IMG/VR virus record: IMGVR_UViG_3300030099_005838
Origin: a virus
Reading direction: 5' to 3' (one strand)
DNA length: 64,000 nt
This document shows, piece by piece, positions 1-64,000 of the stretch. The number at the start of each line of letters is the position of its first letter. The first letter of the stretch is position 1. The notes beneath the pieces are model-generated. The model searched no databases. It saw nothing but the letters and a program-made list of their open reading frames with translations, and was not told where the DNA came from. The translations under genes were made by a program, and so were the position numbers.

Positions 1-1
1 A

Positions 2-3000
2 TCCCTCAAATGGAAAGAATTGGTAGTAAATCATGTAAGTGCAAGTGGTAACATAAGTGGTTCAGCAACCTCAACAGGTTCGTTTGGTAAAATTGTAATT
101 CCGATGCAAGGAAACAATGTTGCATTTGAGGCTCTAAATGGTAATTTTTCAGTAGCTAATACTATATTCCAACATTCAGCAAATGGTGGTAATCTACAAT
201 TTGGTTCACAAACTGCTGGATTCTTCCATTCGCTTGGTAAAGTTTTTACAAGAAAAGATGGTGGATACGGAGACGGTGGTGATGAGGCATTTAAAGCCAC
301 AGACCATCCTGTTGCTGCTGGTTTTTGGGTTGATTCTGCTGGTAATATGCAATTTGGACATGATAATGGAGCTGGAGTTAGAAATACTGTACAGATGATG
401 ACTTTAGGGCCACAAACTGGACATGCTTCTGGTAGTCTATTAGTATCTGGTAGTATTATAGCTAAAGAGGGAGACGTAAGTGGTTCAGCGACCTCAACCG
501 GTTCGTTTGGAGTCATTCAAAATCCAAGTGGTTTGTTTTTAGGTAGTACAAATGCCGCACATCAGTTTAGTCAAATAACTTCTACCAATCATCTATTCAT
601 CGGAGCTGGTGCATCAACAGTTCAAATGCAAAATGATTTAATTCCTGATGGTAATGGAAGTCAAGACTTAGGTTCAACCCTCAGAAACTTTAATCAAATT
701 TTTGCTAGAACAAAAGTTACTGGTTCATCAATTTCAACTGGTTCGTTTGGTTCGGTTTTTATTAAAAATCAAAGTAATTTACAATTTGGAAGCATAAACA
801 CAAGAATCAGAGGTGATAATAGTAATAATGTGATTACATTTATGACAAACAATACCGAAAGGGTTCGTATCAATGATGATGGAGTGGGAATCGGTGGTGA
901 TCCTGTTGCTTCCAATGGACTCACAATACATGCTGTAAATCCAGGTTTAACCCTACGGTCATCCAACACGACAGGTGCGTGTAAGTTAAGATTTGCGGAT
1001 ACCGGTGATGCTGATATAGGAATGATTGAATATGGTCATTCTTCTAACGCTATGGTATTCAGTACAGGTGATGCAGAAGCATTCAGATTGGATACAAATC
1101 AAAATGCTATTTTTGGTGGTAGTAAAATAAGTGGTTCAGCAACCTCAACCGGTTCGTTTGGTGAGCTACAAATTCATGATAAGATTGGAATCAATACTGC
1201 TGATGCTGGTGCCGTAAGTCCTGCAAGTCCACATACTGGTGCGAAAACAGGATTGATGGAAATAAAGGCTAAGAGTAGTGGTGGTGATGCAGCTTTATTA
1301 ATAAGAAGATTTGAGGGTGATGGTGCTTATGGAATGGATCTGTGGACAGACACAAATGCAGCTGATAGTTATATCGATCAAAGAGGTGGGATATCAGGTG
1401 CACAGTTATACATTAGAACAGCAACACATACTAGTGCTGTAAATGCAGCAATATTCGATCATGTAGGAAATGTTGAGTTTCCAAGTGCAACAACAATAAG
1501 TGGTTCAGCAACCTCAACCGGTTCATTTGGTAATGTCTACGTTGGAAAGGGTGGTGCTCAATTTCAAAATACTAAATTCGCTGTAGTTGATAACAATAGC
1601 ACAGAATACGCTCCGATGGGTGGTAGTTCAAATACTGCAAATGCTATGATTCAGTTTACTAATACAAATACTTCTGCTACTGCTCCACATTCCTTAATAC
1701 ATTTCAGATTGGATAAGAGTGGTGGTGATGGTTATGTAGGATTTATGACATCTACCTCAACAGGTAATATAGAACACTTTGTTGTTGGTAATCAGGTTGA
1801 TGGAGAAATCATCAGAGGGGCAAGTGGAGGCAACGTTGGTATTGGAGATTCGAATCCATCTGGTAAGCTTGTTGTTTCTGGTTCAGGTACTATAAACCTA
1901 CATATAGATAATAGTGGAACTGGTGATACCGGTTTATTAGGAAAGCGTAATGCAACCTCTATATTTGGAATGTTCGATGATGCTAGTGATAGTAAACTAA
2001 GAATAGTAAATTATCAAGCAGAACCGATTGAATTTAGTGTGGATAGGGGTGGTACTGAAACCATTGTGATGACAATGATGAATTCAGGCAGAGTCGGTAT
2101 TGGAAATACAAGTCCTGAGAGTATCTTAGATGTCAGCGGTTCGAATTCATTTGGACAATTACAGATACGTGATGGTAATAATAGTATTTACAGAAGATTT
2201 TTTGTATCAGCATCAGGTGCTCATGGTTTAGGAACATTACACATTCAAAATAGAGCATTTCCTGGCAGTGGAACAGGTGATGTCTACACCCATTTCAAAA
2301 GTAGTGTAGCAGGCGGTACAACTCGAATGAATGTTATGATAGATGGTAAGTTAGGATTAGGAACTACAGATACAGTTCCTGAACAGGCTATACACATTAA
2401 AGCTGCTAATCCAAAGATACAATTTCAAGATACAAGCGTTAGTAATTTAAAACACGTATTATCTGGCGGTGATGGTGATGCTGGTATGGCTTATGAAGCA
2501 GATGTAAATAATGTCGGTGCTGGTTATCACGCATTCAAAATGGGTGGTGCTGAAAGAATTAGATTTATTGAAAACGGTAGTGTTGGCATCGCAGATACTA
2601 GTCCTGCACAACCATTAGTAGTAAGTGGTAGTAGTAAAGGATTGTTATCAGTTGGATTAGCTGGTGGTGGTTCAAGAGTCACTATTGGTGATACCTCTAT
2701 GGATAGTGCACTACATATGAGAAGAAGTAGTAACGGTGCAGCCGATGTTCAAGTTTTACAATTAGGTAGCTCTCTCCATGTGGGTGCTACGAGCAACGTT
2801 ATAAATACCTTGATTCAATCGAATACTTCAGTATTAACAGTTGGTTCAAGCAAAGTGACTTCAAATGCTTCTATTGAACCTACTGCGGATGCTTCATTCA
2901 ACTTAGGTGCTGCAGATAAAAGATGGGCGAATATATTCTCTGCTGACCTTCAACTATCTAATGAGGGAACTGAAGGAAATGAAGTTGATGGAACAACAGG

Positions 3001-3094
3001 TTCTTGGACAATTCAGGAAGGTGAAGATGACTTATATTTATTGAATAGAAAGAATGGTAAAAAATACAAGTTTAAACTTGAGGAGATAACCTAA
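2..3094 (+). CDS. Long tail fibre protein, 5'-truncated by the window edge
   Basis: Frame is open from position 2 (ORF track starts at TTG 20). Repeated ISGSATSTGSFG and GNVGIG-type motifs; C-terminus GSWTIQEGEDDLYLLNRKNGKKYKFKLEEI resembles marine myophage fibre termini. Confidence 0.8.
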   Translation, partial: SLKWKELVVNHVSASGNISGSATSTGSFGKIVIPMQGNNVAFEALNGNFSVANTIFQHSANGGNLQFGSQTAGFFHSLGKVFTRKDGGYGDGGDEAFKATDHPVAAGFWVDSAGNMQFGHDNGAGVRNTVQMMTLGPQTGHASGSLLVSGSIIAKEGDVSGSATSTGSFGVIQNPSGLFLGSTNAAHQFSQITSTNHLFIGAGASTVQMQNDLIPDGNGSQDLGSTLRNFNQIFARTKVTGSSISTGSFGSVFIKNQSNLQFGSINTRIRGDNSNNVITFMTNNTERVRINDDGVGIGGDPVASNGLTIHAVNPGLTLRSSNTTGACKLRFADTGDADIGMIEYGHSSNAMVFSTGDAEAFRLDTNQNAIFGGSKISGSATSTGSFGELQIHDKIGINTADAGAVSPASPHTGAKTGLMEIKAKSSGGDAALLIRRFEGDGAYGMDLWTDTNAADSYIDQRGGISGAQLYIRTATHTSAVNAAIFDHVGNVEFPSATTISGSATSTGSFGNVYVGKGGAQFQNTKFAVVDNNSTEYAPMGGSSNTANAMIQFTNTNTSATAPHSLIHFRLDKSGGDGYVGFMTSTSTGNIEHFVVGNQVDGEIIRGASGGNVGIGDSNPSGKLVVSGSGTINLHIDNSGTGDTGLLGKRNATSIFGMFDDASDSKLRIVNYQAEPIEFSVDRGGTETIVMTMMNSGRVGIGNTSPESILDVSGSNSFGQLQIRDGNNSIYRRFFVSASGAHGLGTLHIQNRAFPGSGTGDVYTHFKSSVAGGTTRMNVMIDGKLGLGTTDTVPEQAIHIKAANPKIQFQDTSVSNLKHVLSGGDGDAGMAYEADVNNVGAGYHAFKMGGAERIRFIENGSVGIADTSPAQPLVVSGSSKGLLSVGLAGGGSRVTIGDTSMDSALHMRRSSNGAADVQVLQLGSSLHVGATSNVINTLIQSNTSVLTVGSSKVTSNASIEPTADASFNLGAADKRWANIFSADLQLSNEGTEGNEVDGTTGSWTIQEGEDDLYLLNRKNGKKYKFKLEEIT

Positions 3095-6000
3095 TGGCAA
3101 TAACCACCAAAAAATTAATAGCTGAAGAATACGTTGTATCCTCTTCGGTAACCCTAATGACCCAATCATTTGCCAGTGGTTCAACTGTATTTGGTGACTC
3201 CTTAGATGATACCCATAGAATGACTGGTTCTCTATTTGTTAGTGGTGGAATATCAACCGATGGTAGTGCTGGTGGAACTGCCACATTTAAAGGAACTTCA
3301 GCACAATCCACATTGAATCTCCAAACTTCTGTAAGTAATTTTGTTGTAGGGTTGTCAAACTCATCTGGTAGACTTGATTTAAGACCTGGTGGTTCAACAG
3401 CACTAACAGTAATTAATTCAGGTAATGTCGGCATCGGAAATACAAGTCCTGGTGCTAAACTAACAATCGGTGGCTCATCTTCATCAGGATTACATGACAT
3501 CAGATTGGAAAACTCATCTGCTCAAATTAAGATAGGAGTAGCAGGTGGTGGTAGTGATATTGTTAGTTCAGCTGTGGCTGGTGACTTTATCATCTCAAAT
3601 GTTACTGGTGGAACAAAGAGTATATTGTTTGGTATCGGAACATCTGAACATATGCGTGTTGACCATTCAGGTAATATCGGCATCGGACAATCAAGTCCTT
3701 CACATCCACTAGATGTCGCTGGTGTTATCAGAACAACTGGTACAGGTACAAATTCTTCGGTTCGCCTTAATAATACAACTAGCAGTACAGGTAATGAATG
3801 GCAGTTGTACAGTTATAATAATGGCGATTTTAGTATTTACGAAACAAGCGACAGGTTATACATAAAGAGTAATGGCAATATCGGCATCGGGGAAACAAGT
3901 CCAGACCAAAAACTTCATATAAAAGCAGCAACACAAATGAGACTTGAAAGGGCAAGTGTCGCCTCTTACGATACTCTTATAGATAATTTAGTCACAGGAG
4001 ATACGGCTGATTTGACATTTCAAGCTCAAACATCAGATACAGGATTTTTATTTCAATCTAAAAATAGTAGTGGTACACAGATTAACGCACTAGCCATAAA
4101 TGAGGCAGGTAAAGTCGGCATCGGGACCACAAATCCAGATGCAAGTTTACATATATCCTCATCAGTCGGTTCTTCAACCTCATCACTGCATATCGAAGGT
4201 AGTGGTTCTTCTGTTGTCGCAGTCGATGGAACACAAGGAAGATTATTCTCAATAACAGACGAATTATCAGGTAGTTTATTTAGTGCAAACACAATATCTG
4301 GTTTGCCTGTAATAGAGGCTTTCTCAGATAATAAGGTAACATTAGGCCCGTTTAGTAAACCTATTACAGTTACATCTACAGGAAACATAAGTGGTTCAGC
4401 AACATCAACTGGTTCGTTTGGTTCGTTGGTTGTAGCTGATAAGGTTCAAGGTAATTTAGTAGCTAGTGGGAACATAACCACAGGGGGACAGATACTAAGT
4501 CCAGGTGGTTCAAACATAGCATTAAATCCAAATACTGGTTTGGTTACAATTGCTAATAATTTACAACTTTCAGGATATGTACAAGCGGCTGGTAATTTAG
4601 TAAGTACAGGAGCAAATGCAAAAATAAGTGGTTCATCAACCTCAACTGGTTCGTTTGGTAATGTTTTTGTCAGAGATGAGATTGAAATAACCGATTCAAA
4701 CACAGCAATATGTGAAGGTAATAATAATTCCGTAAGATTGAAAACCAATAACGGCTACATAGAGATAGGACCACAAAATTCTACACTAGCACATATCTAT
4801 ACTGATAGAAACCAGGGTTTCTTTTTCAATAGGGCTATAGGTGTTCATAATAACAAAATATACGTGGGAGACTTTGGTTCAGAAATAATAACAATAGATC
4901 CGGATGTTTCAGGTGGTAGTCCAAAAATAAGTGGTTCAGCATCTTCAACCGGTTCGTTTGGTAAGGTGAGTGTTGGAACTGCAAATCCGAAGTTCGCACA
5001 TTTAAATGTTGAGGGTGATATTGCATTGGGAACATATGCTGCAAACATGAATCGTAGAATTGGTTTACAAAGAAGTGATGGTGGTGGTTGGTCAAATACA
5101 CCACATATAACTTTTTCCACCGATGGTGGTGCTGATGCGAGTATCAAATTTTCAGTAATAGATTCAGGTGTAGCCGGATATGCTGATGCTGTGGTGATTG
5201 ATAAGTCTGGCAATGTCGGCATCGGAGAAACAAGTCCTTCTGTACCACTTCATGTTTCAGGTGATGGAGGTGCTAGTGATCCACTAGCAACAATGTTACT
5301 AGAATCAACATCAAATCATGGTGGATTGGTAATCAATGCACCTGCAAGCAAACAAACTCACCTTAGATTCCAAAACAATGGTTCTTTAAAATGGCAAATA
5401 AGGTCGCCGTTTCATGATGGTACAAATCCAGATTCTTTAAGAATCTATAGTTGGACGTACGGTGGTGATGTTATGGTATTTAAAAATGATGGCAATGTCG
5501 GCATTGGAACAAATAATCCTGTACAAAAACTTCATCTTCACGGTGGAAGCATGTACATGCAAACCGGACAAAATATTACATGGAATAATGGCGATGTTCA
5601 AATAGGAGCTATAAGTGGTTTTCACTTTAGAATACAAACATATACTGGCTCTTCACTAACAGAAAAAATGCGTGTTACGTCAGGTGGTAATGTCGGCATC
5701 AACACATCAAGTCCTTCAGCCAAATTGCATGTATCTGGCGCGGCCTCAACTACAGCCACATTAATTGAAGGACGTACTAATGGCAACGTTCCAATTCTTC
5801 ATATCAAAGACAAAGCAGATATGTTTGTTGCTATGTTTGAGGGTCAGAGAGCTGGTGATACTGGAGCTGTAGTTTCTATTTATCATAATCCAACAACATC
5901 ACAAGAAACCAACAGAACAATGTTAAACTTTCAAATGAATGATGATGGTGATAACAGAACTACTTATGCTCAACTTTTTTCCGGCATTGATGATCACACA

Positions 6001-9000
6001 GATGGTACAGAGGATGGTAATTTACAAATTAAGACAGTTGAAAATGGCACTCTAACTGAACAAATGACAATTAATTCAACGGGTGTGGGCATCGGAGAAA
6101 CTAGCCCATCATTCCCATTAGATGTTGTAAAGTCTGCTAATACAGGTGATCCATTAACACAAGCAACTGCTTATCAACTAGGTATAAGAAATTCAAACGG
6201 AAATTCAGGTGCCGCTACTTCTATAGCATTTGGACATGAGACTTTTGATTTCTCAGCTTTCATTAGTGCTCTAAGAACTAGCTCAGGTAATCACCCAACT
6301 GCTGATTTGACATTTGGTGCTAGGCCATCCGATAACGCTACTTTTGTTGAGAGAATGCGTATAGTTGGTGCATCAGGCAATGTCGGCATCGGCGAAAATA
6401 GTCCTTCAGCTAAACTACAAATCAAAGGTGGTGGTATAACCGTATCTGGCTCTAATGATACAAGTCCAATACAGGCAATGTTAATCAAAACAAGTGCGGC
6501 TTCATCACAAGGATTAATCGGAGTCGAAGGTAATACCGCGGGTGCTTTTATAACAGGTACAGTTGCTAGGGCTATGGTTGTGGCATCAAGTGCTAGTGGT
6601 ACAGCACTACAATTAGGTGCCGCTGGTTCAGTTGGATTAACAATGTTATCAAATGGTGATATAGGTATCAATGATACAAGCCCATCATTTAAATTAGATG
6701 TAAATGGAACAGGTAGATTTACTGGAAATGTTGCACTTTCAGGTGATAATGCTCAATTATCAATAGGCCATACTGGAGAAACTCATTGGGGAACTGGATT
6801 TGATATTTTAGAAGTCGGTCACTCTATGGCATTGTTCTGTGAGACCGCTGATGGAGCTGATAGAAATGCTTTTGTAGCAAACAATTTATATGCTGATGGT
6901 GATGGATTAAAAAGACATTATACTGATCAAACTGTAAGTATACTTTTAAGAGCTGGTTTTATAGCATTTAGAACAGATGCAAGTGGAACTGCTGGAGCAG
7001 TATTTACACCAAGTGAAAGAATGAGAATTACTGAAGATGGCAATGTCGGCATCGGGACTACAAGTCCTGTAGGACTTTTAACATTATACGATCCAGCAAG
7101 TGGTGATAATAAATTAAGATTTCAAAATTCAACTACTGGAGTCACAACTAGTGATGGAAGTAGAATTGGATTGAATGGTGCTGAACTTTTTATTAATAAT
7201 ATAGAAAGTTCTAATATAAAAATTTATACAGGTAGTACACAAACTCAAGGTATAACCATTGATAGTTCAGGTAAAGTCGGCATCGGGATCACAAGTCCTA
7301 CAGGTAAATTGCAAGTAGCAGGTGATATAGTAATCGCTCAAGGAAGTAAATTAAAAGAACCAGATGGTAATGCATACATATCATTTGATTCAAGTTATCA
7401 CATAACAGGTTCATCTGCTGGTGATATAGTATTTGATATCGATAACAATGGTAATGAAACAAATAGTTTTCTTAGAATAACCAAAGATAATCAAGCAACT
7501 GAGCTAATGAGAGTTCAAGAAAATGGCAATGTCGGCATCGGCACAAATAATCCTGATGTTAAATTTCACGTATTTGATAGTAGCGCTCTAAGTGTTGAAT
7601 TTGAAAGTAGTACAGGTAATGTAGATTTAACAATCAATTCAGGAACAGATGGCGCAGTTGAAAAATCAAGTATTCTTCTTCAAGCTAACAGCTCAAACAA
7701 ATGGGAAATACTAAAGACAACTAGCGATAACTTTCAGATTTACGATTATGGTCGTTCAGCGGGTGTGTTAGATATTATTTCTAATGGCAATATGGGATTA
7801 ATGGCTGATGGTGGAAATGTCGGCATCGGCACCACAAGTCCTGATACAAAACTTCATTTAGCAGATAGTAGCGATGTATATTTAACATTAGAATCTACTC
7901 ATGCATCAACACCTGAAGAAGCAGCAATTAAGTATAGTAATTCTTCTACTTCGGCAAATTATTGGTGGGCTGGATTAAATCAATCAGATGATTACTCATT
8001 GGCTTATGGAACTTCTTTTAGTGGAGCTAATACTAGATTTTTAGTTACTGAAACGGGCAATGTCGGAATCGGAGTTACAGATCCTGATAGTGCTTTAGAA
8101 GTAAAATCATCAGATGATACTTTCTTAAAGGTTTCTACTGGAAATGATACATTTCATGCTAGAATAAAAGCCAGTATTTCAAACGATACTCCAATGCAAA
8201 TGACAGGTATTAGCGGTCATGCTTGGATGAAACAGAGAGGTGGTGATGGTGAAGTAACATTCTTGACTAACGGTGGAAATGAAAGAATGCGTATAGATGG
8301 TTCAGGCAATGTCGGCATCGGCACCACAAATCCTGGTGCTACATTAGATATTTTAGGTCCAAGTGATGGTGTAAATTTAAGATTAAGTGATGTAGCTGGT
8401 AATTCTACAACAAAAGAAGCTCGTATAGGTGTGAGACACTATACAGAAGCTGAAGAAGATACTGCTTTAATGTATGCTCAATCTGGTAATGGAACTTCTG
8501 CAGTCTATATTGGTGGTGGAACAGGTGTGATGAATGCTGTAGAACTTATTGGTTTCGTAACTGCAGCTACTGATACTACTTTATCTGGAACTACAAGAAT
8601 GGTTATTGATAGTGGAGGTAAAGTCGGCATAAATCATGACAGTCCTAGTGCAGTATTGGAAGTAAAAGGTCAGACGGGGGTATCAAGTACTGCTCTTATC
8701 ACACACGGTTTAGTTCAGATGAAGACAACTCATAATGATAGTAGTGAATTAAGACACCAATTCTCTATGGGTGGTGCATCTGATCCAGGCAGTTACAATA
8801 TTTATCAAGGAAATGCCTCTACAATCGGTGTTCATTTAGATGCAGGAGATGATTCCTTTTTCCTAAATAGTGTCGGTATCGGTGGGGCACCAGGTCACAC
8901 AGGATTAGATGTAAGTGCTGGACATATTTCAGTAGATACTGCTTTCAGTATAAAATTAGATGGACCAACCGGTGGTGACTCCATTTCATCACCTTCTTCT

Positions 9001-9092
9001 AACACATTACAATTTATGACTGGTGGTGCTAAAAGATTGATTATCAATAATACACAAATAAGTGGTTCACAACACTCAACTGGTTCGTTTGG
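53..9092 (+). repeat. Nine dispersed direct copies of a ~35-nt repeat, consensus ATAAGTGGTTCAGCAACCTCAACYGGTTCGTTTGG (ISGSATSTGSFG)
   Basis: Copies start at 53, 476, 716, 1127, 1496, 4387, 4624, 4927 and 9058. Confidence 0.9.
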
Positions 9093-9621
9093 TGTTGTAC
9101 GGGCAGGTAATGGTGGTCCTCATGACCCTTCTTATCAATTTGGTGGTAACAGCGACGGTTTCTTCCACGATATATCTGCACCAGGTGAAGGTATTAAGTT
9201 AATGGTAAATAATGCAAATGAAGCATTGTTTGCAAATGGTGGTGACTTCCATGCTGATGGTGATGTTATTTCAAACTCGTCAACAATATCCGATTCTGTA
9301 TTTAAAACAGATGTAACAACGATAAGTTCTGCAGTAAACAAAGTTAAACAGCTAAGAGGTGTCAGTTTTAAATGGTTAAAAGGAAAAAGATCTGGTTCAG
9401 CTGATCTAGGTGTTATTGCACAAGAGGTTGAACCAGTATTACCTGAGATTGTTAAAACAAGACCACTACCGTTATGGCAAGATAAAGACCCGGAAATATC
9501 TGGTTCTTTTAAAACAGTTGATTACGAAAAATTAACTGCAGTCTTAATAGAAAGTGTTAAAGAACAACAAACAAAATTAGAACAACTTGAAGCGGAAATA
9601 GAAAAGTTGAAAGGTGGATAA
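3094..9621 (+). CDS. Long tail fibre (2175 aa) with C-terminal peptidase S74 intramolecular chaperone domain
   Basis: About 17 GNVGIGxxxP repeats; C-terminal SD..FKTDV...V..LRGVSFKW...GVIAQEVE.VLPEIV...VDYEKL..VLIESVKEQ followed by a coiled coil is the S74 signature. Confidence 0.9.
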   Translation: MAITTKKLIAEEYVVSSSVTLMTQSFASGSTVFGDSLDDTHRMTGSLFVSGGISTDGSAGGTATFKGTSAQSTLNLQTSVSNFVVGLSNSSGRLDLRPGGSTALTVINSGNVGIGNTSPGAKLTIGGSSSSGLHDIRLENSSAQIKIGVAGGGSDIVSSAVAGDFIISNVTGGTKSILFGIGTSEHMRVDHSGNIGIGQSSPSHPLDVAGVIRTTGTGTNSSVRLNNTTSSTGNEWQLYSYNNGDFSIYETSDRLYIKSNGNIGIGETSPDQKLHIKAATQMRLERASVASYDTLIDNLVTGDTADLTFQAQTSDTGFLFQSKNSSGTQINALAINEAGKVGIGTTNPDASLHISSSVGSSTSSLHIEGSGSSVVAVDGTQGRLFSITDELSGSLFSANTISGLPVIEAFSDNKVTLGPFSKPITVTSTGNISGSATSTGSFGSLVVADKVQGNLVASGNITTGGQILSPGGSNIALNPNTGLVTIANNLQLSGYVQAAGNLVSTGANAKISGSSTSTGSFGNVFVRDEIEITDSNTAICEGNNNSVRLKTNNGYIEIGPQNSTLAHIYTDRNQGFFFNRAIGVHNNKIYVGDFGSEIITIDPDVSGGSPKISGSASSTGSFGKVSVGTANPKFAHLNVEGDIALGTYAANMNRRIGLQRSDGGGWSNTPHITFSTDGGADASIKFSVIDSGVAGYADAVVIDKSGNVGIGETSPSVPLHVSGDGGASDPLATMLLESTSNHGGLVINAPASKQTHLRFQNNGSLKWQIRSPFHDGTNPDSLRIYSWTYGGDVMVFKNDGNVGIGTNNPVQKLHLHGGSMYMQTGQNITWNNGDVQIGAISGFHFRIQTYTGSSLTEKMRVTSGGNVGINTSSPSAKLHVSGAASTTATLIEGRTNGNVPILHIKDKADMFVAMFEGQRAGDTGAVVSIYHNPTTSQETNRTMLNFQMNDDGDNRTTYAQLFSGIDDHTDGTEDGNLQIKTVENGTLTEQMTINSTGVGIGETSPSFPLDVVKSANTGDPLTQATAYQLGIRNSNGNSGAATSIAFGHETFDFSAFISALRTSSGNHPTADLTFGARPSDNATFVERMRIVGASGNVGIGENSPSAKLQIKGGGITVSGSNDTSPIQAMLIKTSAASSQGLIGVEGNTAGAFITGTVARAMVVASSASGTALQLGAAGSVGLTMLSNGDIGINDTSPSFKLDVNGTGRFTGNVALSGDNAQLSIGHTGETHWGTGFDILEVGHSMALFCETADGADRNAFVANNLYADGDGLKRHYTDQTVSILLRAGFIAFRTDASGTAGAVFTPSERMRITEDGNVGIGTTSPVGLLTLYDPASGDNKLRFQNSTTGVTTSDGSRIGLNGAELFINNIESSNIKIYTGSTQTQGITIDSSGKVGIGITSPTGKLQVAGDIVIAQGSKLKEPDGNAYISFDSSYHITGSSAGDIVFDIDNNGNETNSFLRITKDNQATELMRVQENGNVGIGTNNPDVKFHVFDSSALSVEFESSTGNVDLTINSGTDGAVEKSSILLQANSSNKWEILKTTSDNFQIYDYGRSAGVLDIISNGNMGLMADGGNVGIGTTSPDTKLHLADSSDVYLTLESTHASTPEEAAIKYSNSSTSANYWWAGLNQSDDYSLAYGTSFSGANTRFLVTETGNVGIGVTDPDSALEVKSSDDTFLKVSTGNDTFHARIKASISNDTPMQMTGISGHAWMKQRGGDGEVTFLTNGGNERMRIDGSGNVGIGTTNPGATLDILGPSDGVNLRLSDVAGNSTTKEARIGVRHYTEAEEDTALMYAQSGNGTSAVYIGGGTGVMNAVELIGFVTAATDTTLSGTTRMVIDSGGKVGINHDSPSAVLEVKGQTGVSSTALITHGLVQMKTTHNDSSELRHQFSMGGASDPGSYNIYQGNASTIGVHLDAGDDSFFLNSVGIGGAPGHTGLDVSAGHISVDTAFSIKLDGPTGGDSISSPSSNTLQFMTGGAKRLIINNTQISGSQHSTGSFGVVRAGNGGPHDPSYQFGGNSDGFFHDISAPGEGIKLMVNNANEALFANGGDFHADGDVISNSSTISDSVFKTDVTTISSAVNKVKQLRGVSFKWLKGKRSGSADLGVIAQEVEPVLPEIVKTRPLPLWQDKDPEISGSFKTVDYEKLTAVLIESVKEQQTKLEQLEAEIEKLKGG
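3427..8882 (+). repeat. Dispersed direct repeat GTCGGCATCGG (VGIG) inside the 2175-aa fibre gene
   Basis: Exact copies at 3427, 4114, 5215, 6382, 7045, 7276, 7531, 7819, 8311; ATCGGCATCGG at 3676 and 3880; near-matches at 5497, 5692, 6085, 8062, 8623, 8872. Confidence 0.9.
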
Positions 9622-9624
9622 AAA

Positions 9625-10311
9625 GTGGCCTTACAATACAATCCAAAAATAATAACAAAAGGTTTGGTTATGAACTTAGATACTGCCGATAAAAACAGTT
9701 ATCCTGGTTCGGGTACGACTTGGACAGATTTATGTGGAAATGGTTTTAATGCAACGGTAGGTAGCAGTGTAAGTTTCCAGACAGTTCATGGTGGAGTTCT
9801 CCGAACATTGAATTCAGAAACTAACACTAATCAAAAGATAGAATCCGTTGGTTCTATAAATATTGCTGCATGGAATAAGTACACCTTTGAAATATGGTTT
9901 AAGAATAACGGTTCACAAGGAGGTGATTGTAGTGCATTTGGTTTTGACAATGGGAGTCAAACCAGCTATGGTGCGCGATATCAAGGTTCACAAGTTCAAA
10001 CTTGGATAAATGGAACTTTGGACTTTGGATTAAGTTTCACTGCAGATACAGCAATTCAACAAATAGTAATAACCGGAGATGGACAAACATTCAAGTTGTA
10101 CAAAAATTCTCTCTTGGCAACAACTAAAACTGCAGATGTAACAAATACAGGTCCAGATATACAAAGATTTCATATGAATTCAGATACAAGGACATCTTCT
10201 AACAATGGATATAATGGTGACTATGCAATATGTAGAATGTATAATGAAGTCCTAACACCAACTGAAATAAAACAAAATTACGATGTAAATCGTCCAAGAT
10301 TTGGAGATTAA
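9625..10311 (+). CDS. LamG/concanavalin A-like lectin domain protein (virion-associated)
   Basis: N-terminal GLVMNLD.A...SYPGSGTTWTDL and C-terminal YN..LT..EI.QNY....RFG are typical of phage LamG-like proteins; GTG start. Confidence 0.8.
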   Translation: MALQYNPKIITKGLVMNLDTADKNSYPGSGTTWTDLCGNGFNATVGSSVSFQTVHGGVLRTLNSETNTNQKIESVGSINIAAWNKYTFEIWFKNNGSQGGDCSAFGFDNGSQTSYGARYQGSQVQTWINGTLDFGLSFTADTAIQQIVITGDGQTFKLYKNSLLATTKTADVTNTGPDIQRFHMNSDTRTSSNNGYNGDYAICRMYNEVLTPTEIKQNYDVNRPRFGD

Positions 10312-10313
10312 TT

Positions 10314-11018
10314 ATGGGAGTAGCAAGTAATCCATCAATAGTAAAGTCAGGCCTTATAGGATTTTACGATGCAGTTGCAACAGGTTCCTCTGCAAGCACC
10401 TGGCAGGATTTATCAGGCAACAGTAATAATATCACGTTATCAGGTACTCCTACTATGGCTTCTTATAATCAACAATCCATTATGCATTTGGAAAAGGAAG
10501 ATGGTCAATACGGTACATTTGGTAGTAACCTGTTTTCTGGTTTGACTACTATGACAGCTAATTTTTGGGTACGATTTGAACAAGTTCAAAGTAGTGCTAC
10601 TACACCCTACTATCAATTACTAATTTTTGAAACATGTTGTTGGATAGCACAATATGGAGGAAAGATAGGAATAGATTTATCTGATGGTAGTTGGTTCGAT
10701 GGTAATGGTGGAACTAATACAGGTGCACAAATAGACGATGGTGGAAGCAATATAACAACAGGTAAGTGGTATAATCCATGTTTTACTTGGGGTGGTACTA
10801 CAGTTAATTGTTACATGAATGGTGAACATCAAAGGTCAAGAACCACAACCGGCGTCGATACTTTAGGTTCAGGAACGACACCAAGAAGAATTGCTTTTAG
10901 GGGAGCGAATACTCAATTTGATGGTGACCTTACTATAATTCAGTTGTACAATAAGACATTAAGTGCTAAAGAGGTGAGACAAAATTATAATGCATTTAAA
11001 GGCAGATTTGGATTATAA
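10314..11018 (+). CDS. LamG/concanavalin A-like lectin domain protein, paralog of the upstream gene
   Basis: W.DLSGN.N, W......TW, IIQLYNKTLSAKEVRQNYNAFKGRFGL. Confidence 0.8.
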   Translation: MGVASNPSIVKSGLIGFYDAVATGSSASTWQDLSGNSNNITLSGTPTMASYNQQSIMHLEKEDGQYGTFGSNLFSGLTTMTANFWVRFEQVQSSATTPYYQLLIFETCCWIAQYGGKIGIDLSDGSWFDGNGGTNTGAQIDDGGSNITTGKWYNPCFTWGGTTVNCYMNGEHQRSRTTTGVDTLGSGTTPRRIAFRGANTQFDGDLTIIQLYNKTLSAKEVRQNYNAFKGRFGL

Positions 11019-11044
11019 AAAAACATTTTTTTTTGTATTTGAGA

Positions 11045-11051
11045 TATTTAT
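11045..11051 (+). promoter_or_regulatory. Putative phage late-promoter box (A)TATTTAT
   Basis: Same motif recurs 25-67 nt upstream of eight gene starts. Confidence 0.55.
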
Positions 11052-11085
11052 TTAATAGTTATTAATAACCAAATAGGAGTTACAA

Positions 11086-11397
11086 ATGTCAGAAATTAAA
11101 TTTTCAGAGGAAGAGCTAAAGTCTCTTCAGGATTTAAGTCAAAAATATCAAGCAATTCAAGCAGGATTCGGACAAGCTAAAGTTCAAAAGATGGTTTTAG
11201 AACAACAGATGGATAATTTAGAGGAAGCAGAATCCAAGCTAGAATCTGATTGGGTTGAAAATCAAGAAACTGAAAGGTCTTTAGTTGCAGAACTTACTGA
11301 GAAGTATGGTCCTGGTACATTAAATCCTGAAACAGGAGTTTTCGTACCTACACCGCAGCCTGAAGCTCAACCAGAAGTTGTAGAAGAAGAATCATAA
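11086..11397 (+). CDS. Small acidic coiled-coil protein (prefoldin-like; function unknown)
   Basis: Good SD (AGGAG); heptad-rich helices then KYGPGTLNPETGVF. Confidence 0.6.
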   Translation: MSEIKFSEEELKSLQDLSQKYQAIQAGFGQAKVQKMVLEQQMDNLEEAESKLESDWVENQETERSLVAELTEKYGPGTLNPETGVFVPTPQPEAQPEVVEEES

Positions 11398-11423
11398 AAA
11401 AATAAAATAAATTTCTAGCGAAA

Positions 11424-11453
11424 TTGTATTTGGGAAAATTAAATTATATTTAT
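11424..11453 (+). promoter_or_regulatory. Putative promoter TTGTAT-N17-TATTTAT upstream of the sheath gene
   Basis: The same 17-nt spacing occurs at 25425 and 29854. Confidence 0.6.
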
Positions 11454-11488
11454 ATATAATCTAATTTCTAAATTTAAGGAGAAAACAC

Positions 11489-13996
11489 ATGGCAGAGAGA
11501 ATAGTCAGTCCAGGTGTATTTACTCGTGAAAGGGATTTATCTTTCTTACCAACTGGTGTAGCAAATATTGACGCAGTAATTGTAGGTCCAACTCTAAAAG
11601 GGCCTTCTTTTGTACCGACTCAAGTTACATCAATGACAGAGTTTGAAAGTGTGTTCGGTTCTTTTTCGAGTGATATCTATACACCATATACCGTTAATGA
11701 ATACCTACGATCAGCCGGTTCGGTTAAAGTAGTGAAAGTAGGATATTTAGGTGGTTACAAAGTTTCAGGTTTTAATTTAGTTGTATCACAATCTGAAGCA
11801 CCAGGAAGACATCCAAATATGGTAGTTGCAACATTTTTACCAGCAATAAATAATGTTGGTGGTTCATTAAGTGGTTCTTTAGAACATACTGATACGGGTG
11901 GTAATCGGCGTGCACACGGGTCTGCAAGTAAATTCGATCTCACTATAAACGGTACAAATGCAACCGCAAGTTTAAGTAATTTAACAATACTGGAATCAGG
12001 CGGAGGCACTACGTCTAACTTTTTTGCAGAACAGATACCCGATATAGCTACGGGAAAGAAGATTGGTTCTACTGATGCTCCAGCTTACATATACAAACAT
12101 TTCAGAAGTAATATAGCTGATTTGAATAGTCTTATCACACCATCAGGTAGTTTAAGAATAGAAAACTTCTCTGTCGCAAGTGGATATGACTTTACGTCAG
12201 GCACGGAAACTATAACTGAAAATAATAACAGTATTGATATTACTATAACAGGTAATAGTGATGCCACAAATGCTAGAACACCTTACATTCAAGATCAGAA
12301 TGGGACTAATTTATTCAAAATTTATACCAGAGCCGATGGTACTGAGACAAATAATCATTACGTTATGATTCGTGATGTTAAAAAGCCATCTAATTCTAAT
12401 TCAAGTCCTGAGTTTGCTGAATTCGGATTACAACTGTATGATTTAAGTGCAAATCTTATGGAATCATTCAACAAATTGAATTTAGATCCTGATTCACCTA
12501 ATTTCATTGCAAAAGTAATTGGTGACCAATTTCAGAAAGTTGATAATGAAGGTAATGTGACAATGTATGGAAATTATCCTAATCTTGCAAGACATATCAG
12601 AATCGGTGATTATGATGAGGAAGCATTTAAGTCAAATAAGACTTCACAGCCAATGGGATTTGCTGCTATATTAGATCCAGTCAAATCCTCTGCCCTAATC
12701 CAAGTTCCTACCGCTTCTTTTTCACTAAAACAGGTGGATTTCAGACAGGATGTGAATCAGTATTTAGAAGAAGCTCCTTATGGGTTTAAGATAGATGAAA
12801 GATTTCACGACGAATCATCACTTCTTGCTAATAGAGCACTTATGGCTCCAATACCTAAGACTGAGAGTGTAGGTGGTAATGTTGCATTCAGTCTATTGAA
12901 TATGAAAGGATTTGGAAGTGCAACGACATCTCCAAGTGATACAACTCTTACAGCTGAGAATTCAAATTGGGCTACTGAGTCAATATTTTTGAGTGTATCA
13001 TCATCTGTTAAACAGATGAAGTTTGCAGTTCCATTTCAACATGGATTTGATGGTATAGATCCTGCAAGAGCTCTCAATACTGGTAATGCAATAACATCTG
13101 CTAATTCAATGGGATTTGATTGTTCAACAACAACCGCTAGTGGTTCTGTCGCCTACAAAAGAGCAATTAACGCAGTATCGAATCCAGATGAAATAGATAT
13201 AAATATGTTAGTGACACCAGGTATGGTACATAGTTTACACTCACCCGTAACAAATCATGCTATCAATAAAATTGAAAGTCGTGGTGATGCATTTTATGTG
13301 ATGGATGGTTCAGGATATAGTGCAAATGTAAATACCGCAGTGAACGATGTCGCAACATTGGATACCAATTTTGTAGCTAGTTATTATCCTTGGGTTAAGA
13401 TAGATGATCCAGGCAGGGCTGGTAATATGGTTTGGGTTCCGCCTTCAGTTGTAATCCCTGGTGTGATAGCATTTACCGATAGGGTAGCACATGAATGGTT
13501 CGCACCTGCTGGTTTAAATAGAGGTGGATTATCTAGTGTAAGGATGGCCAAAAAGAAATTAACTCACACCGATAGGGATACACTCTATGAAGGAAGAGTT
13601 AATCCAATCGCAACATTTCCAGGTCAGGGGGTTGTGGTATTTGGACAAAAGACACTACAGGCTAAACCATCTGCTTTAGATAGAATCAATGTAAGAAGAT
13701 TGTTGATTAGACTGAAGAAGTTCATCGCCTCATCAAGTAGATTCTTAGTATTCGAACAAAATGATTCATCTACAAGATCCAGATTCTTAAATATTGTAAA
13801 TCCATTTTTGGAATCAGTACAAGCAAATAGTGGTTTGAGTGCATTCAAAGTTGTTATGGATGATTCGAATAATACTCCAGACGTAATTGATAGAAATCAA
13901 TTAGTAGGACAAATATTCATTCAACCAACAAGAACTGCAGAGTTTATTGTACTTGACTTTACAGTATTACCAACTGGTGCAGCATTTCCTGAATAA
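11489..13996 (+). CDS. Contractile tail sheath protein (T4 gp18-like)
   Basis: N-terminal SPGVFTRERDLS; C-terminal YYPWV..., WFAPAGLNRG, GQKTLQ...SALDRINVRRLL, PTRTAEFIVLDF. Confidence 0.95.
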   Translation: MAERIVSPGVFTRERDLSFLPTGVANIDAVIVGPTLKGPSFVPTQVTSMTEFESVFGSFSSDIYTPYTVNEYLRSAGSVKVVKVGYLGGYKVSGFNLVVSQSEAPGRHPNMVVATFLPAINNVGGSLSGSLEHTDTGGNRRAHGSASKFDLTINGTNATASLSNLTILESGGGTTSNFFAEQIPDIATGKKIGSTDAPAYIYKHFRSNIADLNSLITPSGSLRIENFSVASGYDFTSGTETITENNNSIDITITGNSDATNARTPYIQDQNGTNLFKIYTRADGTETNNHYVMIRDVKKPSNSNSSPEFAEFGLQLYDLSANLMESFNKLNLDPDSPNFIAKVIGDQFQKVDNEGNVTMYGNYPNLARHIRIGDYDEEAFKSNKTSQPMGFAAILDPVKSSALIQVPTASFSLKQVDFRQDVNQYLEEAPYGFKIDERFHDESSLLANRALMAPIPKTESVGGNVAFSLLNMKGFGSATTSPSDTTLTAENSNWATESIFLSVSSSVKQMKFAVPFQHGFDGIDPARALNTGNAITSANSMGFDCSTTTASGSVAYKRAINAVSNPDEIDINMLVTPGMVHSLHSPVTNHAINKIESRGDAFYVMDGSGYSANVNTAVNDVATLDTNFVASYYPWVKIDDPGRAGNMVWVPPSVVIPGVIAFTDRVAHEWFAPAGLNRGGLSSVRMAKKKLTHTDRDTLYEGRVNPIATFPGQGVVVFGQKTLQAKPSALDRINVRRLLIRLKKFIASSSRFLVFEQNDSSTRSRFLNIVNPFLESVQANSGLSAFKVVMDDSNNTPDVIDRNQLVGQIFIQPTRTAEFIVLDFTVLPTGAAFPE

Positions 13997-14013
13997 TAGG
14001 GGAGTACTAAAAT

Positions 14014-14042
14014 AAAGGGGAGTTTTACTCCCCTTTTTTTTA
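14014..14042 (+). terminator. Rho-independent terminator after the sheath gene
   Basis: AAAGGGGAGT-TTT-ACTCCCCTTT followed by a T run. Confidence 0.85.
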
Positions 14043-14151
14043 TTCTAAAAAACTATGAAAAAACTAAGAATGAAAATAACATTCATTTGAATGATTTTTC
14101 AATTTCCTTATATTTATATATGAGAATTAAATTATTAATAGGAGAACTGAA

Positions 14152-14640
14152 ATGCCAGACTTAATCGATCCTTCAGAAATTATGTTCACTCCTTTTGAAC
14201 CTAAACTAAAGAATAGGTTCATTATGTACATAGAAGGGATTCCTGCATATATAATTAAAAGTGGAAACAGACCTAATATTCAATTTGAAGAAATAGTTTT
14301 AGATCATATCAACGTACAGAGATATGTAAAAGGAAAAGGTGTCTGGCAACCATTGGATATAATGTTATACGACCCAATTGTACCAAGTGGTGCACAATCT
14401 GTAATGGAATGGGTAAGATTATCACATGAATCCGTAACTGGTAGAGATGGATATTCAGACTTCTATAAAAAAGATGTTACTTTTAATATGTTAGGTCCTG
14501 TCGGAGATAAAGTAGAAGAGTGGACTTTGAAAGGTGCTTATATCGCTAATGCGAATTTCGGAACAATAGATTGGTCTGTAAATGAATCAGCTGATATAAC
14601 ACTAACACTTAGATACGACTACGCTATCCTACAATTCTAA
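14152..14640 (+). CDS. Tail tube protein (T4 gp19-like)
   Basis: FEPKLKNRF...Y.KGK..WQP..I.LYDPI.PSGAQ.VMEW...G.KVEEWTLKGA....NFG; follows the sheath gene. Confidence 0.9.
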   Translation: MPDLIDPSEIMFTPFEPKLKNRFIMYIEGIPAYIIKSGNRPNIQFEEIVLDHINVQRYVKGKGVWQPLDIMLYDPIVPSGAQSVMEWVRLSHESVTGRDGYSDFYKKDVTFNMLGPVGDKVEEWTLKGAYIANANFGTIDWSVNESADITLTLRYDYAILQF

Positions 14641-14649
14641 GGAGTTTAT

Positions 14650-14859
14650 ATGAGTTTTTTAAGGGAAATGCTTAGCAGTGATGCGAAGATTTCAAGTAAA
14701 AGATTTGTCGGTTTTATGGCATTCTTTATGTTAATATGTAGTTGGGGTGCTGATACCTTTTCTGCATTTGAGGTAAAAGATAAGATATTAGAATGTTTTA
14801 TGTACATTTCAGTCGTTGGACTGGGTGTTACAGCTGCCGAAAAATTTGGTAAAAAATAG
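14650..14859 (+). CDS. Small two-TM membrane protein, holin-like
   Basis: 69 aa, two hydrophobic segments, basic C-terminus, SD GGAG. Confidence 0.5.
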   Translation: MSFLREMLSSDAKISSKRFVGFMAFFMLICSWGADTFSAFEVKDKILECFMYISVVGLGVTAAEKFGKK

Positions 14860-14891
14860 TTATAGTTCTTAATTCAATATAGGAGTCAATT

Positions 14892-15635
14892 ATGGCTGAG
14901 AATAAGTTTCCCACAGAGGTGGTTAGTCTGCCCTCAAAGGGATTGTTGTACCCTAAAGAGAGCCCTCTTTCAAGCGGTGAAATAGAAATAAAATATATGA
15001 CAGCAAGAGAAGAAGATATACTTACCTCTGCAAACCTAATTAAGAAAGGAATTGTCATAGATAAATTACTAGAATCTTTGATTGTTAATAAACAAATAAA
15101 AGTAGATGAGTTATTGGTTGGAGACAAAAATGCTGTTCTAATTGCATCACGAATATTAGCATACGGAAAAGATTATACAGTTACATATATGGGTAAAGAG
15201 GTGAAGGTTGATTTAACCAAATTAAAAGATAAAAAGATGAATGAGAAGTCAATCAGTAATGGTAACTTCTTTGAAATGGAATTACCTGCAACCAAAAGAA
15301 AGATAGGATTTAAACTACTTACTGCAGGAGATGAAAAGGAAATAGATAAAGAGGTAAAAGGTTTGGAAAAAATTGGTGGTGGTGTGACATATACATTAAC
15401 CACAAGATTTAAACATCAGATAACATCGGTAGATGGAAATCCAGATGTTAAACATATCAGAGACTTTGTAGACAATGAATTCTTATCACGTGATTCAATC
15501 GCTTTCAGAGAGTATGTTGATAAGATTACTCCTGATGTTGATATGAATTGGGAATACACAGATGATGAAGGCGAAAGGAGAAGATTTACGGTCCCAATGA
15601 CCGTTTCGTTTCTTTGGCCTTCCGTTAGAGTATAA
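14892..15635 (+). CDS. Baseplate hub/tail assembly chaperone (T4 gp26-like)
   Basis: LPSKG..YP.......G.IEIKYMTAREEDIL motif; ends FLWP; lies between tube and tape measure. Confidence 0.8.
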   Translation: MAENKFPTEVVSLPSKGLLYPKESPLSSGEIEIKYMTAREEDILTSANLIKKGIVIDKLLESLIVNKQIKVDELLVGDKNAVLIASRILAYGKDYTVTYMGKEVKVDLTKLKDKKMNEKSISNGNFFEMELPATKRKIGFKLLTAGDEKEIDKEVKGLEKIGGGVTYTLTTRFKHQITSVDGNPDVKHIRDFVDNEFLSRDSIAFREYVDKITPDVDMNWEYTDDEGERRRFTVPMTVSFLWPSVRV

Positions 15636-15828
15636 GAAAGAAATACACGAACAAATATTTCAGATAAGCTTCAATTCACAGGGTATGTTTTCTTTTACAG
15701 AGATGTACAACATGCCTATATATCTACGCACATTTTACTTTAAAAGACTACAGAAACATTTCAAAGAACAGGCTGCCGAATATGAAAAAGCTCGTAGTGG
15801 AGCATCAAAGCCTTCATTTAAAAAGTAG
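15610..15828 (+). CDS. Unannotated +1-frame ORF (gp51-like hub assembly segment), probably a frameshift extension of the chaperone
   Basis: Reads FFGLPLEYKKEIHEQIFQISFNSQGMFSFTEMYNMPIYLRTFYFKRLQKHFKEQAAEYEKARSGASKPSFKK. Frame is bounded by TGA 15598-15600; first ATG only at 15685. Confidence 0.65.
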   Translation, partial: FFGLPLEYKKEIHEQIFQISFNSQGMFSFTEMYNMPIYLRTFYFKRLQKHFKEQAAEYEKARSGASKPSFKK

Positions 15829-15882
15829 ATTAGTTGATATTTATTATTGAACCCATCTAAAAAATTTACACGGAGATAATTT

Positions 15883-16083
15883 ATGAAACTAACAGAACAG
15901 GGATTTTTAGATAAGCTATATCAAAAATGGAGAGATAAAAAGCTAAGCGGTACCGCAAAAAAAATGTTAGATACTAATCCTGAGCTGAAGAAAGCATTTA
16001 TTAATATTAATAAATCTAATCAACGTGCGATGGACATAATGTGTAAAAAATATCCAAACTTAAAAAACTGTCTTAAAAAGTAA
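15883..16083 (+). CDS. Hypothetical protein (66 aa)
   Basis: SD GGAG and an upstream TATTTAT box at 15838. Confidence 0.6.
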   Translation: MKLTEQGFLDKLYQKWRDKKLSGTAKKMLDTNPELKKAFININKSNQRAMDIMCKKYPNLKNCLKK

Positions 16084-16085
16084 TT

Positions 16086-17606
16086 ATGGCAATCACACCT
16101 GAAGAATACGAAAAGATGACTGTGCAACAGCAAAAAGCTGTTGATTTACAGAACAAGCTCAATGACAAAACCGAAGAGAATAATAGAAAGTTAGAAGAAC
16201 AAATACGACTTAAAAAAGAAGCTTTGGGTGTCGATGCTAGTACTGCAGATTTAAGTGCAAAAATTAACCAACTTAGCGGAACCTTATTAGGAAAATTATC
16301 TTCAATAACAAGTGAGGGTGCTAGTTTCTCAACAATGTTAGAAACCGCTGCACAAAGCGGCGACAAAGCATTGGTTAGTGCAGGTAACAATTTTGCAGAT
16401 TTGTTACTGAAAATAAATGAAGGTGGTATGAGTGCAAAAGATGTATTCGATGAATTAGAAAACACAGACTTTGGTGACTTTACTAAAAATGTTGAAGATT
16501 TAGCACAGGAACTTTCTAATTTACCCGGAATAGAAAAGGTATTTGAGGTAAAGGCAGAATTGTTTAATAATTTAGATAATGCGTTAGGTGGTACTTTGTC
16601 AACTGTACAATCAATATTGACTGCTGCAGGCCCAATTGCTGCACTATCAATAATCGTAGGACTAATAGTCAAAAAATTTATAGATGTTGCCAAACAAACC
16701 TTAGAGGTTAGAAGAAACTTAGGAGTGTCTGCAGTTGATGCATTAAAGTTATCCGGTAGAATGGAAGCCGCAGCGTTACAAACAAAGTTATTAGGTGGGG
16801 ACTCAGAAAAAGCCAAAGAACTTGTAACCGGATTAGTAACAGAGTTTGGAAATGTTGAGGAGGCATCAGCTTTATCAACTAAAAATATCGCAGACTTAAC
16901 AACCGAACTTGGTATAGGTGGTGGTGAGACAGCTAAACTGTTAAAGGTGTTATCAGACGTATCTGGTGAATCATTGGACACCCTTTCATCAACATTAGAG
17001 TTTGAAGCAAGTCTAGCAAGAGCAGAGGGAATACCTGTTGCAAAGGTTATGGCAGATGTCGCACAAAATGCAGATGCTTTTGCAAGAGCAGGTGCTGATG
17101 GTGCGGATGAGGTATTTAGAGCTGCTAGAGCCGCTGCTGATTTAGGAACTAACTTACAAACAGTTGAAGGCGTTATGGATAACTTGGTTGATATTGAGGG
17201 TTCACTAACAAAAGAGATGGAAGCAGAAGCGTTGATAGGTAGACAATTAAATTTAGATAGGGCAAGACAACTCGCACAGGCAAATGACCAACAAGGAGTT
17301 ATTGACGAAATTATTGCTCAGGTTGGTGGGCCAGAAGCATTCGCTAGATTAGGTAGGATAGAGCAAGGGGCATTAGCAGATGTATTTGGTTTATCAGTTG
17401 GACAGTTAGCACCATTTTTAGGAGCTAATGCCGGTGGGGGTGGTGGAGCTGTTGCGACACCACAGGTTGCAAAAGATTCTCTTACTGCAGCGAATAATAC
17501 TAATGATATACTTAGTAAGGAGCATGGTAAGAACCAAGAAAGACATGAAGAATTATTAGGTGCAGTTCAGGATTTAACCAGAGCTACTAAGAGGGCATAT
17601 GCATAA
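16086..17606 (+). CDS. Tape measure-like protein
   Basis: Ala/Leu-rich helical protein with SL..E.EAEAL.GRQLNLDRARQLA motif, positioned after the chaperone. Confidence 0.75.
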   Translation: MAITPEEYEKMTVQQQKAVDLQNKLNDKTEENNRKLEEQIRLKKEALGVDASTADLSAKINQLSGTLLGKLSSITSEGASFSTMLETAAQSGDKALVSAGNNFADLLLKINEGGMSAKDVFDELENTDFGDFTKNVEDLAQELSNLPGIEKVFEVKAELFNNLDNALGGTLSTVQSILTAAGPIAALSIIVGLIVKKFIDVAKQTLEVRRNLGVSAVDALKLSGRMEAAALQTKLLGGDSEKAKELVTGLVTEFGNVEEASALSTKNIADLTTELGIGGGETAKLLKVLSDVSGESLDTLSSTLEFEASLARAEGIPVAKVMADVAQNADAFARAGADGADEVFRAARAAADLGTNLQTVEGVMDNLVDIEGSLTKEMEAEALIGRQLNLDRARQLAQANDQQGVIDEIIAQVGGPEAFARLGRIEQGALADVFGLSVGQLAPFLGANAGGGGGAVATPQVAKDSLTAANNTNDILSKEHGKNQERHEELLGAVQDLTRATKRAYA

Positions 17607-20236
17607 TGGCACTAAAGGATATAAGAACAAACTTAGAAAATTATAAGTTCGGTATTTCCGATCCTCAGAGAATTGATGCCCAAATAGAAGGTGGTGTTGA
17701 CTTCTTTGATGATTTAGAGGGTGGGGTAATCAAAGGGTTCACAACTAAAGTCGTTGCAGGTGAACACCAAACAGAATATAGAAAGTTCTATGAGGGAACT
17801 CCAGTAGGCCCCCGTAGTCATAGTGGTACTTACTATGCAGATTTAAATCCTATAGCAAGTAGAGAATCAATCTATAGGGATGAATCAGGTAATTATGTCC
17901 TACCAGATACGGGTGTAAATACAAATCCACCTGGTACAGAGAGTGGTATACTAAAATTCACACCACCACAGACCACTTTGAGCTTAGAAGATGGATTCCC
18001 TAATCCTATTTTGAATTACATCGATAATGCAAGAAAGTTACAAAATAGTCAGACATTATTAGACCCTCTTACTTTTACAACAGAACTTGGGCCATTATAT
18101 ACTAGTGAAATATCTATTGGTAGATCACCACAATTAATCGTACAACCTAGTTTAGCAAGACCTAATTTTACACAACCTGCGGTTAATTGGACATTTTTAA
18201 ATTCACCTAATCAGCAATTTACAGAAACTTTAGATGGTGTGACACATAGTTCTTTGGTTGATACATTGCTTACTTTCGAACCTGAAGGTGATTTGTTTGG
18301 ACAGTTTACAAAAGTACCTTCTGGTTTAAATGAGCAAAATAACTTTGGTATAGATACATTTAGAAATGTTGCAAATACAGGACCTGATGAGGGTAAGAAT
18401 CTACATCCAGTAATACTCAGACCGATAACATCAACATTTAATGAAAATAATGAGTTTACCAATTTGTTTGGTATACAAGAAATAAATAACACTTTTATAA
18501 CAGTATCATTGATAGATAAACAAAGACTACAAAAGGTATATGATAGAGATATTGAACAAGGTGAGATAATTATAGGTAAGCAAAAACAGTTACAGAGATT
18601 TAACACGAATATAAATACCAGAGTTTTACAACCGTTCTCTATTATCGGCATGGCAAACAACTTTGAAGACGCAACAGATATAGAGAAAACACCTTTCTAC
18701 AGTCCGCTAAGATATTCGGATACCGTTACTTTCACAGAAACATTTGAGACTACGGTTAGGGGACCAAGAGATTCATTTCAAGATACTGGAAATAATGAAT
18801 TTGGATTCTCAGAAGAAGAGGAAGAAACCATAACATATGAAGAATTAGTAACCAGAGAATTAAACTTTCCAGATGGTGCAGGGCAAAACTCTTTAGGTAG
18901 ATTATTTAAAAATAGAAGTTTATCAGTCGGTGCAATGATTGATGCCTATCCAAATAGATACAATAATCCAGAGGGTGTAGGAGAACTTAAAAGTTCCGCC
19001 CCAATTACAATTGATAAAGGTATCCCATCCTTTGTTGGTTCATCAACAGAATTAGCACAGAGAGATATAAATAAAGTTAGTAATAAGGTTGGTGGTAACT
19101 TTCACTCACAAACCAATGTATCTAATTTAGAAAGATATGCTACATTATCATACGGTATGTTAAGTAAAAAATTCAGTTATGAAAAAACATTATTCAGCCC
19201 ATCCGAAAAGTTAGAAAATGAAGAGATATATGAAAATACAGAAAAGGGTACGAGTCTAAAAGGTGATGGTAGAACTAATTTACTAGAAGTACAAAGATTC
19301 GCAGATAAGGGAGAAATAGCCGATAAGATTGGAAATCAAGGTAGTTTAAGAAAAGATATGACGCGAAAAGATTTGACATTAGGTTTTATCAAAGGTAGAA
19401 ATGATGGCGGTGATTCATTAAGTGATACAATAAATATGATAACCCCATTCAATACCGAACCATCCGATGTTAAAGGTGAAGAAGTTGATACCTTTGGAAT
19501 ATCAGGAGGTGAAGTTAAAGACTTTATTAAGTTTAGATTCTTCGATGTGATTGGACAAAGATACATTATACTTAGAGCAATACTTAGTGGTATCTCAGAT
19601 TCTATAACTACAGAATATGGTGAAGAAAAGTATATGGGTAGACCTGATAAACTGTATGTCTATAAGGGTGCTGATAGGGATGTTTCATTTACATTTAAAC
19701 TATACCCAAAGACTAAACAAGAACTACCTGTTCTGATAGAAAAGCTTGATTATGTCGTTGGTTTATGTTATCCAACATATACAACAAATAATCGCATGAG
19801 AACTCCTTTTATGGAATTAACAATTGGAGATATGTTTGTAGATGCACCTGGCATACTAAGAAGTGTTAATGTTACTGTTGAAGATAACACAACTTGGGAA
19901 ATAGACGCCGGATTACAATTTCCAAAACATATAAGTGTAGCATGTCAGTTTAGATACATTGGTTCAGGTGACCTAATAACAGCAAGAGCAAACTCAGATG
20001 GAGCATTACCGGTTCACTATGGTGGTATCAGAAGAACTCCTAATAGTTTAACAAAATTCTATCAAGGAAACGGCGTAGAAGAAAACCAACAAAGTGCATT
20101 AGGTAGGGCAGTAGATGCCTACTTAGGTGATACTGGTTTTGTAAATATAATAACTGAATTTGCAGATGATCCCGTAGACTTTTTTGAGGATGCATTAGAA
20201 AGTCTTGGTAGCACATTTAAAGGGTGGTTATCATGA
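17606..20236 (+). CDS. Baseplate/tail-tube initiator protein (C-terminal gp48/gp54-like domain)
   Basis: C-terminal FIKFRF...LRAILSGISD......Y.GRPD..YVYKGA.R.VSFTFK.YP...P.MELTIGDM...PG.L.SV.V...TWE. Confidence 0.7.
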   Translation: MALKDIRTNLENYKFGISDPQRIDAQIEGGVDFFDDLEGGVIKGFTTKVVAGEHQTEYRKFYEGTPVGPRSHSGTYYADLNPIASRESIYRDESGNYVLPDTGVNTNPPGTESGILKFTPPQTTLSLEDGFPNPILNYIDNARKLQNSQTLLDPLTFTTELGPLYTSEISIGRSPQLIVQPSLARPNFTQPAVNWTFLNSPNQQFTETLDGVTHSSLVDTLLTFEPEGDLFGQFTKVPSGLNEQNNFGIDTFRNVANTGPDEGKNLHPVILRPITSTFNENNEFTNLFGIQEINNTFITVSLIDKQRLQKVYDRDIEQGEIIIGKQKQLQRFNTNINTRVLQPFSIIGMANNFEDATDIEKTPFYSPLRYSDTVTFTETFETTVRGPRDSFQDTGNNEFGFSEEEEETITYEELVTRELNFPDGAGQNSLGRLFKNRSLSVGAMIDAYPNRYNNPEGVGELKSSAPITIDKGIPSFVGSSTELAQRDINKVSNKVGGNFHSQTNVSNLERYATLSYGMLSKKFSYEKTLFSPSEKLENEEIYENTEKGTSLKGDGRTNLLEVQRFADKGEIADKIGNQGSLRKDMTRKDLTLGFIKGRNDGGDSLSDTINMITPFNTEPSDVKGEEVDTFGISGGEVKDFIKFRFFDVIGQRYIILRAILSGISDSITTEYGEEKYMGRPDKLYVYKGADRDVSFTFKLYPKTKQELPVLIEKLDYVVGLCYPTYTTNNRMRTPFMELTIGDMFVDAPGILRSVNVTVEDNTTWEIDAGLQFPKHISVACQFRYIGSGDLITARANSDGALPVHYGGIRRTPNSLTKFYQGNGVEENQQSALGRAVDAYLGDTGFVNIITEFADDPVDFFEDALESLGSTFKGWLS

Positions 20237-20523
20237 GATATAAAACTTCTAGAATATTAAAAGATGGTGAGGGAAACAGATATTACAGGCCAACTATAAT
20301 TCCAAACATCCCATTGAGTGACTCTGATGTATTTATTAATCCAAGATCAGGTGAACGGTTAGATTCTTTGGCACAAAGGTTTTACGGAGACTCAACACTA
20401 TGGTGGATAATTGCAAAAGCAAATGAATTAACGAATGGGGTTATTGGTTTGAATCCAGAAGAAAAGCTTAGAATACCTACAAAGATACAACCTATTTTGG
20501 AGAGTCTAAGAAGGAGCTCATAA
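20233..20523 (+). CDS. Baseplate wedge protein with LysM-like fold (gp53-like)
   Basis: GERLDSLAQRFYGDSTLWWIIAKAN...LRIP; ATG 20233 overlaps the upstream stop (ATGA). Confidence 0.8.
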   Translation: MRYKTSRILKDGEGNRYYRPTIIPNIPLSDSDVFINPRSGERLDSLAQRFYGDSTLWWIIAKANELTNGVIGLNPEEKLRIPTKIQPILESLRRSS

Positions 20524-20524
20524 A

Positions 20525-23500
20525 ATGTCTACTTTCGAAAGAAATATTCATCCTAACATTCAGACAGAATTAAATAATAGAGAAATACTATCAGAGGGTA
20601 GGCCACGCCGCGAAGCCGGTGATACGGGAGCTACAGGTAATATATCATTTGCGGATATGGCATCGAGAACCACATACTCCATTATGGTAACAAACTATGG
20701 ACATTCAAGTCAAAACATAAATAAAGGTATCGCAGGTGGTGAATTTTTTGAGAATAAAAATGAAGACGGGAGTGCTGGAGAACTATTTGAAACATTGAAT
20801 GGTTTTAGATTTCCAGAAGGCGATGGTACATATAGAAATACCATTGCAGGTGGTGGTGTAGGAATAAGACCTATATGTGGTATAAAATCAATTGTTATGG
20901 AATTCCTAAATGCAAATGGGGTTAGGAAGGCTACGGTTAATTGGAGTGCACCATCGATTGATTCTCTTGAAGAATTCAAAGATTTCCTCAGAGTAGGTAC
21001 TGCGGTTGCATTACAATTTGGTTGGGTGTGGCCAACGCGAAACGACCTCACAGTAGACAATAAAACCTTTATAATAGTAAATAAAGAAACTAATCGAATA
21101 GAGGTTGACCAAACAATATTAACAAATCCTTATGCTGGTATAATCGAATCTAAAGGTAATATGGATGCATTAGGTGGTTTCGTTTCAAACTTTAGTTCTA
21201 AGCTTAGGGATGATGGTGGATTTGATTGTGAAACAATCATAACAGGTTTTGGTATTTCATTTTTACAAGATGTTGGTGCGATGGAGAGTGGTGCAGAAAT
21301 CACACTAAGACTTCAAGATGAAGTAAGAAATGCGTTACAAGATTACGAAGGTAATTATTCAGATGTGGTGAACACATTAGGTAATTCACTAAGAGATGCG
21401 GGTATATTTTCTGAAGACGATGAGAACTCTTTGGTTGAGGCCATAGCGTATAATGATTTATTTCATGCTGTATTGAATTTAGACTCGATATGTAAGGAAC
21501 TGATGGGTATAGAGTCGGAAAAACAAGAACAGGAAGATATCAATTTTGTTGACGATTTAGCATCACGTTTCGAGAGAGGTGAAATTACACAAGAAGAATT
21601 TGAACAAGGTTTAGATAATGATGGTAATGATGATTTGACTGCACAGTCTGGTGGAGGTGTAGAAAGAACGGATAGTGGATACGGAGATGCGATAGAAGGG
21701 ATGTTTAAGATAGACTCTACAGCTGCAAATATGTTTAGTATATCCAAAGAAGTCAAAATTACTCCTCACAATCAAAGATGGAATAAGAATTACAAATATA
21801 AAGAAGGTGACATAATCACCGACTCTGATGTTTATGTCAGATGGGGTTGGTTAGAAGATAACGTCTTTTCTAAGTACTTAGCTATAGTTGACGATAGTAA
21901 TGATGTTCTTTTGGATTTCAGAAGTATTCAGGATTTTAAAAATCCGATAATATCAAACTACGTTTCATATAATCAAGAAATGAAACCAAAGGATTTTTCG
22001 AAGGTATTTTGGGCATCTTCTAATTGGAGCTTCAATGCGGCCGACTTTGACGATGAGGTAAATCAGAAGCCTGAAAAGGAAACGAAACTCATGGGAATTC
22101 TAAAATATAACTATAGAACCGGAGAAGTTTTCACAATAGGTAGAATGATAGATTTAGCAAACAAATTAAATCAGAAATTGAGTTCTTTCAGAGAGTTTCA
22201 GGATAATCAGAATCCAAATTTTGGTAGAATTAGAAATATGTTTGTAAATGTTAGTGCTGTTCAAGAAGCATTTGGATTCGACACAACTACTAGAAATAAT
22301 TTAGATAGTCAAGGTTTTTTGAAGGAAAAACCTGTACCACAAAGTTTGAAATCAGCAGTCGATAAATTGATTGGATATTTACAAGACTCATTATACGGTG
22401 TTCCTGACTTGATGTTGGAATCCGAAGCGGCAAGATACTCGATAGTAGATAAATCCATTGAAGCATCAGGAAATACAAAAGCTTACACCACAAAAACTAG
22501 TGCTGGACAAATTATAAAAAACGGATTATTTAGATTCGAAAGTTTTTCAAAAAACAGTATCGTTAAAAATCAAAACTTAGAGTTCAACATACCCGATAAA
22601 TTGGGTAGTGCAGCTTTCTTAAATGCAGGTGGTAGTCTTAGTACTAAAGGTAATACTGAGGAAGAAAAATTTATGAAAATTACCAAAGCGGATGGATTTC
22701 CTGCAAATTCATTCTTACCAAATCCAATCAAAAACCCGAAATCAGGTGTAGATAAAGCAAATCCTAATAGAACTTTGAAGAATCAAGATAATGACAAATT
22801 TGTTTACTATGGCGGATTAGTTGAACTAAAAGATTGGAAAAAAATTCCTTTGAAAAGTTCCCATGATAAAAATATTTCCTCTAAAGAATTTATAGGGCCG
22901 GCGGTTCCAAAAGAGGGTATGTATATAGATGCAATAACCGATGAGATAATTAGCATTACTAAAAATGAAGATGGCTCACATTCATCAGCTATAGTTGATG
23001 AAGCTGCGATGTATCTTATCGATCAAAGTAGGGAGAATAACTGGTTAGAATGTATAAAATTAGATTCTAAATACGAACCTTTATTAAAAAAGATTTTCAC
23101 CCAAACAGGAGTATCTGCAACACAGAGTGTTCGCGATCCGATAAATGAGTGGGCTAATCTAAGTTTGGAGATAGATGGTATAGGAGGATTGAGACCAAGA
23201 ACAATGTTAAACGTCAGTTACTTACCTCGTAAATATAATCTAGAAATATTTACAGAGGATGAGGTAAGTTTGGGTCCATGCTTCTATTTTAATATAACCA
23301 GCCTTACACAGAAAATAGATGATTCCGGTTGGACTACAAGTTTCGATACTATTATGAGAATAAATGATGTAGCATTTGATTACGCAGCAGAATCGGGAGT
23401 GTTTAACACCACTAATGCGATAGACTCTCTTTCAAGACAGTTTAAAGGTGCAAAACCTGAGTCACTTGTGGATAAGTTAAAAAAGATATTAGAACCTCTG

Positions 23501-24532
23501 GCAAAAGCTAAACAGAAGTTTGATAAATTTATGGCAGATGCAGAAGAATACCAGTTAGATTTACAGAATGCATCATCTAATCTTGACTCAAATAGAGCCG
23601 CTCCATACACCGAAGCATATCAAAGGTATAAAGGCAAAAAGGATATAGAGGAGATTGGAGACTTTGCCGATTCTGAATTGGATAATATGTTAATAGGTTT
23701 GGATGAGCTTGAGTTATTCGATGTTGACGAGTCAGGTGATGTAGTTGGATTTGAAACAGAGGTATATGAAGATGAAGATAAAGAAAAGTTTGCAGGGGTG
23801 AGAGGATTGATGCAATTTTTCAGAGAGGGTGCTCAGGCTTTAGGAACTGCAGGACAGGTAGCAACAATCCCACTTAGTGTTCTTTATGATAGCGTCAAAG
23901 ATGGACTTTTTGTAGAAGATCCAAATGCAAAAAAAGTTGAAAATTTAGCTGACGGAGACTCCTCAACACAAAGTGCTGGTAATAAAGAAATAGATATACC
24001 CACTGCAGAAAATATACAACAACAGAATGATAGACTTTCTACCTTTTCACAGATAAGAAATTTGATAAAACAACAAGCTACTAATGTAGCAAATGTTGCA
24101 AACAATGTTGGACAACAACTACAAACTGAAGTAGGATTATTAGCAGGTAGTGGAAATACTCCACAAAGACAATTAGAAACTATCAAAATTAGAGCTGATA
24201 AGGTATTAGATAGATTGGGATTATCAAGATTACCAGACGGTAGTGTGCAAGAATTATTAAAAGATGTGGATGTATTTGTTTCTACCGGTGAAGTAAAAAC
24301 GAGTTTAGCCACTGGAAAATTTGCTAGAGTTTATAGTGGTAGAGGTACAGCTAACACTTTTAATTTTGAAAATGAAGATGTTCCTATATCATTTTCCTTA
24401 GAAGAAGTCGAGGGAACTCCATTTAATTCAGAACAGGAAGCATTAAATTCTATATCTGACGAGAGTAGTATTTTCGTAGAAATAGTTAAGAACAATTTGA
24501 TTATAGAAGCAGAGGGCTTCTATAATACATAA
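20525..24532 (+). CDS. Large baseplate hub-like structural protein
   Basis: N-terminal P..GIKSI........RKATVNW.......LE...FLR.G....LQFGW and late LSLEIDGIGGL.P.....V.YLP..Y segment; tail-module position. Confidence 0.6.
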   Translation: MSTFERNIHPNIQTELNNREILSEGRPRREAGDTGATGNISFADMASRTTYSIMVTNYGHSSQNINKGIAGGEFFENKNEDGSAGELFETLNGFRFPEGDGTYRNTIAGGGVGIRPICGIKSIVMEFLNANGVRKATVNWSAPSIDSLEEFKDFLRVGTAVALQFGWVWPTRNDLTVDNKTFIIVNKETNRIEVDQTILTNPYAGIIESKGNMDALGGFVSNFSSKLRDDGGFDCETIITGFGISFLQDVGAMESGAEITLRLQDEVRNALQDYEGNYSDVVNTLGNSLRDAGIFSEDDENSLVEAIAYNDLFHAVLNLDSICKELMGIESEKQEQEDINFVDDLASRFERGEITQEEFEQGLDNDGNDDLTAQSGGGVERTDSGYGDAIEGMFKIDSTAANMFSISKEVKITPHNQRWNKNYKYKEGDIITDSDVYVRWGWLEDNVFSKYLAIVDDSNDVLLDFRSIQDFKNPIISNYVSYNQEMKPKDFSKVFWASSNWSFNAADFDDEVNQKPEKETKLMGILKYNYRTGEVFTIGRMIDLANKLNQKLSSFREFQDNQNPNFGRIRNMFVNVSAVQEAFGFDTTTRNNLDSQGFLKEKPVPQSLKSAVDKLIGYLQDSLYGVPDLMLESEAARYSIVDKSIEASGNTKAYTTKTSAGQIIKNGLFRFESFSKNSIVKNQNLEFNIPDKLGSAAFLNAGGSLSTKGNTEEEKFMKITKADGFPANSFLPNPIKNPKSGVDKANPNRTLKNQDNDKFVYYGGLVELKDWKKIPLKSSHDKNISSKEFIGPAVPKEGMYIDAITDEIISITKNEDGSHSSAIVDEAAMYLIDQSRENNWLECIKLDSKYEPLLKKIFTQTGVSATQSVRDPINEWANLSLEIDGIGGLRPRTMLNVSYLPRKYNLEIFTEDEVSLGPCFYFNITSLTQKIDDSGWTTSFDTIMRINDVAFDYAAESGVFNTTNAIDSLSRQFKGAKPESLVDKLKKILEPLAKAKQKFDKFMADAEEYQLDLQNASSNLDSNRAAPYTEAYQRYKGKKDIEEIGDFADSELDNMLIGLDELELFDVDESGDVVGFETEVYEDEDKEKFAGVRGLMQFFREGAQALGTAGQVATIPLSVLYDSVKDGLFVEDPNAKKVENLADGDSSTQSAGNKEIDIPTAENIQQQNDRLSTFSQIRNLIKQQATNVANVANNVGQQLQTEVGLLAGSGNTPQRQLETIKIRADKVLDRLGLSRLPDGSVQELLKDVDVFVSTGEVKTSLATGKFARVYSGRGTANTFNFENEDVPISFSLEEVEGTPFNSEQEALNSISDESSIFVEIVKNNLIIEAEGFYNT

Positions 24533-24540
24533 GGGATGTA

Positions 24541-25422
24541 ATGGCACAGACAACAACAGATAATAGTTCAGAAGTAACCACAGTTAACACAACTGTGGAA
24601 CTAAATAGGCAAAAGATTTTTAAGATAAATGAGTCTAAGAAATCAGATACTGCGATTGTCGATTCGTTGATTAAAAGTATCAATAATAAAACCGATAGAG
24701 TTGAAACTGGTTTTTTTGCCGAGCAAAATGAATTTGTGTATAGAAAGGGAAGAAGACCGGTTAAGAAAGGAACACCTTATCATATACATTACACCACAGA
24801 TTTAAAGATATATTATATGACAAGACTTCAACATTCACAAATACTTTCGGAGTTGATTACGAGAGTTTCCAATCTCAGTACCACAGAAATTTATAATAGA
24901 TTAAATCCGCAACAATCTATGATTTTAAAACCCACAATTGTCATACCAGATATAGAGGATTATAAGAAAGAATATATAAAAAGGTACTTTGCTAAAAAAA
25001 CAAATGAAAAGTCAAATATATTTGAAATATCCGAAAAAGACTTTCAAAGGTCTCCACTTTACGATTACGCGGAATTGAACTGGTTTATAAAAGGAGATAG
25101 ACAGCTAGTAAAAGAAACAAATATAATTTCTATCAATATGGCTATTGGAGAATATAACTTTCCTGGTTTGAAAAAAGTCATACCTGAATTTCAGTATTAT
25201 AGAGAACAGGAGGGTTTGAATAAAAAAGAAAATATTGAGAGAAAACTTCAACCTATGATGGGGCAAAATACAACATCAACCACACAGAGTCAAACTGGCC
25301 AACAACAACAACAAAGTAATCTACCATCACCACCATCAGGCTATGGAGCCGGTACACAAGCACCTCCAACTACAGGTGGCTCAGCAGGTACAGGCGGTGG
25401 TGGCGGAGGCGGCTCATATTAA
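24541..25422 (+). CDS. Hypothetical protein with Q/P/G/T low-complexity C-terminus
   Basis: Ends ...GQQQQQSNLPSPPSGYGAGTQAPPTTGGSAGTGGGGGGGSY. Confidence 0.7.
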   Translation: MAQTTTDNSSEVTTVNTTVELNRQKIFKINESKKSDTAIVDSLIKSINNKTDRVETGFFAEQNEFVYRKGRRPVKKGTPYHIHYTTDLKIYYMTRLQHSQILSELITRVSNLSTTEIYNRLNPQQSMILKPTIVIPDIEDYKKEYIKRYFAKKTNEKSNIFEISEKDFQRSPLYDYAELNWFIKGDRQLVKETNIISINMAIGEYNFPGLKKVIPEFQYYREQEGLNKKENIERKLQPMMGQNTTSTTQSQTGQQQQQSNLPSPPSGYGAGTQAPPTTGGSAGTGGGGGGGSY

Positions 25423-25424
25423 AT

Positions 25425-25454
25425 TTGTATTTGAGTTTTTAACGTAATATTTAT
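25425..25454 (+). promoter_or_regulatory. Putative promoter TTGTAT-N17-TATTTAT upstream of thyX
   Basis: Recurrent motif with conserved spacing. Confidence 0.6.
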
Positions 25455-25476
25455 AATAAAATCAAAGGTTATATAA

Positions 25477-26169
25477 ATGAAAAGTCAAGTCTTAGACAAA
25501 GGCTTTATTGAAGTTGTTGATTCATTAGGAGATGATTTAACAGTTGTCAATTCAGCCCGAGTATCATTCGGTAAAAGAAAAACAAAGTTCGATAAATCAG
25601 ATGAAAGATTAGTTCGTTATCTAGCAAAACATAAACACTATTCTCCATTCAGACATCTACAGGTTCAGTTCCATATAAAAGCACCTGAGTTTGTGATGAG
25701 ACAATGGTATAAGCATGTCGTTGGCATCGAAACATCATCATCTAGTTCTACGAAAGACCATGCATGGAATGAGATAAGTGGTAGGTATGTACCTGTTGAG
25801 GACTTCTATGTACCAGAAGTTTACAGAGCACAATCTGAAGATAATAAACAAGCATCAGAGGGTGAGGTGGAGAATCAATCAGATGCTCAGAAACTATGGA
25901 TGGATGCACATTGGTATGTCGTTGGCTTCTACAATGATTTATTAGAGATGGGTATGGCAAAGGAACAGGCCAGAGCTATTCTACCTTTATCACAATACAC
26001 AGAAGTTTATTGGACAGCATCATTTCAGGCGGTTATGAATTTCATAGAGTTACGAAATGAAAAAACCTCACAATGGGAAATACAAGAATATGCAAAAGTA
26101 TTGTTAGAACAAATGAAAGAAGTGTTTCCAAAAACAACTGAACTATGGAGTGAAGCCCACAATTGGTAA
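25477..26169 (+). CDS. thyX: Flavin-dependent thymidylate synthase
   Basis: VVNSARVSF, H.SPFRH...QF.I.APEFV.RQW.KH, WNEISGRY, A.EQAR..LP...YTE.YWT. Confidence 0.92.
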   Translation: MKSQVLDKGFIEVVDSLGDDLTVVNSARVSFGKRKTKFDKSDERLVRYLAKHKHYSPFRHLQVQFHIKAPEFVMRQWYKHVVGIETSSSSSTKDHAWNEISGRYVPVEDFYVPEVYRAQSEDNKQASEGEVENQSDAQKLWMDAHWYVVGFYNDLLEMGMAKEQARAILPLSQYTEVYWTASFQAVMNFIELRNEKTSQWEIQEYAKVLLEQMKEVFPKTTELWSEAHNW

Positions 26170-27455
26170 TAGTTGAATCTCAAAAAGAATGGGATGATTT
26201 TTTAGATAAGTTTAAATCAACTTCATCATTGATTGTACCTGTACAATGTGATGATAATAAACACCCTCTTACCACAAACTTATGTCTATTATATGTTGTT
26301 GAATTAGAAGACACTTTTGAGTATATTCTGCCTTTCAATCACACAGATACAATAAACTTAGATGTAGATTTATTAGGAGAGTTAGAAACAGATGAATCCG
26401 TATTCACTTATGATAAGAAAAAGTTGGCACATTTTCTCAAACTAAAAAATGTAAAAGACTTACAGATGTTGAAGTATCTGAAAAAGAATGAACCTTTGGT
26501 GATAGAGGATACCTTAACTAATGCACATGAACATTTTCATAGAATAAATTGGGGTAGGGAAAATCTAAATTGTGTCATACCTATTCTGAAACATTTACAG
26601 GCATGTAGAAAGGTTGTTGATATAGTTAAGAAATGTGTAATGTACAATACAGATGAACCTTATGATACCTATAATAATATCGTATTAGATAATCTACAAC
26701 GCATAGAGAGTAATGGATTACAAACTACAGATGGTATGGTTTATTCAGAATACAATCCCTACACTGCTACAGGTCGGCCATCTAATAGATTCGGTGGTTT
26801 GAATTTTGCAGCATTGAATAAAAAAGACGGGAGTCGTAAAAAGTTTATAAGTAGGTTCGGTGGTAAAGGTATGTTGGTTGAGATGGATTACGATGCTTAC
26901 CATTTAAGATTAATAGGCGATGTGATAGGTTACAAATTCCCTAATGGTTCTGTACATGAGCATATGGCGAAGTTCTATGGGGTTGGGTATGATGAGAGTA
27001 AAGGATTATCGTTTCAGTATTTGTACGGACACATACCTGAAGAGGTGTTGAAAATCAATCCATTCTTCGAAAAAGTACAGAAATATATAGATAAAGTTTG
27101 GTACACATTTAAAAAGGATAAATTTATATTATCTGATATTTATAATAAGAAGATATTTATGGAAAATCTGTCAGATATGAATAAGAATAAACTATTTAAT
27201 TATCTTATTCAGCTAACAGAAACAGAAAACAATATGAAGGTATTATCTAAACTGATACCAAATATAGACAACTTCAAAAGTAGATTAGTTCTTTACAACT
27301 ACGATAGTTTTCTGTTTGATTTTCACATAGAAGATGGTGTTGATTTTTTGAAGAGGGTTAAAGATGCTATCGAAGATGATGGTAAGTTTCCTGTTAAAAT
27401 AGCAAAAGGTTGGAACTATCATGAAATGGAAGATATAACGGAGAAGTTCAAATGA
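26163..27455 (+). CDS. Compact family-A DNA polymerase-like protein
   Basis: TATGRPS; motif A EMDYDAYHLRLI; motif B K...F..LYG; motif C variant YNYDS. Confidence 0.8.
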   Translation: MVIVESQKEWDDFLDKFKSTSSLIVPVQCDDNKHPLTTNLCLLYVVELEDTFEYILPFNHTDTINLDVDLLGELETDESVFTYDKKKLAHFLKLKNVKDLQMLKYLKKNEPLVIEDTLTNAHEHFHRINWGRENLNCVIPILKHLQACRKVVDIVKKCVMYNTDEPYDTYNNIVLDNLQRIESNGLQTTDGMVYSEYNPYTATGRPSNRFGGLNFAALNKKDGSRKKFISRFGGKGMLVEMDYDAYHLRLIGDVIGYKFPNGSVHEHMAKFYGVGYDESKGLSFQYLYGHIPEEVLKINPFFEKVQKYIDKVWYTFKKDKFILSDIYNKKIFMENLSDMNKNKLFNYLIQLTETENNMKVLSKLIPNIDNFKSRLVLYNYDSFLFDFHIEDGVDFLKRVKDAIEDDGKFPVKIAKGWNYHEMEDITEKFK

Positions 27456-29446
27456 TTACAGACTTGAATAAAATATTAGTCGAATGGGCTTACCAGGTTA
27501 AAAATGGTAAACCAAATCACAAAAGTACCAGAGATTTAATTGTATTGGATTCTGTGTTAAAGGACTTCGGATGGAACTTGGTTGAAAGAAATGAATTAGT
27601 AAATAATTTAACAGAGGTAGATATAGTCAAAAATAAAGATAGTGGTAATATCTATACAGTTCAAAATGTTAATAAAGATAAACATACACTCATCAAAAAG
27701 AATGCTTCTGAAGATGATATAAAAAAGATAGAGAAAGATAAAGAAGATAAACCTGAAAAGAAAAACATCACTAAGGATTTTGCATCCGAAATAGATAATG
27801 AGTATTACAGTAAAGAAGTCATACCAAGTGATGAAGAGTATGAAAAAACAAAACCACCTCAGTTACAGTTGAAAGAAGGAGCTGAACCTCTAAAATTTAG
27901 TGATGAGGAGATTGAATTTCTATCAGGTAATTATCCTAAAAAATATGTTAAGGTGTTAGAGAGGATTATGAACACTCAAAAAACTGGCACATTTGAACCC
28001 AATATTAAAAGTTTTACTGATGCTGCTGGTGCAGGACAAATATCATCTACTGCAGGGGAAATTTTAAGTATGATGACAATATCAATGACGGATGAACAAA
28101 TGGGTTTACTAGAACAAAAATTAGGAGAACATTTTGATAATATAGATGATTCAATGTTCAAAAAAGGTTCTAAAAAAAGTAAATTAATAATTGATAGAGA
28201 TTGGTTTGAGTCATCAAAAGGAGCTCGTATTACTACACATAGTAGATACGATGATATGTATGGAAAAGGGAATTGGAAAGTAACTGCTTCTTCATGGGAT
28301 ACTAAAAACGATGTGAGGGCTATGGGATTTGATTACTCTAAAAAAGGATTTTCAACTGATGCTTTTTTCAGACTTGATGTTAATGGTGAACAATTATTAG
28401 ATGAAGTTTCTTTCAAAAAAGATTTAGAAATTACACTTGCACAACCATCCGTATCTACTGCTCTAAAATGGACATTGACTGATGAAGAAAAAGCAGAATA
28501 TGATGATATGGTTAAACAGTTGGAACAAAAAGACGAAAATGGAAAAGACTTAATAAGAGGTAAAAAAAGAACTGAGTTAAACGCAAAAAAGAAAGAATTG
28601 TTGAATAAAAATATCGATATGTTAGGAGAGGGAAATCCTAAATTAGCTTCTAAAAAAGAACTTGACAATGCAATAAATATATTGGATAATATAACTGATG
28701 AACAACTAACTAAACTACAAAATCTTTCTGATGATGAAATAGAAAAATCTAAAGTAGATGCCAAAGGAAAAATATATCTGAAAAAAATGTCTGAATTATT
28801 GAAGAATATTGAACCACCAATGAGTAGGGAAAAACTACAACAGATAGAAAAAACTAAAGCTGTAAAAAACACCAAAAAAGCTGCATCTTTATTTAGTAAG
28901 GCATTAGGTAACAATGGTGATGATGCCATGAAAAAAGCATATCAAGACCACATAGGTATCGTCAAAAAAATGGGTGACCAATTTATTAAAAATCTTATAG
29001 ATGTGCCTGAACTTTATGACGGTGTTATGTCGGATGTGAGAAAAAAATTCCCTTTAAAAAGTTTACTAGAAGGTGAGGAACGTATGTGTTTTGGGGGAGT
29101 TACTGCAGATGAGATAGTTTCTAAAGAAATATTTGGTACTGATAATTATGATGAAATAGAACAGAAACTAAAAGTATTACCACCAGACCCAAGTAAAAAA
29201 GGTGATACAAAATATGAAAAGTTTAGGTTGGGTTATCAAGCAGAAGCAGGTGGAAAAGAGGTAATAGTCGCAGATATGTATGTTAGACAAAGAGGATTAG
29301 GCTATTCAGAGTCACCTAATTTCTCTATGGAAATTGCAGATGATTTTAAAGAAGAAATAGTAAAAACAAATCAAAAACTTGGAAGAGAAATATACGATCC
29401 ATATGTAGGTGCGAAATCATTTATTAAAAAATATGGAAATGAATAA
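27452..29446 (+). CDS. Hypothetical Lys/Asp/Glu-rich protein, possible PD-(D/E)xK-like nuclease segment
   Basis: 664-aa ORF; STDAFF...LDEVSFKK resembles a D..E-x-S-x-K catalytic motif. Confidence 0.55.
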   Translation: MITDLNKILVEWAYQVKNGKPNHKSTRDLIVLDSVLKDFGWNLVERNELVNNLTEVDIVKNKDSGNIYTVQNVNKDKHTLIKKNASEDDIKKIEKDKEDKPEKKNITKDFASEIDNEYYSKEVIPSDEEYEKTKPPQLQLKEGAEPLKFSDEEIEFLSGNYPKKYVKVLERIMNTQKTGTFEPNIKSFTDAAGAGQISSTAGEILSMMTISMTDEQMGLLEQKLGEHFDNIDDSMFKKGSKKSKLIIDRDWFESSKGARITTHSRYDDMYGKGNWKVTASSWDTKNDVRAMGFDYSKKGFSTDAFFRLDVNGEQLLDEVSFKKDLEITLAQPSVSTALKWTLTDEEKAEYDDMVKQLEQKDENGKDLIRGKKRTELNAKKKELLNKNIDMLGEGNPKLASKKELDNAINILDNITDEQLTKLQNLSDDEIEKSKVDAKGKIYLKKMSELLKNIEPPMSREKLQQIEKTKAVKNTKKAASLFSKALGNNGDDAMKKAYQDHIGIVKKMGDQFIKNLIDVPELYDGVMSDVRKKFPLKSLLEGEERMCFGGVTADEIVSKEIFGTDNYDEIEQKLKVLPPDPSKKGDTKYEKFRLGYQAEAGGKEVIVADMYVRQRGLGYSESPNFSMEIADDFKEEIVKTNQKLGREIYDPYVGAKSFIKKYGNE

Positions 29447-29847
29447 TGAGAACACAATTACTATGTACATTTGCAATTAGGTCTCGTATCGAAGACATCA
29501 CTAGAATTATTATGGAATGTAATGATATACTATACAATAAAATATATGTATTTGAAAATCTAAATGACGATAGTCAATTAATCTGTACATATAATGTTTC
29601 ATATGAGGATGGACATTTATCAGAGGATATTCCTAACACTATATCTTTACATAGAAAGAAGCAAACAAACACATTGTATTCAATTAATGCACTTAATGAG
29701 GTTATCAGAAGTCTAAACAATGGTGTGTTAGATAAAAAGTTTCCTGTACCTTGGGAACAATACAGTAATACCTTACTACTTACAAACGAAAATGGCCTCA
29801 ATAAAATCCCAACAAAACTTTATCGAATTATTAACACGAAAGCGTAA
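29446..29847 (+). CDS. Conserved phage hypothetical protein
   Basis: MRTQLLCTF...TYNV...NTISLHRKKQTNTLYSINALNEVI; clean ORF coupled to the previous stop. Confidence 0.7.
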   Translation: MRTQLLCTFAIRSRIEDITRIIMECNDILYNKIYVFENLNDDSQLICTYNVSYEDGHLSEDIPNTISLHRKKQTNTLYSINALNEVIRSLNNGVLDKKFPVPWEQYSNTLLLTNENGLNKIPTKLYRIINTKA

Positions 29848-29853
29848 AAAAAA

Positions 29854-29883
29854 TTGTATTTAACTAAAAAGTTATATACTTAT
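29854..29883 (+). promoter_or_regulatory. Putative promoter TTGTAT-N17-TACTTAT upstream of ssb
   Basis: Recurrent motif with conserved spacing. Confidence 0.55.
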
Positions 29884-29943
29884 TATTGGTTACGATAGTA
29901 ACTTAAAATTAACAATTAACAAATTATATTAGGAGAATAACAA

Positions 29944-30702
29944 ATGGATATTAATTCTATTCGCAAGCGTCTTAATCAATTACAGACAACAAATAATAGA
30001 ACATCAAACTTATGGAAACCACAACCAGGTAAACAGGTGATTCGTGTGGTGCCTTACTTACACAATAAAGATAATCCTTTTATCGAATTGTTTTTTCATT
30101 TTGGTTTGAATAATAAATCCTATCTTTCACCTATTTCATTTGGTCGTCCAGACCCAATTGAAGAGTTTGCTCAGAAATTAAAACAGAGTGGTAACAGAGA
30201 AGAGTATCAGATGGCTCGTAAGTTAGAAGCTAAGATGAGAACTTTTGCACCTGTTATTGTTCGTGGTGAGGAAACGCAAGGTGTTCGTTTTTGGGGATTT
30301 GGTAAAACTGTTTACCAAGAACTACTTTCAGTAATCGCAGATCCAGACTATGGTGATATTACCGATCCTGTAAATGGTCGTGATGTATCAGTAGAGTTTA
30401 TAACTGCTGAAGAGAGTGGTGCTTCTTTTCCAAAGACATCAATTCGTGTAAAACCAAATCAAACTCCAATCGTTAGTGATAAAGCTCAACTTGAAAACAT
30501 ATTGGAAAACCAAAAAGACATTACTGAATTATATCAGGAAAGGTCTTACGAAGAACTTACAGAAGTTCTGAATGAATGGTTGAATCCTGATGATTCCTCT
30601 GTTGAAGAATCAAAAGAAGAAACCGTTGCTCCAGCTTCTCTAGCAACATCTACTTCTGTAGAAGATGCTAGTTCCGCATTTGACGAGTTATTCAGTAAGT
30701 AA
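29944..30702 (+). CDS. Single-stranded DNA-binding protein (T4 gp32-like)
   Basis: WKP..G...IR..P......PF.E..FH, GVRFWGFGKTVY, DITDP..GRD, acidic tail ending FDELF. Confidence 0.9.
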   Translation: MDINSIRKRLNQLQTTNNRTSNLWKPQPGKQVIRVVPYLHNKDNPFIELFFHFGLNNKSYLSPISFGRPDPIEEFAQKLKQSGNREEYQMARKLEAKMRTFAPVIVRGEETQGVRFWGFGKTVYQELLSVIADPDYGDITDPVNGRDVSVEFITAEESGASFPKTSIRVKPNQTPIVSDKAQLENILENQKDITELYQERSYEELTEVLNEWLNPDDSSVEESKEETVAPASLATSTSVEDASSAFDELFSK

Positions 30703-30707
30703 TCACT

Positions 30708-30774
30708 AAGTGGGTGTTGAAGCCAACACTAATAAAACCGAGTGTGTGATATAAAGCCGGACACACCCACTTTT
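30708..30774 (+). other. Structured intergenic RNA element between ssb and recA
   Basis: Perfect 10-bp inverted repeat AAGTGGGTGT/ACACCCACTT enclosing two alternative hairpins. Confidence 0.55.
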
Positions 30775-30788
30775 AATTGGAGAAAGAT

Positions 30789-31886
30789 ATGTCAGTAAAT
30801 GACGAATTAGCAGGAGTCTTAGCAGACTCTTTAAATAAAAAGTTCAAAGACTACAAAGTAGCATACTTTTTGGATGGTGTTCAAGAAACACCTACAGATA
30901 TCAAAGAGTTTATATCTACAGGTTCAACAATGTTAGATTTAGCAATTTCAAATCGCCCTAATGGTGGTATTGCAGTTGGTAGAATTACGGAGTTGAATGG
31001 TTTAGAGAGTAGTGGTAAATCTTTGGTTGGTGCTCATCTTCTAAAAGAAACTCAAAAGAAAGGTGGTGTTGCAGTCTACATAGATACTGAGACTGCGGTT
31101 AGTGAAGATTTCTTAGAGGTTATTGGAGTGGATATAAATAATATGTTGTATCTACATTTAGAAACAGTAGAAGATATATTCGAAGCCATTGAAGAGATTG
31201 TTACTAAAGTAAGAGAATCCGATAAAGATAGACTTGTAACCATTTTAGTAGATTCACTTGCGGCAGCAACTACTAAGGTAGAGTTAGAAGCTGACTTTGA
31301 CAAAGATGGTTGGGCTACATCAAAGGCTATTGTGATTTCTAAAGCTATGAGAAAGATTACTCAGATGATTGGTAGACAGAGAATAGCTTTAGTATTTACA
31401 AATCAGTTGAGAGTAAAGTTGGGTGCTATGTTTGGAGACCCATACACTACTTCAGGTGGTAAGGCTCTTCCATTTCACGCATCTACCAGAATCCGTTTGA
31501 AGAACAAAGGACAGATAAAGGATACCAAAAAGAATGTAATTGGTATGACTATTCTGGCACAGGTTATTAAAAACAGATTAGGTCCTCCACTTAGAAAGGC
31601 TGAGTTTCCACTCTACTTTGAAAGCGGTGTAGATGATGAGGGTAGTTGGTTGAAGGTTCTCAAAGACCACAAGCTTGTAAAGGTTGGTGGTTCGTGGTAT
31701 ACTATGGTAAACCATAATGGTGAGGAAATAAAATTCCAATCTAAGGATTGGGCAGAAAAGTTGGAAGATGAAGAGTTCAAAGAACATTGTTATAAACTTA
31801 TCTGCGATAAGGTTATACTGAAATACAGTAAAGCAGATTTAGGTATTGATGATGTAGTGGTTACAGACGAGGTATTAGGTGACTAA
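30789..31886 (+). CDS. recA: RecA/UvsX recombinase
   Basis: ISTGS..LD, Walker A GLESSGKS, YIDTE.A, VDS.AA, TSGGKAL.FHAS.R; ATG 30789 follows SD GGAG (track starts at TTG 30777). Confidence 0.93.
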   Translation: MSVNDELAGVLADSLNKKFKDYKVAYFLDGVQETPTDIKEFISTGSTMLDLAISNRPNGGIAVGRITELNGLESSGKSLVGAHLLKETQKKGGVAVYIDTETAVSEDFLEVIGVDINNMLYLHLETVEDIFEAIEEIVTKVRESDKDRLVTILVDSLAAATTKVELEADFDKDGWATSKAIVISKAMRKITQMIGRQRIALVFTNQLRVKLGAMFGDPYTTSGGKALPFHASTRIRLKNKGQIKDTKKNVIGMTILAQVIKNRLGPPLRKAEFPLYFESGVDDEGSWLKVLKDHKLVKVGGSWYTMVNHNGEEIKFQSKDWAEKLEDEEFKEHCYKLICDKVILKYSKADLGIDDVVVTDEVLGD

Positions 31887-32904
31887 TCCTCGATACTTAT
31901 CGATACTTAAAGAAATCAAAGATAAAGGTGGTGAACTTCAATCTACAGAGCCGAACGATAAGGTATTGATTATAGATGGCCTAAATACATTTATCAGATG
32001 TTTTAGTGCTATGCCAACTCTCAATGATGACGGAGCTCATGTTGGGGGAATAGTTGGCTTTCTTAGATCAATCGGTTATGCCATAAAGACAATTAGACCC
32101 ACTCGTTGTGTGATAGTATTTGACGGGAAGGGTGGGTCTAACCGTCGCAAAAAAGTTTTTAGTGGATATAAAGCAAATAGGAATATGTCTAAGAGATTAA
32201 ATAGGACATACGATTTCAATAGTAAAGAAGACGAACATCAATCTATGATGTTGCAGTTGACTAGAGTTATTGATTACTTAGAACAATTACCTATAACCAC
32301 TATAACTATTGAAAACATAGAGGCTGATGATGGTATGGCCTATATCACAAAACAGATTCTAAAGACTTCTAAGATTGTATTGATGTCTACTGATAAAGAT
32401 TTTTTACAATTAGTGAATCACAGAGTCTCAGTTTGGTCTCCAACCAAAAAGAAACTATACGACCCACCAAAGGTATTAGAGGACTATGGTATACCATCCC
32501 ATAATTTCACTATCTACAGAGCGATAGATGGTGATAAATCTGATAACATAGATGGAGTTCGTGGTTGGGGATTGAAAACTATTCAAAAAAAATTACCACT
32601 TTTACTCGAAGACAATATACTTAATATAGATGACATTATTAATGAAGACGAAAAGCTCAAAGAAGCAGAGGTTATATTAAAACGAAACTATGACTTAATG
32701 CAGTTAGACGAGGTTGTGATAAGTTCATCAGCAAAAATCAAAATATTGGATAAAGTAAACGAACCAATTAATAGATTAAATAAGATACAATTTCAGAAGA
32801 GATTCATAGAGGATAGACTATTTGCCACATTACCAAATATGGATAGTTGGTTAGTTCAATGCTTTGGTAAGTTAAATGAAATGGCTGGAAAAACAAATGG
32901 GTAG
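31879..32904 (+). CDS. 5'-3' exonuclease / T4 RNase H-like (FEN family)
   Basis: IIDGLN, VFDG.GG, Y.GYKANR, EADD, STDKDFLQL, GD.SDNI.GV.G.G.KT. Confidence 0.92.
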   Translation: MTNPRYLSILKEIKDKGGELQSTEPNDKVLIIDGLNTFIRCFSAMPTLNDDGAHVGGIVGFLRSIGYAIKTIRPTRCVIVFDGKGGSNRRKKVFSGYKANRNMSKRLNRTYDFNSKEDEHQSMMLQLTRVIDYLEQLPITTITIENIEADDGMAYITKQILKTSKIVLMSTDKDFLQLVNHRVSVWSPTKKKLYDPPKVLEDYGIPSHNFTIYRAIDGDKSDNIDGVRGWGLKTIQKKLPLLLEDNILNIDDIINEDEKLKEAEVILKRNYDLMQLDEVVISSSAKIKILDKVNEPINRLNKIQFQKRFIEDRLFATLPNMDSWLVQCFGKLNEMAGKTNG

Positions 32905-33076
32905 AAAAAGAAAATACAACTCAGAAGAGGAAAGAAAAGAAGCTCAAAGAAAATGGTCTATGGAATACTATTACAGAAATCAGGCTTTAGTTCAAGAGAA
33001 AGCAAGAGAAAGATATAGAAAGAAAAGAATAATGGAAATAAAAGAAAAACAAATTAAGGAATTATATGGTGAGTGA
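32897..33076 (+). CDS. Small basic hypothetical protein
   Basis: MGRKRKYNSEEERKEAQRKWSMEYYYRN..., coupled to both neighbours. Confidence 0.6.
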   Translation: MGRKRKYNSEEERKEAQRKWSMEYYYRNQALVQEKARERYRKKRIMEIKEKQIKELYGE

Positions 33077-34424
33077 AAATTTTACTCAGTATGGGCCTTC
33101 ATTTCAATCTAAGATAATATCATCATTATTATCAGACAACAAATTTATACAAACTATAAGTGATATATTAGAATCAAAATACTTCGATTCTGATGCTAAT
33201 AAATGGTTATCAAAAGAAATCAGTAAATACTTTATGGAGTTTAGAAAAGCTCCTACATTAGAAGTATTGAAAGTAAAAATCAATCAGATGGATGATGAGA
33301 TTCTGAAGGTATCAGTTGTGGAGAATTTGAAAGATTCTTGGAGAAATTTAGAAGCTACTGATTTGGATTTTGTAAAGCAAGAAACACTTTCGTTCTGTAA
33401 GAATCAGGTTTTGAAAGAAGCTATTACAGATGCTGTAGATTTGTTAGAACAGAAGAAGTATGATGATATAAAAGTTATTATAGATTCTGCTATGAAGGCT
33501 GGAAGTGAAAGAGATTTAGGACATGATTACATCATATCCTTAGAGGATAGACTTACAGAATCAGTTAGAGAAACCAAACCTACTCCGTGGGATGCTGTTA
33601 CAAACGTAATGGATGGTGGATTGGCTGGTGGTGAGTTAGGTGTATTAGTTGCACCTGCTGGTATTGGTAAGACTTGGTGTTTACAAGCTTTAGGTGCTCA
33701 CTTAGTCAGAGAAGGTAAAACAGTAGTTCATTACACTTTAGAGTTAAATGAGTCTTATGTTGGTTTAAGATATGATACTGTATTTAGTGGAACACCAACT
33801 GCTAACATAAAGTTCTATCAAGAAGATGTACAAAAAGTTATTGATGGTTTAAAGGGTAAATTAATAATCAAATACTATCCTACTCGTTCTGCGTCTGTTA
33901 ATACCCTATCTTCACATCTTAAACAAATGGAGATACAGGAAATAAAACCTGATGCTGTAATAGTTGATTATGCTGACATCCTGAAACCAACTACATTCTA
34001 TAAAGAGAAGAGACATGCAACTGGTGAGACTTATGAAAATCTAAGAGGACTTGCTGGTGAATTTGATATTCCAATATGGACTGCTTCACAGGCTAATCGT
34101 AGTTCGTTAGAAGAAGATGTAATCGATGCCACTAAAGTATCAGAGGATTATAGTAAGGTTATGACAGCGGATTTTGTTATGTCAGTTAGTCGTAAGGTTG
34201 AAGATAAAATTGCAAATACAGGTAGGTTTCATGTGATTAAAAATAGATTTGGTGTAGATGGTATTACCTTTCCAGCTAACATCAATACTAATACAGGTTT
34301 GATTGAAGTGCATGAGGCATCAACTGTTGGTGGAAAACAAGTACAAGGTAAAATGGATAATTCGGAAGAATACCTAAGAAAAACTTTATCACAAAAGTAT
34401 AAAGATTTGGCCGGATTCGAATAG
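33066..34424 (+). CDS. dnaB: Replicative DNA helicase (DnaB/gp41-like)
   Basis: Walker A APAGIGKT, YTLEL, VIVDYAD, WTASQANR, IKNRFG.DG. Confidence 0.92.
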   Translation: MVSENFTQYGPSFQSKIISSLLSDNKFIQTISDILESKYFDSDANKWLSKEISKYFMEFRKAPTLEVLKVKINQMDDEILKVSVVENLKDSWRNLEATDLDFVKQETLSFCKNQVLKEAITDAVDLLEQKKYDDIKVIIDSAMKAGSERDLGHDYIISLEDRLTESVRETKPTPWDAVTNVMDGGLAGGELGVLVAPAGIGKTWCLQALGAHLVREGKTVVHYTLELNESYVGLRYDTVFSGTPTANIKFYQEDVQKVIDGLKGKLIIKYYPTRSASVNTLSSHLKQMEIQEIKPDAVIVDYADILKPTTFYKEKRHATGETYENLRGLAGEFDIPIWTASQANRSSLEEDVIDATKVSEDYSKVMTADFVMSVSRKVEDKIANTGRFHVIKNRFGVDGITFPANINTNTGLIEVHEASTVGGKQVQGKMDNSEEYLRKTLSQKYKDLAGFE

Positions 34425-34481
34425 GAATAGATAGTATATATAATAATTATAAATAGTTAAATTTGTTACTGAGGAGTTACT

Positions 34482-36491
34482 ATGGAAAAATTTAAGTTGT
34501 CAGACAACTTTGTTGCAAAATATAAAAGAAAGAAAGCACCTTTTGGTTTTAATGGATTGGGTGAGTTGGTTTATATGAGAACCTACTCAAGAATCAAAGA
34601 GAACGGAAAGAATGAAAGATGGTGGGAAACGGTTCAAAGGGTTGTGGAAGGAACTTATAATATGCAAATGAATTGGATTGAATCACATCAATTAGGGTGG
34701 AATCCGTGGCAGGCACAGAGGTCAGCTCAAGATATGTATGAGCGTATTTTTAACATGAAATTCTTACCTCCTGGTCGTGGACTGTGGGCGATGGGAACGC
34801 CAATCACAGAAGAAAAAGGTTTATATGCCGCCCTAAACAATTGTGCTTTCGTATCTACGAAAACACTAAAGGAAGATTATGCTAAACCTTTCTGTTTCCT
34901 TATGGATGCTAGTATGTTAGGTGTCGGTGTTGGATTTGATACCAAAGGTGCTGGAGAAATAGTAATCAAAGGTATACAAAAAGACAGAGATGAGCAGATA
35001 TATGAAATACCAGATACACGTGAGGGGTGGGTTGAATCTCTTAAATTATTATTAGAGAGTTACTTTCATGGACAGGCTCCAATCAAATTTGACTATTCAA
35101 AGATAAGAGGTGCAGGTGAACCCATTAGCGGGTTTGGTGGTGTTGCAAGTGGGCATGAACCATTATTAGAGGTACATGAAAGTATCAGAAAAGTATTAGA
35201 GGATAATAGTGGAGAACCAATTTCAATTACCACAATTGTAGACATAATGAACCTAATTGGTAAATGTGTTGTTGCTGGTAATGTTAGAAGGACTGCGGAA
35301 ATTGTATTTGGTGAGCCGGACTCAGAAGAATATTTGGATTTAAAAAACTATAAAGTAAATAAACACAGAGAGACATATGGATGGACATCTAATAATAGTA
35401 TATTCGCTGAATTGGGTATGGATTATACAGAAGCTGCCAAACGAATTGTGGATAATGGTGAGCCTGGATTTGCGTGGTTAGACAATATGAGAAAGTATTC
35501 TCGTATGAAGAATGGTGGTGATAACAAAGACCATAGAGTCGCTGGTGGAAATCCTTGTTTAGAACAATCATTGGAGAGTTATGAATTATGTTGTTTGGTA
35601 GAAACATTTCCAAACAACCATGATAGTTTTGAGGATTATGCAAGAACATTAAAATATGCATATCTATATGCGAAAACAGTTACATTGGGAAGAACCCATT
35701 GGGCGGACACCAATAGAGTTATGTTAAGAAACAGAAGAATTGGTTGTTCAGTAAGTGGTGTTGCTCAGTTTATTACAAATAGAGGTTTAGGAGAATTAAA
35801 GAATTGGTTAAATGGTGGATATGATGTTATACAGGAATGGGATAAACAATATTCAGATTGGTTTGCCGTTCCTAAGTCAATTAAGACAACATCCGTCAAA
35901 CCATCAGGTACAGTATCACTACTTGCAGGAGCGACTCCAGGATTACATTACCCTGAGAGTCGTTTTTACATTAGGAGAATAAGGTTATCCAAACATTCAG
36001 AATTGATTGGACCGATGGAAAAATCAGGTTATAAAATAGAACCAGCTTTTGGTTCAGAGGATACAACAATGGTTGTTGAAGTGCCGGTTGATGTGGGCGA
36101 GGGTATAAGAACTGCGGCTGAACTATCCATTTGGGAACAATTCAGTTTAGCCGCATTCTTACAAAGACATTGGGCTGACAATCAGGTAAGTTGTACCGTG
36201 ACATTTGATCCTGAAACAGAAGCAAATCAAATCGCTCCTTGTCTGAATTACTATCAGTATCATTTGAAAGGTATTAGTTTGTTACCACGACATGACTATG
36301 GTGCTTATCAACAGATGCCTTATGAGGCAATAGATGAGGAGACTTACAAAAAAGAAGTGAGTAAGTTGAGTAAACTATCTTTTGGTGTAATAAAAAATGA
36401 AGAAGCAGAAATCGATAAATTTTGTAACAATGATTCATGTGAAGTTATCCCAATGACAGGTGATAATGATGACCAAGATTACGCAAACTAA
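34482..36491 (+). CDS. nrdJ: Class II (adenosylcobalamin-dependent) ribonucleotide reductase, monomeric RTPR type
   Basis: PPGRGLW, LNNC, GVGVGFD, VAGNVRR.AE, NPC.EQ.L, TSVKPSGT and a C-terminal Cys pair (FCNNDSC). Confidence 0.93.
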   Translation: MEKFKLSDNFVAKYKRKKAPFGFNGLGELVYMRTYSRIKENGKNERWWETVQRVVEGTYNMQMNWIESHQLGWNPWQAQRSAQDMYERIFNMKFLPPGRGLWAMGTPITEEKGLYAALNNCAFVSTKTLKEDYAKPFCFLMDASMLGVGVGFDTKGAGEIVIKGIQKDRDEQIYEIPDTREGWVESLKLLLESYFHGQAPIKFDYSKIRGAGEPISGFGGVASGHEPLLEVHESIRKVLEDNSGEPISITTIVDIMNLIGKCVVAGNVRRTAEIVFGEPDSEEYLDLKNYKVNKHRETYGWTSNNSIFAELGMDYTEAAKRIVDNGEPGFAWLDNMRKYSRMKNGGDNKDHRVAGGNPCLEQSLESYELCCLVETFPNNHDSFEDYARTLKYAYLYAKTVTLGRTHWADTNRVMLRNRRIGCSVSGVAQFITNRGLGELKNWLNGGYDVIQEWDKQYSDWFAVPKSIKTTSVKPSGTVSLLAGATPGLHYPESRFYIRRIRLSKHSELIGPMEKSGYKIEPAFGSEDTTMVVEVPVDVGEGIRTAAELSIWEQFSLAAFLQRHWADNQVSCTVTFDPETEANQIAPCLNYYQYHLKGISLLPRHDYGAYQQMPYEAIDEETYKKEVSKLSKLSFGVIKNEEAEIDKFCNNDSCEVIPMTGDNDDQDYAN

Positions 36492-36545
36492 ATAATGAAA
36501 AACGGTTATAACAATCAAAAATATTCATATACTTACAAAAAGCGG

Positions 36546-36579
36546 ACAGGCAGACGGCACACCTGTAGAAAAATGTGCC
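36546..36579 (+). promoter_or_regulatory. Candidate H-type pseudoknot in the 5' leader of the TonB-dependent receptor gene
   Basis: ACAGG(36546-50)/CCTGT(36562-66) and GGCACA(36556-61)/TGTGCC(36574-79); A-rich loop 3 AGAAAAA. Confidence 0.55.
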
Positions 36580-36609
36580 TTTTCATTAATGAACAACAAG
36601 GAGATTACT

Positions 36610-39357
36610 ATGAGATATCGTAATCTAATCCTTTCAACAATAATGATGGTTGGAGTTGTCTTTGGACAAGTCGTAACCGGATTTGTTGGTGAAGGTGATA
36701 AACCACTTGTAGGAGCAAATGTTGTAGTAGAAGGTACGACTAAAGGTGGAGTTACCGATAGTGAGGGTAAATTCACTATCGATACTGGTGCTGGTACTTT
36801 TGATATAACAGCATCCTACATTGGATACATAACCCAAACTAAATCTGTTAGTGTTGGGGATATAGTGTCCAGCGTCAGTTTCAACTTAGAAATTGATGTT
36901 GTTGCACTATCGGCTTTAGAGGTTTTGGCTTCTCGAGCTGATGAAAAAACACCTGTTGCTTACACTACGGTGACTAAGGAAGAGATGGAAATTCGTCTTG
37001 GTTCACAAGATATTCCAATGTCTCTGAATATGACACCATCAGTATATGCGACTGGTCAAGGTGGTGGTGCGGGTGATGCTCGTATCAATGTTCGTGGATT
37101 CAACCAAAGAAACGTAGCCGTCATGATAAATGGTGTTCCCCAAAATGATATGGAGAACGGATGGGTGTATTGGTCTAATTGGGATGGGGTAGGAGATGCT
37201 ACCTCTTCAATTCAGATGCAAAGAGGTCTATCAGCCGTTAATCTCGCTACACCATCAATTGGTGGAACGATGAACATAATAACGGATCCTGCCTCTCTTG
37301 AAAAGGGTGGTAAGTTCAAACAAGAAACTGGTAATAACGGTTTCTTAAAAACAACCTTAAATTACAATACAGGTTTGATTGGTGATAAACTAGCATTAAG
37401 TGGAACAATAGTTCGTAAAACTGGTGATGGTTTAATCGATGGAACTTGGACAGATGCATGGGCCTACTATGTTGGTGGTTCATACGCTGTCAGTAATGAC
37501 CAAAGGTTTGAGTTATATGCAATTGGTGCTCCACAGAGACATGGACAGAACCTATACAAACAAAACATAGCTACTTACTCTCAAGAGTTAGCTGGTGATA
37601 TTGATGAGTATGATGTTTCAGCATTTGCAGATAGTGCAAAATTCGAAACTGAAGCTGGTAGGTTCTTCAACCAAAATTGGAACACTATTGATGAATCGTA
37701 CAAAGGCCAACAGTATTGGTATATGTATGGAGAAGGTGGATTATTCGGTGGTGGACTACAAGATCGTAAGATTGGTGGTTTACTGAACGAAAGAGAAAAC
37801 TTCTTTCATAAACCATTAGTCAACCTTAACCATTTCTATGATGTAAATGACCAAGTTAGAATAAGTTCTATCTTGTATTGGTCAGGTGGTTCTGGTGGTG
37901 GTACTGGTACTTACGGAAGTGTATCAAGACAACCCGCAGTTGAGGGCTCACCTTGGTATGCAAGTTCACCTTGGACATGGGATTGGAATGCTGAGATTGC
38001 TCAGAACTCTGCTAATGTAGATTCAACATGGTCAGAAACCGAAAACCGTTCTACAGGTATACTTCGTAATTCAATCAATAGGCAAAATACCTATGGTTTA
38101 ATTTCCAAACTAAACTATGATGTCAACGATGACCTGGAAGTTCAAGTTGGTATTGATTGGAGAACGGCTGGTATTGAACATGCTAGAGAAGTTCGTGATT
38201 TACTCGGTGGAGACTACTATGTAGACTATGCCGATGACAATGCACCAGATGGAAAGAAAGTTGGTTTAGGTGATATCATTGCCTACCATAACAATACTAC
38301 AGTTGATTGGTTCGGTGCTTTCGTACAAGGTAAATACGACATTCAGAAGTTCAACCTTTATGGTATGGGTGGGGTATCCACAATTGGATATTCCTATCAA
38401 GACCATTTTTCTGTTGGGAAGGAACTTGTAGAAGCTCCATCCATTACGACCTTTCAAGTAAAGGGTGGTGGTGTATTTAATCTTGATGATAGATTATCAG
38501 CATTTGCTAATCTTGGGTATGTTCAAAAACCACCAATTTTGGATAACGTGATTGATTATGATGGTAATGTTGCTACCAATCCTGATAATGAGAAGTTCAC
38601 ATCAGCTGAGGTTGGTGGTTCATACAGAAGTGACAAAGTTGCCGTAAAAGGTAGTTACTACAATACACAATGGAAAGATAGAAACCTAACTCGTAATGTG
38701 GAGACAGGTGCTGGTGATTCAGGTGATACTGATATCATTTATCTTACTGGTGTAAACCAAAGTCATACTGGTGTTGAGGTAGAAGCTAAAGTTGCCCTAC
38801 ACGAGATGGTTGATGTAGACTTTGCTTTCAGTAAAGGTAATTGGTTCTTCGATGGAGATGCCAAAGGTGATTACTTAGAACAAGAGTATAATGAAGATGG
38901 TCAGATTATCGGACAGATGACAACCGAATATGTCTATGCTCTTAATAATCTAAAAGTTGGTGATATGCCACAAACTGCTTATGTCGGTGGTCTAACACTA
39001 AAACCAATCAAAGGAATGAACATTCAAGGATTGTTAAAAGTCTATGATGACAATTACGCTGATTGGTCACCAGAATCTCGTGAGGTGACAGGTGATGAGG
39101 ATAGAGCACAAGTTTGGAAAGCTCCTGGCTATTCTAAATTGGACCTACACTTATCATACAAACTTCCAGAGATTGCAGGTTATGATGTGACCTTACATGG
39201 TCATGTCTTTAATGCACTTGATAATATATACGTTCAAGATGCTACAGATAACAGTAAGTACAATGGGTACGGTGATAAACTTCACTTAGCTCATAATGCT
39301 GAAGTATTCTTGGGAACACCAAGATACTACAACATAGGACTTAGTGTTAATTTCTAA
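36610..39357 (+). CDS. TonB-dependent outer-membrane receptor with N-terminal carboxypeptidase-regulatory-like domain
   Basis: Signal peptide MRYRNLILSTIMMVGVVFG; PLVGANVVVEGT..G..TD..G.F.I; plug INVRGF.QRNVAVMINGVP; beta-barrel ending IGLSVNF. ATG 36610 follows SD AAGGAG (track starts at 36589). Confidence 0.93.
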   Translation: MRYRNLILSTIMMVGVVFGQVVTGFVGEGDKPLVGANVVVEGTTKGGVTDSEGKFTIDTGAGTFDITASYIGYITQTKSVSVGDIVSSVSFNLEIDVVALSALEVLASRADEKTPVAYTTVTKEEMEIRLGSQDIPMSLNMTPSVYATGQGGGAGDARINVRGFNQRNVAVMINGVPQNDMENGWVYWSNWDGVGDATSSIQMQRGLSAVNLATPSIGGTMNIITDPASLEKGGKFKQETGNNGFLKTTLNYNTGLIGDKLALSGTIVRKTGDGLIDGTWTDAWAYYVGGSYAVSNDQRFELYAIGAPQRHGQNLYKQNIATYSQELAGDIDEYDVSAFADSAKFETEAGRFFNQNWNTIDESYKGQQYWYMYGEGGLFGGGLQDRKIGGLLNERENFFHKPLVNLNHFYDVNDQVRISSILYWSGGSGGGTGTYGSVSRQPAVEGSPWYASSPWTWDWNAEIAQNSANVDSTWSETENRSTGILRNSINRQNTYGLISKLNYDVNDDLEVQVGIDWRTAGIEHAREVRDLLGGDYYVDYADDNAPDGKKVGLGDIIAYHNNTTVDWFGAFVQGKYDIQKFNLYGMGGVSTIGYSYQDHFSVGKELVEAPSITTFQVKGGGVFNLDDRLSAFANLGYVQKPPILDNVIDYDGNVATNPDNEKFTSAEVGGSYRSDKVAVKGSYYNTQWKDRNLTRNVETGAGDSGDTDIIYLTGVNQSHTGVEVEAKVALHEMVDVDFAFSKGNWFFDGDAKGDYLEQEYNEDGQIIGQMTTEYVYALNNLKVGDMPQTAYVGGLTLKPIKGMNIQGLLKVYDDNYADWSPESREVTGDEDRAQVWKAPGYSKLDLHLSYKLPEIAGYDVTLHGHVFNALDNIYVQDATDNSKYNGYGDKLHLAHNAEVFLGTPRYYNIGLSVNF

Positions 39358-39368
39358 AATGATGACTT

Positions 39369-39395
39369 GGGGGATTGAAATATATCCCCCTTTTT
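39369..39395 (+). terminator. Rho-independent terminator after the receptor gene
   Basis: GGGGGAT-N8-ATCCCCC followed by TTTTT. Confidence 0.85.
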
Positions 39396-39408
39396 ATCAA
39401 AAAAATAC

Positions 39409-39437
39409 TTGACTTATTCATATTTTATTCGTAGCTT
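39409..39437 (+). promoter_or_regulatory. Sigma70-type (early) promoter TTGACT-N17-TAGCTT
   Basis: Canonical spacing, A-rich upstream; identical hexamers at 45700. Confidence 0.75.
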
Positions 39438-39469
39438 TAAACATGGAAAATGGGGATTTTACAACCTAA

Positions 39470-41968
39470 ATGTATCAGAATATTTATTTCGACCAAAGAA
39501 AACAACAAGTTCATATATGGGATGATGAAAAAGGTTATTTCGTACTACCATACAGAAAATATGCTTATGTGAAAGATAGGCTTGGTACTTACATATCTTT
39601 ATATGGAGATAAACTTAAAAAAATTAAAAAGTGGGATAACGAAACACCGAATCTATTCGAATCAGATGTACCACCTGAAACCAGAGTTTTAGTAGACCAA
39701 TACACAGATAGTGAAGAGACATCGAAAGGTCATGTGATTATGACAATTGATATTGAGGTTGAAGTTACCGATGGTTTTCCAGACATACATAAAGCGGATA
39801 ATAAAATAACTTCTATTGCTATACACTCTTCTTCAGATGACACCTATTATACCTTGGTACTAGACCCAAAAGATAATCTAAAATTAAAATCATATGACAA
39901 TGTTGAGATAGAAACATTTGAGAATGAGTTTGAACTGTTACAAAAATTTTATATGATTTACCTAAAGATAAAACCAACCATAATAACAGGCTGGAACATA
40001 GATGGTTTTGATATGCCTTATCTTTATAAAAGAAGTTCTAACATTGTTGGTAGTAACGTTGCTGATTTACTTTCACCAATTAGAATAGTCAATTGGAATA
40101 AACATAGGAAGAGGTATATGTTTGCTGGTGTTAGTTGTTTAGACTATCTGGCACTGTACAAACTTTTCACCTACACACAATTATCATCTTATAGATTGGA
40201 TGCTGTTGCTGAGTTTGAGTTGAGTGAGAATAAGATAGAGTATACTGGTACACTAAATGATTTATATGAGAATGATATAGATAAGTTTGTTGAATATAAT
40301 ATACATGATGTTCGTCTTGTCAAAAGATTAAATGATAAATTAGATTTTATCGAAATGGCTCGTGGTGTATGTCACGTAGGTCATGTTCCTTATGAAGATG
40401 TTTACTTTTCTTCTCGCTACTTAGAAGGTGCAATATTAGTCTACCTAAGAAAAATAGGTGTAGTTGCTCCTAACAAACCACCAAGACCTGAAAGGTTAGA
40501 GGGTGGAGATAAGTTCACAGGTGCTTATGTACAACCACCACAAAAGGGTAAACACGATTGGGTATTCGATTTAGATATTACTTCTATGTATCCATCAGTT
40601 ATTATGTCTTTAAATATCTCACCTGAAACAAAGATTGGTAAACTCGCTGGTTGGGATGCTGAGGAGTTTATAAGGGGAACTAAAAAGACATATACGTTGT
40701 TATCCAATGGTAGAGAAAAGGGGAGATTAACAGAAACAGAGTTAAAAGATTTCTTCGACAAAAATAATGTTTCGGTATCTTCTAATGGTGTATTATATAG
40801 AAATGATAAGCAAGGACTGATACCTGCACTACTATCGAAATGGTTTGATACTCGTGTAGAATACAGAAAGTTGATGAAGAAGTTCGGTGATGCAGGTGAT
40901 GAACAAAAGTATAGTTACTTCAAAAGTCGTCAGTTGATTCAAAAGGTTGTACTGAATTCGTTATACGGTGTGTTAGGTTTATCTGTGTTTAGATTCTATG
41001 ATTTAGATAATGCAGAAGCTACTACACTTACAGGTCAAGAACTAATCAAATTTACAAAGAAGATTGGTAACTTTTTTTACAACAATGCGTTAGAAACTAA
41101 TGATGAAGATTATTGTATTTACATAGATACTGATTCAGTATTCTATTCGGCTTTACCAATTGTACAAAAAAGATTTCCCAATAAGGAATTTACAGAAACC
41201 AGAATGAGTAAGATTATTTTGGATGTGGCTGATGAGATGCAGACATATCTGAATAAGTCTTATGATTATTTCGGTAAGAAGTTTCTAAACTTAGACAAAC
41301 ATAGGTTTGAGATAAAGCAGGAATTGATTGCTAAGAGTGGTTTGTTTATCGTAAAGAAACGATACGGCATGAAGATTATCAATGACAATGGAGTAAAGGT
41401 AAACAAACTGCATGTAAAAGGTTTGGACTTAGTTCGTAGCAACTTTCCAAAGGCTATGGGGCAGTTGTTAAAAGATGTGTTAGAAGATATACTTGCAAAC
41501 GTACCCAAAGATAAGATTGATGAAAGAATTATAAACTTCAAAGAGTCAATGAAATTAGTTGATTTTGATAAGATAGCGATGCCCACTGGTGTTAGAAATC
41601 TAAAAAAGTATAGTGCCGGAAAGAGTGGTAACTTCACTCAGTTTGCAAAAGGTTCACCAGCTCACGTTAAGGCAGCGATAAACTACAATGATTTAATGAA
41701 ACACTTTGGGGTATATGGAAAATACGAACCTATATCAGAAGCAGAAAAGATAAAATGGGTTTATCTAAAACAGAATGAATTAGGTTTAGAGTCTTGTGGA
41801 TATAAGGGTTACGATGATCCTCCACAAATAATAGACTTCATAAAAACTTTTATAGACCATAAGAAAATGTATTCACAAATGCTTGAGAAAAAGATAACAC
41901 TTTTTTATGAAACTTTAAAATGGAATGAACCAGTTAACAAAAAAACATCTATGGAAAGATTTTTTTAG
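39470..41968 (+). CDS. polB: Family-B DNA polymerase with 3'-5' exonuclease (gp43-like)
   Basis: DIEV, GWN...FD..Y, YNI.DV, FDLDITSMYPS, K..LNSLYG, YIDTDS, KKRY. Confidence 0.96.
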   Translation: MYQNIYFDQRKQQVHIWDDEKGYFVLPYRKYAYVKDRLGTYISLYGDKLKKIKKWDNETPNLFESDVPPETRVLVDQYTDSEETSKGHVIMTIDIEVEVTDGFPDIHKADNKITSIAIHSSSDDTYYTLVLDPKDNLKLKSYDNVEIETFENEFELLQKFYMIYLKIKPTIITGWNIDGFDMPYLYKRSSNIVGSNVADLLSPIRIVNWNKHRKRYMFAGVSCLDYLALYKLFTYTQLSSYRLDAVAEFELSENKIEYTGTLNDLYENDIDKFVEYNIHDVRLVKRLNDKLDFIEMARGVCHVGHVPYEDVYFSSRYLEGAILVYLRKIGVVAPNKPPRPERLEGGDKFTGAYVQPPQKGKHDWVFDLDITSMYPSVIMSLNISPETKIGKLAGWDAEEFIRGTKKTYTLLSNGREKGRLTETELKDFFDKNNVSVSSNGVLYRNDKQGLIPALLSKWFDTRVEYRKLMKKFGDAGDEQKYSYFKSRQLIQKVVLNSLYGVLGLSVFRFYDLDNAEATTLTGQELIKFTKKIGNFFYNNALETNDEDYCIYIDTDSVFYSALPIVQKRFPNKEFTETRMSKIILDVADEMQTYLNKSYDYFGKKFLNLDKHRFEIKQELIAKSGLFIVKKRYGMKIINDNGVKVNKLHVKGLDLVRSNFPKAMGQLLKDVLEDILANVPKDKIDERIINFKESMKLVDFDKIAMPTGVRNLKKYSAGKSGNFTQFAKGSPAHVKAAINYNDLMKHFGVYGKYEPISEAEKIKWVYLKQNELGLESCGYKGYDDPPQIIDFIKTFIDHKKMYSQMLEKKITLFYETLKWNEPVNKKTSMERFF

Positions 41969-42017
41969 TTTTGGGGATTTCAAACAATAGTTATAATTAA
42001 CATAGGAGAAATAGGTT

Positions 42018-42734
42018 ATGCAAAAAATAATGTTGAATAGGTTTATCGACAAATACTATTTGGGCGGTAATTGTTCATCAGTTGTTATTAAGAGCACAGG
42101 AAACCAATTGTCTACGAGATTTATTACGGGAGATAAAAATCTTCTTGGTGAGTTGAAGTTGGATGGATGGTCTTTTGATGAAATAGAAATGGGTGTGTAT
42201 AATACAGAACAGTTAGTTAAGTTACTTTCTGTATTGTCAGATAATATAGGGATGGACTTGATGAAGGTTGGTGATAAGGCAGTTTCACTTAAACTATCTG
42301 ATAGTAAATCAACTGTGAACTATATGCTCTCTGATTTGTCTGTTATTAATACACCACCGAACTTAAAAGAGATACCTAACTTTGAGTTGAAAATCAAAGT
42401 TGATTCCTCATTTATGAATAAGTTCATAGCTGGTAAGTCTGCACTTCCTGAGACAGATAACTTTACTATTATCACTACAGATAATGATTGTAAGGTTGTA
42501 ATTGGTTACGCTGAGATTAACACAAATCGTGTCACTCTTCCTGTTGAAACAGATGAAGTGAGTAAGATTGATAATGTTTCTTTCAACGCAAATCTTTTTA
42601 AAGATGTATTGGTTGCTAACAAAGAATGTGAAAGTGCAACCTTAGAAGTATCATCAGAAGGATTGGCCAGAATCAATTTTAAGATAGATGACTATGACGC
42701 AACATACTATCTTGTCGCTGAAACAGATGTGTAA
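42018..42734 (+). CDS. Sliding clamp (gp45/PCNA-like)
   Basis: Size, repeat pattern and position between polB and the clamp loader; ends YYLVAETDV. Confidence 0.75.
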   Translation: MQKIMLNRFIDKYYLGGNCSSVVIKSTGNQLSTRFITGDKNLLGELKLDGWSFDEIEMGVYNTEQLVKLLSVLSDNIGMDLMKVGDKAVSLKLSDSKSTVNYMLSDLSVINTPPNLKEIPNFELKIKVDSSFMNKFIAGKSALPETDNFTIITTDNDCKVVIGYAEINTNRVTLPVETDEVSKIDNVSFNANLFKDVLVANKECESATLEVSSEGLARINFKIDDYDATYYLVAETDV

Positions 42735-43493
42735 ATGGAATCTTATGTAGATAAAACAAAAATATCTTTAAGGCCAGTTCACAAAAAACTGGCCAAAGAT
42801 ATGATTGTAAAAAATCACTACAGTAAAAAATTTTCTGCTTGTAGATATACGCTTGGTGTGTTTAATAAATCTACAGAACATAAGTTTTTTGGTGGTGAAA
42901 CAGAGGATTTTATAGGAGTCGCATGTTATGGGTTTCCGGTTGGTAGAAGAGTTATTGGTTCAATATTTAAAGAAGAAATTATAGAAAATAAAAATATCTT
43001 AGAGTTAAAAAGATTATTTATTCATGATGGATATGGAAAGAACATAGAGTCATATGTAATATCATCTTCATTTAAATGGTTGAAACAATATGCTACAGAC
43101 ATAAAAGTTCTGATATCATATGCTGATCCTGAACAGAGTCATGATGGTGCTATATATCAAGCTACAAATTGGATATATCAAGGTTGTGGTGATTTTCAAT
43201 TAGCACCAACATACTCACTCAGACTTGAAGAAGGTGGTGATTGGATGCATAGTAGAAATGTGTATTCTAAGTTTGGTTCAGCTGCACCTGAGAAGTTAAA
43301 GAAATCAATCGGTCATGATTTTTGGCTAAAGAAAGAAGCAAGTAAACATAGATACATTTATTTTCTTGGTAATAAAAAAGAAAATAGATACTTCAAAAAA
43401 ATGATGAAACATCCTATAATGGATTATCCTAAAAATTACAAACATGATGTTGAAATAACAAAAGTTGAGGTTAATAATACAAAATGGCAATAG
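42735..43493 (+). CDS. Mom-like DNA-modifying GNAT acetyltransferase #1
   Basis: MIVKNHYS, GVACYG.P, ELKRLF, KNIESYVIS....LK, ISYADPEQSHDGAIYQATNWIYQG. Confidence 0.75.
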   Translation: MESYVDKTKISLRPVHKKLAKDMIVKNHYSKKFSACRYTLGVFNKSTEHKFFGGETEDFIGVACYGFPVGRRVIGSIFKEEIIENKNILELKRLFIHDGYGKNIESYVISSSFKWLKQYATDIKVLISYADPEQSHDGAIYQATNWIYQGCGDFQLAPTYSLRLEEGGDWMHSRNVYSKFGSAAPEKLKKSIGHDFWLKKEASKHRYIYFLGNKKENRYFKKMMKHPIMDYPKNYKHDVEITKVEVNNTKWQ

Positions 43494-44404
43494 AACATAG
43501 TTTATGGGTTGAGAAATACAGACCACTAGAGTTAGAAAATTATATTGGAAACGAACATCTAAAAAGTAAAGTAAGGATTTACTTGGAAAGTGGTGATATG
43601 CCCCACTTGTTATTGTTTGGTAGAGCTGGTACTGGTAAGACAACTCTTGCAAAGATGTTGGTAAATAGTATAGATTGTGATTATCTATACATAAATGCTT
43701 CAGATGAAAATAATGTAGAGACAGTTAGAACTAAAGTGAAGAACTTTGCCTCTACTATTGGATTCAAAGATATGAAGATTATAATATTAGACGAGTGTGA
43801 TTATATTACACCAAATGCTCAGGCTGCACTTCGTAATCTTATGGAAACATTCTCTAAACATTGTAGATTCATACTTACCTGTAATTTTGTAGAGAGGGTA
43901 ATAGACCCAATTCAAAGTCGTTGTCAATCATTTCAAATAATACCCCCTGATAGAAAAGATGTTGCACTACACCTAAGTCAAATACTGAAGAACGAAAATG
44001 TTACATTCAAAAATTCTGATATCGCTACAATAGTTAATGGTGGGTATCCTGATATCAGAAGAGTTATAAATGCAACACAAAGACAGGTTGTAGACGAAAA
44101 GTTAGTAATAGATAAACAATCTATGTTTGAAAATGATTATAAGATAACATTGATAGAGATTCTAAAAAAGGAAAACAAAAGAGAATCTTTCAAAAAAATA
44201 AGAAAACTTTTGGCGGATAGTAAAGTTACAGATTTCTCTGATGGGTTTAGACTATTATATGATACATTAGATGATTGGGCCGTAGGACATACTGCAGAAG
44301 TTATACTTACTCTTGCTGAAGGGCAAAGGGATGACATAGTTGTGGTGGATAAGGAAATAAACTTTATGGCTACAATGGTTAAAATACTAACAATAATTAA
44401 GTGA
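43484..44404 (+). CDS. Clamp loader AAA+ subunit (gp44/RFC small subunit-like)
   Basis: WVEKYRP, G.AGTGKTT, INASDE, ILDECD, QAALRN.ME, SRC. Confidence 0.95.
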   Translation: MAIEHSLWVEKYRPLELENYIGNEHLKSKVRIYLESGDMPHLLLFGRAGTGKTTLAKMLVNSIDCDYLYINASDENNVETVRTKVKNFASTIGFKDMKIIILDECDYITPNAQAALRNLMETFSKHCRFILTCNFVERVIDPIQSRCQSFQIIPPDRKDVALHLSQILKNENVTFKNSDIATIVNGGYPDIRRVINATQRQVVDEKLVIDKQSMFENDYKITLIEILKKENKRESFKKIRKLLADSKVTDFSDGFRLLYDTLDDWAVGHTAEVILTLAEGQRDDIVVVDKEINFMATMVKILTIIK

Positions 44405-44411
44405 GGTTACT

Positions 44412-44657
44412 ATGAATATGAAACCACGAAAACCAATGCCACAACCAAAAGGACAAGTAGAATTAGATTTATCAGAAGCAGAAACTTTAAAATGTGATGA
44501 ATGTGGTAATTATACTTTTATACAAAGTTTTTTCCTAAAAAGAATTTCACCAATAGTTTCTCCCACAGGAAAAGAAACTATAGTACCAATACAAGCATTC
44601 GCATGTGGTAATTGTGGTAAAGTTCCTGATAATATGAAATCACAATTAGATGGCTAA
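44412..44657 (+). CDS. Small zinc-ribbon protein
   Basis: CDEC...CGNC. Confidence 0.7.
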   Translation: MNMKPRKPMPQPKGQVELDLSEAETLKCDECGNYTFIQSFFLKRISPIVSPTGKETIVPIQAFACGNCGKVPDNMKSQLDG

Positions 44658-45087
44658 ATCATTATTCGACCATATCAAACAAATTACTGATGTACAGAAT
44701 CCTAACTATTGGGATGATATATCAGATGAAGATAAAAAGAGTTGGTCTAACTATATGGTAAATAGATTTTTGTCTATGAAAATGGATTGGATAGACATTG
44801 TTAACGAAGTTCAAAAGTATGATTTAGAACCAGAAATAGTTTACAAATTATATACTAACATATTTCCGAAAGGGAAACAATGGTTGAAGTATATTAAAGG
44901 AGATAAGAAAATGAAATATCCAAAGTGGGTTTACGAAATAGTTTCAAAACACTTACAATGTAGTATGAGAGAAGCTAGTGATGCTGTGGAGATGTATGAC
45001 ATATCACATGGTGGGCAATCAGAGTTAATAGATATACTTATGAAGTATGGTAAGACAGAACAGGAGTGTCGAAAGATAGGATTATGA
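44650..45087 (+). CDS. Clamp loader small subunit (gp62-like)
   Basis: SLFDHI..IT, YMVNRFLSM, P.GKQWLKYIK. Confidence 0.75.
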   Translation: MAKSLFDHIKQITDVQNPNYWDDISDEDKKSWSNYMVNRFLSMKMDWIDIVNEVQKYDLEPEIVYKLYTNIFPKGKQWLKYIKGDKKMKYPKWVYEIVSKHLQCSMREASDAVEMYDISHGGQSELIDILMKYGKTEQECRKIGL

Positions 45088-45725
45088 GTGTAACTGATTT
45101 TACAGTTGAGTATACGAATAGAAAGGCTGTAAAGGGGTTTATTGAAAAACACCACTATTCACAAAATATTAATGGTATACAATCATATCATCATTTTGGT
45201 TTGTACACAGAGGGTAATTTTGGATTGCCCAAGATGATAGGTGCGATGTTATATGGTATTCCATCCATGCCAGCTACCGCTACCAAATACAATCCTATCA
45301 ATCCTGATAGATGTATGGAACTGAGAAGACTGGTTTGTATTGATGATACACCTAAGAATACAGAGAGTTATTTTGTTGGTAAAACTCTAAGGTGGTTGAA
45401 AGCGAATACTGATGTTGAAGTTGTGGTATCATTTGCAGACCAACACTATGGACATTCAGGTGTAATCTACAAAGCCAGTAACTTTGAATACTTAGGTGAA
45501 ACTTCTAAGGCCAGAATACTAATGGTTGATGGAAAAGAATATCATGCTAGGTCATTAAATCAAAAAGCGAGACCTTATGGTAGAGAATTGAAAAGAAGAT
45601 TCGATGAAGGTGATGAAAATATATTTTACATTTCCAGAAAACCAAAACATATTTATGTATACTATCTCAATAAAAAAATCAAAAGACAAATAAAAAAGCT
45701 TGACTTTATCAAAAATAATTCGTAG
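45084..45725 (+). CDS. Mom-like DNA-modifying GNAT acetyltransferase #2
   Basis: FIEKHHYS, ELRRLVCIDDTPKNTESYFVGKTLRWLK, VSFADQHYGHSGVIYKASNF.Y.G; ATG 45084 overlaps the previous stop. Confidence 0.75.
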   Translation: MSVTDFTVEYTNRKAVKGFIEKHHYSQNINGIQSYHHFGLYTEGNFGLPKMIGAMLYGIPSMPATATKYNPINPDRCMELRRLVCIDDTPKNTESYFVGKTLRWLKANTDVEVVVSFADQHYGHSGVIYKASNFEYLGETSKARILMVDGKEYHARSLNQKARPYGRELKRRFDEGDENIFYISRKPKHIYVYYLNKKIKRQIKKLDFIKNNS

Positions 45726-45728
45726 CTT
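45700..45728 (+). promoter_or_regulatory. Sigma70-type (early) promoter TTGACT-N17-TAGCTT
   Basis: Matches the 39409 promoter, including ATTCGTAGCTTTAA. Confidence 0.75.
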
Positions 45729-45751
45729 TAATAGTTAAATCGAGGATAATA

Positions 45752-46135
45752 ATGAAAAATATAAAAGAATCTAAAAGTGTATCCTATACGGAAAGTGTAC
45801 ATCCTGTTGTAGAGCAGATGGAAAAGGAATGGCCAGAGATGACTGCAGAATTTAAAAGATTACAAAGAGAACAATATGAATTGTTCCTTAAAAAACAACA
45901 TGACTATGGTCCTGGTAATATCTCTGTAGGTACTATGTTGCAAACAACAGATGAAGTTCATTTAGCATTAACTGGTTTATGGTTTCGTATGAACGATAAG
46001 ATACAGAGACTTAAAAATATGTTGATGAGTAAAAGAGAATCTGCTGTTGATGAGCCTATGGAAGATGCTTACTTAGATGTGAGTAATTATGGCATTATGG
46101 CTACCATAGTTAAGAATGGTAAGTGGGGTAAATGA
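45752..46135 (+). CDS. DUF1599 / nucleotide-modification-associated domain 1 protein
   Basis: F.KKQHDYG, RMNDKI.RL.N, E..EDAY.D..NYGIM. Confidence 0.8.
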   Translation: MKNIKESKSVSYTESVHPVVEQMEKEWPEMTAEFKRLQREQYELFLKKQHDYGPGNISVGTMLQTTDEVHLALTGLWFRMNDKIQRLKNMLMSKRESAVDEPMEDAYLDVSNYGIMATIVKNGKWGK

Positions 46136-46758
46136 AAAACAAAGTTGTAATCTGTATACCTACATATGGAAGCGTGTCATCCTTACTATTCGGACAGTGG
46201 ATAGGATTATCAGCTTGGTGTGCTAAGAAAAATATACCAATCGTCACTATAGAAAACAGAACACATAATGATGCTAGAAATTGGTTGGCAACCGCTGGTG
46301 GTGGTTTTCAAAAGCCAAATCAATTGATTAATCAAGTCGATTCCATAATATGGATTGATTCAGACCAAGTGTTTAGTGTTGAAGATTTGAAAAAATTGAT
46401 AGATTGTGATGAAAAGTTTTGTACTGGCTGGTATTTAAAGGGTGAAACACCAATGGTTGCAAGATGGGATGAGGAGACATTCCTAAAAACAGGTACTATG
46501 GATTTTTTAACAAAAGAAGAATTGAATAAAGCTAATGGTAAATTAATAGAGGTGTCTTACTGTGGATTTGGGTTTACTAAAACTCATGTGGATTTGTTTA
46601 AGAATCTCACCTATCCATTTTTTACCAATAAAATCGTCCAAATAGGAGACTATAGAGAAAATGTTTCAGAAGATGCTAGTTTCTGCTTGGATGTGAGTGT
46701 TAAACCGAAAGTAATAACAGACCTAAAAGTAGGTCATTTAAAAGAGATGGTTATATAA
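46132..46758 (+). CDS. GT-A fold glycosyltransferase (GT2-like)
   Basis: VICIPTYG, WIDSD, CGFGF, SED.SFC. Confidence 0.75.
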   Translation: MKNKVVICIPTYGSVSSLLFGQWIGLSAWCAKKNIPIVTIENRTHNDARNWLATAGGGFQKPNQLINQVDSIIWIDSDQVFSVEDLKKLIDCDEKFCTGWYLKGETPMVARWDEETFLKTGTMDFLTKEELNKANGKLIEVSYCGFGFTKTHVDLFKNLTYPFFTNKIVQIGDYRENVSEDASFCLDVSVKPKVITDLKVGHLKEMVI

Positions 46759-47595
46759 TTGAAAAAAATAAGTTATAGTCAATACTCATTGTGGAAACAA
46801 TGTCCTTATCAATGGAAATTACAGTACGTTGATGGTATTAGAGATTATACCGATAGTATTCACACTTTATTTGGAACTTCGATGCATGAAGTAATACAAG
46901 CATTCGTTACTGTAATGTATAATGATACCATCAAAGTTGCAGAACAGTTACCTCTTGAAGATATGTTGAGGACAAGAATGAAACGTAACTTCGAAGAAAT
47001 TGTTAAAGCCAATGGTGGAGAAATGTTCTGTACTGAGGGGGAAATGGTGGAATTTTACACGCATGGAGTACAGATACTAGATTTTCTTAAAAAGAGAAGG
47101 GCTCAGTATTTTAGTAAAAAAGGTTACGAATTATTAGGAATAGAAGTTCCCTTAAACTTTGAACTTTCTGATAATTTAAAGTTTGTAGGTTATATAGACT
47201 TAGTAATAAAAGATACGGTAAGAGATGTGATTAAAATTTATGATATCAAAACTTCAACTATGGGTTGGAATAAGTATATGAAAGCAGATATTAATAAAAC
47301 CGATCAGTTACTACTTTACAAACAATTCTATTCCAAACAGTTCAATCATCCTATCGAAAAGATTGAGGTTGAATACTTTATAGTAAAGCGGAAACTGTAT
47401 GAAAATTTAGACTTTCCACAAAAAAGAGTACAGAAGTTCGTACCTGCAAATGGGAAACCTAGTATGAACAAAATGATTAATAGATTCAAAGAATTCTTAG
47501 ATGAAACTTACGATGATAAAGGAGAATTTAAGAATGTTGATTACGAAAAGTGTGTTGGGAAGTGTAAAGCTTACAACAAATGTAAAGATTTATAA
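46759..47595 (+). CDS. PD-(D/E)XK exonuclease (RecB/Cas4-like)
   Basis: ISYSQ...W..CP.QW, FGT.MHE, E.PL, GYIDLV, IYDIKTS, QL.LY, terminal Cys cluster; TTG start. Confidence 0.85.
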   Translation: MKKISYSQYSLWKQCPYQWKLQYVDGIRDYTDSIHTLFGTSMHEVIQAFVTVMYNDTIKVAEQLPLEDMLRTRMKRNFEEIVKANGGEMFCTEGEMVEFYTHGVQILDFLKKRRAQYFSKKGYELLGIEVPLNFELSDNLKFVGYIDLVIKDTVRDVIKIYDIKTSTMGWNKYMKADINKTDQLLLYKQFYSKQFNHPIEKIEVEYFIVKRKLYENLDFPQKRVQKFVPANGKPSMNKMINRFKEFLDETYDDKGEFKNVDYEKCVGKCKAYNKCKDL

Positions 47596-47621
47596 TATTT
47601 ATTGATATAACGGAGATAACA

Positions 47622-48044
47622 ATGAAAGTCAATTTAAGAATGAACTTATCTGATTTTATAGATACAACTACAGAGGCCGAAGTTATGTCCAAATTAGAAA
47701 CAATACATAAGGATGCTATAAAATATTACTTAACATTATGGTATCCTGATGGTAAAATAAAACCTACAAGATTAAAGAAGTTCATACTTGATTACGAAAA
47801 GAGTCTTCATTTGAAAACTAATATAATAGTTGGCAGTGATTTGAAACCAAATCAATTTATTTGGTTTGATTTAACCAGTGAAGGTGGTATTTCTAATAAT
47901 CAATCGAGATTCGAGTACATCTATAAGGACAAAGAAAGTATGTTAGTTGGATTAGATGAGTTTCATAAGTGTGCCAAATTCTGTACATCAGAAAAACCAA
48001 GAAAACAAAAAAGGAATGATTATGAAAGTAGCGATAGTAGGTAG
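47622..48044 (+). CDS. Hypothetical protein
   Basis: SD GGAG; upstream TATTTAT at 47596. Confidence 0.65.
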   Translation: MKVNLRMNLSDFIDTTTEAEVMSKLETIHKDAIKYYLTLWYPDGKIKPTRLKKFILDYEKSLHLKTNIIVGSDLKPNQFIWFDLTSEGGISNNQSRFEYIYKDKESMLVGLDEFHKCAKFCTSEKPRKQKRNDYESSDSR

Positions 48045-48423
48045 TAGGTCTTATACAAATAAAAGAAAGATACAAGAGTTTGTTTTTAAATTGCGAGAAA
48101 GATGGGGAGATGAATTAGAAATTGTAAGTGGTGGACAGAAAGAAGGAGCTGATGGATACGCTAAGAAGTATGCTTTAGAGTTTGACGTAAAGTATTCAGA
48201 GTTCCCACCTGCACACTACAGCCACAACATACATTGTGTACTGCCTAGATTTAGATATGGAAAAGCTTTTTACAAAAATAATTATCACAAAAGAAATGAA
48301 CAGATAGCAGAATACTGTGATAAAATGGTTGCATTCCTCCCGAAAAACATCATAACAAATGGAACAAAAAGTGCTCTGAATGAGGCTCAAAAATTAGGAA
48401 AAAAATTCGTGATAATTAACTAA
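48022..48423 (+). CDS. SLOG/DprA-Rossmann (YspA/DUF2493-like) protein
   Basis: MKVAIVGSR, IVSGG..GAD..A..YA, RN..IAEY.D..VAF, GT..A...A..LGK; ATG 48022 after SD AAGGA. Confidence 0.75.
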   Translation: MKVAIVGSRSYTNKRKIQEFVFKLRERWGDELEIVSGGQKEGADGYAKKYALEFDVKYSEFPPAHYSHNIHCVLPRFRYGKAFYKNNYHKRNEQIAEYCDKMVAFLPKNIITNGTKSALNEAQKLGKKFVIIN

Positions 48424-48462
48424 TTCCTATATATTTATATATGTATATATGGAGTAAAAAAT

Positions 48463-48657
48463 ATGGAGAATGTTAAATTAACCTCTGTAAAGTTATTGAA
48501 AGATTTATATAAAAAATTTAAATTATCAACGCTAGATGATAACTTTACATTACAAAAGTTAGTAAATAGGTCTATGGATTTATACGTTCATAATCAAGAC
48601 TTTCAGAGACAAATAAATGAGTGGCAAAATTTGAAACCAAGCGGGAGTAAATTATGA
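48463..48657 (+). CDS. Small hypothetical, possible ribbon-helix-helix DNA-binding protein
   Basis: KLTSVK.....Y..FK.......TLQKLVNRSM.LY; SD GGAG. Confidence 0.55.
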   Translation: MENVKLTSVKLLKDLYKKFKLSTLDDNFTLQKLVNRSMDLYVHNQDFQRQINEWQNLKPSGSKL

Positions 48658-48908
48658 GTTTGAATTTTAGGGATGATTTAATCAAAGCTAGTGAGAAGCA
48701 TTTTGAGGCCCACATCGAAAAGCATCGAATAAATGTTGAAATATTACTTGAAAATGCAGCTGGTGTTGCCGAACATCCGGATATAATGGAAACTATAGAA
48801 AAAGAGTTAGCTATTATATCAGATTATGAAGATAAGCTGGAAGTTTTGAGAAAGTATTTTACTAGTGGTTGGGTAGCTGGAAAAAAGAAAGGGGTATTAA
48901 ATGGCTAA
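48654..48908 (+). CDS. Conserved phage hypothetical protein
   Basis: H..NVE..L....GV.EHPDI.E.IE.EL..I..Y.DKL. Confidence 0.65.
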   Translation: MSLNFRDDLIKASEKHFEAHIEKHRINVEILLENAAGVAEHPDIMETIEKELAIISDYEDKLEVLRKYFTSGWVAGKKKGVLNG

Positions 48909-50292
48909 AAAGAAAATACTACTCTTATCAGATGATTTAAGAATGCATAGTGGTATCGCAACTATGTCTCGTACATTTGTTTTAGGCACTTTACAGCATT
49001 ACGATTGGGTTCAGGTTGGTGGTGCTATTAAACATCCTGAAGAAGGTAAGATTGTCGATATGAATGAATCAGTTAGAAAAGACACCGGTATAAAAGATGC
49101 GAGTTTAAGAGTTTATCCAATATCAGGTTATGGGAATCAAGAATTGTTACGAAATGTAATTGATAGAGAAAATCCAGATGCGATTTTACATTATACAGAT
49201 CCAAGATTTTGGGAGTGGTTATATCAAATGGAGCATGAGATAAGGCAACATATCCCTATATTTTACTATAATATTTGGGATGATTTACCCTATCCAATGT
49301 GGAATGAACCTTTTTATGAGAGTTGTGATTTGATTATGAACATTTCGAAACAGACAGTTAATATTGTGGATAATGTTTGCAAGGATAAACCACGCACCAA
49401 AACAGATAATACTTACATACCACATGGAATAAACTCAGATAATTTTTATCCAGTAGACAAAAATCATAAAGACTGGGGTGATTTTTTAAGTTTCAAGCGA
49501 AATGCTACTCATAATAAAGATTATGATTTTATAGTTTTTTGGAATAACAGAAACATTCGTAGGAAACTGCCAGGTGATGTTATTATGGCGTATAAAACTT
49601 TTTGTGATATGTTACCAAAAGAAAAATCAGAAAAATGTTTACTGATTATGCATACTGCACCAAGGGATGAAAATGGAACAGACTTACCAGCAGTTGTCGA
49701 AGCTGTATGTTCTGATTACGATGTGATATTCTCAACTGCAAAACTCAATGATAAAGACTTATGTTTTCTGTACAACGTTGCAGATGTAACAATTAATATG
49801 GCGTCTAATGAAGGATTTGGATTAGGAACTTGTGAATCATTAATGTGTGGTACACCAATATCAGTTAATGTTACTGGTGGATTACAAGACCAATGTGGAT
49901 TCAAATACAAGGGTAAATTACTAACTTACGAAGATTACAGTTGGGTACATTCATTGCATGACGCTAAGAAGTGGAAAGATAACTCTGATTTGACTTGGGG
50001 TGAATGGGCTAAACCAGTTTGGCCTTCTAATAGAAGTTTACAGGGTTCAATACCGACACCTTACATTTTTGACGATAGACCACGATTTGAAGACTTCGCA
50101 GATGTCATTAAGCAATGGTATGATATGGATTCGGAGGAGAGAAAGAGATGTGGTATGAAAGGGCATGAGTTTGTTATGAGTGATGATGCTATGATGAGTG
50201 CAAAGGCTATGTCTAATCTATTCATAGAACATATGGATAAAGGCATGGAAGAGTGGAAACCAAGAAAACGTTTTACAATGATAGAGGCTTAA
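48901..50292 (+). CDS. GT-B glycosyltransferase (GT4-like)
   Basis: LSDD....SG.A, YIPHG, NRNIRRK, LYN.ADV....S.EGFGL...E. Confidence 0.88.
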   Translation: MAKKKILLLSDDLRMHSGIATMSRTFVLGTLQHYDWVQVGGAIKHPEEGKIVDMNESVRKDTGIKDASLRVYPISGYGNQELLRNVIDRENPDAILHYTDPRFWEWLYQMEHEIRQHIPIFYYNIWDDLPYPMWNEPFYESCDLIMNISKQTVNIVDNVCKDKPRTKTDNTYIPHGINSDNFYPVDKNHKDWGDFLSFKRNATHNKDYDFIVFWNNRNIRRKLPGDVIMAYKTFCDMLPKEKSEKCLLIMHTAPRDENGTDLPAVVEAVCSDYDVIFSTAKLNDKDLCFLYNVADVTINMASNEGFGLGTCESLMCGTPISVNVTGGLQDQCGFKYKGKLLTYEDYSWVHSLHDAKKWKDNSDLTWGEWAKPVWPSNRSLQGSIPTPYIFDDRPRFEDFADVIKQWYDMDSEERKRCGMKGHEFVMSDDAMMSAKAMSNLFIEHMDKGMEEWKPRKRFTMIEA

Positions 50293-50293
50293 G

Positions 50294-51637
50294 ATGAAAC
50301 CATTAGTACTATTTACAGGTCCGGTTGTCACAAGAAGTGGTTATGGGGCACACGCAAGAGACTTAGTTAAGTCTTTGATAAAGATGGATAAATTCGAAAT
50401 ACATATTAATTCTTTGAGATGGGGAAACACACCCTGGAATGCTCTTAATCTTCAAAATGAAGAAGATAAACTTATCTTAGATAGGATATTGAAAGAACCG
50501 AATCTTCCAAGAGAACCAGATATTCATATTCAAGTCAGTATACCATCTGAGTTTACACCACTTGCAAAATATAATATTGGTGTTACAGCAGGTATGGAAA
50601 ATACTGCACCCGTACCATCTTGGGTTGATGGGATGAATAAGATGGATATGGTGATTTGTACTTCTAACTTTACTAAGAACACATTTAAAAAAGTTGTCTA
50701 TGAACAGATAGATAAAAATACAAATCAGAAAACAGGTGAGTTGAGAGTAGTTAAACCTATGGAAGTTTTGTTTGAGGGTGTCGATACCAACATATATAAA
50801 CAAACAAAGGAGTTCTCAAAAGATTTAGTAGATGAAATGAATATGATTAAAGAAAAGTTTTGTTTTCTTTATGTAGGACATTGGTTGCAGGGTGATTTGG
50901 GACAAGATAGAAAAGATACAGGTATGTTGGTTAAAACATTCCTCGAAAAATTTAAAAATATGAAAAGACCACCAGCTTTGATTATGAAAACTAGTTCGGC
51001 GACATTTTCCGTAATAGATAGAAGAGATATTTTAAAAAGAATAGATATGATAAAGAAATCTGTTAAAGGTAATTTACCACCGGTTTATTTATTACATGGA
51101 GATTTAGAAGACGAAGAGATGAATCAGTTATATAATCACCCAAAAGTTAAAGTAATGGTTACCTTTACAAAAGGTGAAGGATTTGGTCGTCCTCTATTAG
51201 AAGCCTCTATTGCGGCAAAACCCATAATAGCCTCTAATTGGAGTGGGCACTTAGATTTTCTAAATAAAAAACATAGTGTGCTATTACCAGGTAATCTAAC
51301 AAAAGTCCATAAATCTGCTTTACCGAAAGATTACTTAGTTGAAAATGCACAATGGTTTACCGTAAACTATCAATATGCCGCACAGATTATGATGGATATG
51401 TTTAAAAATTATAGAAAGTATACATTCAATGCTAAGAAACAATCAATGGTAAATAAAGGTAAATTTAGTTTAGAAAGTATGTCTAAAGTCTTTGAAAATA
51501 TATTGAATAAATACTTACCAAAATTTGAACAACAACCTCAGCCAGTCGATTTGAAACTACCTGATTTGAAATTAGTTGCAGATAAAGCACCGTTAAGAGC
51601 TGATGATATGAAACTTCCAAAATTAAAGAGGTCGTAA
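50294..51637 (+). CDS. GT-B glycosyltransferase (GT4-like)
   Basis: TRSGYG.H.R, FLYVGHW, RKD.G, LYNHPKVK......GEGFGRPLLEA...IASNWSGHLDF. Confidence 0.88.
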   Translation: MKPLVLFTGPVVTRSGYGAHARDLVKSLIKMDKFEIHINSLRWGNTPWNALNLQNEEDKLILDRILKEPNLPREPDIHIQVSIPSEFTPLAKYNIGVTAGMENTAPVPSWVDGMNKMDMVICTSNFTKNTFKKVVYEQIDKNTNQKTGELRVVKPMEVLFEGVDTNIYKQTKEFSKDLVDEMNMIKEKFCFLYVGHWLQGDLGQDRKDTGMLVKTFLEKFKNMKRPPALIMKTSSATFSVIDRRDILKRIDMIKKSVKGNLPPVYLLHGDLEDEEMNQLYNHPKVKVMVTFTKGEGFGRPLLEASIAAKPIIASNWSGHLDFLNKKHSVLLPGNLTKVHKSALPKDYLVENAQWFTVNYQYAAQIMMDMFKNYRKYTFNAKKQSMVNKGKFSLESMSKVFENILNKYLPKFEQQPQPVDLKLPDLKLVADKAPLRADDMKLPKLKRS

Positions 51638-52101
51638 TGGAACATAAGACTAATTGTCCACTCTGTAAGGACTTACATAATAATTGCTTTGTAGAACAAA
51701 CAGAGGTTAAGGGAGAACCATTTGAATCATATCTTTGTTTTGGTTGTGGAATGACATCTAATTCTTATATGGCTATAGATAGTGAAAAACTTGAAACAAT
51801 GGTAAGTGGTAATACTCAATTAATGAATGACTTAAAAATTATCGATGAAGAAAGAGGATTAGTTTGGTTTCCCTCAGTAATTAATATGGGAGAAAAGGGA
51901 ATAATTTATCCAGATGGAAAACAAAATGATTGGTATTGGCATTATGCTCAAGTTGTCGATATACCTGAAGAAGAGAGAGAACAGTATGATGGGCATAGTA
52001 AGAGGTTAGACGTAGAAAATCCTCAGATATTCGGACAGTTTGAGTTTATGAAAGCATGTACTGCTATGGGTATAGTTAAAGATATGGGTCCTGAAGAATG
52101 A
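51637..52101 (+). CDS. Hypothetical zinc-binding protein
   Basis: CPLC...CFGCG; coupled ORF. Confidence 0.65.
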   Translation: MEHKTNCPLCKDLHNNCFVEQTEVKGEPFESYLCFGCGMTSNSYMAIDSEKLETMVSGNTQLMNDLKIIDEERGLVWFPSVINMGEKGIIYPDGKQNDWYWHYAQVVDIPEEEREQYDGHSKRLDVENPQIFGQFEFMKACTAMGIVKDMGPEE

Positions 52102-52559
52102 GAGACCAAACAACTTGGAATAAAATTCGGCCCGGTGATATCATATCATTTAGATATCCAACCAATGGTGTGCTTAAACTCAATACTATCTTAGTTTTTG
52201 CAATTAAAGCACCTGTACAAACTAAATCTGGTTCGAAAAAGCATTTGAGAGGTATGAAGATAGAAGAAAGAAACAGACCTTTTATTACACCAACTTGGAT
52301 TAGAGAGGTTACTAAGGTTGGAAATTTATCACTTATAAAAAAGACATCAAATACAGAAGCGATATTGAAATTATCAGTAGGTAGCTATCAGATAGGTGAA
52401 AGAACTGATGATACAGAGTTTACTAAACTAAGGGGTTTTTTATCTAAAACAAACTCTTATCGCACATATGATTTCGATATTGCGAGAAAATATCAAGTTT
52501 ACTTTGAACCCGTACAGGTTCCGGCTTCTATATTGAAGGAGTTAGCTGGTGAAGATTAG
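52098..52559 (+). CDS. Hypothetical protein
   Basis: Clean ORF with ATGA overlap. Confidence 0.6.
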   Translation: MRDQTTWNKIRPGDIISFRYPTNGVLKLNTILVFAIKAPVQTKSGSKKHLRGMKIEERNRPFITPTWIREVTKVGNLSLIKKTSNTEAILKLSVGSYQIGERTDDTEFTKLRGFLSKTNSYRTYDFDIARKYQVYFEPVQVPASILKELAGED

Positions 52560-54138
52560 TTACGGTATTACAGTTCATAATGAAGCTGACGAACTGAATA
52601 AGTTATTAGAAATATTAGTACATAAAACAGATAAAGAGGATGAGATAGTAATTTGTGTAGATGGTGAAGACGACGCGGTGAGATTTGTTCTTGATAGTTG
52701 TACACAGAAATATTCTAAGGATAAATTAATCAAGGTTTACCAAAGAAAGTTAGACAAAAATTTTGCAGAACATAAGAATTCAGTTATAGAAAATTCAACA
52801 GGTGATTATATTTTTCACATTGATGCGGATGAATATCCCCATGAAATATTACTACAACAACTAAAACAAATATTGAAAATGAATGACGTTGATTTAGTAT
52901 GGATACCTCGCGTGAATACCGTTGAAGGAATGACGCAACAAGATATACAAAAGTGGGGGTGGAGAATATCAGAAAAGAATTGGGTAAACTATCCTGATTA
53001 TCAAAGTAGGGTGTTTCGTAATCATAAAGATATTAGATGGACTAGACCATTACATGAACATATCGTTGGGGTAAAGACATATGCTCATCTACCACCACAT
53101 GAAGAGTTGAGTCTGTATCATCCAAAAACTATACAGAAACAAACTGAACAAAATATGTTTTACAATCAGAACTTCAGTAGCGATATGAATGTTAGGAATG
53201 GTGTAAAAAAAAACTTTGAACCGATTTCATTAGAATACTTTCTTAGTATGGAGGTTGCGAGTGGTGGCCCTTCTAAGGTAATACTGAACCGATATGACAA
53301 ACTCAAAACTGTAAAAGATGTTATTGAGTTTTATTCGAATAAAGATAATATAAAATTAGTAGAAAAAGAATTGAAACCAAATAACTGGCAGTATTTTAAT
53401 TGTATGCTAGCGGAGTTCAGACATAATGTCGCTGACCATCATCAGTTGGGTTGGGAAAACATGACTAAAGAATATTATGAATCACTTGACTTAATGACAG
53501 ATGAAGAGATAGAGGTATTCAACAAAACCAATCCAGTTGAGTTTGACAATGGTTTAATGAAGCATGGTTACCATAGAGGTTACGCTATGATTGGTAGATT
53601 AGTCGCAGGTAAACCTTACATACCATTGTATATGGAAAAAGAGAAGATATATAATATACCTTGGAAAAATGATAATAAGATTAGAATCAATAATCCTATA
53701 TATAATATCAGATGTCTCAACGAACTTAATGACTTGGATAAAAATGAATATTGTTTAACTCAATCTAGTATATTGTCATTGATGGGATTAAGACAAAATA
53801 ATGATGTTGATATTATTATCAGCTCTAAGTTGAGAAGTCGGTTAGGAATTGGCAATCAGTATGTGAAGAGGGGTAATATAGAAATATTCTCACCTAACTA
53901 CGATAAGTTTATGATTAATGGTGTCAAGAATGATGATGACTTAATCGAAAATTTTACATTCAAATTTGAAGGATATAAATTTTTAGAGCCAAGATTTTAT
54001 TTCAGTAGGAAACATAGGAACGATGAAAAAAATAGAAATGATTGGGAAGGTATAAGAAGGTTTTACAAAATGGAAACTTACAGAGGCTATCCATTTTCTA
54101 ATTGTAACATAGATAAATGGGGGTTTGAGTATCTATGA
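52549..54138 (+). CDS. GT2-like glycosyltransferase fused to putative ParB/Srx-like and nucleotidyltransferase-like domains
   Basis: N-terminal ISY.IT..NE, IFHIDADE, PRVN, YPDYQ.R; middle HGYHR; late SSIL.L.GLR...DVD. Confidence 0.65.
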   Translation: MKISYGITVHNEADELNKLLEILVHKTDKEDEIVICVDGEDDAVRFVLDSCTQKYSKDKLIKVYQRKLDKNFAEHKNSVIENSTGDYIFHIDADEYPHEILLQQLKQILKMNDVDLVWIPRVNTVEGMTQQDIQKWGWRISEKNWVNYPDYQSRVFRNHKDIRWTRPLHEHIVGVKTYAHLPPHEELSLYHPKTIQKQTEQNMFYNQNFSSDMNVRNGVKKNFEPISLEYFLSMEVASGGPSKVILNRYDKLKTVKDVIEFYSNKDNIKLVEKELKPNNWQYFNCMLAEFRHNVADHHQLGWENMTKEYYESLDLMTDEEIEVFNKTNPVEFDNGLMKHGYHRGYAMIGRLVAGKPYIPLYMEKEKIYNIPWKNDNKIRINNPIYNIRCLNELNDLDKNEYCLTQSSILSLMGLRQNNDVDIIISSKLRSRLGIGNQYVKRGNIEIFSPNYDKFMINGVKNDDDLIENFTFKFEGYKFLEPRFYFSRKHRNDEKNRNDWEGIRRFYKMETYRGYPFSNCNIDKWGFEYL

Positions 54139-55703
54139 TAATATCACATAAACATAAGTTTATATTTATGAAAACCAGAAAGACAGCTGGTACAAGTATT
54201 CAAACTGCATTAACAGATATTTGTGGGCCTGATGATATTATATCCTCTGATATAGATACAGTTGGTAGAAACGAGAATAAATCTTGTTGGGATGGCCATC
54301 CACATCCACATCTTTGGGATGTAAGGAATTTGGTTGGTGAGGAGATATTTAACAGTTACTTCAAATTTGCATTCATAAGAAATCCATTCGATGTGACAGT
54401 TTCAAGATTCTTTTGGAATATTAAAGGTAAAGGGCAGAAAGGTTATGAATTAACAAAAGATGGATTCAACAAATGGATTGATAAATATACATCTCAATTT
54501 ATCTTTCATAAAGCCGAATACTTTCCTATTAACTTAGCATATCCTTTTTTGTATAGTCACAATTTTGTCAATCCAAACACATTCGAAAGAATAGGTCCTG
54601 ATATCAGAGAATTAGCATTTGATGTTGATTTTGTTGGTAGGTTTGAAAACTTAATCGATGATTTTGATTATGTGTGTGAAAGGTTGGGTTTAGGAAAGAT
54701 AAGTTTACCACAAAAGAAAACAGGTATGAGAGACAAAAGAGATTTCAGAGAAATGTATACTGATGAGTCTATGAAAAAAGTTGAGAATGTATTTGCAGAA
54801 GACTTACTAACTTTAGGATATTCATTTCAACAAGACCTAACCCTAAGTAAAAGAAGTGTTTTGATTGACAGAAACATATTTAAAGATTCAGACATAAATA
54901 TTAATGGTGCTAGTATAATCAAAGTACCAGATTGGTTGGAAAATCCATTAGGTAAATATTACCTATATTTTGCAAGTCATACAGGAAAGTACATTAGACT
55001 AGCATATTCGGATAACCTGATGGGTCCTTACTCTATCTATAGAGGTGGTAGCCTAAATATTAGTCAAACAAATTGTAAGAGTCATATCGCTAGTCCTGAT
55101 GTACATATAGATGGTGACAAAATATTAATGTACTATCACGGAGATTTAGAGAATGGACAAAAATCATTTCTATCTACATCCACAGATGGTATAAATTTTA
55201 AAACCGATAATAAGGTTTTAGGAGAGTTTTACTTTAGAGTATTTAAGTATAAAGATAAAGTATATTCTATTGCAAAAAATAAAAATGAGGATTCGGTGAT
55301 ATACCAATCAGATTCTTACAATGGTGAGTTTAAAAGAATATTTAATATATTACCTAACTCAAGACATACTGCCGTTCATCTAAAAGATGATTACCTCTAC
55401 ATATTTTATACAGTTGTAAAGGATGCACCTGAATCAATATACTATTGTAAACTAAAACTCTCAGAAAGTATAGAAGATTGGAAAGTAATTTCTAATAATC
55501 GTTTAACAATACCTCAATACAGATATGAAGGTGGTGGCTCTCAGATAATGCCAAGTAATTTTGGTTCAGCTACATTAAGATATGGTAATATACCATTAAA
55601 TGAATTGAGAGATCCATGTATTTTTGAAGATGATGATTTGTATTTGTTGTATACCTTTAGTGGGGAAGCAGGTATAGCTATAGGAAAATTAAATTATGAA
55701 TAA
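54135..55703 (+). CDS. Sulfotransferase family 2 domain fused to a five-bladed beta-propeller glycoside-hydrolase-like domain
   Basis: FIF.K..KTAGTS, F.F.RNP....VS, DFVGRFENL..DF; then YYLYFA.H.G.YI.LA, H.ASPDV, MYYHG, LRDP. Confidence 0.75.
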   Translation: MIISHKHKFIFMKTRKTAGTSIQTALTDICGPDDIISSDIDTVGRNENKSCWDGHPHPHLWDVRNLVGEEIFNSYFKFAFIRNPFDVTVSRFFWNIKGKGQKGYELTKDGFNKWIDKYTSQFIFHKAEYFPINLAYPFLYSHNFVNPNTFERIGPDIRELAFDVDFVGRFENLIDDFDYVCERLGLGKISLPQKKTGMRDKRDFREMYTDESMKKVENVFAEDLLTLGYSFQQDLTLSKRSVLIDRNIFKDSDININGASIIKVPDWLENPLGKYYLYFASHTGKYIRLAYSDNLMGPYSIYRGGSLNISQTNCKSHIASPDVHIDGDKILMYYHGDLENGQKSFLSTSTDGINFKTDNKVLGEFYFRVFKYKDKVYSIAKNKNEDSVIYQSDSYNGEFKRIFNILPNSRHTAVHLKDDYLYIFYTVVKDAPESIYYCKLKLSESIEDWKVISNNRLTIPQYRYEGGGSQIMPSNFGSATLRYGNIPLNELRDPCIFEDDDLYLLYTFSGEAGIAIGKLNYE

Positions 55704-56475
55704 TGTAGTGTTTCAGGTGAATATCAAAGGACATAGAGTTAAAAAAGAGTTTGAATACTCTACTAAATCTTGGGCAAATTGGTGTAAGAAGAATGATTAC
55801 TCTCACTTTGTCTTAGAAGAACCAATACAAAACTTAGAATATATGAATGCAAACTGGCATAAGTTCTATGTTTTAAGTATGTTAGAAAATGAAGGTATAG
55901 ACTACGAAAGTGTTTGTATTGTTGATGCAGATACAATAGTTCATCCAGATTGTCCTGATTTTTTCAAAATGGTTGGTGATAGATTTGGAGTCGTACAAAG
56001 TGATGGTTGTTATGAGTGGGTGAATCGTAGTATTAAAAAATATGGACAATATTTGTTTCCCGATATTGAATTAAGAACTTGGGAGTATTTCAATAGTGGG
56101 TTTATGGTATTAAATAAAAAACATTCAAAATTTTGTGAAGAGGTTTACAAGTTCTACCATAGTAATAGGGATAAACTAATATATGCTCAAAAGAATTTTT
56201 TAGTTGGAACAGACCAAACTCCCATAAATTTTTTGACGAGAAAATTGAATATCGATTTGAAATGGTTACCAAATGCATACAATCTACATGACCCGTATAG
56301 AAAAGGTTTATTATGTATAAAGAATATTAATTGGTTATTCGATCATGTACCTGATAGATTAGACGATTTATTTAACTCAGGTTGGGTTTATCACTTCAAT
56401 GCAGTACCACAAAATCCTATGGGTAGAGATGCTGGTTATTGGATGAAGAGAACATTTGAGGAGTTATACAAATGA
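55696..56475 (+). CDS. GT-A glycosyltransferase (GT8-like)
   Basis: VDAD..V, YFNSGFMV, DQT..N, LP..YN, YHFN. Confidence 0.75.
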   Translation: MNNVVFQVNIKGHRVKKEFEYSTKSWANWCKKNDYSHFVLEEPIQNLEYMNANWHKFYVLSMLENEGIDYESVCIVDADTIVHPDCPDFFKMVGDRFGVVQSDGCYEWVNRSIKKYGQYLFPDIELRTWEYFNSGFMVLNKKHSKFCEEVYKFYHSNRDKLIYAQKNFLVGTDQTPINFLTRKLNIDLKWLPNAYNLHDPYRKGLLCIKNINWLFDHVPDRLDDLFNSGWVYHFNAVPQNPMGRDAGYWMKRTFEELYK

Positions 56476-57383
56476 AAGTTGTATTTTTTTCAGAAAGTCA
56501 AATCAGAGGTAAAGTTCCAAGAACATTTGAGAATGCTAGAACAGAATATGCTTGGTCTATTGCATTAGATGCAGAGTGGTGTCCGATAGGAGAAGAACCA
56601 TTAGGTAAGTATGATTTAGGTATTGTAATTATACCAAAAAACAATCCAAATATTGATATTACTAAACTTAGAAAGTGGTGCGGTAAAATAGCAGTAATGC
56701 AAGAAGGTCCAAATTGGTATTTCCAGGATTATACTATTGATAAACAATTTCATTACTACAATACATTGATGAGTGCTGATTGTGTTTATTGTCACAATGA
56801 AAGTGATGTAGATTACTATTTTGGATTAGGATGTAAAGATGTAAGAGTGATGAGAAGTTTGATGATTACTGATGGTTTAGTTCCACGAAGTGAGTGTGGA
56901 AATGGAACAATTATTGGTGGTAATTTTGTAAGTTGGTATGGTGGTTTTGATTCATATATAGTGGCTAGGAGAATAGGTAATTCCATTTGGGCACCATCTA
57001 TGGGTAGGAAACAAGAGCAAGAAGACATGATAGAAGATATTAACTATATGTCATATATGAGTTGGAGAGATTGGATTACAGCACTTGGTCAGTTTAACAT
57101 TGGAATTCATTTGATGAGAACACATGCCGCAGGAACATTTGCAATGAATTGTGCATTTCATGAGATACCTTGTATTGGTTACAAAGGATTAGATACACAG
57201 GAAATATTACATCCACTTACTACAGTAGATGTTGGAGACCTAAAAACTGCAAATGGAATTGCTAAAAAACTTAGAGATGATGAAAAATTCTATAAACTAT
57301 GTAGTCATACAATTAGAAAAAGATTTAAAGGATATTATACAGAAGACGCTTGGAAGGAAAATTGGAAGGTTACAAACAAATGA
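56472..57383 (+). CDS. Putative GT-B fold glycosyltransferase
   Basis: C-terminal HLM...AAGTF...CAF..IPCIG, resembling a GT-B nucleotide-binding lobe; cluster context. Confidence 0.55.
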   Translation: MKVVFFSESQIRGKVPRTFENARTEYAWSIALDAEWCPIGEEPLGKYDLGIVIIPKNNPNIDITKLRKWCGKIAVMQEGPNWYFQDYTIDKQFHYYNTLMSADCVYCHNESDVDYYFGLGCKDVRVMRSLMITDGLVPRSECGNGTIIGGNFVSWYGGFDSYIVARRIGNSIWAPSMGRKQEQEDMIEDINYMSYMSWRDWITALGQFNIGIHLMRTHAAGTFAMNCAFHEIPCIGYKGLDTQEILHPLTTVDVGDLKTANGIAKKLRDDEKFYKLCSHTIRKRFKGYYTEDAWKENWKVTNK

Positions 57384-58312
57384 AAGTTTTCTTCCGAATA
57401 ACTAACAATCAAATATACCCTATCGAAAGAGAACATTTGGGTTTTTCATCTAAAAATCCAGCTTACATACCAGATGATTATTTAGACAAAAAAGAATTTG
57501 TGATTATGAGAACTTGTCACGGTATAGGTGATTGGTGTATTATATCGGCGATACCAAGACTACTTAAACAAAAGTATTCTGATTGTAAAATCTATATACC
57601 TTCTAGTAAAATGTTGAAAGGTATGTTCGGTGGTATGTTAAATAATTGGGGATATGGCACATTTGATGCGAGTACAATTTCCAAAGTTGTATTCGAAAAT
57701 AACCCCTATGTTGATGCATTTATAGATGAATATTATGGTGAGATATTTCATGACCACTACAAAATATTTGATAACGATAATGATGAGATACCTCTTACTG
57801 AACAAATGATGAGATTTTGGCAGTTAAAAGATAGTGAGATGGTTGATACGACACCAGACTTTTATCCAACAAAAAAAGAAGAAGAATTCAAAATAAAATT
57901 TAATTTAGAACATAAGTTAGATAATTATTCTTATATATCAGTTTCATCTACATTTGAAACTACATCTAATGCTGAGTTGTTAATAAATAAAATAAAACAA
58001 AAAGATACCGATAATATGAAATGGTTATACTATGGTGAAGTTCCTCTCAAAGAATCCAAGTTAAGTTTTTTGAATGGAATCGAAATAAAGCCTATGAATC
58101 TAACCATAAGGGAACAACAGACTTTGAAGATAAATGCAAAATATAATTTTGGTAACGAAACTGGCATGAATCTTTGGACACCTAAATATTCCAAAACCTA
58201 TGTTATAGGAAATAAATCATATGGTCCGGTTCACGGTGGAAAGAATGAAGGTAAGCTAAGAAAGAGACCATTTAAAAGTGGAAATTTCATTAACAAAGTG
58301 GAGTATTTATGA
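57380..58312 (+). CDS. GT9/heptosyltransferase-like protein
   Basis: GIGD....S...R.LK.KY, VF.NNPYVD; ATG 57380 overlaps the upstream stop. Confidence 0.6.
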   Translation: MKVFFRITNNQIYPIEREHLGFSSKNPAYIPDDYLDKKEFVIMRTCHGIGDWCIISAIPRLLKQKYSDCKIYIPSSKMLKGMFGGMLNNWGYGTFDASTISKVVFENNPYVDAFIDEYYGEIFHDHYKIFDNDNDEIPLTEQMMRFWQLKDSEMVDTTPDFYPTKKEEEFKIKFNLEHKLDNYSYISVSSTFETTSNAELLINKIKQKDTDNMKWLYYGEVPLKESKLSFLNGIEIKPMNLTIREQQTLKINAKYNFGNETGMNLWTPKYSKTYVIGNKSYGPVHGGKNEGKLRKRPFKSGNFINKVEYL

Positions 58313-58617
58313 GATATTGTTTCGATATTGATGGGACTATATGTACAACAGATTGCGAGTATAAGGATGCTGAACCATATACAGAGGTTATTGAATGGAT
58401 AAATAAAAAATATGATGAGGGACATCATATACAACTCTACACATCAAGAGGAACTTCTTCAGGTATAGATTGGTTTGATTTTACATTGAAACAGATTGAA
58501 GGCTGGGGTGTAAAATATAATGGTTTGAAATTAGGTAAACCTGCTTATGACTTATTTGTAGATGATAGAGCGATGAACAATAAAGATTGGTATAAAAAAG
58601 AAGGAATCAAAATTTGA
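58309..58617 (+). CDS. Small HAD-superfamily phosphatase (capsule biosynthesis type)
   Basis: FDIDGTIC, YTSRG, GKP.YD.FVDD. Confidence 0.85.
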   Translation: MRYCFDIDGTICTTDCEYKDAEPYTEVIEWINKKYDEGHHIQLYTSRGTSSGIDWFDFTLKQIEGWGVKYNGLKLGKPAYDLFVDDRAMNNKDWYKKEGIKI

Positions 58618-59567
58618 ACATATTGATTTCTTGTGCTGGTGGGCCAGCAGCTGTCGGTATAATCAAATCCGTAGCTGAATTCAATGATAGTACACACAAA
58701 GTTGTTGCAATAGATTGTGATGAACTTTCAGTTGGTTTTCATTTAGCAGATAAAAGTTATGTTGTTCCCTTTTCAGTTGAGGATGATTTTTGGAAGGAAG
58801 TTCTCAAAGTTATTAGATATGAGAAAATAGATTTAGTAATACCTACAGGTGATGCAGACATTGTTCACTTTTCCAAAAACAAAAATGTTTTAAGAAAAAT
58901 GGGTGTTACTGTTTTTATGTCAGACTATAAGACTATTAAGATTTGTCAAGATAAACTCCTGTTTTACAAATATCTCGTTAAGAATGGATTAGAAAGTCTT
59001 CTACCCAAAACATCAACAGATTACAGAAAAATTGATTTACCAATACTTTGTAAGCCAAAAAGAGGTAGTGGTAGCAGGGGTATAGAATTGTGGGAAACAG
59101 AGTCTCAAATAAAAGAGTTGGATAAAATAGAAAATCTACATTATAGTAGTGATTACATATTTCAAGAATACCTACCAGGTAATGAATACACAATCGATGT
59201 TTTATGTGATTTGAAAGGTGAGATACTATCTATAGTACCAAGGAAAAGACTACAGATAAAAGCTGGTATATCCTCTAAAGGTAAAATAATTAGAGACAAA
59301 ATCATAGAAGATAGTTGTAGAATACTGTGTAAAAAACTTGGAGTGAAAGGGCCTGTTTGTATTCAGATGAAAGAAGATATAAATGGTACGCCAAAGTTTG
59401 TGGAAATAAATCCACGTGTAGGTGGTGGTACTTATTTTGCTACTCTCGCAGGTGTTAACTTTATGAAAATAATTTTGGATATGATGAATAACGATGATAT
59501 TTATATAGAGGAGCCTAAAGAAATAACGGTTTTAAGGTATTACGAAGAGGTTGTAGTAAGTGAGTAA
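58614..59567 (+). CDS. ATP-grasp ligase (CPS-like/PylC-like)
   Basis: CQDK...Y, KP..GSGSRGI, QEYLPG.EYT.D, EINPR.GGG; TTG start. Confidence 0.88.
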   Translation: MNILISCAGGPAAVGIIKSVAEFNDSTHKVVAIDCDELSVGFHLADKSYVVPFSVEDDFWKEVLKVIRYEKIDLVIPTGDADIVHFSKNKNVLRKMGVTVFMSDYKTIKICQDKLLFYKYLVKNGLESLLPKTSTDYRKIDLPILCKPKRGSGSRGIELWETESQIKELDKIENLHYSSDYIFQEYLPGNEYTIDVLCDLKGEILSIVPRKRLQIKAGISSKGKIIRDKIIEDSCRILCKKLGVKGPVCIQMKEDINGTPKFVEINPRVGGGTYFATLAGVNFMKIILDMMNNDDIYIEEPKEITVLRYYEEVVVSE

Positions 59568-60186
59568 ATTTTTGAATTTAGATAACGTTCTATGTTTATC
59601 ACCACATCCTGATGATGTGGAATATGGTATGTTAGGTAGCATAATTAAACATAAAGATACTAATTTTCACATAATGGTATTCTCAATTGGTGGTGATTTT
59701 GATGTTTCGTCTAATAAGAGTAGGCAAACTGAATGCCAGGTTATTTGGGATAAGTTAGACAATGTTACTGGTACTTTTTTATATGATACACACTTATCAG
59801 TATTAACAGAGGATGAGTTAGTAAACAAAGTAGACAATTTTAATCACAACACTCAAACCAAATGGGATGCAATATTCTGTCCACCTAAAGAAGACTCTCA
59901 TTTCGAACACAAAATGATTAATTCAATAGTACCAGCTTGTGTAAGAAGATTGGATTGTGGAATCATAGATTATAGAACACCAAGCACATTAGAAAATTGG
60001 ATACCTAATTTATATGTTGAGGTAGATATAGAAGAAAAGTCAGAGTTGTTAAAATCATTTGAATCACAATCAAACAAATCTTTTTTTAATAAAGGCCCTT
60101 TAGAAGTATTCCATACAAATTATAATTGTAAAAAAAGAGGGATAGATTTCGTAGAAACTTACAGAATAGAGAGACTATATGATTAA
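59560..60186 (+). CDS. PIG-L/LmbE family deacetylase
   Basis: SPHPDDVE.G, DSH.EH, K..LL..F.SQ. Confidence 0.85.
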   Translation: MSKFLNLDNVLCLSPHPDDVEYGMLGSIIKHKDTNFHIMVFSIGGDFDVSSNKSRQTECQVIWDKLDNVTGTFLYDTHLSVLTEDELVNKVDNFNHNTQTKWDAIFCPPKEDSHFEHKMINSIVPACVRRLDCGIIDYRTPSTLENWIPNLYVEVDIEEKSELLKSFESQSNKSFFNKGPLEVFHTNYNCKKRGIDFVETYRIERLYD

Positions 60187-61138
60187 CAAAAGAATTATGA
60201 TTATCGGTGGTACGGGAGCGTTAGGAAAACAACTTACTGAAAGATGGAAGGTAGGTAATGAGATACTAATATTTTCCAGAAACGAACACAAGCAAGAGGA
60301 AATGAAAAGAACGTATCCTGATGCACTATATCGTATAGGAGATGTAAAAGATAAAGAATCAATACTAAGAAGTATGTATGAATTCCAACCCAATATTATT
60401 GTTAATACCGCCGCACTTAAAACAGTTTGGGTTGCACAAGACAATCCATACGAATCAATACAGACTAATATCATAGGACATCAGTATCTAATAGATTGTG
60501 TTAGGGAATGTAGACATCAAATAGAGTCTCTAATGTTTATATCAACAGACAAAGCTTGTAGTCCTGTGAATGTGTATGGTATGAGTAAGAGTATAGCAGA
60601 ACAAATGTATGTAAACTTTGCAAAACAGCAATCGGATATCAAAGTTGCACTTTGTCGTTATGGTAATGTTTTAGATTCAACTGGTTCACTAATACCTGTT
60701 TTCAAAGATATGATTGAGAGAGGTGTTCAGAGTTTACCAATTACAAACTATGATATGACGAGGTTTTTGATAACTCTGAATGAGGCGATTGATTTGATTG
60801 AATGGTCGTATCAATCACCGGATTCACATGGAAAGATAATTGTTCCTAAATTACCATCTATGAAAATTGTAGATTTTGCTAGTGCCATTGCAACATCGAT
60901 GAGTGAATCAGGAATGAAATTTCATAAGATACCAATCAGAGATGGTGAAAAGCTTCACGAGGAGATGATAAGTTCCATAGAAATGCAGAGAGTAGAGGAT
61001 ACAGAGTCAGATAAATATCTGTCAATAGGTTACAAAAGAATTAATGAGGACTACAATCATAAACCTTTGAATTCTAAGTTTCATCTCATAGATAGTGATG
61101 AGGCGTTTATGTTTTTAGTTAATAAGGGAGTGTTATGA
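60179..61138 (+). CDS. fnlA: UDP-N-acetylglucosamine 4,6-dehydratase (FnlA/CapE/PseB family)
   Basis: GGTG..G, FSR.E.KQ, AALK.V, STDKA..P.N.YG.SK, RYGNV..S.GS, R.GEK.HE. The symbol is inferred from the fnlB-like neighbour. Confidence 0.75.
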   Translation: MINKRIMIIGGTGALGKQLTERWKVGNEILIFSRNEHKQEEMKRTYPDALYRIGDVKDKESILRSMYEFQPNIIVNTAALKTVWVAQDNPYESIQTNIIGHQYLIDCVRECRHQIESLMFISTDKACSPVNVYGMSKSIAEQMYVNFAKQQSDIKVALCRYGNVLDSTGSLIPVFKDMIERGVQSLPITNYDMTRFLITLNEAIDLIEWSYQSPDSHGKIIVPKLPSMKIVDFASAIATSMSESGMKFHKIPIRDGEKLHEEMISSIEMQRVEDTESDKYLSIGYKRINEDYNHKPLNSKFHLIDSDEAFMFLVNKGVL

Positions 61139-62220
61139 AAGTAGGTATTACGGGCTCTAACGGTTTCATAGGATATCACCTATGGGTTCATCTAAAATAT
61201 TTAACTAAACCGATTGATAATTTAGAAGTAATTAGATTAAGTAGAGATTTAAAAGAAGTCAGTAAGTGTGATTTAGTGGTTCATTTAGCAGAAAAAAATA
61301 GAGGTGATGAAGATGAGATATATCATAATAATATATCATCTGCTAGTACATTAGCATCTGTAATGAATGGCAATCAACGAATATTATATGCTTCCTCAAT
61401 ACATGAAGATGATGATTCAGTATTCGGTAGATATAGAAAAGAAAATAAGAAGATGTTTAAGAGTTGGGCAAAATCTACTGGTGGTTCATTTTCATCATTG
61501 AGAATACCCAATGTCTTTGGCCCATTCTGTAAACCAAATTATAACTCTTTTATTGCAACATTCTGTCACAAACTAATAAACAATGAGGAGATACAGGCTA
61601 ACTCTAATGAGGTTGATTTGGTGTATGTTCAAAACTTATGTAAGCAAATTGTAGAAATCATAAGGGGAAAAGGTAATGAGGAAAGTTACACCATAGAATC
61701 AGATGTTAGATATAGTGTTCAGTATGTTTTAACTAAACTTTCTATGTTCAAAAAAAGATATGTTGATAATAATGTAATACCAGACATACATAAACCATAT
61801 AATACATTTGAATTAGATTTATTCAACACATTTAGGTCACATCTAACCAACAGATTAGTCACTATGGATAGTAATTCAGATGATAGGGGATACTTATCTG
61901 AAACTATAAAAACTGATGCGGGTGGACAATCATTCTTTTCAACCACTAAACCAGGTTACATCAGAGGACAACATTTTCATATGAGAAAATTGGAAAGATT
62001 TTGTGTTCTGAAAGGTAACGCTGATATAAATCTGAGGAAGATTGGAACGGATGAAATAATAACTTACAAAGTCTCAGGTGATAAAACACAGTATATAGAT
62101 ATGCCATTATTTTACACCCATAATATCACACCAGCTGATGAAAAGGAAATAATAACGTTGTTTTGGACTAATGAATTGTTAGACAAAAACGATACAGATA
62201 CTTATTGGGAAGATGTATAA
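61135..62220 (+). CDS. fnlB: FnlB/CapF/WbjC-like bifunctional NAD-dependent reductase/epimerase with C-terminal cupin
   Basis: ITGSNGFIG, PNVFG.FCKPNYNS.IATFC, then DDRG...E, T.PG..RG.HFH..K.E.F.V..G, MP..YTHNI. Confidence 0.85.
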   Translation: MKVGITGSNGFIGYHLWVHLKYLTKPIDNLEVIRLSRDLKEVSKCDLVVHLAEKNRGDEDEIYHNNISSASTLASVMNGNQRILYASSIHEDDDSVFGRYRKENKKMFKSWAKSTGGSFSSLRIPNVFGPFCKPNYNSFIATFCHKLINNEEIQANSNEVDLVYVQNLCKQIVEIIRGKGNEESYTIESDVRYSVQYVLTKLSMFKKRYVDNNVIPDIHKPYNTFELDLFNTFRSHLTNRLVTMDSNSDDRGYLSETIKTDAGGQSFFSTTKPGYIRGQHFHMRKLERFCVLKGNADINLRKIGTDEIITYKVSGDKTQYIDMPLFYTHNITPADEKEIITLFWTNELLDKNDTDTYWEDV

Positions 62221-63961
62221 AAAAATATCAATCGAAGAAATAAACAACGTAGAGTGTGAAACTGTCTTAGACAAATGGGGTAGGATTGCATACGGTGTTA
62301 ATCAATCACGCAAAGTCTTATATGATAGAAAGAGAAACCTATACTACAAAATATTCGATAAAGAATACTGTCGTAGAGACAATTTTATAACAGCTGTCGA
62401 AAAGGGTTACTTCAGAGAGGTCGCACCTGCTCTTCTATCACTAATAGTAGATGGTGATGATATAGTAGGTTATATTTGTGAAGGTGGAGAGACATTAACT
62501 ACACCCAATTCTATTCATACATTGCAAGAAAAACTATTGGAGTTAGTAGATGATACTAAACTATTCTATTATGATTTAGTGCCACAAAATATAGTCGTAA
62601 TGAGAAACACTGGAAAACTAAGTCTCATTGATTTAGAGAGTGTGTATCATATAGATGAGCTATACAGAATAGATAAACATAAGGCGGTAGTAAAACCAGT
62701 TGAATATTTCAAAGAATTAGAAAAGAAATGGAGAGAAAACATGGATAAGGTTATAAGTTTTATACAACCTAGCAGAAATAACTTAAAATATCTAAAGTGG
62801 AGTTATGACTCTATCAGAAAGAATTTAGGATACCGACATGAGATATGTTGGGCCGATGATTTCTCTGATGATGGAACTTGGGAATGGATGCAGGAGATAG
62901 CAGAAAAAGATAAGAATGTAAAAATACATAGAAATGATGGGCCAACCAGATTAGGACACACAATACTCTATGATACGTTAATAAATGATTATGCAACTAA
63001 TGATATTGTTATGATATACCATGCTGATATGTATGCGTGTCCAAAATTAGATGAAGAGATACTTAAATATTTAGAACCAGGTAAGGTGGTTAGTGCAACT
63101 CGTATAGAACCACCATTACATCCTGATGGCCCTGAAAAAATACTAAAGGATTTTGGTATAGAACCTGAAGAATTTGATGAGTTTGGTTTAATGAGATTCT
63201 TAGACGAAGGGGTGGACTACAGTAAGAAACCTACTAATGGTATATTTGCACCTTGGGCGATATATAAGGAAGACTTCCAATTCATAGGTGGACATGACCC
63301 GTTGTATGCTCCACAATCTAAAGAAGACTCTGATATATTCAATCGATTCAAATTAGCTGGGTATGAGTTTATTCAAACGTGGAGAGGGTTTGTGTACCAT
63401 ATGACTTGTAGAGGTAGTAGATTTAAAGATGGTGCTATGAGAAATCCAGCCGGGCAGGTTTTTATGAAGGGTAGAGAATCATCAGAATGGTTAGCTCAGA
63501 ATCTAAGAAGCACTCGTAATTTTATCCGTAAATGGGGACATATGGTGCAACATGACCACTTACTACATCCTGTCATACCACCTAAATATGATATAGCTTT
63601 TGTTGCATATCGTTGTAGTAAAAAGATACTTTATGAGCTAGAACCTTGGTGTAGTGTCATTTATCTAGACCTAAGTGATTCGGATGGTATGACTGAATAT
63701 AGACGTGAGGAACAACCAAACACATCATTTGATTTAGATAAAAGAATTAAATTATATGGTAACAGCACCATATCAGAGTTACATGACATATGTGTCGAAT
63801 TTGATGCAGATAAACTAACGCCAGAGAACTTTCAGACTATCGTTAACCTATCAGCTATAATTCAAAATAGCGGACAGATAGGAGTTATGCAACATGATAT
63901 ATTCAAATTTTTCATAAAATCTTTGGATACTTATGAAAAAGATTTAATTTTAGTCAAATAA
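62213..63961 (+). CDS. Kinase-like N-terminal domain fused to a GT2-like glycosyltransferase
   Basis: YYDLVPQNI...LIDLE kinase-fold motifs; then FIQPSRNN, DDFSDDGT, YHADM, EDSD.F.RF.LAG. Confidence 0.75.
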   Translation: MYKKISIEEINNVECETVLDKWGRIAYGVNQSRKVLYDRKRNLYYKIFDKEYCRRDNFITAVEKGYFREVAPALLSLIVDGDDIVGYICEGGETLTTPNSIHTLQEKLLELVDDTKLFYYDLVPQNIVVMRNTGKLSLIDLESVYHIDELYRIDKHKAVVKPVEYFKELEKKWRENMDKVISFIQPSRNNLKYLKWSYDSIRKNLGYRHEICWADDFSDDGTWEWMQEIAEKDKNVKIHRNDGPTRLGHTILYDTLINDYATNDIVMIYHADMYACPKLDEEILKYLEPGKVVSATRIEPPLHPDGPEKILKDFGIEPEEFDEFGLMRFLDEGVDYSKKPTNGIFAPWAIYKEDFQFIGGHDPLYAPQSKEDSDIFNRFKLAGYEFIQTWRGFVYHMTCRGSRFKDGAMRNPAGQVFMKGRESSEWLAQNLRSTRNFIRKWGHMVQHDHLLHPVIPPKYDIAFVAYRCSKKILYELEPWCSVIYLDLSDSDGMTEYRREEQPNTSFDLDKRIKLYGNSTISELHDICVEFDADKLTPENFQTIVNLSAIIQNSGQIGVMQHDIFKFFIKSLDTYEKDLILVK

Positions 63962-64000
63962 ATATATATATATTATTATGATGTATTACATATTATTCAA

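What the first reader, a model, noticed from the sequence alone, without database searches (positions are those of the whole stretch)
3427..8882. Synonymous-codon-locked GTCGGCATCGG junctions punctuate the giant tail fibre: candidate module-shuffling sites
Seen: at nearly every VGIG repeat of the 2175-aa fibre the codons are GTC-GGC-ATC-GGN (9 exact 11-mers, 11 with TCGGCATCGG, about 6 near-matches). The rest of this AT-rich gene mostly uses GTT/GTA, GGT/GGA and ATT/ATA, and the upstream fibre mostly writes the same peptide with other codons (GTT GGT ATT at 1835, GTC GGT ATT at 2093). The modules between junctions (roughly 190-1100 nt) look unrelated to one another. Inference: the DNA word itself is maintained, by gene conversion or as a crossover site, which would let the phage swap, delete or duplicate adhesin modules. 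All copies are direct, so this is not an inversion shufflon, and no recombinase other than UvsX is in the window.
Basis: partly seen in the sequence, partly recalled or inferred. Interest (0 to 1): 0.72.

Follow-up and report, generated by a model that had tools for sequence, protein, structure and literature searches.

The report
Codon-locked recombination joints in fibre gene
The giant tail-fibre gene of an abundant uncultured marine T4-like phage is built from unrelated modules joined by one short DNA stretch spelt in the same rare codons, and related phages have swapped and reordered whole modules at that stretch, so it very likely acts as an in-frame crossover site for rebuilding the host-recognition fibre.

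Summary
GTCGGCATCGG occurs 9 times, all on the + strand and all inside the 2175-aa fibre gene (0 expected by chance). In the GNVGIG motifs, Val is GTC 13/13 (11% elsewhere in the gene), Gly is GGC 14/16 (7%) and Ile is ATC 14/16 (18%).

The locked zone is about 33 nt, codons -3 to +7. An equally conserved Leu four codons further on is spelt freely, so peptide conservation alone does not explain the locking. With the joints stripped, none of the 120 module pairs is similar.

Three syntenic orthologs have flanking genes 85-94% identical and use the same spelling. They carry whole joint-to-joint modules at 84-96% nt identity, but in different positions and orders.
- Of 47 internal block ends, 23 fall in the joint zone, which is 11.5% of the gene (p=2.5e-10).
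- One junction resolves to the word itself.
- All 16 informative canonical-word joints are breakpoints. Six of 11 joints spelt differently are crossed by continuous homology.

An unrelated fibre with its own spelling carries one imported module whose two flanking joints keep this phage's spelling.

Best reading: a short-homology crossover joint used by general recombination over evolutionary time. It is not a programmed switch, because the gene is identical in 24 or more assemblies. The principle is known from T-even gp37/gp38. Unchecked earlier notes of this scan report similar joints in other genomes.

The parts
3094..9621 (+). Giant tail-fibre gene, 2175 aa. It has an N-terminal anchor, about 18 VGIG-type joints, 4 ISGS-type joints and a C-terminal S74 chaperone.
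   Evidence: ORF; translation; Peptidase_S74
3094..3452 (+). Conserved N-terminal anchor. It is shared at 88-92% nt with the syntenic orthologs: the first 144 nt with L129, and up to just past the first joint with L132 and L138.
3427..3437 (+). Joint core 1, exact word. Conservation with L132/L138 ends here.
3676..3686 (+). Joint core 2, with ATC in place of GTC. It is the 5' edge of the module shared with L130, L131, L125 and L126.
3880..3890 (+). Joint core 3 (ATC GGC ATC GGG). It is the 3' edge of the same shared module.
4114..4124 (+). Joint core 4, exact word. It is the 5' edge of the module shared with L138 (91%), L129 and L132.
5215..5225 (+). Joint core 5, exact word, and the resolved crossover. 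The left block matches L129 3711-4009 and the right block matches L129 6021-6315. The two alignments overlap only in this word.
5497..5507 (+). Joint core 6, one synonymous change (ATT). It is the 3' edge of the block shared with L129.
5692..5702 (+). Joint core 7, VGIN variant (GTC GGC ATC AAC).
6085..6095 (+). Joint core 8, one change (GTG).
6382..6392 (+). Joint core 9, exact word. The block shared with L132/L138 starts about 20 nt after it.
6661..6671 (+). Joint core 10, spelt differently (ATA GGT ATC AAT).
7045..7055 (+). Joint core 11, exact word. It is the 5' edge of the module shared with L129 at 90%, which sits in a different position there.
7276..7286 (+). Joint core 12, exact word. 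It is the 3' edge of that module.
7531..7541 (+). Joint core 13, exact word.
7819..7829 (+). Joint core 14, exact word.
8062..8072 (+). Joint core 15, one change (GGA).
8311..8321 (+). Joint core 16, exact word.
8623..8633 (+). Joint core 17, VGIN variant (GTC GGC ATA AAT).
8872..8882 (+). Joint core 18, near-match (GTC GGT ATC GGT).
4387..4422 (+). Second joint type (ISGSATSTGSFG, about 36 nt, rare TCG codon), copy 1. It is the 3' edge of the block shared with L129, L132 and L138.
   Evidence: (family D6)
4624..4659 (+). ISGS-type joint, copy 2.
4927..4962 (+). ISGS-type joint, copy 3. It is the 5' edge of the block shared with L129.
9058..9093 (+). ISGS-type joint, copy 4.
9289..9456 (+). 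Peptidase_S74 intramolecular chaperone. The SDxxxK autoproteolysis motif starts at aa 2066.
2..3094 (+). Upstream fibre gene, 5' end outside the window. It has 5 ISGS-type joints with the same spelling, and its VGIG motifs are in ordinary codons. It is also mosaic at motifs compared with L132 (blocks 1497-2118 and 2581-3452).
9625..11018 (+). Two conserved downstream genes (228 aa; 234 aa Laminin_G_3). They mark the 3' edge of the variable region in all orthologs.
29944..32904 (+). General recombination genes: gp32-like SSB, UvsX/RecA and a 5'-3' exonuclease. They are the likely machinery; the link to the joints is inferred.

Best explanation
The fibre is an array of structurally equivalent but sequence-unrelated modules. 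Each module begins with the same capping-loop peptide, (S)GNVGIGTTSP.

In this phage lineage the DNA for that peptide is held as one roughly 33-nt joint with a GC-rich core, GTC GGC ATC GG. Because the joint is in frame and encodes the same peptide in every module, any crossover inside it between two non-allelic joints gives an intact fibre with modules swapped, lost, gained or reordered. The two joints can be in one genome or in co-infecting phages.

The crossovers are short-homology events, usually 11-22 identical nt. They are probably made by the phage's general recombination and replication system (UvsX, gp32, exonucleases). They are rare, and they are then sorted by selection on host recognition.

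The unusual spelling is best read as a frozen word. Junctions seen today are those made or kept by exchange with a pool of modules carrying the same word, so silent changes in it are under-represented.

Shown:
- the codon locking and its extent
- the unrelatedness of the modules
- the mosaic structure, the breakpoints at joints, and one junction resolved to the word
- an imported module that keeps its donor's spelling

Inferred:
- that DNA identity, not only the domain boundary, directs the crossovers
- which enzymes act
- why this word is kept
For: 1. Locking. GTC, GGC and ATC are used 13/13, 14/16 and 14/16 times in the motifs, against 11%, 7% and 18% elsewhere in the gene and 9%, 5% and 14% in 43 other ORFs. 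Over 69 joints in four orthologs, GTC is 49/60, GGC 56/69 and ATC 50/69 (p 1e-31 to 1e-66). AAT, ACA, AGT and CCT are locked too. The conserved Leu at +11 and Val at +13 are spelt freely.

2. Not recent duplication. There is no intragenic nt similarity outside the joints, and 0 of 120 stripped module pairs match.

3. Orthologs. L129, L132 and L138 share the flanking genes at 85-94% nt and use the same spelling. Whole joint-to-joint segments are shared at 84-96% nt in other positions, for example WIN_08~L129_16, WIN_14~L129_03 and L132_15~L138_09. Shared modules run A-B-C-D-E in L132 and A-D-C-B-E in L138.

4. Breakpoints.
- 59% of 56 block ends lie within 25 nt of a core, against 14% expected and a maximum of 34% in 2000 randomisations.
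- 23 of 47 ends lie in the joint zone, which covers 11.5% of the gene (p=2.5e-10).
- At 5215-5225 the left homolog falls from 82% to 60% identity and the right homolog rises from 42% to 92%. The two overlap only in TCGGCATCGGA.

5. Spelling matters.
- 16 of 16 informative canonical joints are breakpoints and none is spanned.
- Of 11 joints spelt differently, 6 are spanned by continuous homology. Fisher p=0.0016 as counted, and about 0.055 after collapsing shared events.
- The 3-module block with other spellings travels as one unit between L132 and L138.

6. Horizontal import. L130 spells most of its joints GTA GGT ATT GGT. The only two spelt GTC GGC flank the module it shares with this phage at 91.6% nt.

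7. Not an assembly artefact. The window's gene is identical in both assemblies compared and is carried on at least 24 contigs. The L129 architecture is reproduced in L133 and L143.
Against: - The homology is short. Only 40% of non-homologous joint pairs share 11 nt or more across the core, and 2% share 20 nt or more. This is below the usual length for efficient RecA-type exchange, so events must be rare, or made by annealing or template switching.
- About half of the block ends are not at VGIG joints.
- A few junctions join a VGIG joint to an ISGS joint with only a few shared bases.
- No variant architecture was found in the population. The protein cluster has a single member and the DNA is invariant.
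- BLAST alignments extend through any conserved motif, so ends are only placed to about +/-10 nt.
- The canonical-versus-degenerate comparison rests on few independent events.
- Why the core is GC-rich is unexplained.
Confidence: 0.72

Rival explanations
1. The rare codons are selected for translation of the capping loop, either as a pause at each module start or for accuracy at critical residues. On this view breakpoints fall at joints only because chimeras are viable at domain boundaries.
For: The locked residues are the most conserved ones. GTC, GGC and ATC are rare in this phage and recur at regular module starts. Breakpoints at domain boundaries are expected under any mechanism.
Against: - In the same locked zone Asn is AAT 40/40, Ser is AGT 24/27 and Pro is CCT, so there is no general shift to C-ending or rare codons.
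- The conserved Leu at +11 is not locked.
- Fibres with the same codon background write the same peptide in common codons: L130, L131, L125 and pelagiphage Jormungand.
- Both spellings coexist within L130, L132 and L138, and each follows the ancestry of its module.
- Canonical joints are always breakpoints, while joints spelt differently are often spanned.
Confidence: 0.12
2. A sequence-specific enzyme, such as a homing-type endonuclease or a site-specific recombinase encoded elsewhere in the 186-kb genome, recognises the word and starts the exchange.
For: The word is conserved far more strictly than short-homology recombination would seem to need. T4-like phages often carry homing endonucleases (general knowledge). 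Only 64 kb of the genome was examined.
Against: No HNH, GIY-YIG, integrase or invertase domain was found in the 43 ORFs scanned. The word is not palindromic and has no inverted partner. Other gene pools use other spellings, and a second, unrelated joint (ISGS) behaves the same way.
Confidence: 0.05
3. The shared spelling is identity by descent from a recent repeat expansion, or from a GC-richer donor, and is not actively maintained.
For: The repeats clearly derive from one ancestral unit. GTC GGC ATC is the natural spelling in genomes with 50-60% GC.
Against: Modules have diverged beyond detection at both nt and protein level, while silent sites in the joint have not. Silent sites 10 codons away are free. 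The same word is kept in four orthologs whose modules are mostly different.
Confidence: 0.04
4. The mosaic pattern is an artefact of metagenome assemblers joining different phages at the repeated word.
For: All relatives are metagenomic contigs, and repeats can cause chimeric assemblies.
Against: The repeats are at most 29 nt of exact identity, shorter than the large final k-mer sizes assemblers typically use (the contig names carry k127 and k141). The window's gene is carried on at least 24 contigs from different samples, and the two compared (one SPAdes-style, one TARA) are identical. L129 is reproduced at 99.96-100% in two other records. L132 and L138 share long colinear blocks.
Confidence: 0.02

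Closest known systems
Conserved-motif recombination in T-even distal tail-fibre and adhesin genes (gp37 'His boxes', gp38 glycine-rich motifs; Tetart et al. 1996, 1998, as cited in Trojet et al. 2011, PMC3157838)
   Same: Short conserved motifs separate variable segments of a host-recognition protein of a T4-type phage. Exchanges that create chimeric adhesins occur within or near the motifs (PMC3157838). No dedicated recombinase is involved.
   Different: - The protein and motif are different. There is no gp37/gp38 family hit, only S74.
- There are about 18 interchangeable joints in one 6.5-kb gene, so module order itself is permuted.
- The joint is written in codons that are rare for the genome, which makes the DNA-level constraint directly visible.
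- Different gene pools use different spellings.
- There are no experimental crosses here.
Mosaic adhesive trimer (MAT) fibres of Bdellovibrio and S74-chaperone phage fibres (Caulton et al. 2024, PMC10769870; PDB 8OND, 8OML)
   Same: The joints and their flanks align to Bd2133 and related chains (E 5e-8 to 2e-4). The fibre has a C-terminal S74 domain with SDxxxK. The paper describes a recurring V-G-...-P-...-L capping-loop motif on trimeric beta-helices.
   Different: That work describes protein structure and mosaic domain content, not a DNA-level joint or codon locking. Those proteins are bacterial surface fibres, not phage tail fibres. The trimeric fold of this protein was not modelled here.
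Mobile regulatory cassettes (PeSL) mediating modular shuffling in T4-type genomes (Arbiol et al. 2010, PMC2839356; title and abstract only)
   Same: A short repeated DNA element serves as the homology for reshuffling modules in T4-type phages.
   Different: PeSL elements are intergenic promoter and stem-loop cassettes that move whole genes. The joints here are coding, in frame and lie inside one gene.
Fibre shufflons and invertible segments (Rci shufflon; Gin, Cin and Min systems)
   Same: They generate alternative fibre or pilus tips from cassettes bounded by short repeats.
   Different: They need inverted repeats and an adjacent site-specific recombinase, and they switch at high frequency. 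Here all repeats are direct, no such recombinase is present, and no switching is seen.

Membership tests
Conserved-motif recombination joints of T-even fibre/adhesin genes | Short conserved motifs alternate with variable segments in a host-recognition gene | tested here: met
   There are 18 VGIG-type and 4 ISGS-type joints between unrelated modules.
Conserved-motif recombination joints of T-even fibre/adhesin genes | Exchanges between related phages map within or next to the motifs | tested here: met
   23 of 47 block ends lie in the joint zone against 11.5% expected. One junction is resolved to the 11-nt word.
Conserved-motif recombination joints of T-even fibre/adhesin genes | Homology to gp37/gp38 (His box or glycine-rich motif) | tested here: not met
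   Pfam finds only Peptidase_S74. The motif here is a different peptide. The system works like this family but is not a sequence member of it.
Conserved-motif recombination joints of T-even fibre/adhesin genes | Recombinants at the motifs obtained in crosses | not testable with these tools
   The phage is uncultured and its host is unknown.
S74-chaperone trimeric fibres / MAT-type fibres | C-terminal Peptidase_S74 domain with the SDxxxK motif | tested here: met
   PF13884, E 8e-13, aa 2066-2121. SDSVFK starts at aa 2066.
S74-chaperone trimeric fibres / MAT-type fibres | Repeated capping-loop motif aligned to solved fibres | tested here: met
   phmmer hits to 8OND, 8OML, 8OJN and 8ON4, with the joints aligned. 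The motif is described in PMC10769870.
S74-chaperone trimeric fibres / MAT-type fibres | Trimeric beta-helix or beta-prism fold | not tested
   No structure prediction was run.
Shufflon / invertible fibre segments | Inverted crossover repeats | tested here: not met
   All copies are on the + strand.
Shufflon / invertible fibre segments | Adjacent site-specific recombinase | tested here: not met
   No integrase or invertase domain was found in the 43 ORFs scanned in the window. The rest of the genome was not seen.
Diversity-generating retroelement | Reverse transcriptase with a template/variable repeat pair | tested here: not met
   There is no RT domain in the window. Variation is by whole modules, not by adenine-directed point changes.

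The most novel reading that the evidence does not exclude
The silent spelling of the joint acts as a compatibility code. Each pool of marine phage fibre genes keeps its own 'dialect' of the same peptide joint. Examples are GTC GGC ATC GGR here, GTA GGT ATT GGT in L130 and GTT GGT ATT GGA in L125/L131.

Modules then shuffle freely within a dialect but stay linked when they are imported across dialects. On this reading, synonymous sites are held by selection for the capacity to recombine, which is second-order selection. The GC-rich core in an AT-rich genome would be favoured because it stabilises very short heteroduplexes.
Probability: 0.3. Interest if true: 0.8.

Novelty: new variant of a known kind. 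Interest (0 to 1): 0.6.

Why it matters
Tail fibres set phage host range, and how they diversify in the ocean is mostly inferred from protein mosaics. Here silent codon positions give direct DNA-level evidence that a recombination joint is itself conserved, so evolvability of host recognition becomes testable: recode the joint and measure exchange.

The joint also gives a natural, in-frame design rule for assembling chimeric fibres. It is a practical marker for finding shuffling-prone fibre genes in metagenomes. The comparison of canonical joints with joints spelt differently is a way to separate crossovers guided by DNA homology from simple tolerance of domain boundaries.

Tried and rejected
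- **Own genome.** No whole genome is held for this window.
- **Cultured phages.** Megablast of the gene against cultured phages found nothing. tblastn found only relatives at about 26-34% identity.
- **Whole-protein homolog search.** It timed out. The N-terminal search found no close full-length relative.
- **IMG/VR scan for the 14-mer.**
No claim about a joint shared across domains of life is made from it.
  - Several AT-rich fibre genes in that set also repeat the word, but they were selected for carrying it.
- **GC-biased gene conversion.** This was considered as the cause of the C-ending codons and rejected, because AAT, ACA, AGT and CCT in the same locked zone end in A or T.
- **Other causes of the locking.** Antisense ORFs over some joints and the out-of-frame ATG in AAT-GTC were considered and dropped. 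They cannot explain a word that recurs in unrelated modules.
- **Mom-type DNA modification.** I judged from memory of the Mu Mom recognition consensus that the word does not fit it. This was not tested.
- **tRNAs.** There are no tRNA genes in the window.

Full report
**What is there**

The window comes from an AT-rich (34% GC) uncultured marine T4-like myophage.
- Its sheath is 44% identical to that of Microcystis phage Mel-JY01, and 53% over part of its length to Flavobacterium phages.
- ORF 3094-9621 encodes a 2175-aa fibre with a C-terminal Peptidase_S74 chaperone and the SDxxxK motif at aa 2066.
- Its repeated peptide, (S)GNVGIGTTSPxxKLHV, aligns to solved Bdellovibrio MAT fibres (8OND, 8OML). 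In those fibres a V-G-...-P-...-L motif forms capping loops on trimeric beta-helices (PMC10769870).

- GTCGGCATCGG occurs 9 times with 0 expected. The 10-mer occurs 11 times exactly and 4 times with one mismatch. Every copy is on the + strand and inside this gene.
- In 16 motifs Val is GTC 13/13, Gly is GGC 14/16 and Ile is ATC 14/16. Elsewhere in the gene the figures are 14/127, 16/239 and 24/131.
- In 43 other ORFs these codons make up 9%, 5% and 14%, and the sheath gene does not prefer them.
- The upstream fibre writes the same peptide in ordinary codons.

**The constraint is on DNA, not on the peptide or its translation**

I pooled 69 joints from this gene and three orthologs.
- The locked stretch runs from codon -3 to +7, about 33 nt.
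- It includes ordinary A/T-ending codons: AAT 40/40, ACA 34/39, AGT 24/27 and CCT 40/62.
- The equally conserved Leu at +11 uses four codons freely and Val at +13 follows background.

General selection for accurate or slow codons would not stop so sharply, and it would not choose AAT and AGT.

The fourth codon (Gly) varies, but it avoids GGT, the commonest Gly codon.

A second joint, ISGSATSTGSFG, is locked in the same way. The rare TCG codon is used in 8 of 9 copies across both fibre genes.

**The modules are not recent copies**

Apart from the joints there is no intragenic nucleotide similarity. After the joints are stripped, 0 of 120 module pairs match by BLASTP.

**Relatives**

The exact gene is carried on at least 24 contigs, and its DNA is identical in the two independent assemblies compared.

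Using the conserved downstream gene as an anchor, I found three syntenic orthologs: L129, L132 and L138.
- Their flanking genes are 85-94% identical to the window's.
- The L129 architecture is reproduced in two further records.
- All three spell most joints GTC GGC ATC GG against the same AT-rich background.

Between the conserved N-terminal anchor and the stop codon, the genes are mosaics.
- Most of this phage's modules have no nucleotide homolog in the other three.
- The shared modules are whole joint-to-joint segments at 84-96% identity, placed in other positions.
- Between L132 and L138 the shared units run A-B-C-D-E and A-D-C-B-E.

**Breakpoints**

- 59% of block ends lie within 25 nt of a core, against 14% expected.
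- 23 of 47 ends lie in a joint zone that covers 11.5% of the gene (p=2.5e-10). Events are not all independent, and ends are placed to about +/-10 nt.
- At 5215-5225 two blocks that are adjacent in this phage are 2 kb apart in L129. Their alignments overlap only in TCGGCATCGGA. Identity to the left homolog falls from 82% to 60%, and identity to the right homolog rises from 42% to 92%.
- Some ends lie at ISGS joints, and about half lie elsewhere.

**Does the spelling matter?**

- Among joints next to a shared block, all 16 canonical-word joints are breakpoints.
- Of 11 joints that encode the same peptide in other codons, 6 are crossed by continuous homology. Fisher p=0.0016 as counted, and about 0.055 after I collapsed events shared between genes by hand.
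- The three-module block with other spellings moves as one unit between L132 and L138.
- L130 is an unrelated fibre that spells most of its joints GTA GGT ATT GGT. The only two of its joints spelt GTC GGC are the ones that flank the module it shares with this phage at 91.6% nt. L131, L125 and L126 carry the same module.
- Other fibre genes each have their own fairly uniform spelling.

**Mechanism**

- No integrase, invertase, reverse transcriptase or homing endonuclease is present in the window. UvsX, gp32, a FEN-type exonuclease and a PD-(D/E)XK nuclease are.
- Exact identity between non-homologous joints is short: 40% of pairs share 11 nt or more, 20% share 14 nt or more, and the maximum is 29 nt.
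- I therefore infer rare short-homology crossovers, or annealing or template switching, made by the general recombination machinery and then filtered by selection on host recognition.
- The invariant gene across assemblies argues against a programmed, high-frequency switch.
- Why the core is GC-rich is not explained. GC-biased conversion does not fit. Greater stability of a very short heteroduplex is a guess.

**Comparison with what is known**

The principle is established for T-even gp37 and gp38: exchanges occur within or near conserved motifs (PMC3157838). The system here works the same way but is not a sequence member of that family.

Four features are different here:
- the large number of interchangeable joints within one gene
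- the permutation of module order
- the visibly anomalous codons
- the lineage-specific spellings

Earlier notes of this scan, which are unchecked AI notes, report codon-locked fibre joints in several other genomes and further joints upstream in this genome. I did not test those claims.

Noticed in passing
window 36589-39357 (+): A 922-aa ORF with CarboxypepD_reg and TonB-dependent receptor Plug domains, which is the SusC-like architecture. It sits between the ribonucleotide reductase and DNA polymerase genes of the phage. It may be an auxiliary gene, and it hints at a Bacteroidota host.
   Followed up: no
window 42735-43493 and 45066-45725 (+), with 45752-46135: Two Mom-family proteins and a DUF1599 'nucleotide modification associated' protein. 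Together they suggest that the phage DNA is hypermodified.
   Followed up: no
window 48901-63961 (+): A long run of glycosyltransferases, a sulfotransferase, an ATP-grasp enzyme, a PIG-L deacetylase and polysaccharide-biosynthesis epimerases/dehydratases. This is a glycan-building cluster inside a phage genome.
   Followed up: no
window 24541-26169 (+): ThyX (25477-26169) and the ORF before it use GGC for 32-38% of Gly and GTC for 18-27% of Val, far above the rest of the window. They may have been acquired recently.
   Followed up: no
window 4387-4422, 4624-4659, 4927-4962, 9058-9093; also 5 copies in 2-3094: A second codon-locked joint of about 36 nt (ISGSATSTGSFG, rare TCG codon in 8 of 9 copies). 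It is shared by both fibre genes and by L129, and it also marks block ends.
   Followed up: partly
L130 6501-6715: A fibre of an unrelated phage contig carries one module at 91.6% nt identity to window 3673-3887. The only two of its joints spelt GTC GGC are the ones flanking that module; most of its other joints are spelt GTA GGT ATT GGT.
   Followed up: yes
L132 4382-5786 and L138 2123-3251: A three-module block whose joints use other, mutually different spellings is kept together at 93-96% nt between two orthologs. Modules bounded by the canonical word are scattered.
   Followed up: partly
window 9625-11018 (+): Two small genes directly after the fibre (228 aa with no family hit; 234 aa Laminin_G_3). 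They are conserved in every ortholog and mark the 3' limit of the variable region. They may be fibre-associated lectin-like proteins.
   Followed up: no
window 46759-48423 (+): A PD-(D/E)XK nuclease and a SLOG/DprA-like protein lie close together. They may be extra recombination or DNA-processing functions.
   Followed up: no
L152, L153, L155, L156: More distant myophages (GC 0.30-0.32) keep a homolog of the downstream 228-aa gene. They have giant neighbouring ORFs of 1200-2600 aa without any VGIGxxxP joint, so the joint system is specific to one lineage.
   Followed up: partly

Follow-up and report, generated by a model that had tools for sequence, protein, structure and literature searches.

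A TonB-dependent receptor of Marinimicrobia origin behind a conserved RNA pseudoknot in uncultured marine myophages

Ribonucleotide reductases (RNRs) of the RTPR type need adenosylcobalamin, and a phage genome in which such an enzyme is directly followed by a TonB-dependent receptor (TBDR) raises the question of what the receptor imports, or whether import is its role at all. The locus considered here lies in IMG/VR virus record IMGVR_UViG_3300030099_005838, and by the window we mean the whole stretch of 64,000 nt that was analysed. All of its long open reading frames lie on the plus strand, as do the features described below. According to PHROGs and Pfam matches the window belongs to a myophage and covers a T4-like replication and structural region, with tail fibres at 2-9621, a tail sheath at 11489-13996 and genes for RecA/UvsX, a 5'-3' exonuclease, a DnaB-like helicase and a family B DNA polymerase (PolB); the gene at 29944-30702 is gp32-like, matching the genes annotated as gp32 (PF08804) in related phages. 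The RNR (34482-36491) is a monomeric class II adenosylcobalamin-dependent enzyme of 669 aa, which scores 365.8 bits against the RTPR model TIGR02505 (cut-off 340), also matches PF17975 and PF21995, and is 76-95% identical in related phage contigs. It is followed by the TBDR gene (36610-39357) and this by PolB (39470-41968; PF00136, PF03104). The initial annotation had read this arrangement from the letters alone, and the profile matches of the three plus-strand frames agree with it.

The receptor protein and its gene

The receptor frame is open from 36589, and its likeliest start is the ATG at 36610, which aligns with the starts of the relatives and lies 6 nt behind a Shine-Dalgarno sequence AAGGAG (36598-36603, read from the sequence). 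An (A/G)GGAG element is kept at this position in the relatives. The resulting protein of 915 aa begins with a Sec signal peptide (aa 1-19, read as MRYRNLILSTIMMVGVVFG with cleavage before Q20), to which a CarboxypepD_reg N-terminal extension (aa 21-95; the CarbopepD_reg_2 match covers aa 35-107 of the 922-aa frame), a plug (aa 119-260; PF07715 with 51.7 bits, cut-off 23.9) and a 22-strand barrel (aa 261-915) are joined. From its position and pattern, we infer that the motif LEVLASRADE (aa 103-112, nt 36916-36945) is the TonB box. The C-terminus reads GLSVNF, and this terminal Phe is a closing aromatic residue that suits the BAM signal.

An AF2 model, calculated from an alignment of 49 sequences (pLDDT 86, pTM 0.81), contains the N-terminal extension, the plug (pLDDT 80-94) and 22 strands, which were counted after residue 260 from the DSSP string of the model. 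Foldseek matched it to solved TonB-dependent transporters with E-values from 1e-34 to 1e-27, among them Fiu, PqqU, FhuA, YncD and FecA (E 1e-34 to 1e-29; target-normalised TM 0.71-0.80). Signal peptide, TonB box, Plug domain, 22-strand barrel and C-terminal aromatic residue are all present as in TonB-dependent transporters, and the predicted structure is that of a complete one. The earlier description of an intact receptor of ~915 aa, from signal peptide and extension through plug and barrel to the terminal Phe, is thus borne out by profiles, sequence and model alike.

Family membership did not disclose the cargo. The SusC/RagA model TIGR04056 reached 52 bits against a cut-off of 368 and matched the N-terminal part alone, and no SusD-like lipoprotein lies beside the receptor, the neighbours being RNR and PolB in the phages and an SRAP peptidase and an unknown protein in cellular genomes. 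The siderophore/haem model TIGR01786 gave 45 bits against a cut-off of 324, and no iron-uptake genes were found beside the phage or host copies. Solved structures were rejected as a guide to the substrate, as Foldseek and a PDB profile search returned generic transporter matches of 11-14% identity.

It had also been noted that the gene looked richer in GC and in C-ending codons than its neighbours, which holds in part. Its GC content of 0.394 is the highest of the 47 window genes, and so is the frequency of C at third positions (0.153, z 2.6), while C/(C+T) at two-fold pyrimidine codons (0.365) ranks second of 39 genes. GC3, however, is ordinary (0.27, rank 16th of 47), and the GC excess comes from codon position 1. 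C-ending two-fold codons are commoner in the phage TBDR gene and in the host orthologues than in the neighbours of either, which may hint at high expression.

Recurrence, origin and loss of the receptor gene

The receptor is not peculiar to one contig. More than 100 proteins of 79-99% identity came up in a protein search, and at least 338 IMG/VR contigs carry a relative. Every context inspected is that of a phage and has the gene order gp32-UvsX-exo-DnaB-RTPR-TBDR-...-PolB, which is shared by assemblies of 120, 164 and 206 kb that were made independently (ENA, JGI and Tara). In all of the 86 fetched phage loci that reach far enough upstream, the RTPR directly precedes the receptor, and a few loci carry an insert of ~1 kb after the RNR (a glutamine-synthetase-like gene in L110).

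Cellular relatives were sought in one genome of each prokaryotic species. They come nearly all from MAGs and SAGs of Marinimicrobia (SAR406), are 50-67% identical over their full length and have no phage genes nearby, and a 72% match in a 'Flavobacteriales' MAG turned out to be a mis-binned phage contig with the order RNR-TBDR-PolB. These Marinimicrobia receptors, an example of which is found in the UBA2986 genome, share with the phage copy the CarboxypepD_reg-Plug-barrel architecture, the TonB box and the plug, but their genes stand in housekeeping synteny, have no pseudoknot leader and code for a longer extracellular loop 3. The phage receptors form one clade both in a FastTree tree of 123 rows (support 100) and in an IQ-TREE tree of 60 rows (SH-aLRT 100), with a stem of ~0.25. 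This clade is nested several nodes inside the Marinimicrobia sequences, although the two programs disagree on its exact cellular sister group. We conclude from the single nested clade that one capture from a Marinimicrobia host brought the gene into the phages, which makes SAR406 the probable host of this phage group.

The conserved synteny around the cellular orthologue, which stands alone, consists of an SRAP peptidase gene on its 5' side and, on its 3' side and on the other strand, genes for an unknown protein, DnaG, CvpA and YqeY. Genes for B12, SusD or siderophores are absent around the orthologues; 11 loci have a histidine phosphatase, and 8 probably an S1/P1 nuclease (identified in one member). 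Host synteny was rejected as a source for the substrate, as only the housekeeping genes are conserved and the other neighbours are too weak to name one. The contigs of the more distant relatives P0123, P0127 and P0128 are too short or have no informative substrate context. A side observation concerns a short MAG contig (L007), which falls within the phage TBDR clade, yet carries neither the phage leader nor the RNR.

The phage receptor is under purifying selection and maintained intact, as judged from pairwise dN/dS values of 0.135 among phages (2941 pairs) and 0.133 among cellular copies. Across 50 phage copies the presumed TonB box does not vary, and it is the same as in the host consensus; for the plug, the consensus sequences of phages and hosts are 92% identical, and none of the loops has been lost in the phage copies. 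The greatest divergence from the host orthologues lies in loop 3 (aa 437-482, nt 37918-38055), which is predicted to be extracellular from the DSSP assignment of the AF2 model and has 39% of its positions alike in the consensus of phages and hosts. This loop is hypervariable among hosts (entropy 1.57) and conserved among phages (0.58), in which it is 11 residues shorter. The gene thus has three marks of a host-derived auxiliary metabolic gene, namely phage genes on both flanks in recurrent fashion, an origin in a cellular clade and purifying selection.

The receptor is also dispensable. When relatives were counted with the RNR instead of the TBDR as anchor, 67 close RNR relatives (86-95% identity) had room downstream, and the receptor was found in 58 of them and missing in 9. 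Two cases retain traces of the loss: in L325 the gene was cleanly deleted via a CCAAGAA microhomology, which left the last 11 codons and the terminator, and in the L338 group the receptor is gone while the pseudoknot, the Shine-Dalgarno sequence and about the first dozen codons are retained. Four further relatives (L297, L323, L369 and L372) have no relic, and on the RNR tree the absences require at least five changes. As these relatives keep the RNR, the RTPR functions without the receptor, which is accessory, and any benefit from it is conditional.

RNR and receptor seem to travel together all the same. Their pairwise identities correlate with each other (r 0.52), but not with those of DnaB or PolB (r 0.07-0.26), and DnaB and PolB again correlate (r 0.64), from which it follows that RNR and TBDR are inherited as a block. 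Both are also far better conserved, with median identities of 0.86 for the RNR and 0.81 for the TBDR versus 0.58 for PolB and 0.62 for DnaB. Physical adjacency alone can explain this co-inheritance, and we ascribe the neighbourhood of the two genes to their inheritance as a block, in a hotspot of variation between RNR and PolB, rather than to a demonstrated metabolic link. As regards the co-occurrence with nrdJ that had been of interest from the outset, the receptor is tied by its position to the class II RNR in most relatives: the RTPR precedes the receptor in every locus that reaches upstream, but 9 of the 67 RNR relatives have no receptor behind it.

Readings of the receptor's function

We consider it reasonably probable that the receptor is a host-derived auxiliary importer of some nutrient, functional and conditionally dispensable. 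An ancestor of these large marine myophages captured one TBDR paralogue of ~915 aa from a Marinimicrobia chromosome, and set it behind the RTPR gene as a self-contained unit of pseudoknot leader, Shine-Dalgarno sequence, coding sequence and terminator. The steps from expression over membrane insertion and transport to a benefit for the phage are those that we infer: during infection the protein would presumably be exported by Sec, inserted by BAM with the help of its terminal Phe and energised by the TonB of the host, and it may then raise the uptake capacity for phage production. As TonB box and plug are essentially unchanged, the phage copy should import the substrate of the host orthologue.

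If so, phages would have kept one specific outer-membrane importer of their host working over a long evolutionary time, and its long retention would therefore mark its substrate as limiting for phage production in the oligotrophic ocean. The phages concerned are very abundant, globally distributed and uncultured, with genomes of 120-200 kb, and can probably be assigned to SAR406, a major phylum of the ocean with few known virus links. Natural phages with and without the receptor, together with an RNA knot found in phages only, offer handles on cargo and control.

The main rival reading places the receptor's role at the cell surface instead of in uptake, with which the altered loop 3 would be compatible too. 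The initial annotation had already mentioned superinfection exclusion as an option, and one can imagine that the host orthologue serves phages as a receptor and that the altered copy with its short loop 3 excludes superinfecting phages or spares the progeny from binding to debris. TBDRs commonly serve as phage receptors, as FhuA does for T5, and FhuA is among the fold matches. In hosts loop 3 is the most variable part of the protein, as would be expected of an epitope that is exposed to phages, and the shorter, conserved form in the phages has moved far from the host consensus. Receptor interference has also been proposed for other phage-encoded outer-membrane proteins (10.64898/2026.10.24.761521). 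We nevertheless think that such a surface remodelling is unlikely, because an additional variant leaves the host's own receptors in place, the strongest constraint acts on TonB box and plug, which exclusion alone would not need, and nothing points to this TBDR as the receptor of a phage.

The adjacent RTPR makes it tempting to see in the receptor a cobalamin or corrinoid importer that feeds this enzyme, as had been suggested when the locus was first described. The RTPR does stand directly 5' in every receptor-bearing phage locus that reaches upstream, its adenosylcobalamin dependence would give such an import a purpose, and the two genes travel as a block. The other evidence nevertheless makes this reading very unlikely. 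In bacteria the leader of a BtuB gene usually contains a cobalamin riboswitch, but neither RF00174 nor any other Rfam family matches the leader of the phage gene. The BtuB models TIGR01779 and NF007926 were not matched at E <= 0.01 in NCBIfam, where TIGR04056 and TIGR01786 came out best, far under their cut-offs; in the PDB profile search BtuB reached 36 bits over the plug alone, and in Foldseek it ranked 30th. E. coli BtuB (PDB 1NQE, 2GSK) shares the TonB-dependent plug-and-barrel fold, but has 594 aa, no N-terminal extension and 14% identity to the phage protein, and the early remark that size and extension set the receptor apart from classical BtuB was correct.

The host side argues in the same direction. 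Five Marinimicrobia genomes code for 13-22 receptors with a plug domain each and contain exactly one cobalamin riboswitch each, which in four of the five precedes a different TBDR of ~688 aa with TonB-B12 as its best family. This riboswitch-linked receptor and the phage TBDR give a BLASTP E-value of 0.008 over 101 residues, which is not significant. Furthermore, the cellular orthologue stands alone, without B12 genes nearby, and the RTPR was retained in the 9 of 67 relatives that have no receptor. On the evidence of riboswitch, family models, host paralogue and gene loss the identity as a B12 importer was rejected, which corrects a tempting inference: a receptor beside a B12 enzyme need not be a B12 receptor.

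That the gene results from a chimeric assembly or from contamination with host DNA, or is a decaying passenger without a function, can practically be dismissed, for although its GC content is the highest in the window and several relatives sit in MAG bins, both junctions recur in hundreds of independent ENA, JGI and IMG/VR contigs, which excludes the chimeric host-DNA assembly considered in the initial annotation, the contig binned with 'Flavobacteriales' itself has the order RNR-TBDR-PolB, and the frames are intact, with the low dN/dS given above and a phage-specific leader.

Phage-encoded TBDRs as such are known already. The marine megaphage Mar_Mega_1 and LR745206 code for a SusC-like TBDR that was read as an auxiliary uptake gene (PMC9723777), and in the BFVD viral structure library the corresponding protein (UniProt A0A8D9FQQ5) is the only convincing TBDR match to the receptor described here (E 3e-30). 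Both are full-length TBDRs of uncultured marine phages, but they are 12% identical in a structure alignment and ~28% identical in the plug according to tblastn; the other one belongs to a different TBDR family and to a group of megaphages of more than 600 kb, for which neither adjacency to an RTPR nor a knot leader is described. A survey of huge phages listed 1,603 beta-barrel proteins, including a 22-strand TBDR of Lak phages, some of which are transcribed in nature and for which uptake or receptor interference was proposed (preprint 10.64898/2026.10.24.761521). These, too, are phage-encoded outer-membrane barrels related to host proteins. The phages of the survey, however, exceed 200 kb and the Lak host belongs to the Bacteroidota, whereas the gene described here lies on contigs of 120-206 kb, stems from a Marinimicrobia donor and is near-core with a dedicated RNA leader. 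No literature on this SAR406-linked lineage or its knot was found; as the coverage was incomplete, this does not prove its absence.

The leader pseudoknot and the terminator

The most distinctive part of the unit is its leader. Between RNR and receptor, positions 36542-36579 read GCGG followed by an H-type pseudoknot, a motif that is conserved before the TBDR in the phage loci. Stem S1 pairs ACAGG (36546-36550) with CCUGU (36562-36566), stem S2 pairs GGCACA (36556-36561) with UGUGCC (36574-36579), CAGAC lies between the 5' strands of the two stems, and the A-rich loop 3 of the knot is AGAAAAA (36567-36573). The 34-nt pseudoknot was found upstream of the TBDR in all phage loci, even where an inserted gene separates RNR and receptor. 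In its alignment 98.6% of the cells are paired and 5 of the 11 pairs show compensatory changes, which is far above shuffled and slid controls. No Rfam family was matched at the gathering score, nor at E <= 1 over 34300-36800.

The pseudoknot belongs to the phages and, within them, to this one gene. It is absent upstream of 59 cellular TBDR orthologues and from five host genomes, by which inheritance from the host is ruled out. It is also ruled out as a general element of a phage regulon: the window contains one site, and 103 of 103 evaluable sites in IMG/VR have a TBDR start ~31 nt downstream. The hairpin of stem S2 was considered as a conserved terminator of the RNR gene and rejected, because the T run after S2 is not conserved.

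A sequestration of the Shine-Dalgarno sequence by the knot is not obvious, and it may be an mRNA stabiliser, a protein operator or a riboswitch. An operator of this kind is that of T4 gene 32, in which a 5' pseudoknot is followed by an unstructured A/U-rich stretch that leads to the ribosome-binding site. Both leaders thus have a small H-type pseudoknot ~30-70 nt 5' of the start codon and then an A/U-rich spacer, and the phage described here is itself T4-like and codes for gp32. The likeness is one of layout, and the leader of the phage's own gp32 gene has a hairpin and UUAA repeats and no knot of the TBDR type. A wider scheme can be drawn, in which the knot would represent a cis-regulatory RNA of a new class and would gate translation of the importer, be it as a ligand-sensing switch or as an operator to which a phage protein such as gp32 binds. 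RTPR and TBDR would in this scheme be a mobile module of two genes, which passes between divergent SAR406 phages and couples the dNTP supply to the uptake of a limiting nutrient, nucleotide-related or other. We consider this scheme quite improbable.

At its other end the unit is closed by an intrinsic terminator (39369-39395), which a terminator scan identified as a G5/C5 hairpin at 39369-39390 with a T run. With leader, Shine-Dalgarno sequence AAGGAG and terminator, the receptor gene has the expression signals of its own that had been ascribed to it. By eye, a G5-6/C5-6 hairpin with a T run and compensatory changes can be recognised in the ~22 related phage loci inspected, while a scripted criterion, which was too strict, flagged 2 of 63. 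Between the terminator and PolB a TTGACT element resembling a -35 box can be read from the sequence.

Leader RNA and start-codon region of the receptor gene

The gene of the TonB-dependent receptor (TBDR) is preceded by a conserved leader of 38 nt in total (window 36542-36579), which consists of GCGG and a 34-nt H-type pseudoknot and shows covariation in both helices. This leader is phage-specific and always has the TBDR gene downstream, and its comparison with the Rfam families yielded no match. It may represent a new cis-regulatory RNA. At the start of the gene, a local hairpin (GAGAUUAC / GUAAUCU, window 36601-36626) could enclose the TBDR start codon, and a comparable GAUUA...UAAUC complementarity is found in several relatives.

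Receptor loss and gene content next to the reductase gene

Several close relatives have lost the receptor and retained the class II ribonucleotide reductase gene (RTPR). In L325 (4400-4480), the deletion is clean and runs through a CCAAGAA microhomology, leaving the last 11 codons of the receptor and the terminator. The lineage of L338 (6990-7200), to which also L339, L344 and L360 belong, has kept the pseudoknot, the Shine-Dalgarno sequence and approximately the first dozen receptor codons, and four further receptor-less relatives (L297, L323, L369, L372) carry no relic. In some relatives, a glutamine-synthetase-like gene (328 aa, PF00120 and PF03951; L110:4960-5946) is inserted after RTPR and before the pseudoknot-TBDR unit, and the same insert occurs in L108, L295, L306, L311 and L271. 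This is a further host-like metabolic gene within the hotspot between RTPR and PolB.

Bin labels and a receptor in a cellular bin

The MAG bin labels of L006, L008, L014, L023 and L028 look wrong. L006, binned as "Flavobacteriales", is a phage contig, and L008, binned as "Winogradskyella", is near-identical to Marinimicrobia UBA2986 (L009); the Marinimicrobia clades contain TBDRs from "Woeseiaceae" and "Lentisphaeria" bins. One TBDR that groups within the phage clade (L007:986-3736) comes from a Marinimicrobia MAG, where its 4.3-kb contig has neither pseudoknot nor reductase gene; the receptor gene is flanked there by a DegT aminotransferase and the beginning of a second TBDR. It could represent a back-transfer to a cell or stem from a different phage type.

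Further elements of the window

Right after the TBDR terminator and before the next gene, which is the DNA polymerase gene PolB in the window, a conserved -35-like element, CTTGAC(T), is found (window 39396-39470). Most related loci also have it behind the terminator, and it suggests a host-type early promoter. The gp32 leader (window 29847-29943) contains a hairpin, GGTTAC/GTAACT, and UUAA/AAUUAAC repeats between this hairpin and the Shine-Dalgarno sequence, an arrangement that resembles the operator region of T4 gene 32. Two glycosyltransferase genes, assigned by PHROGs, are located at window 48901-51637.
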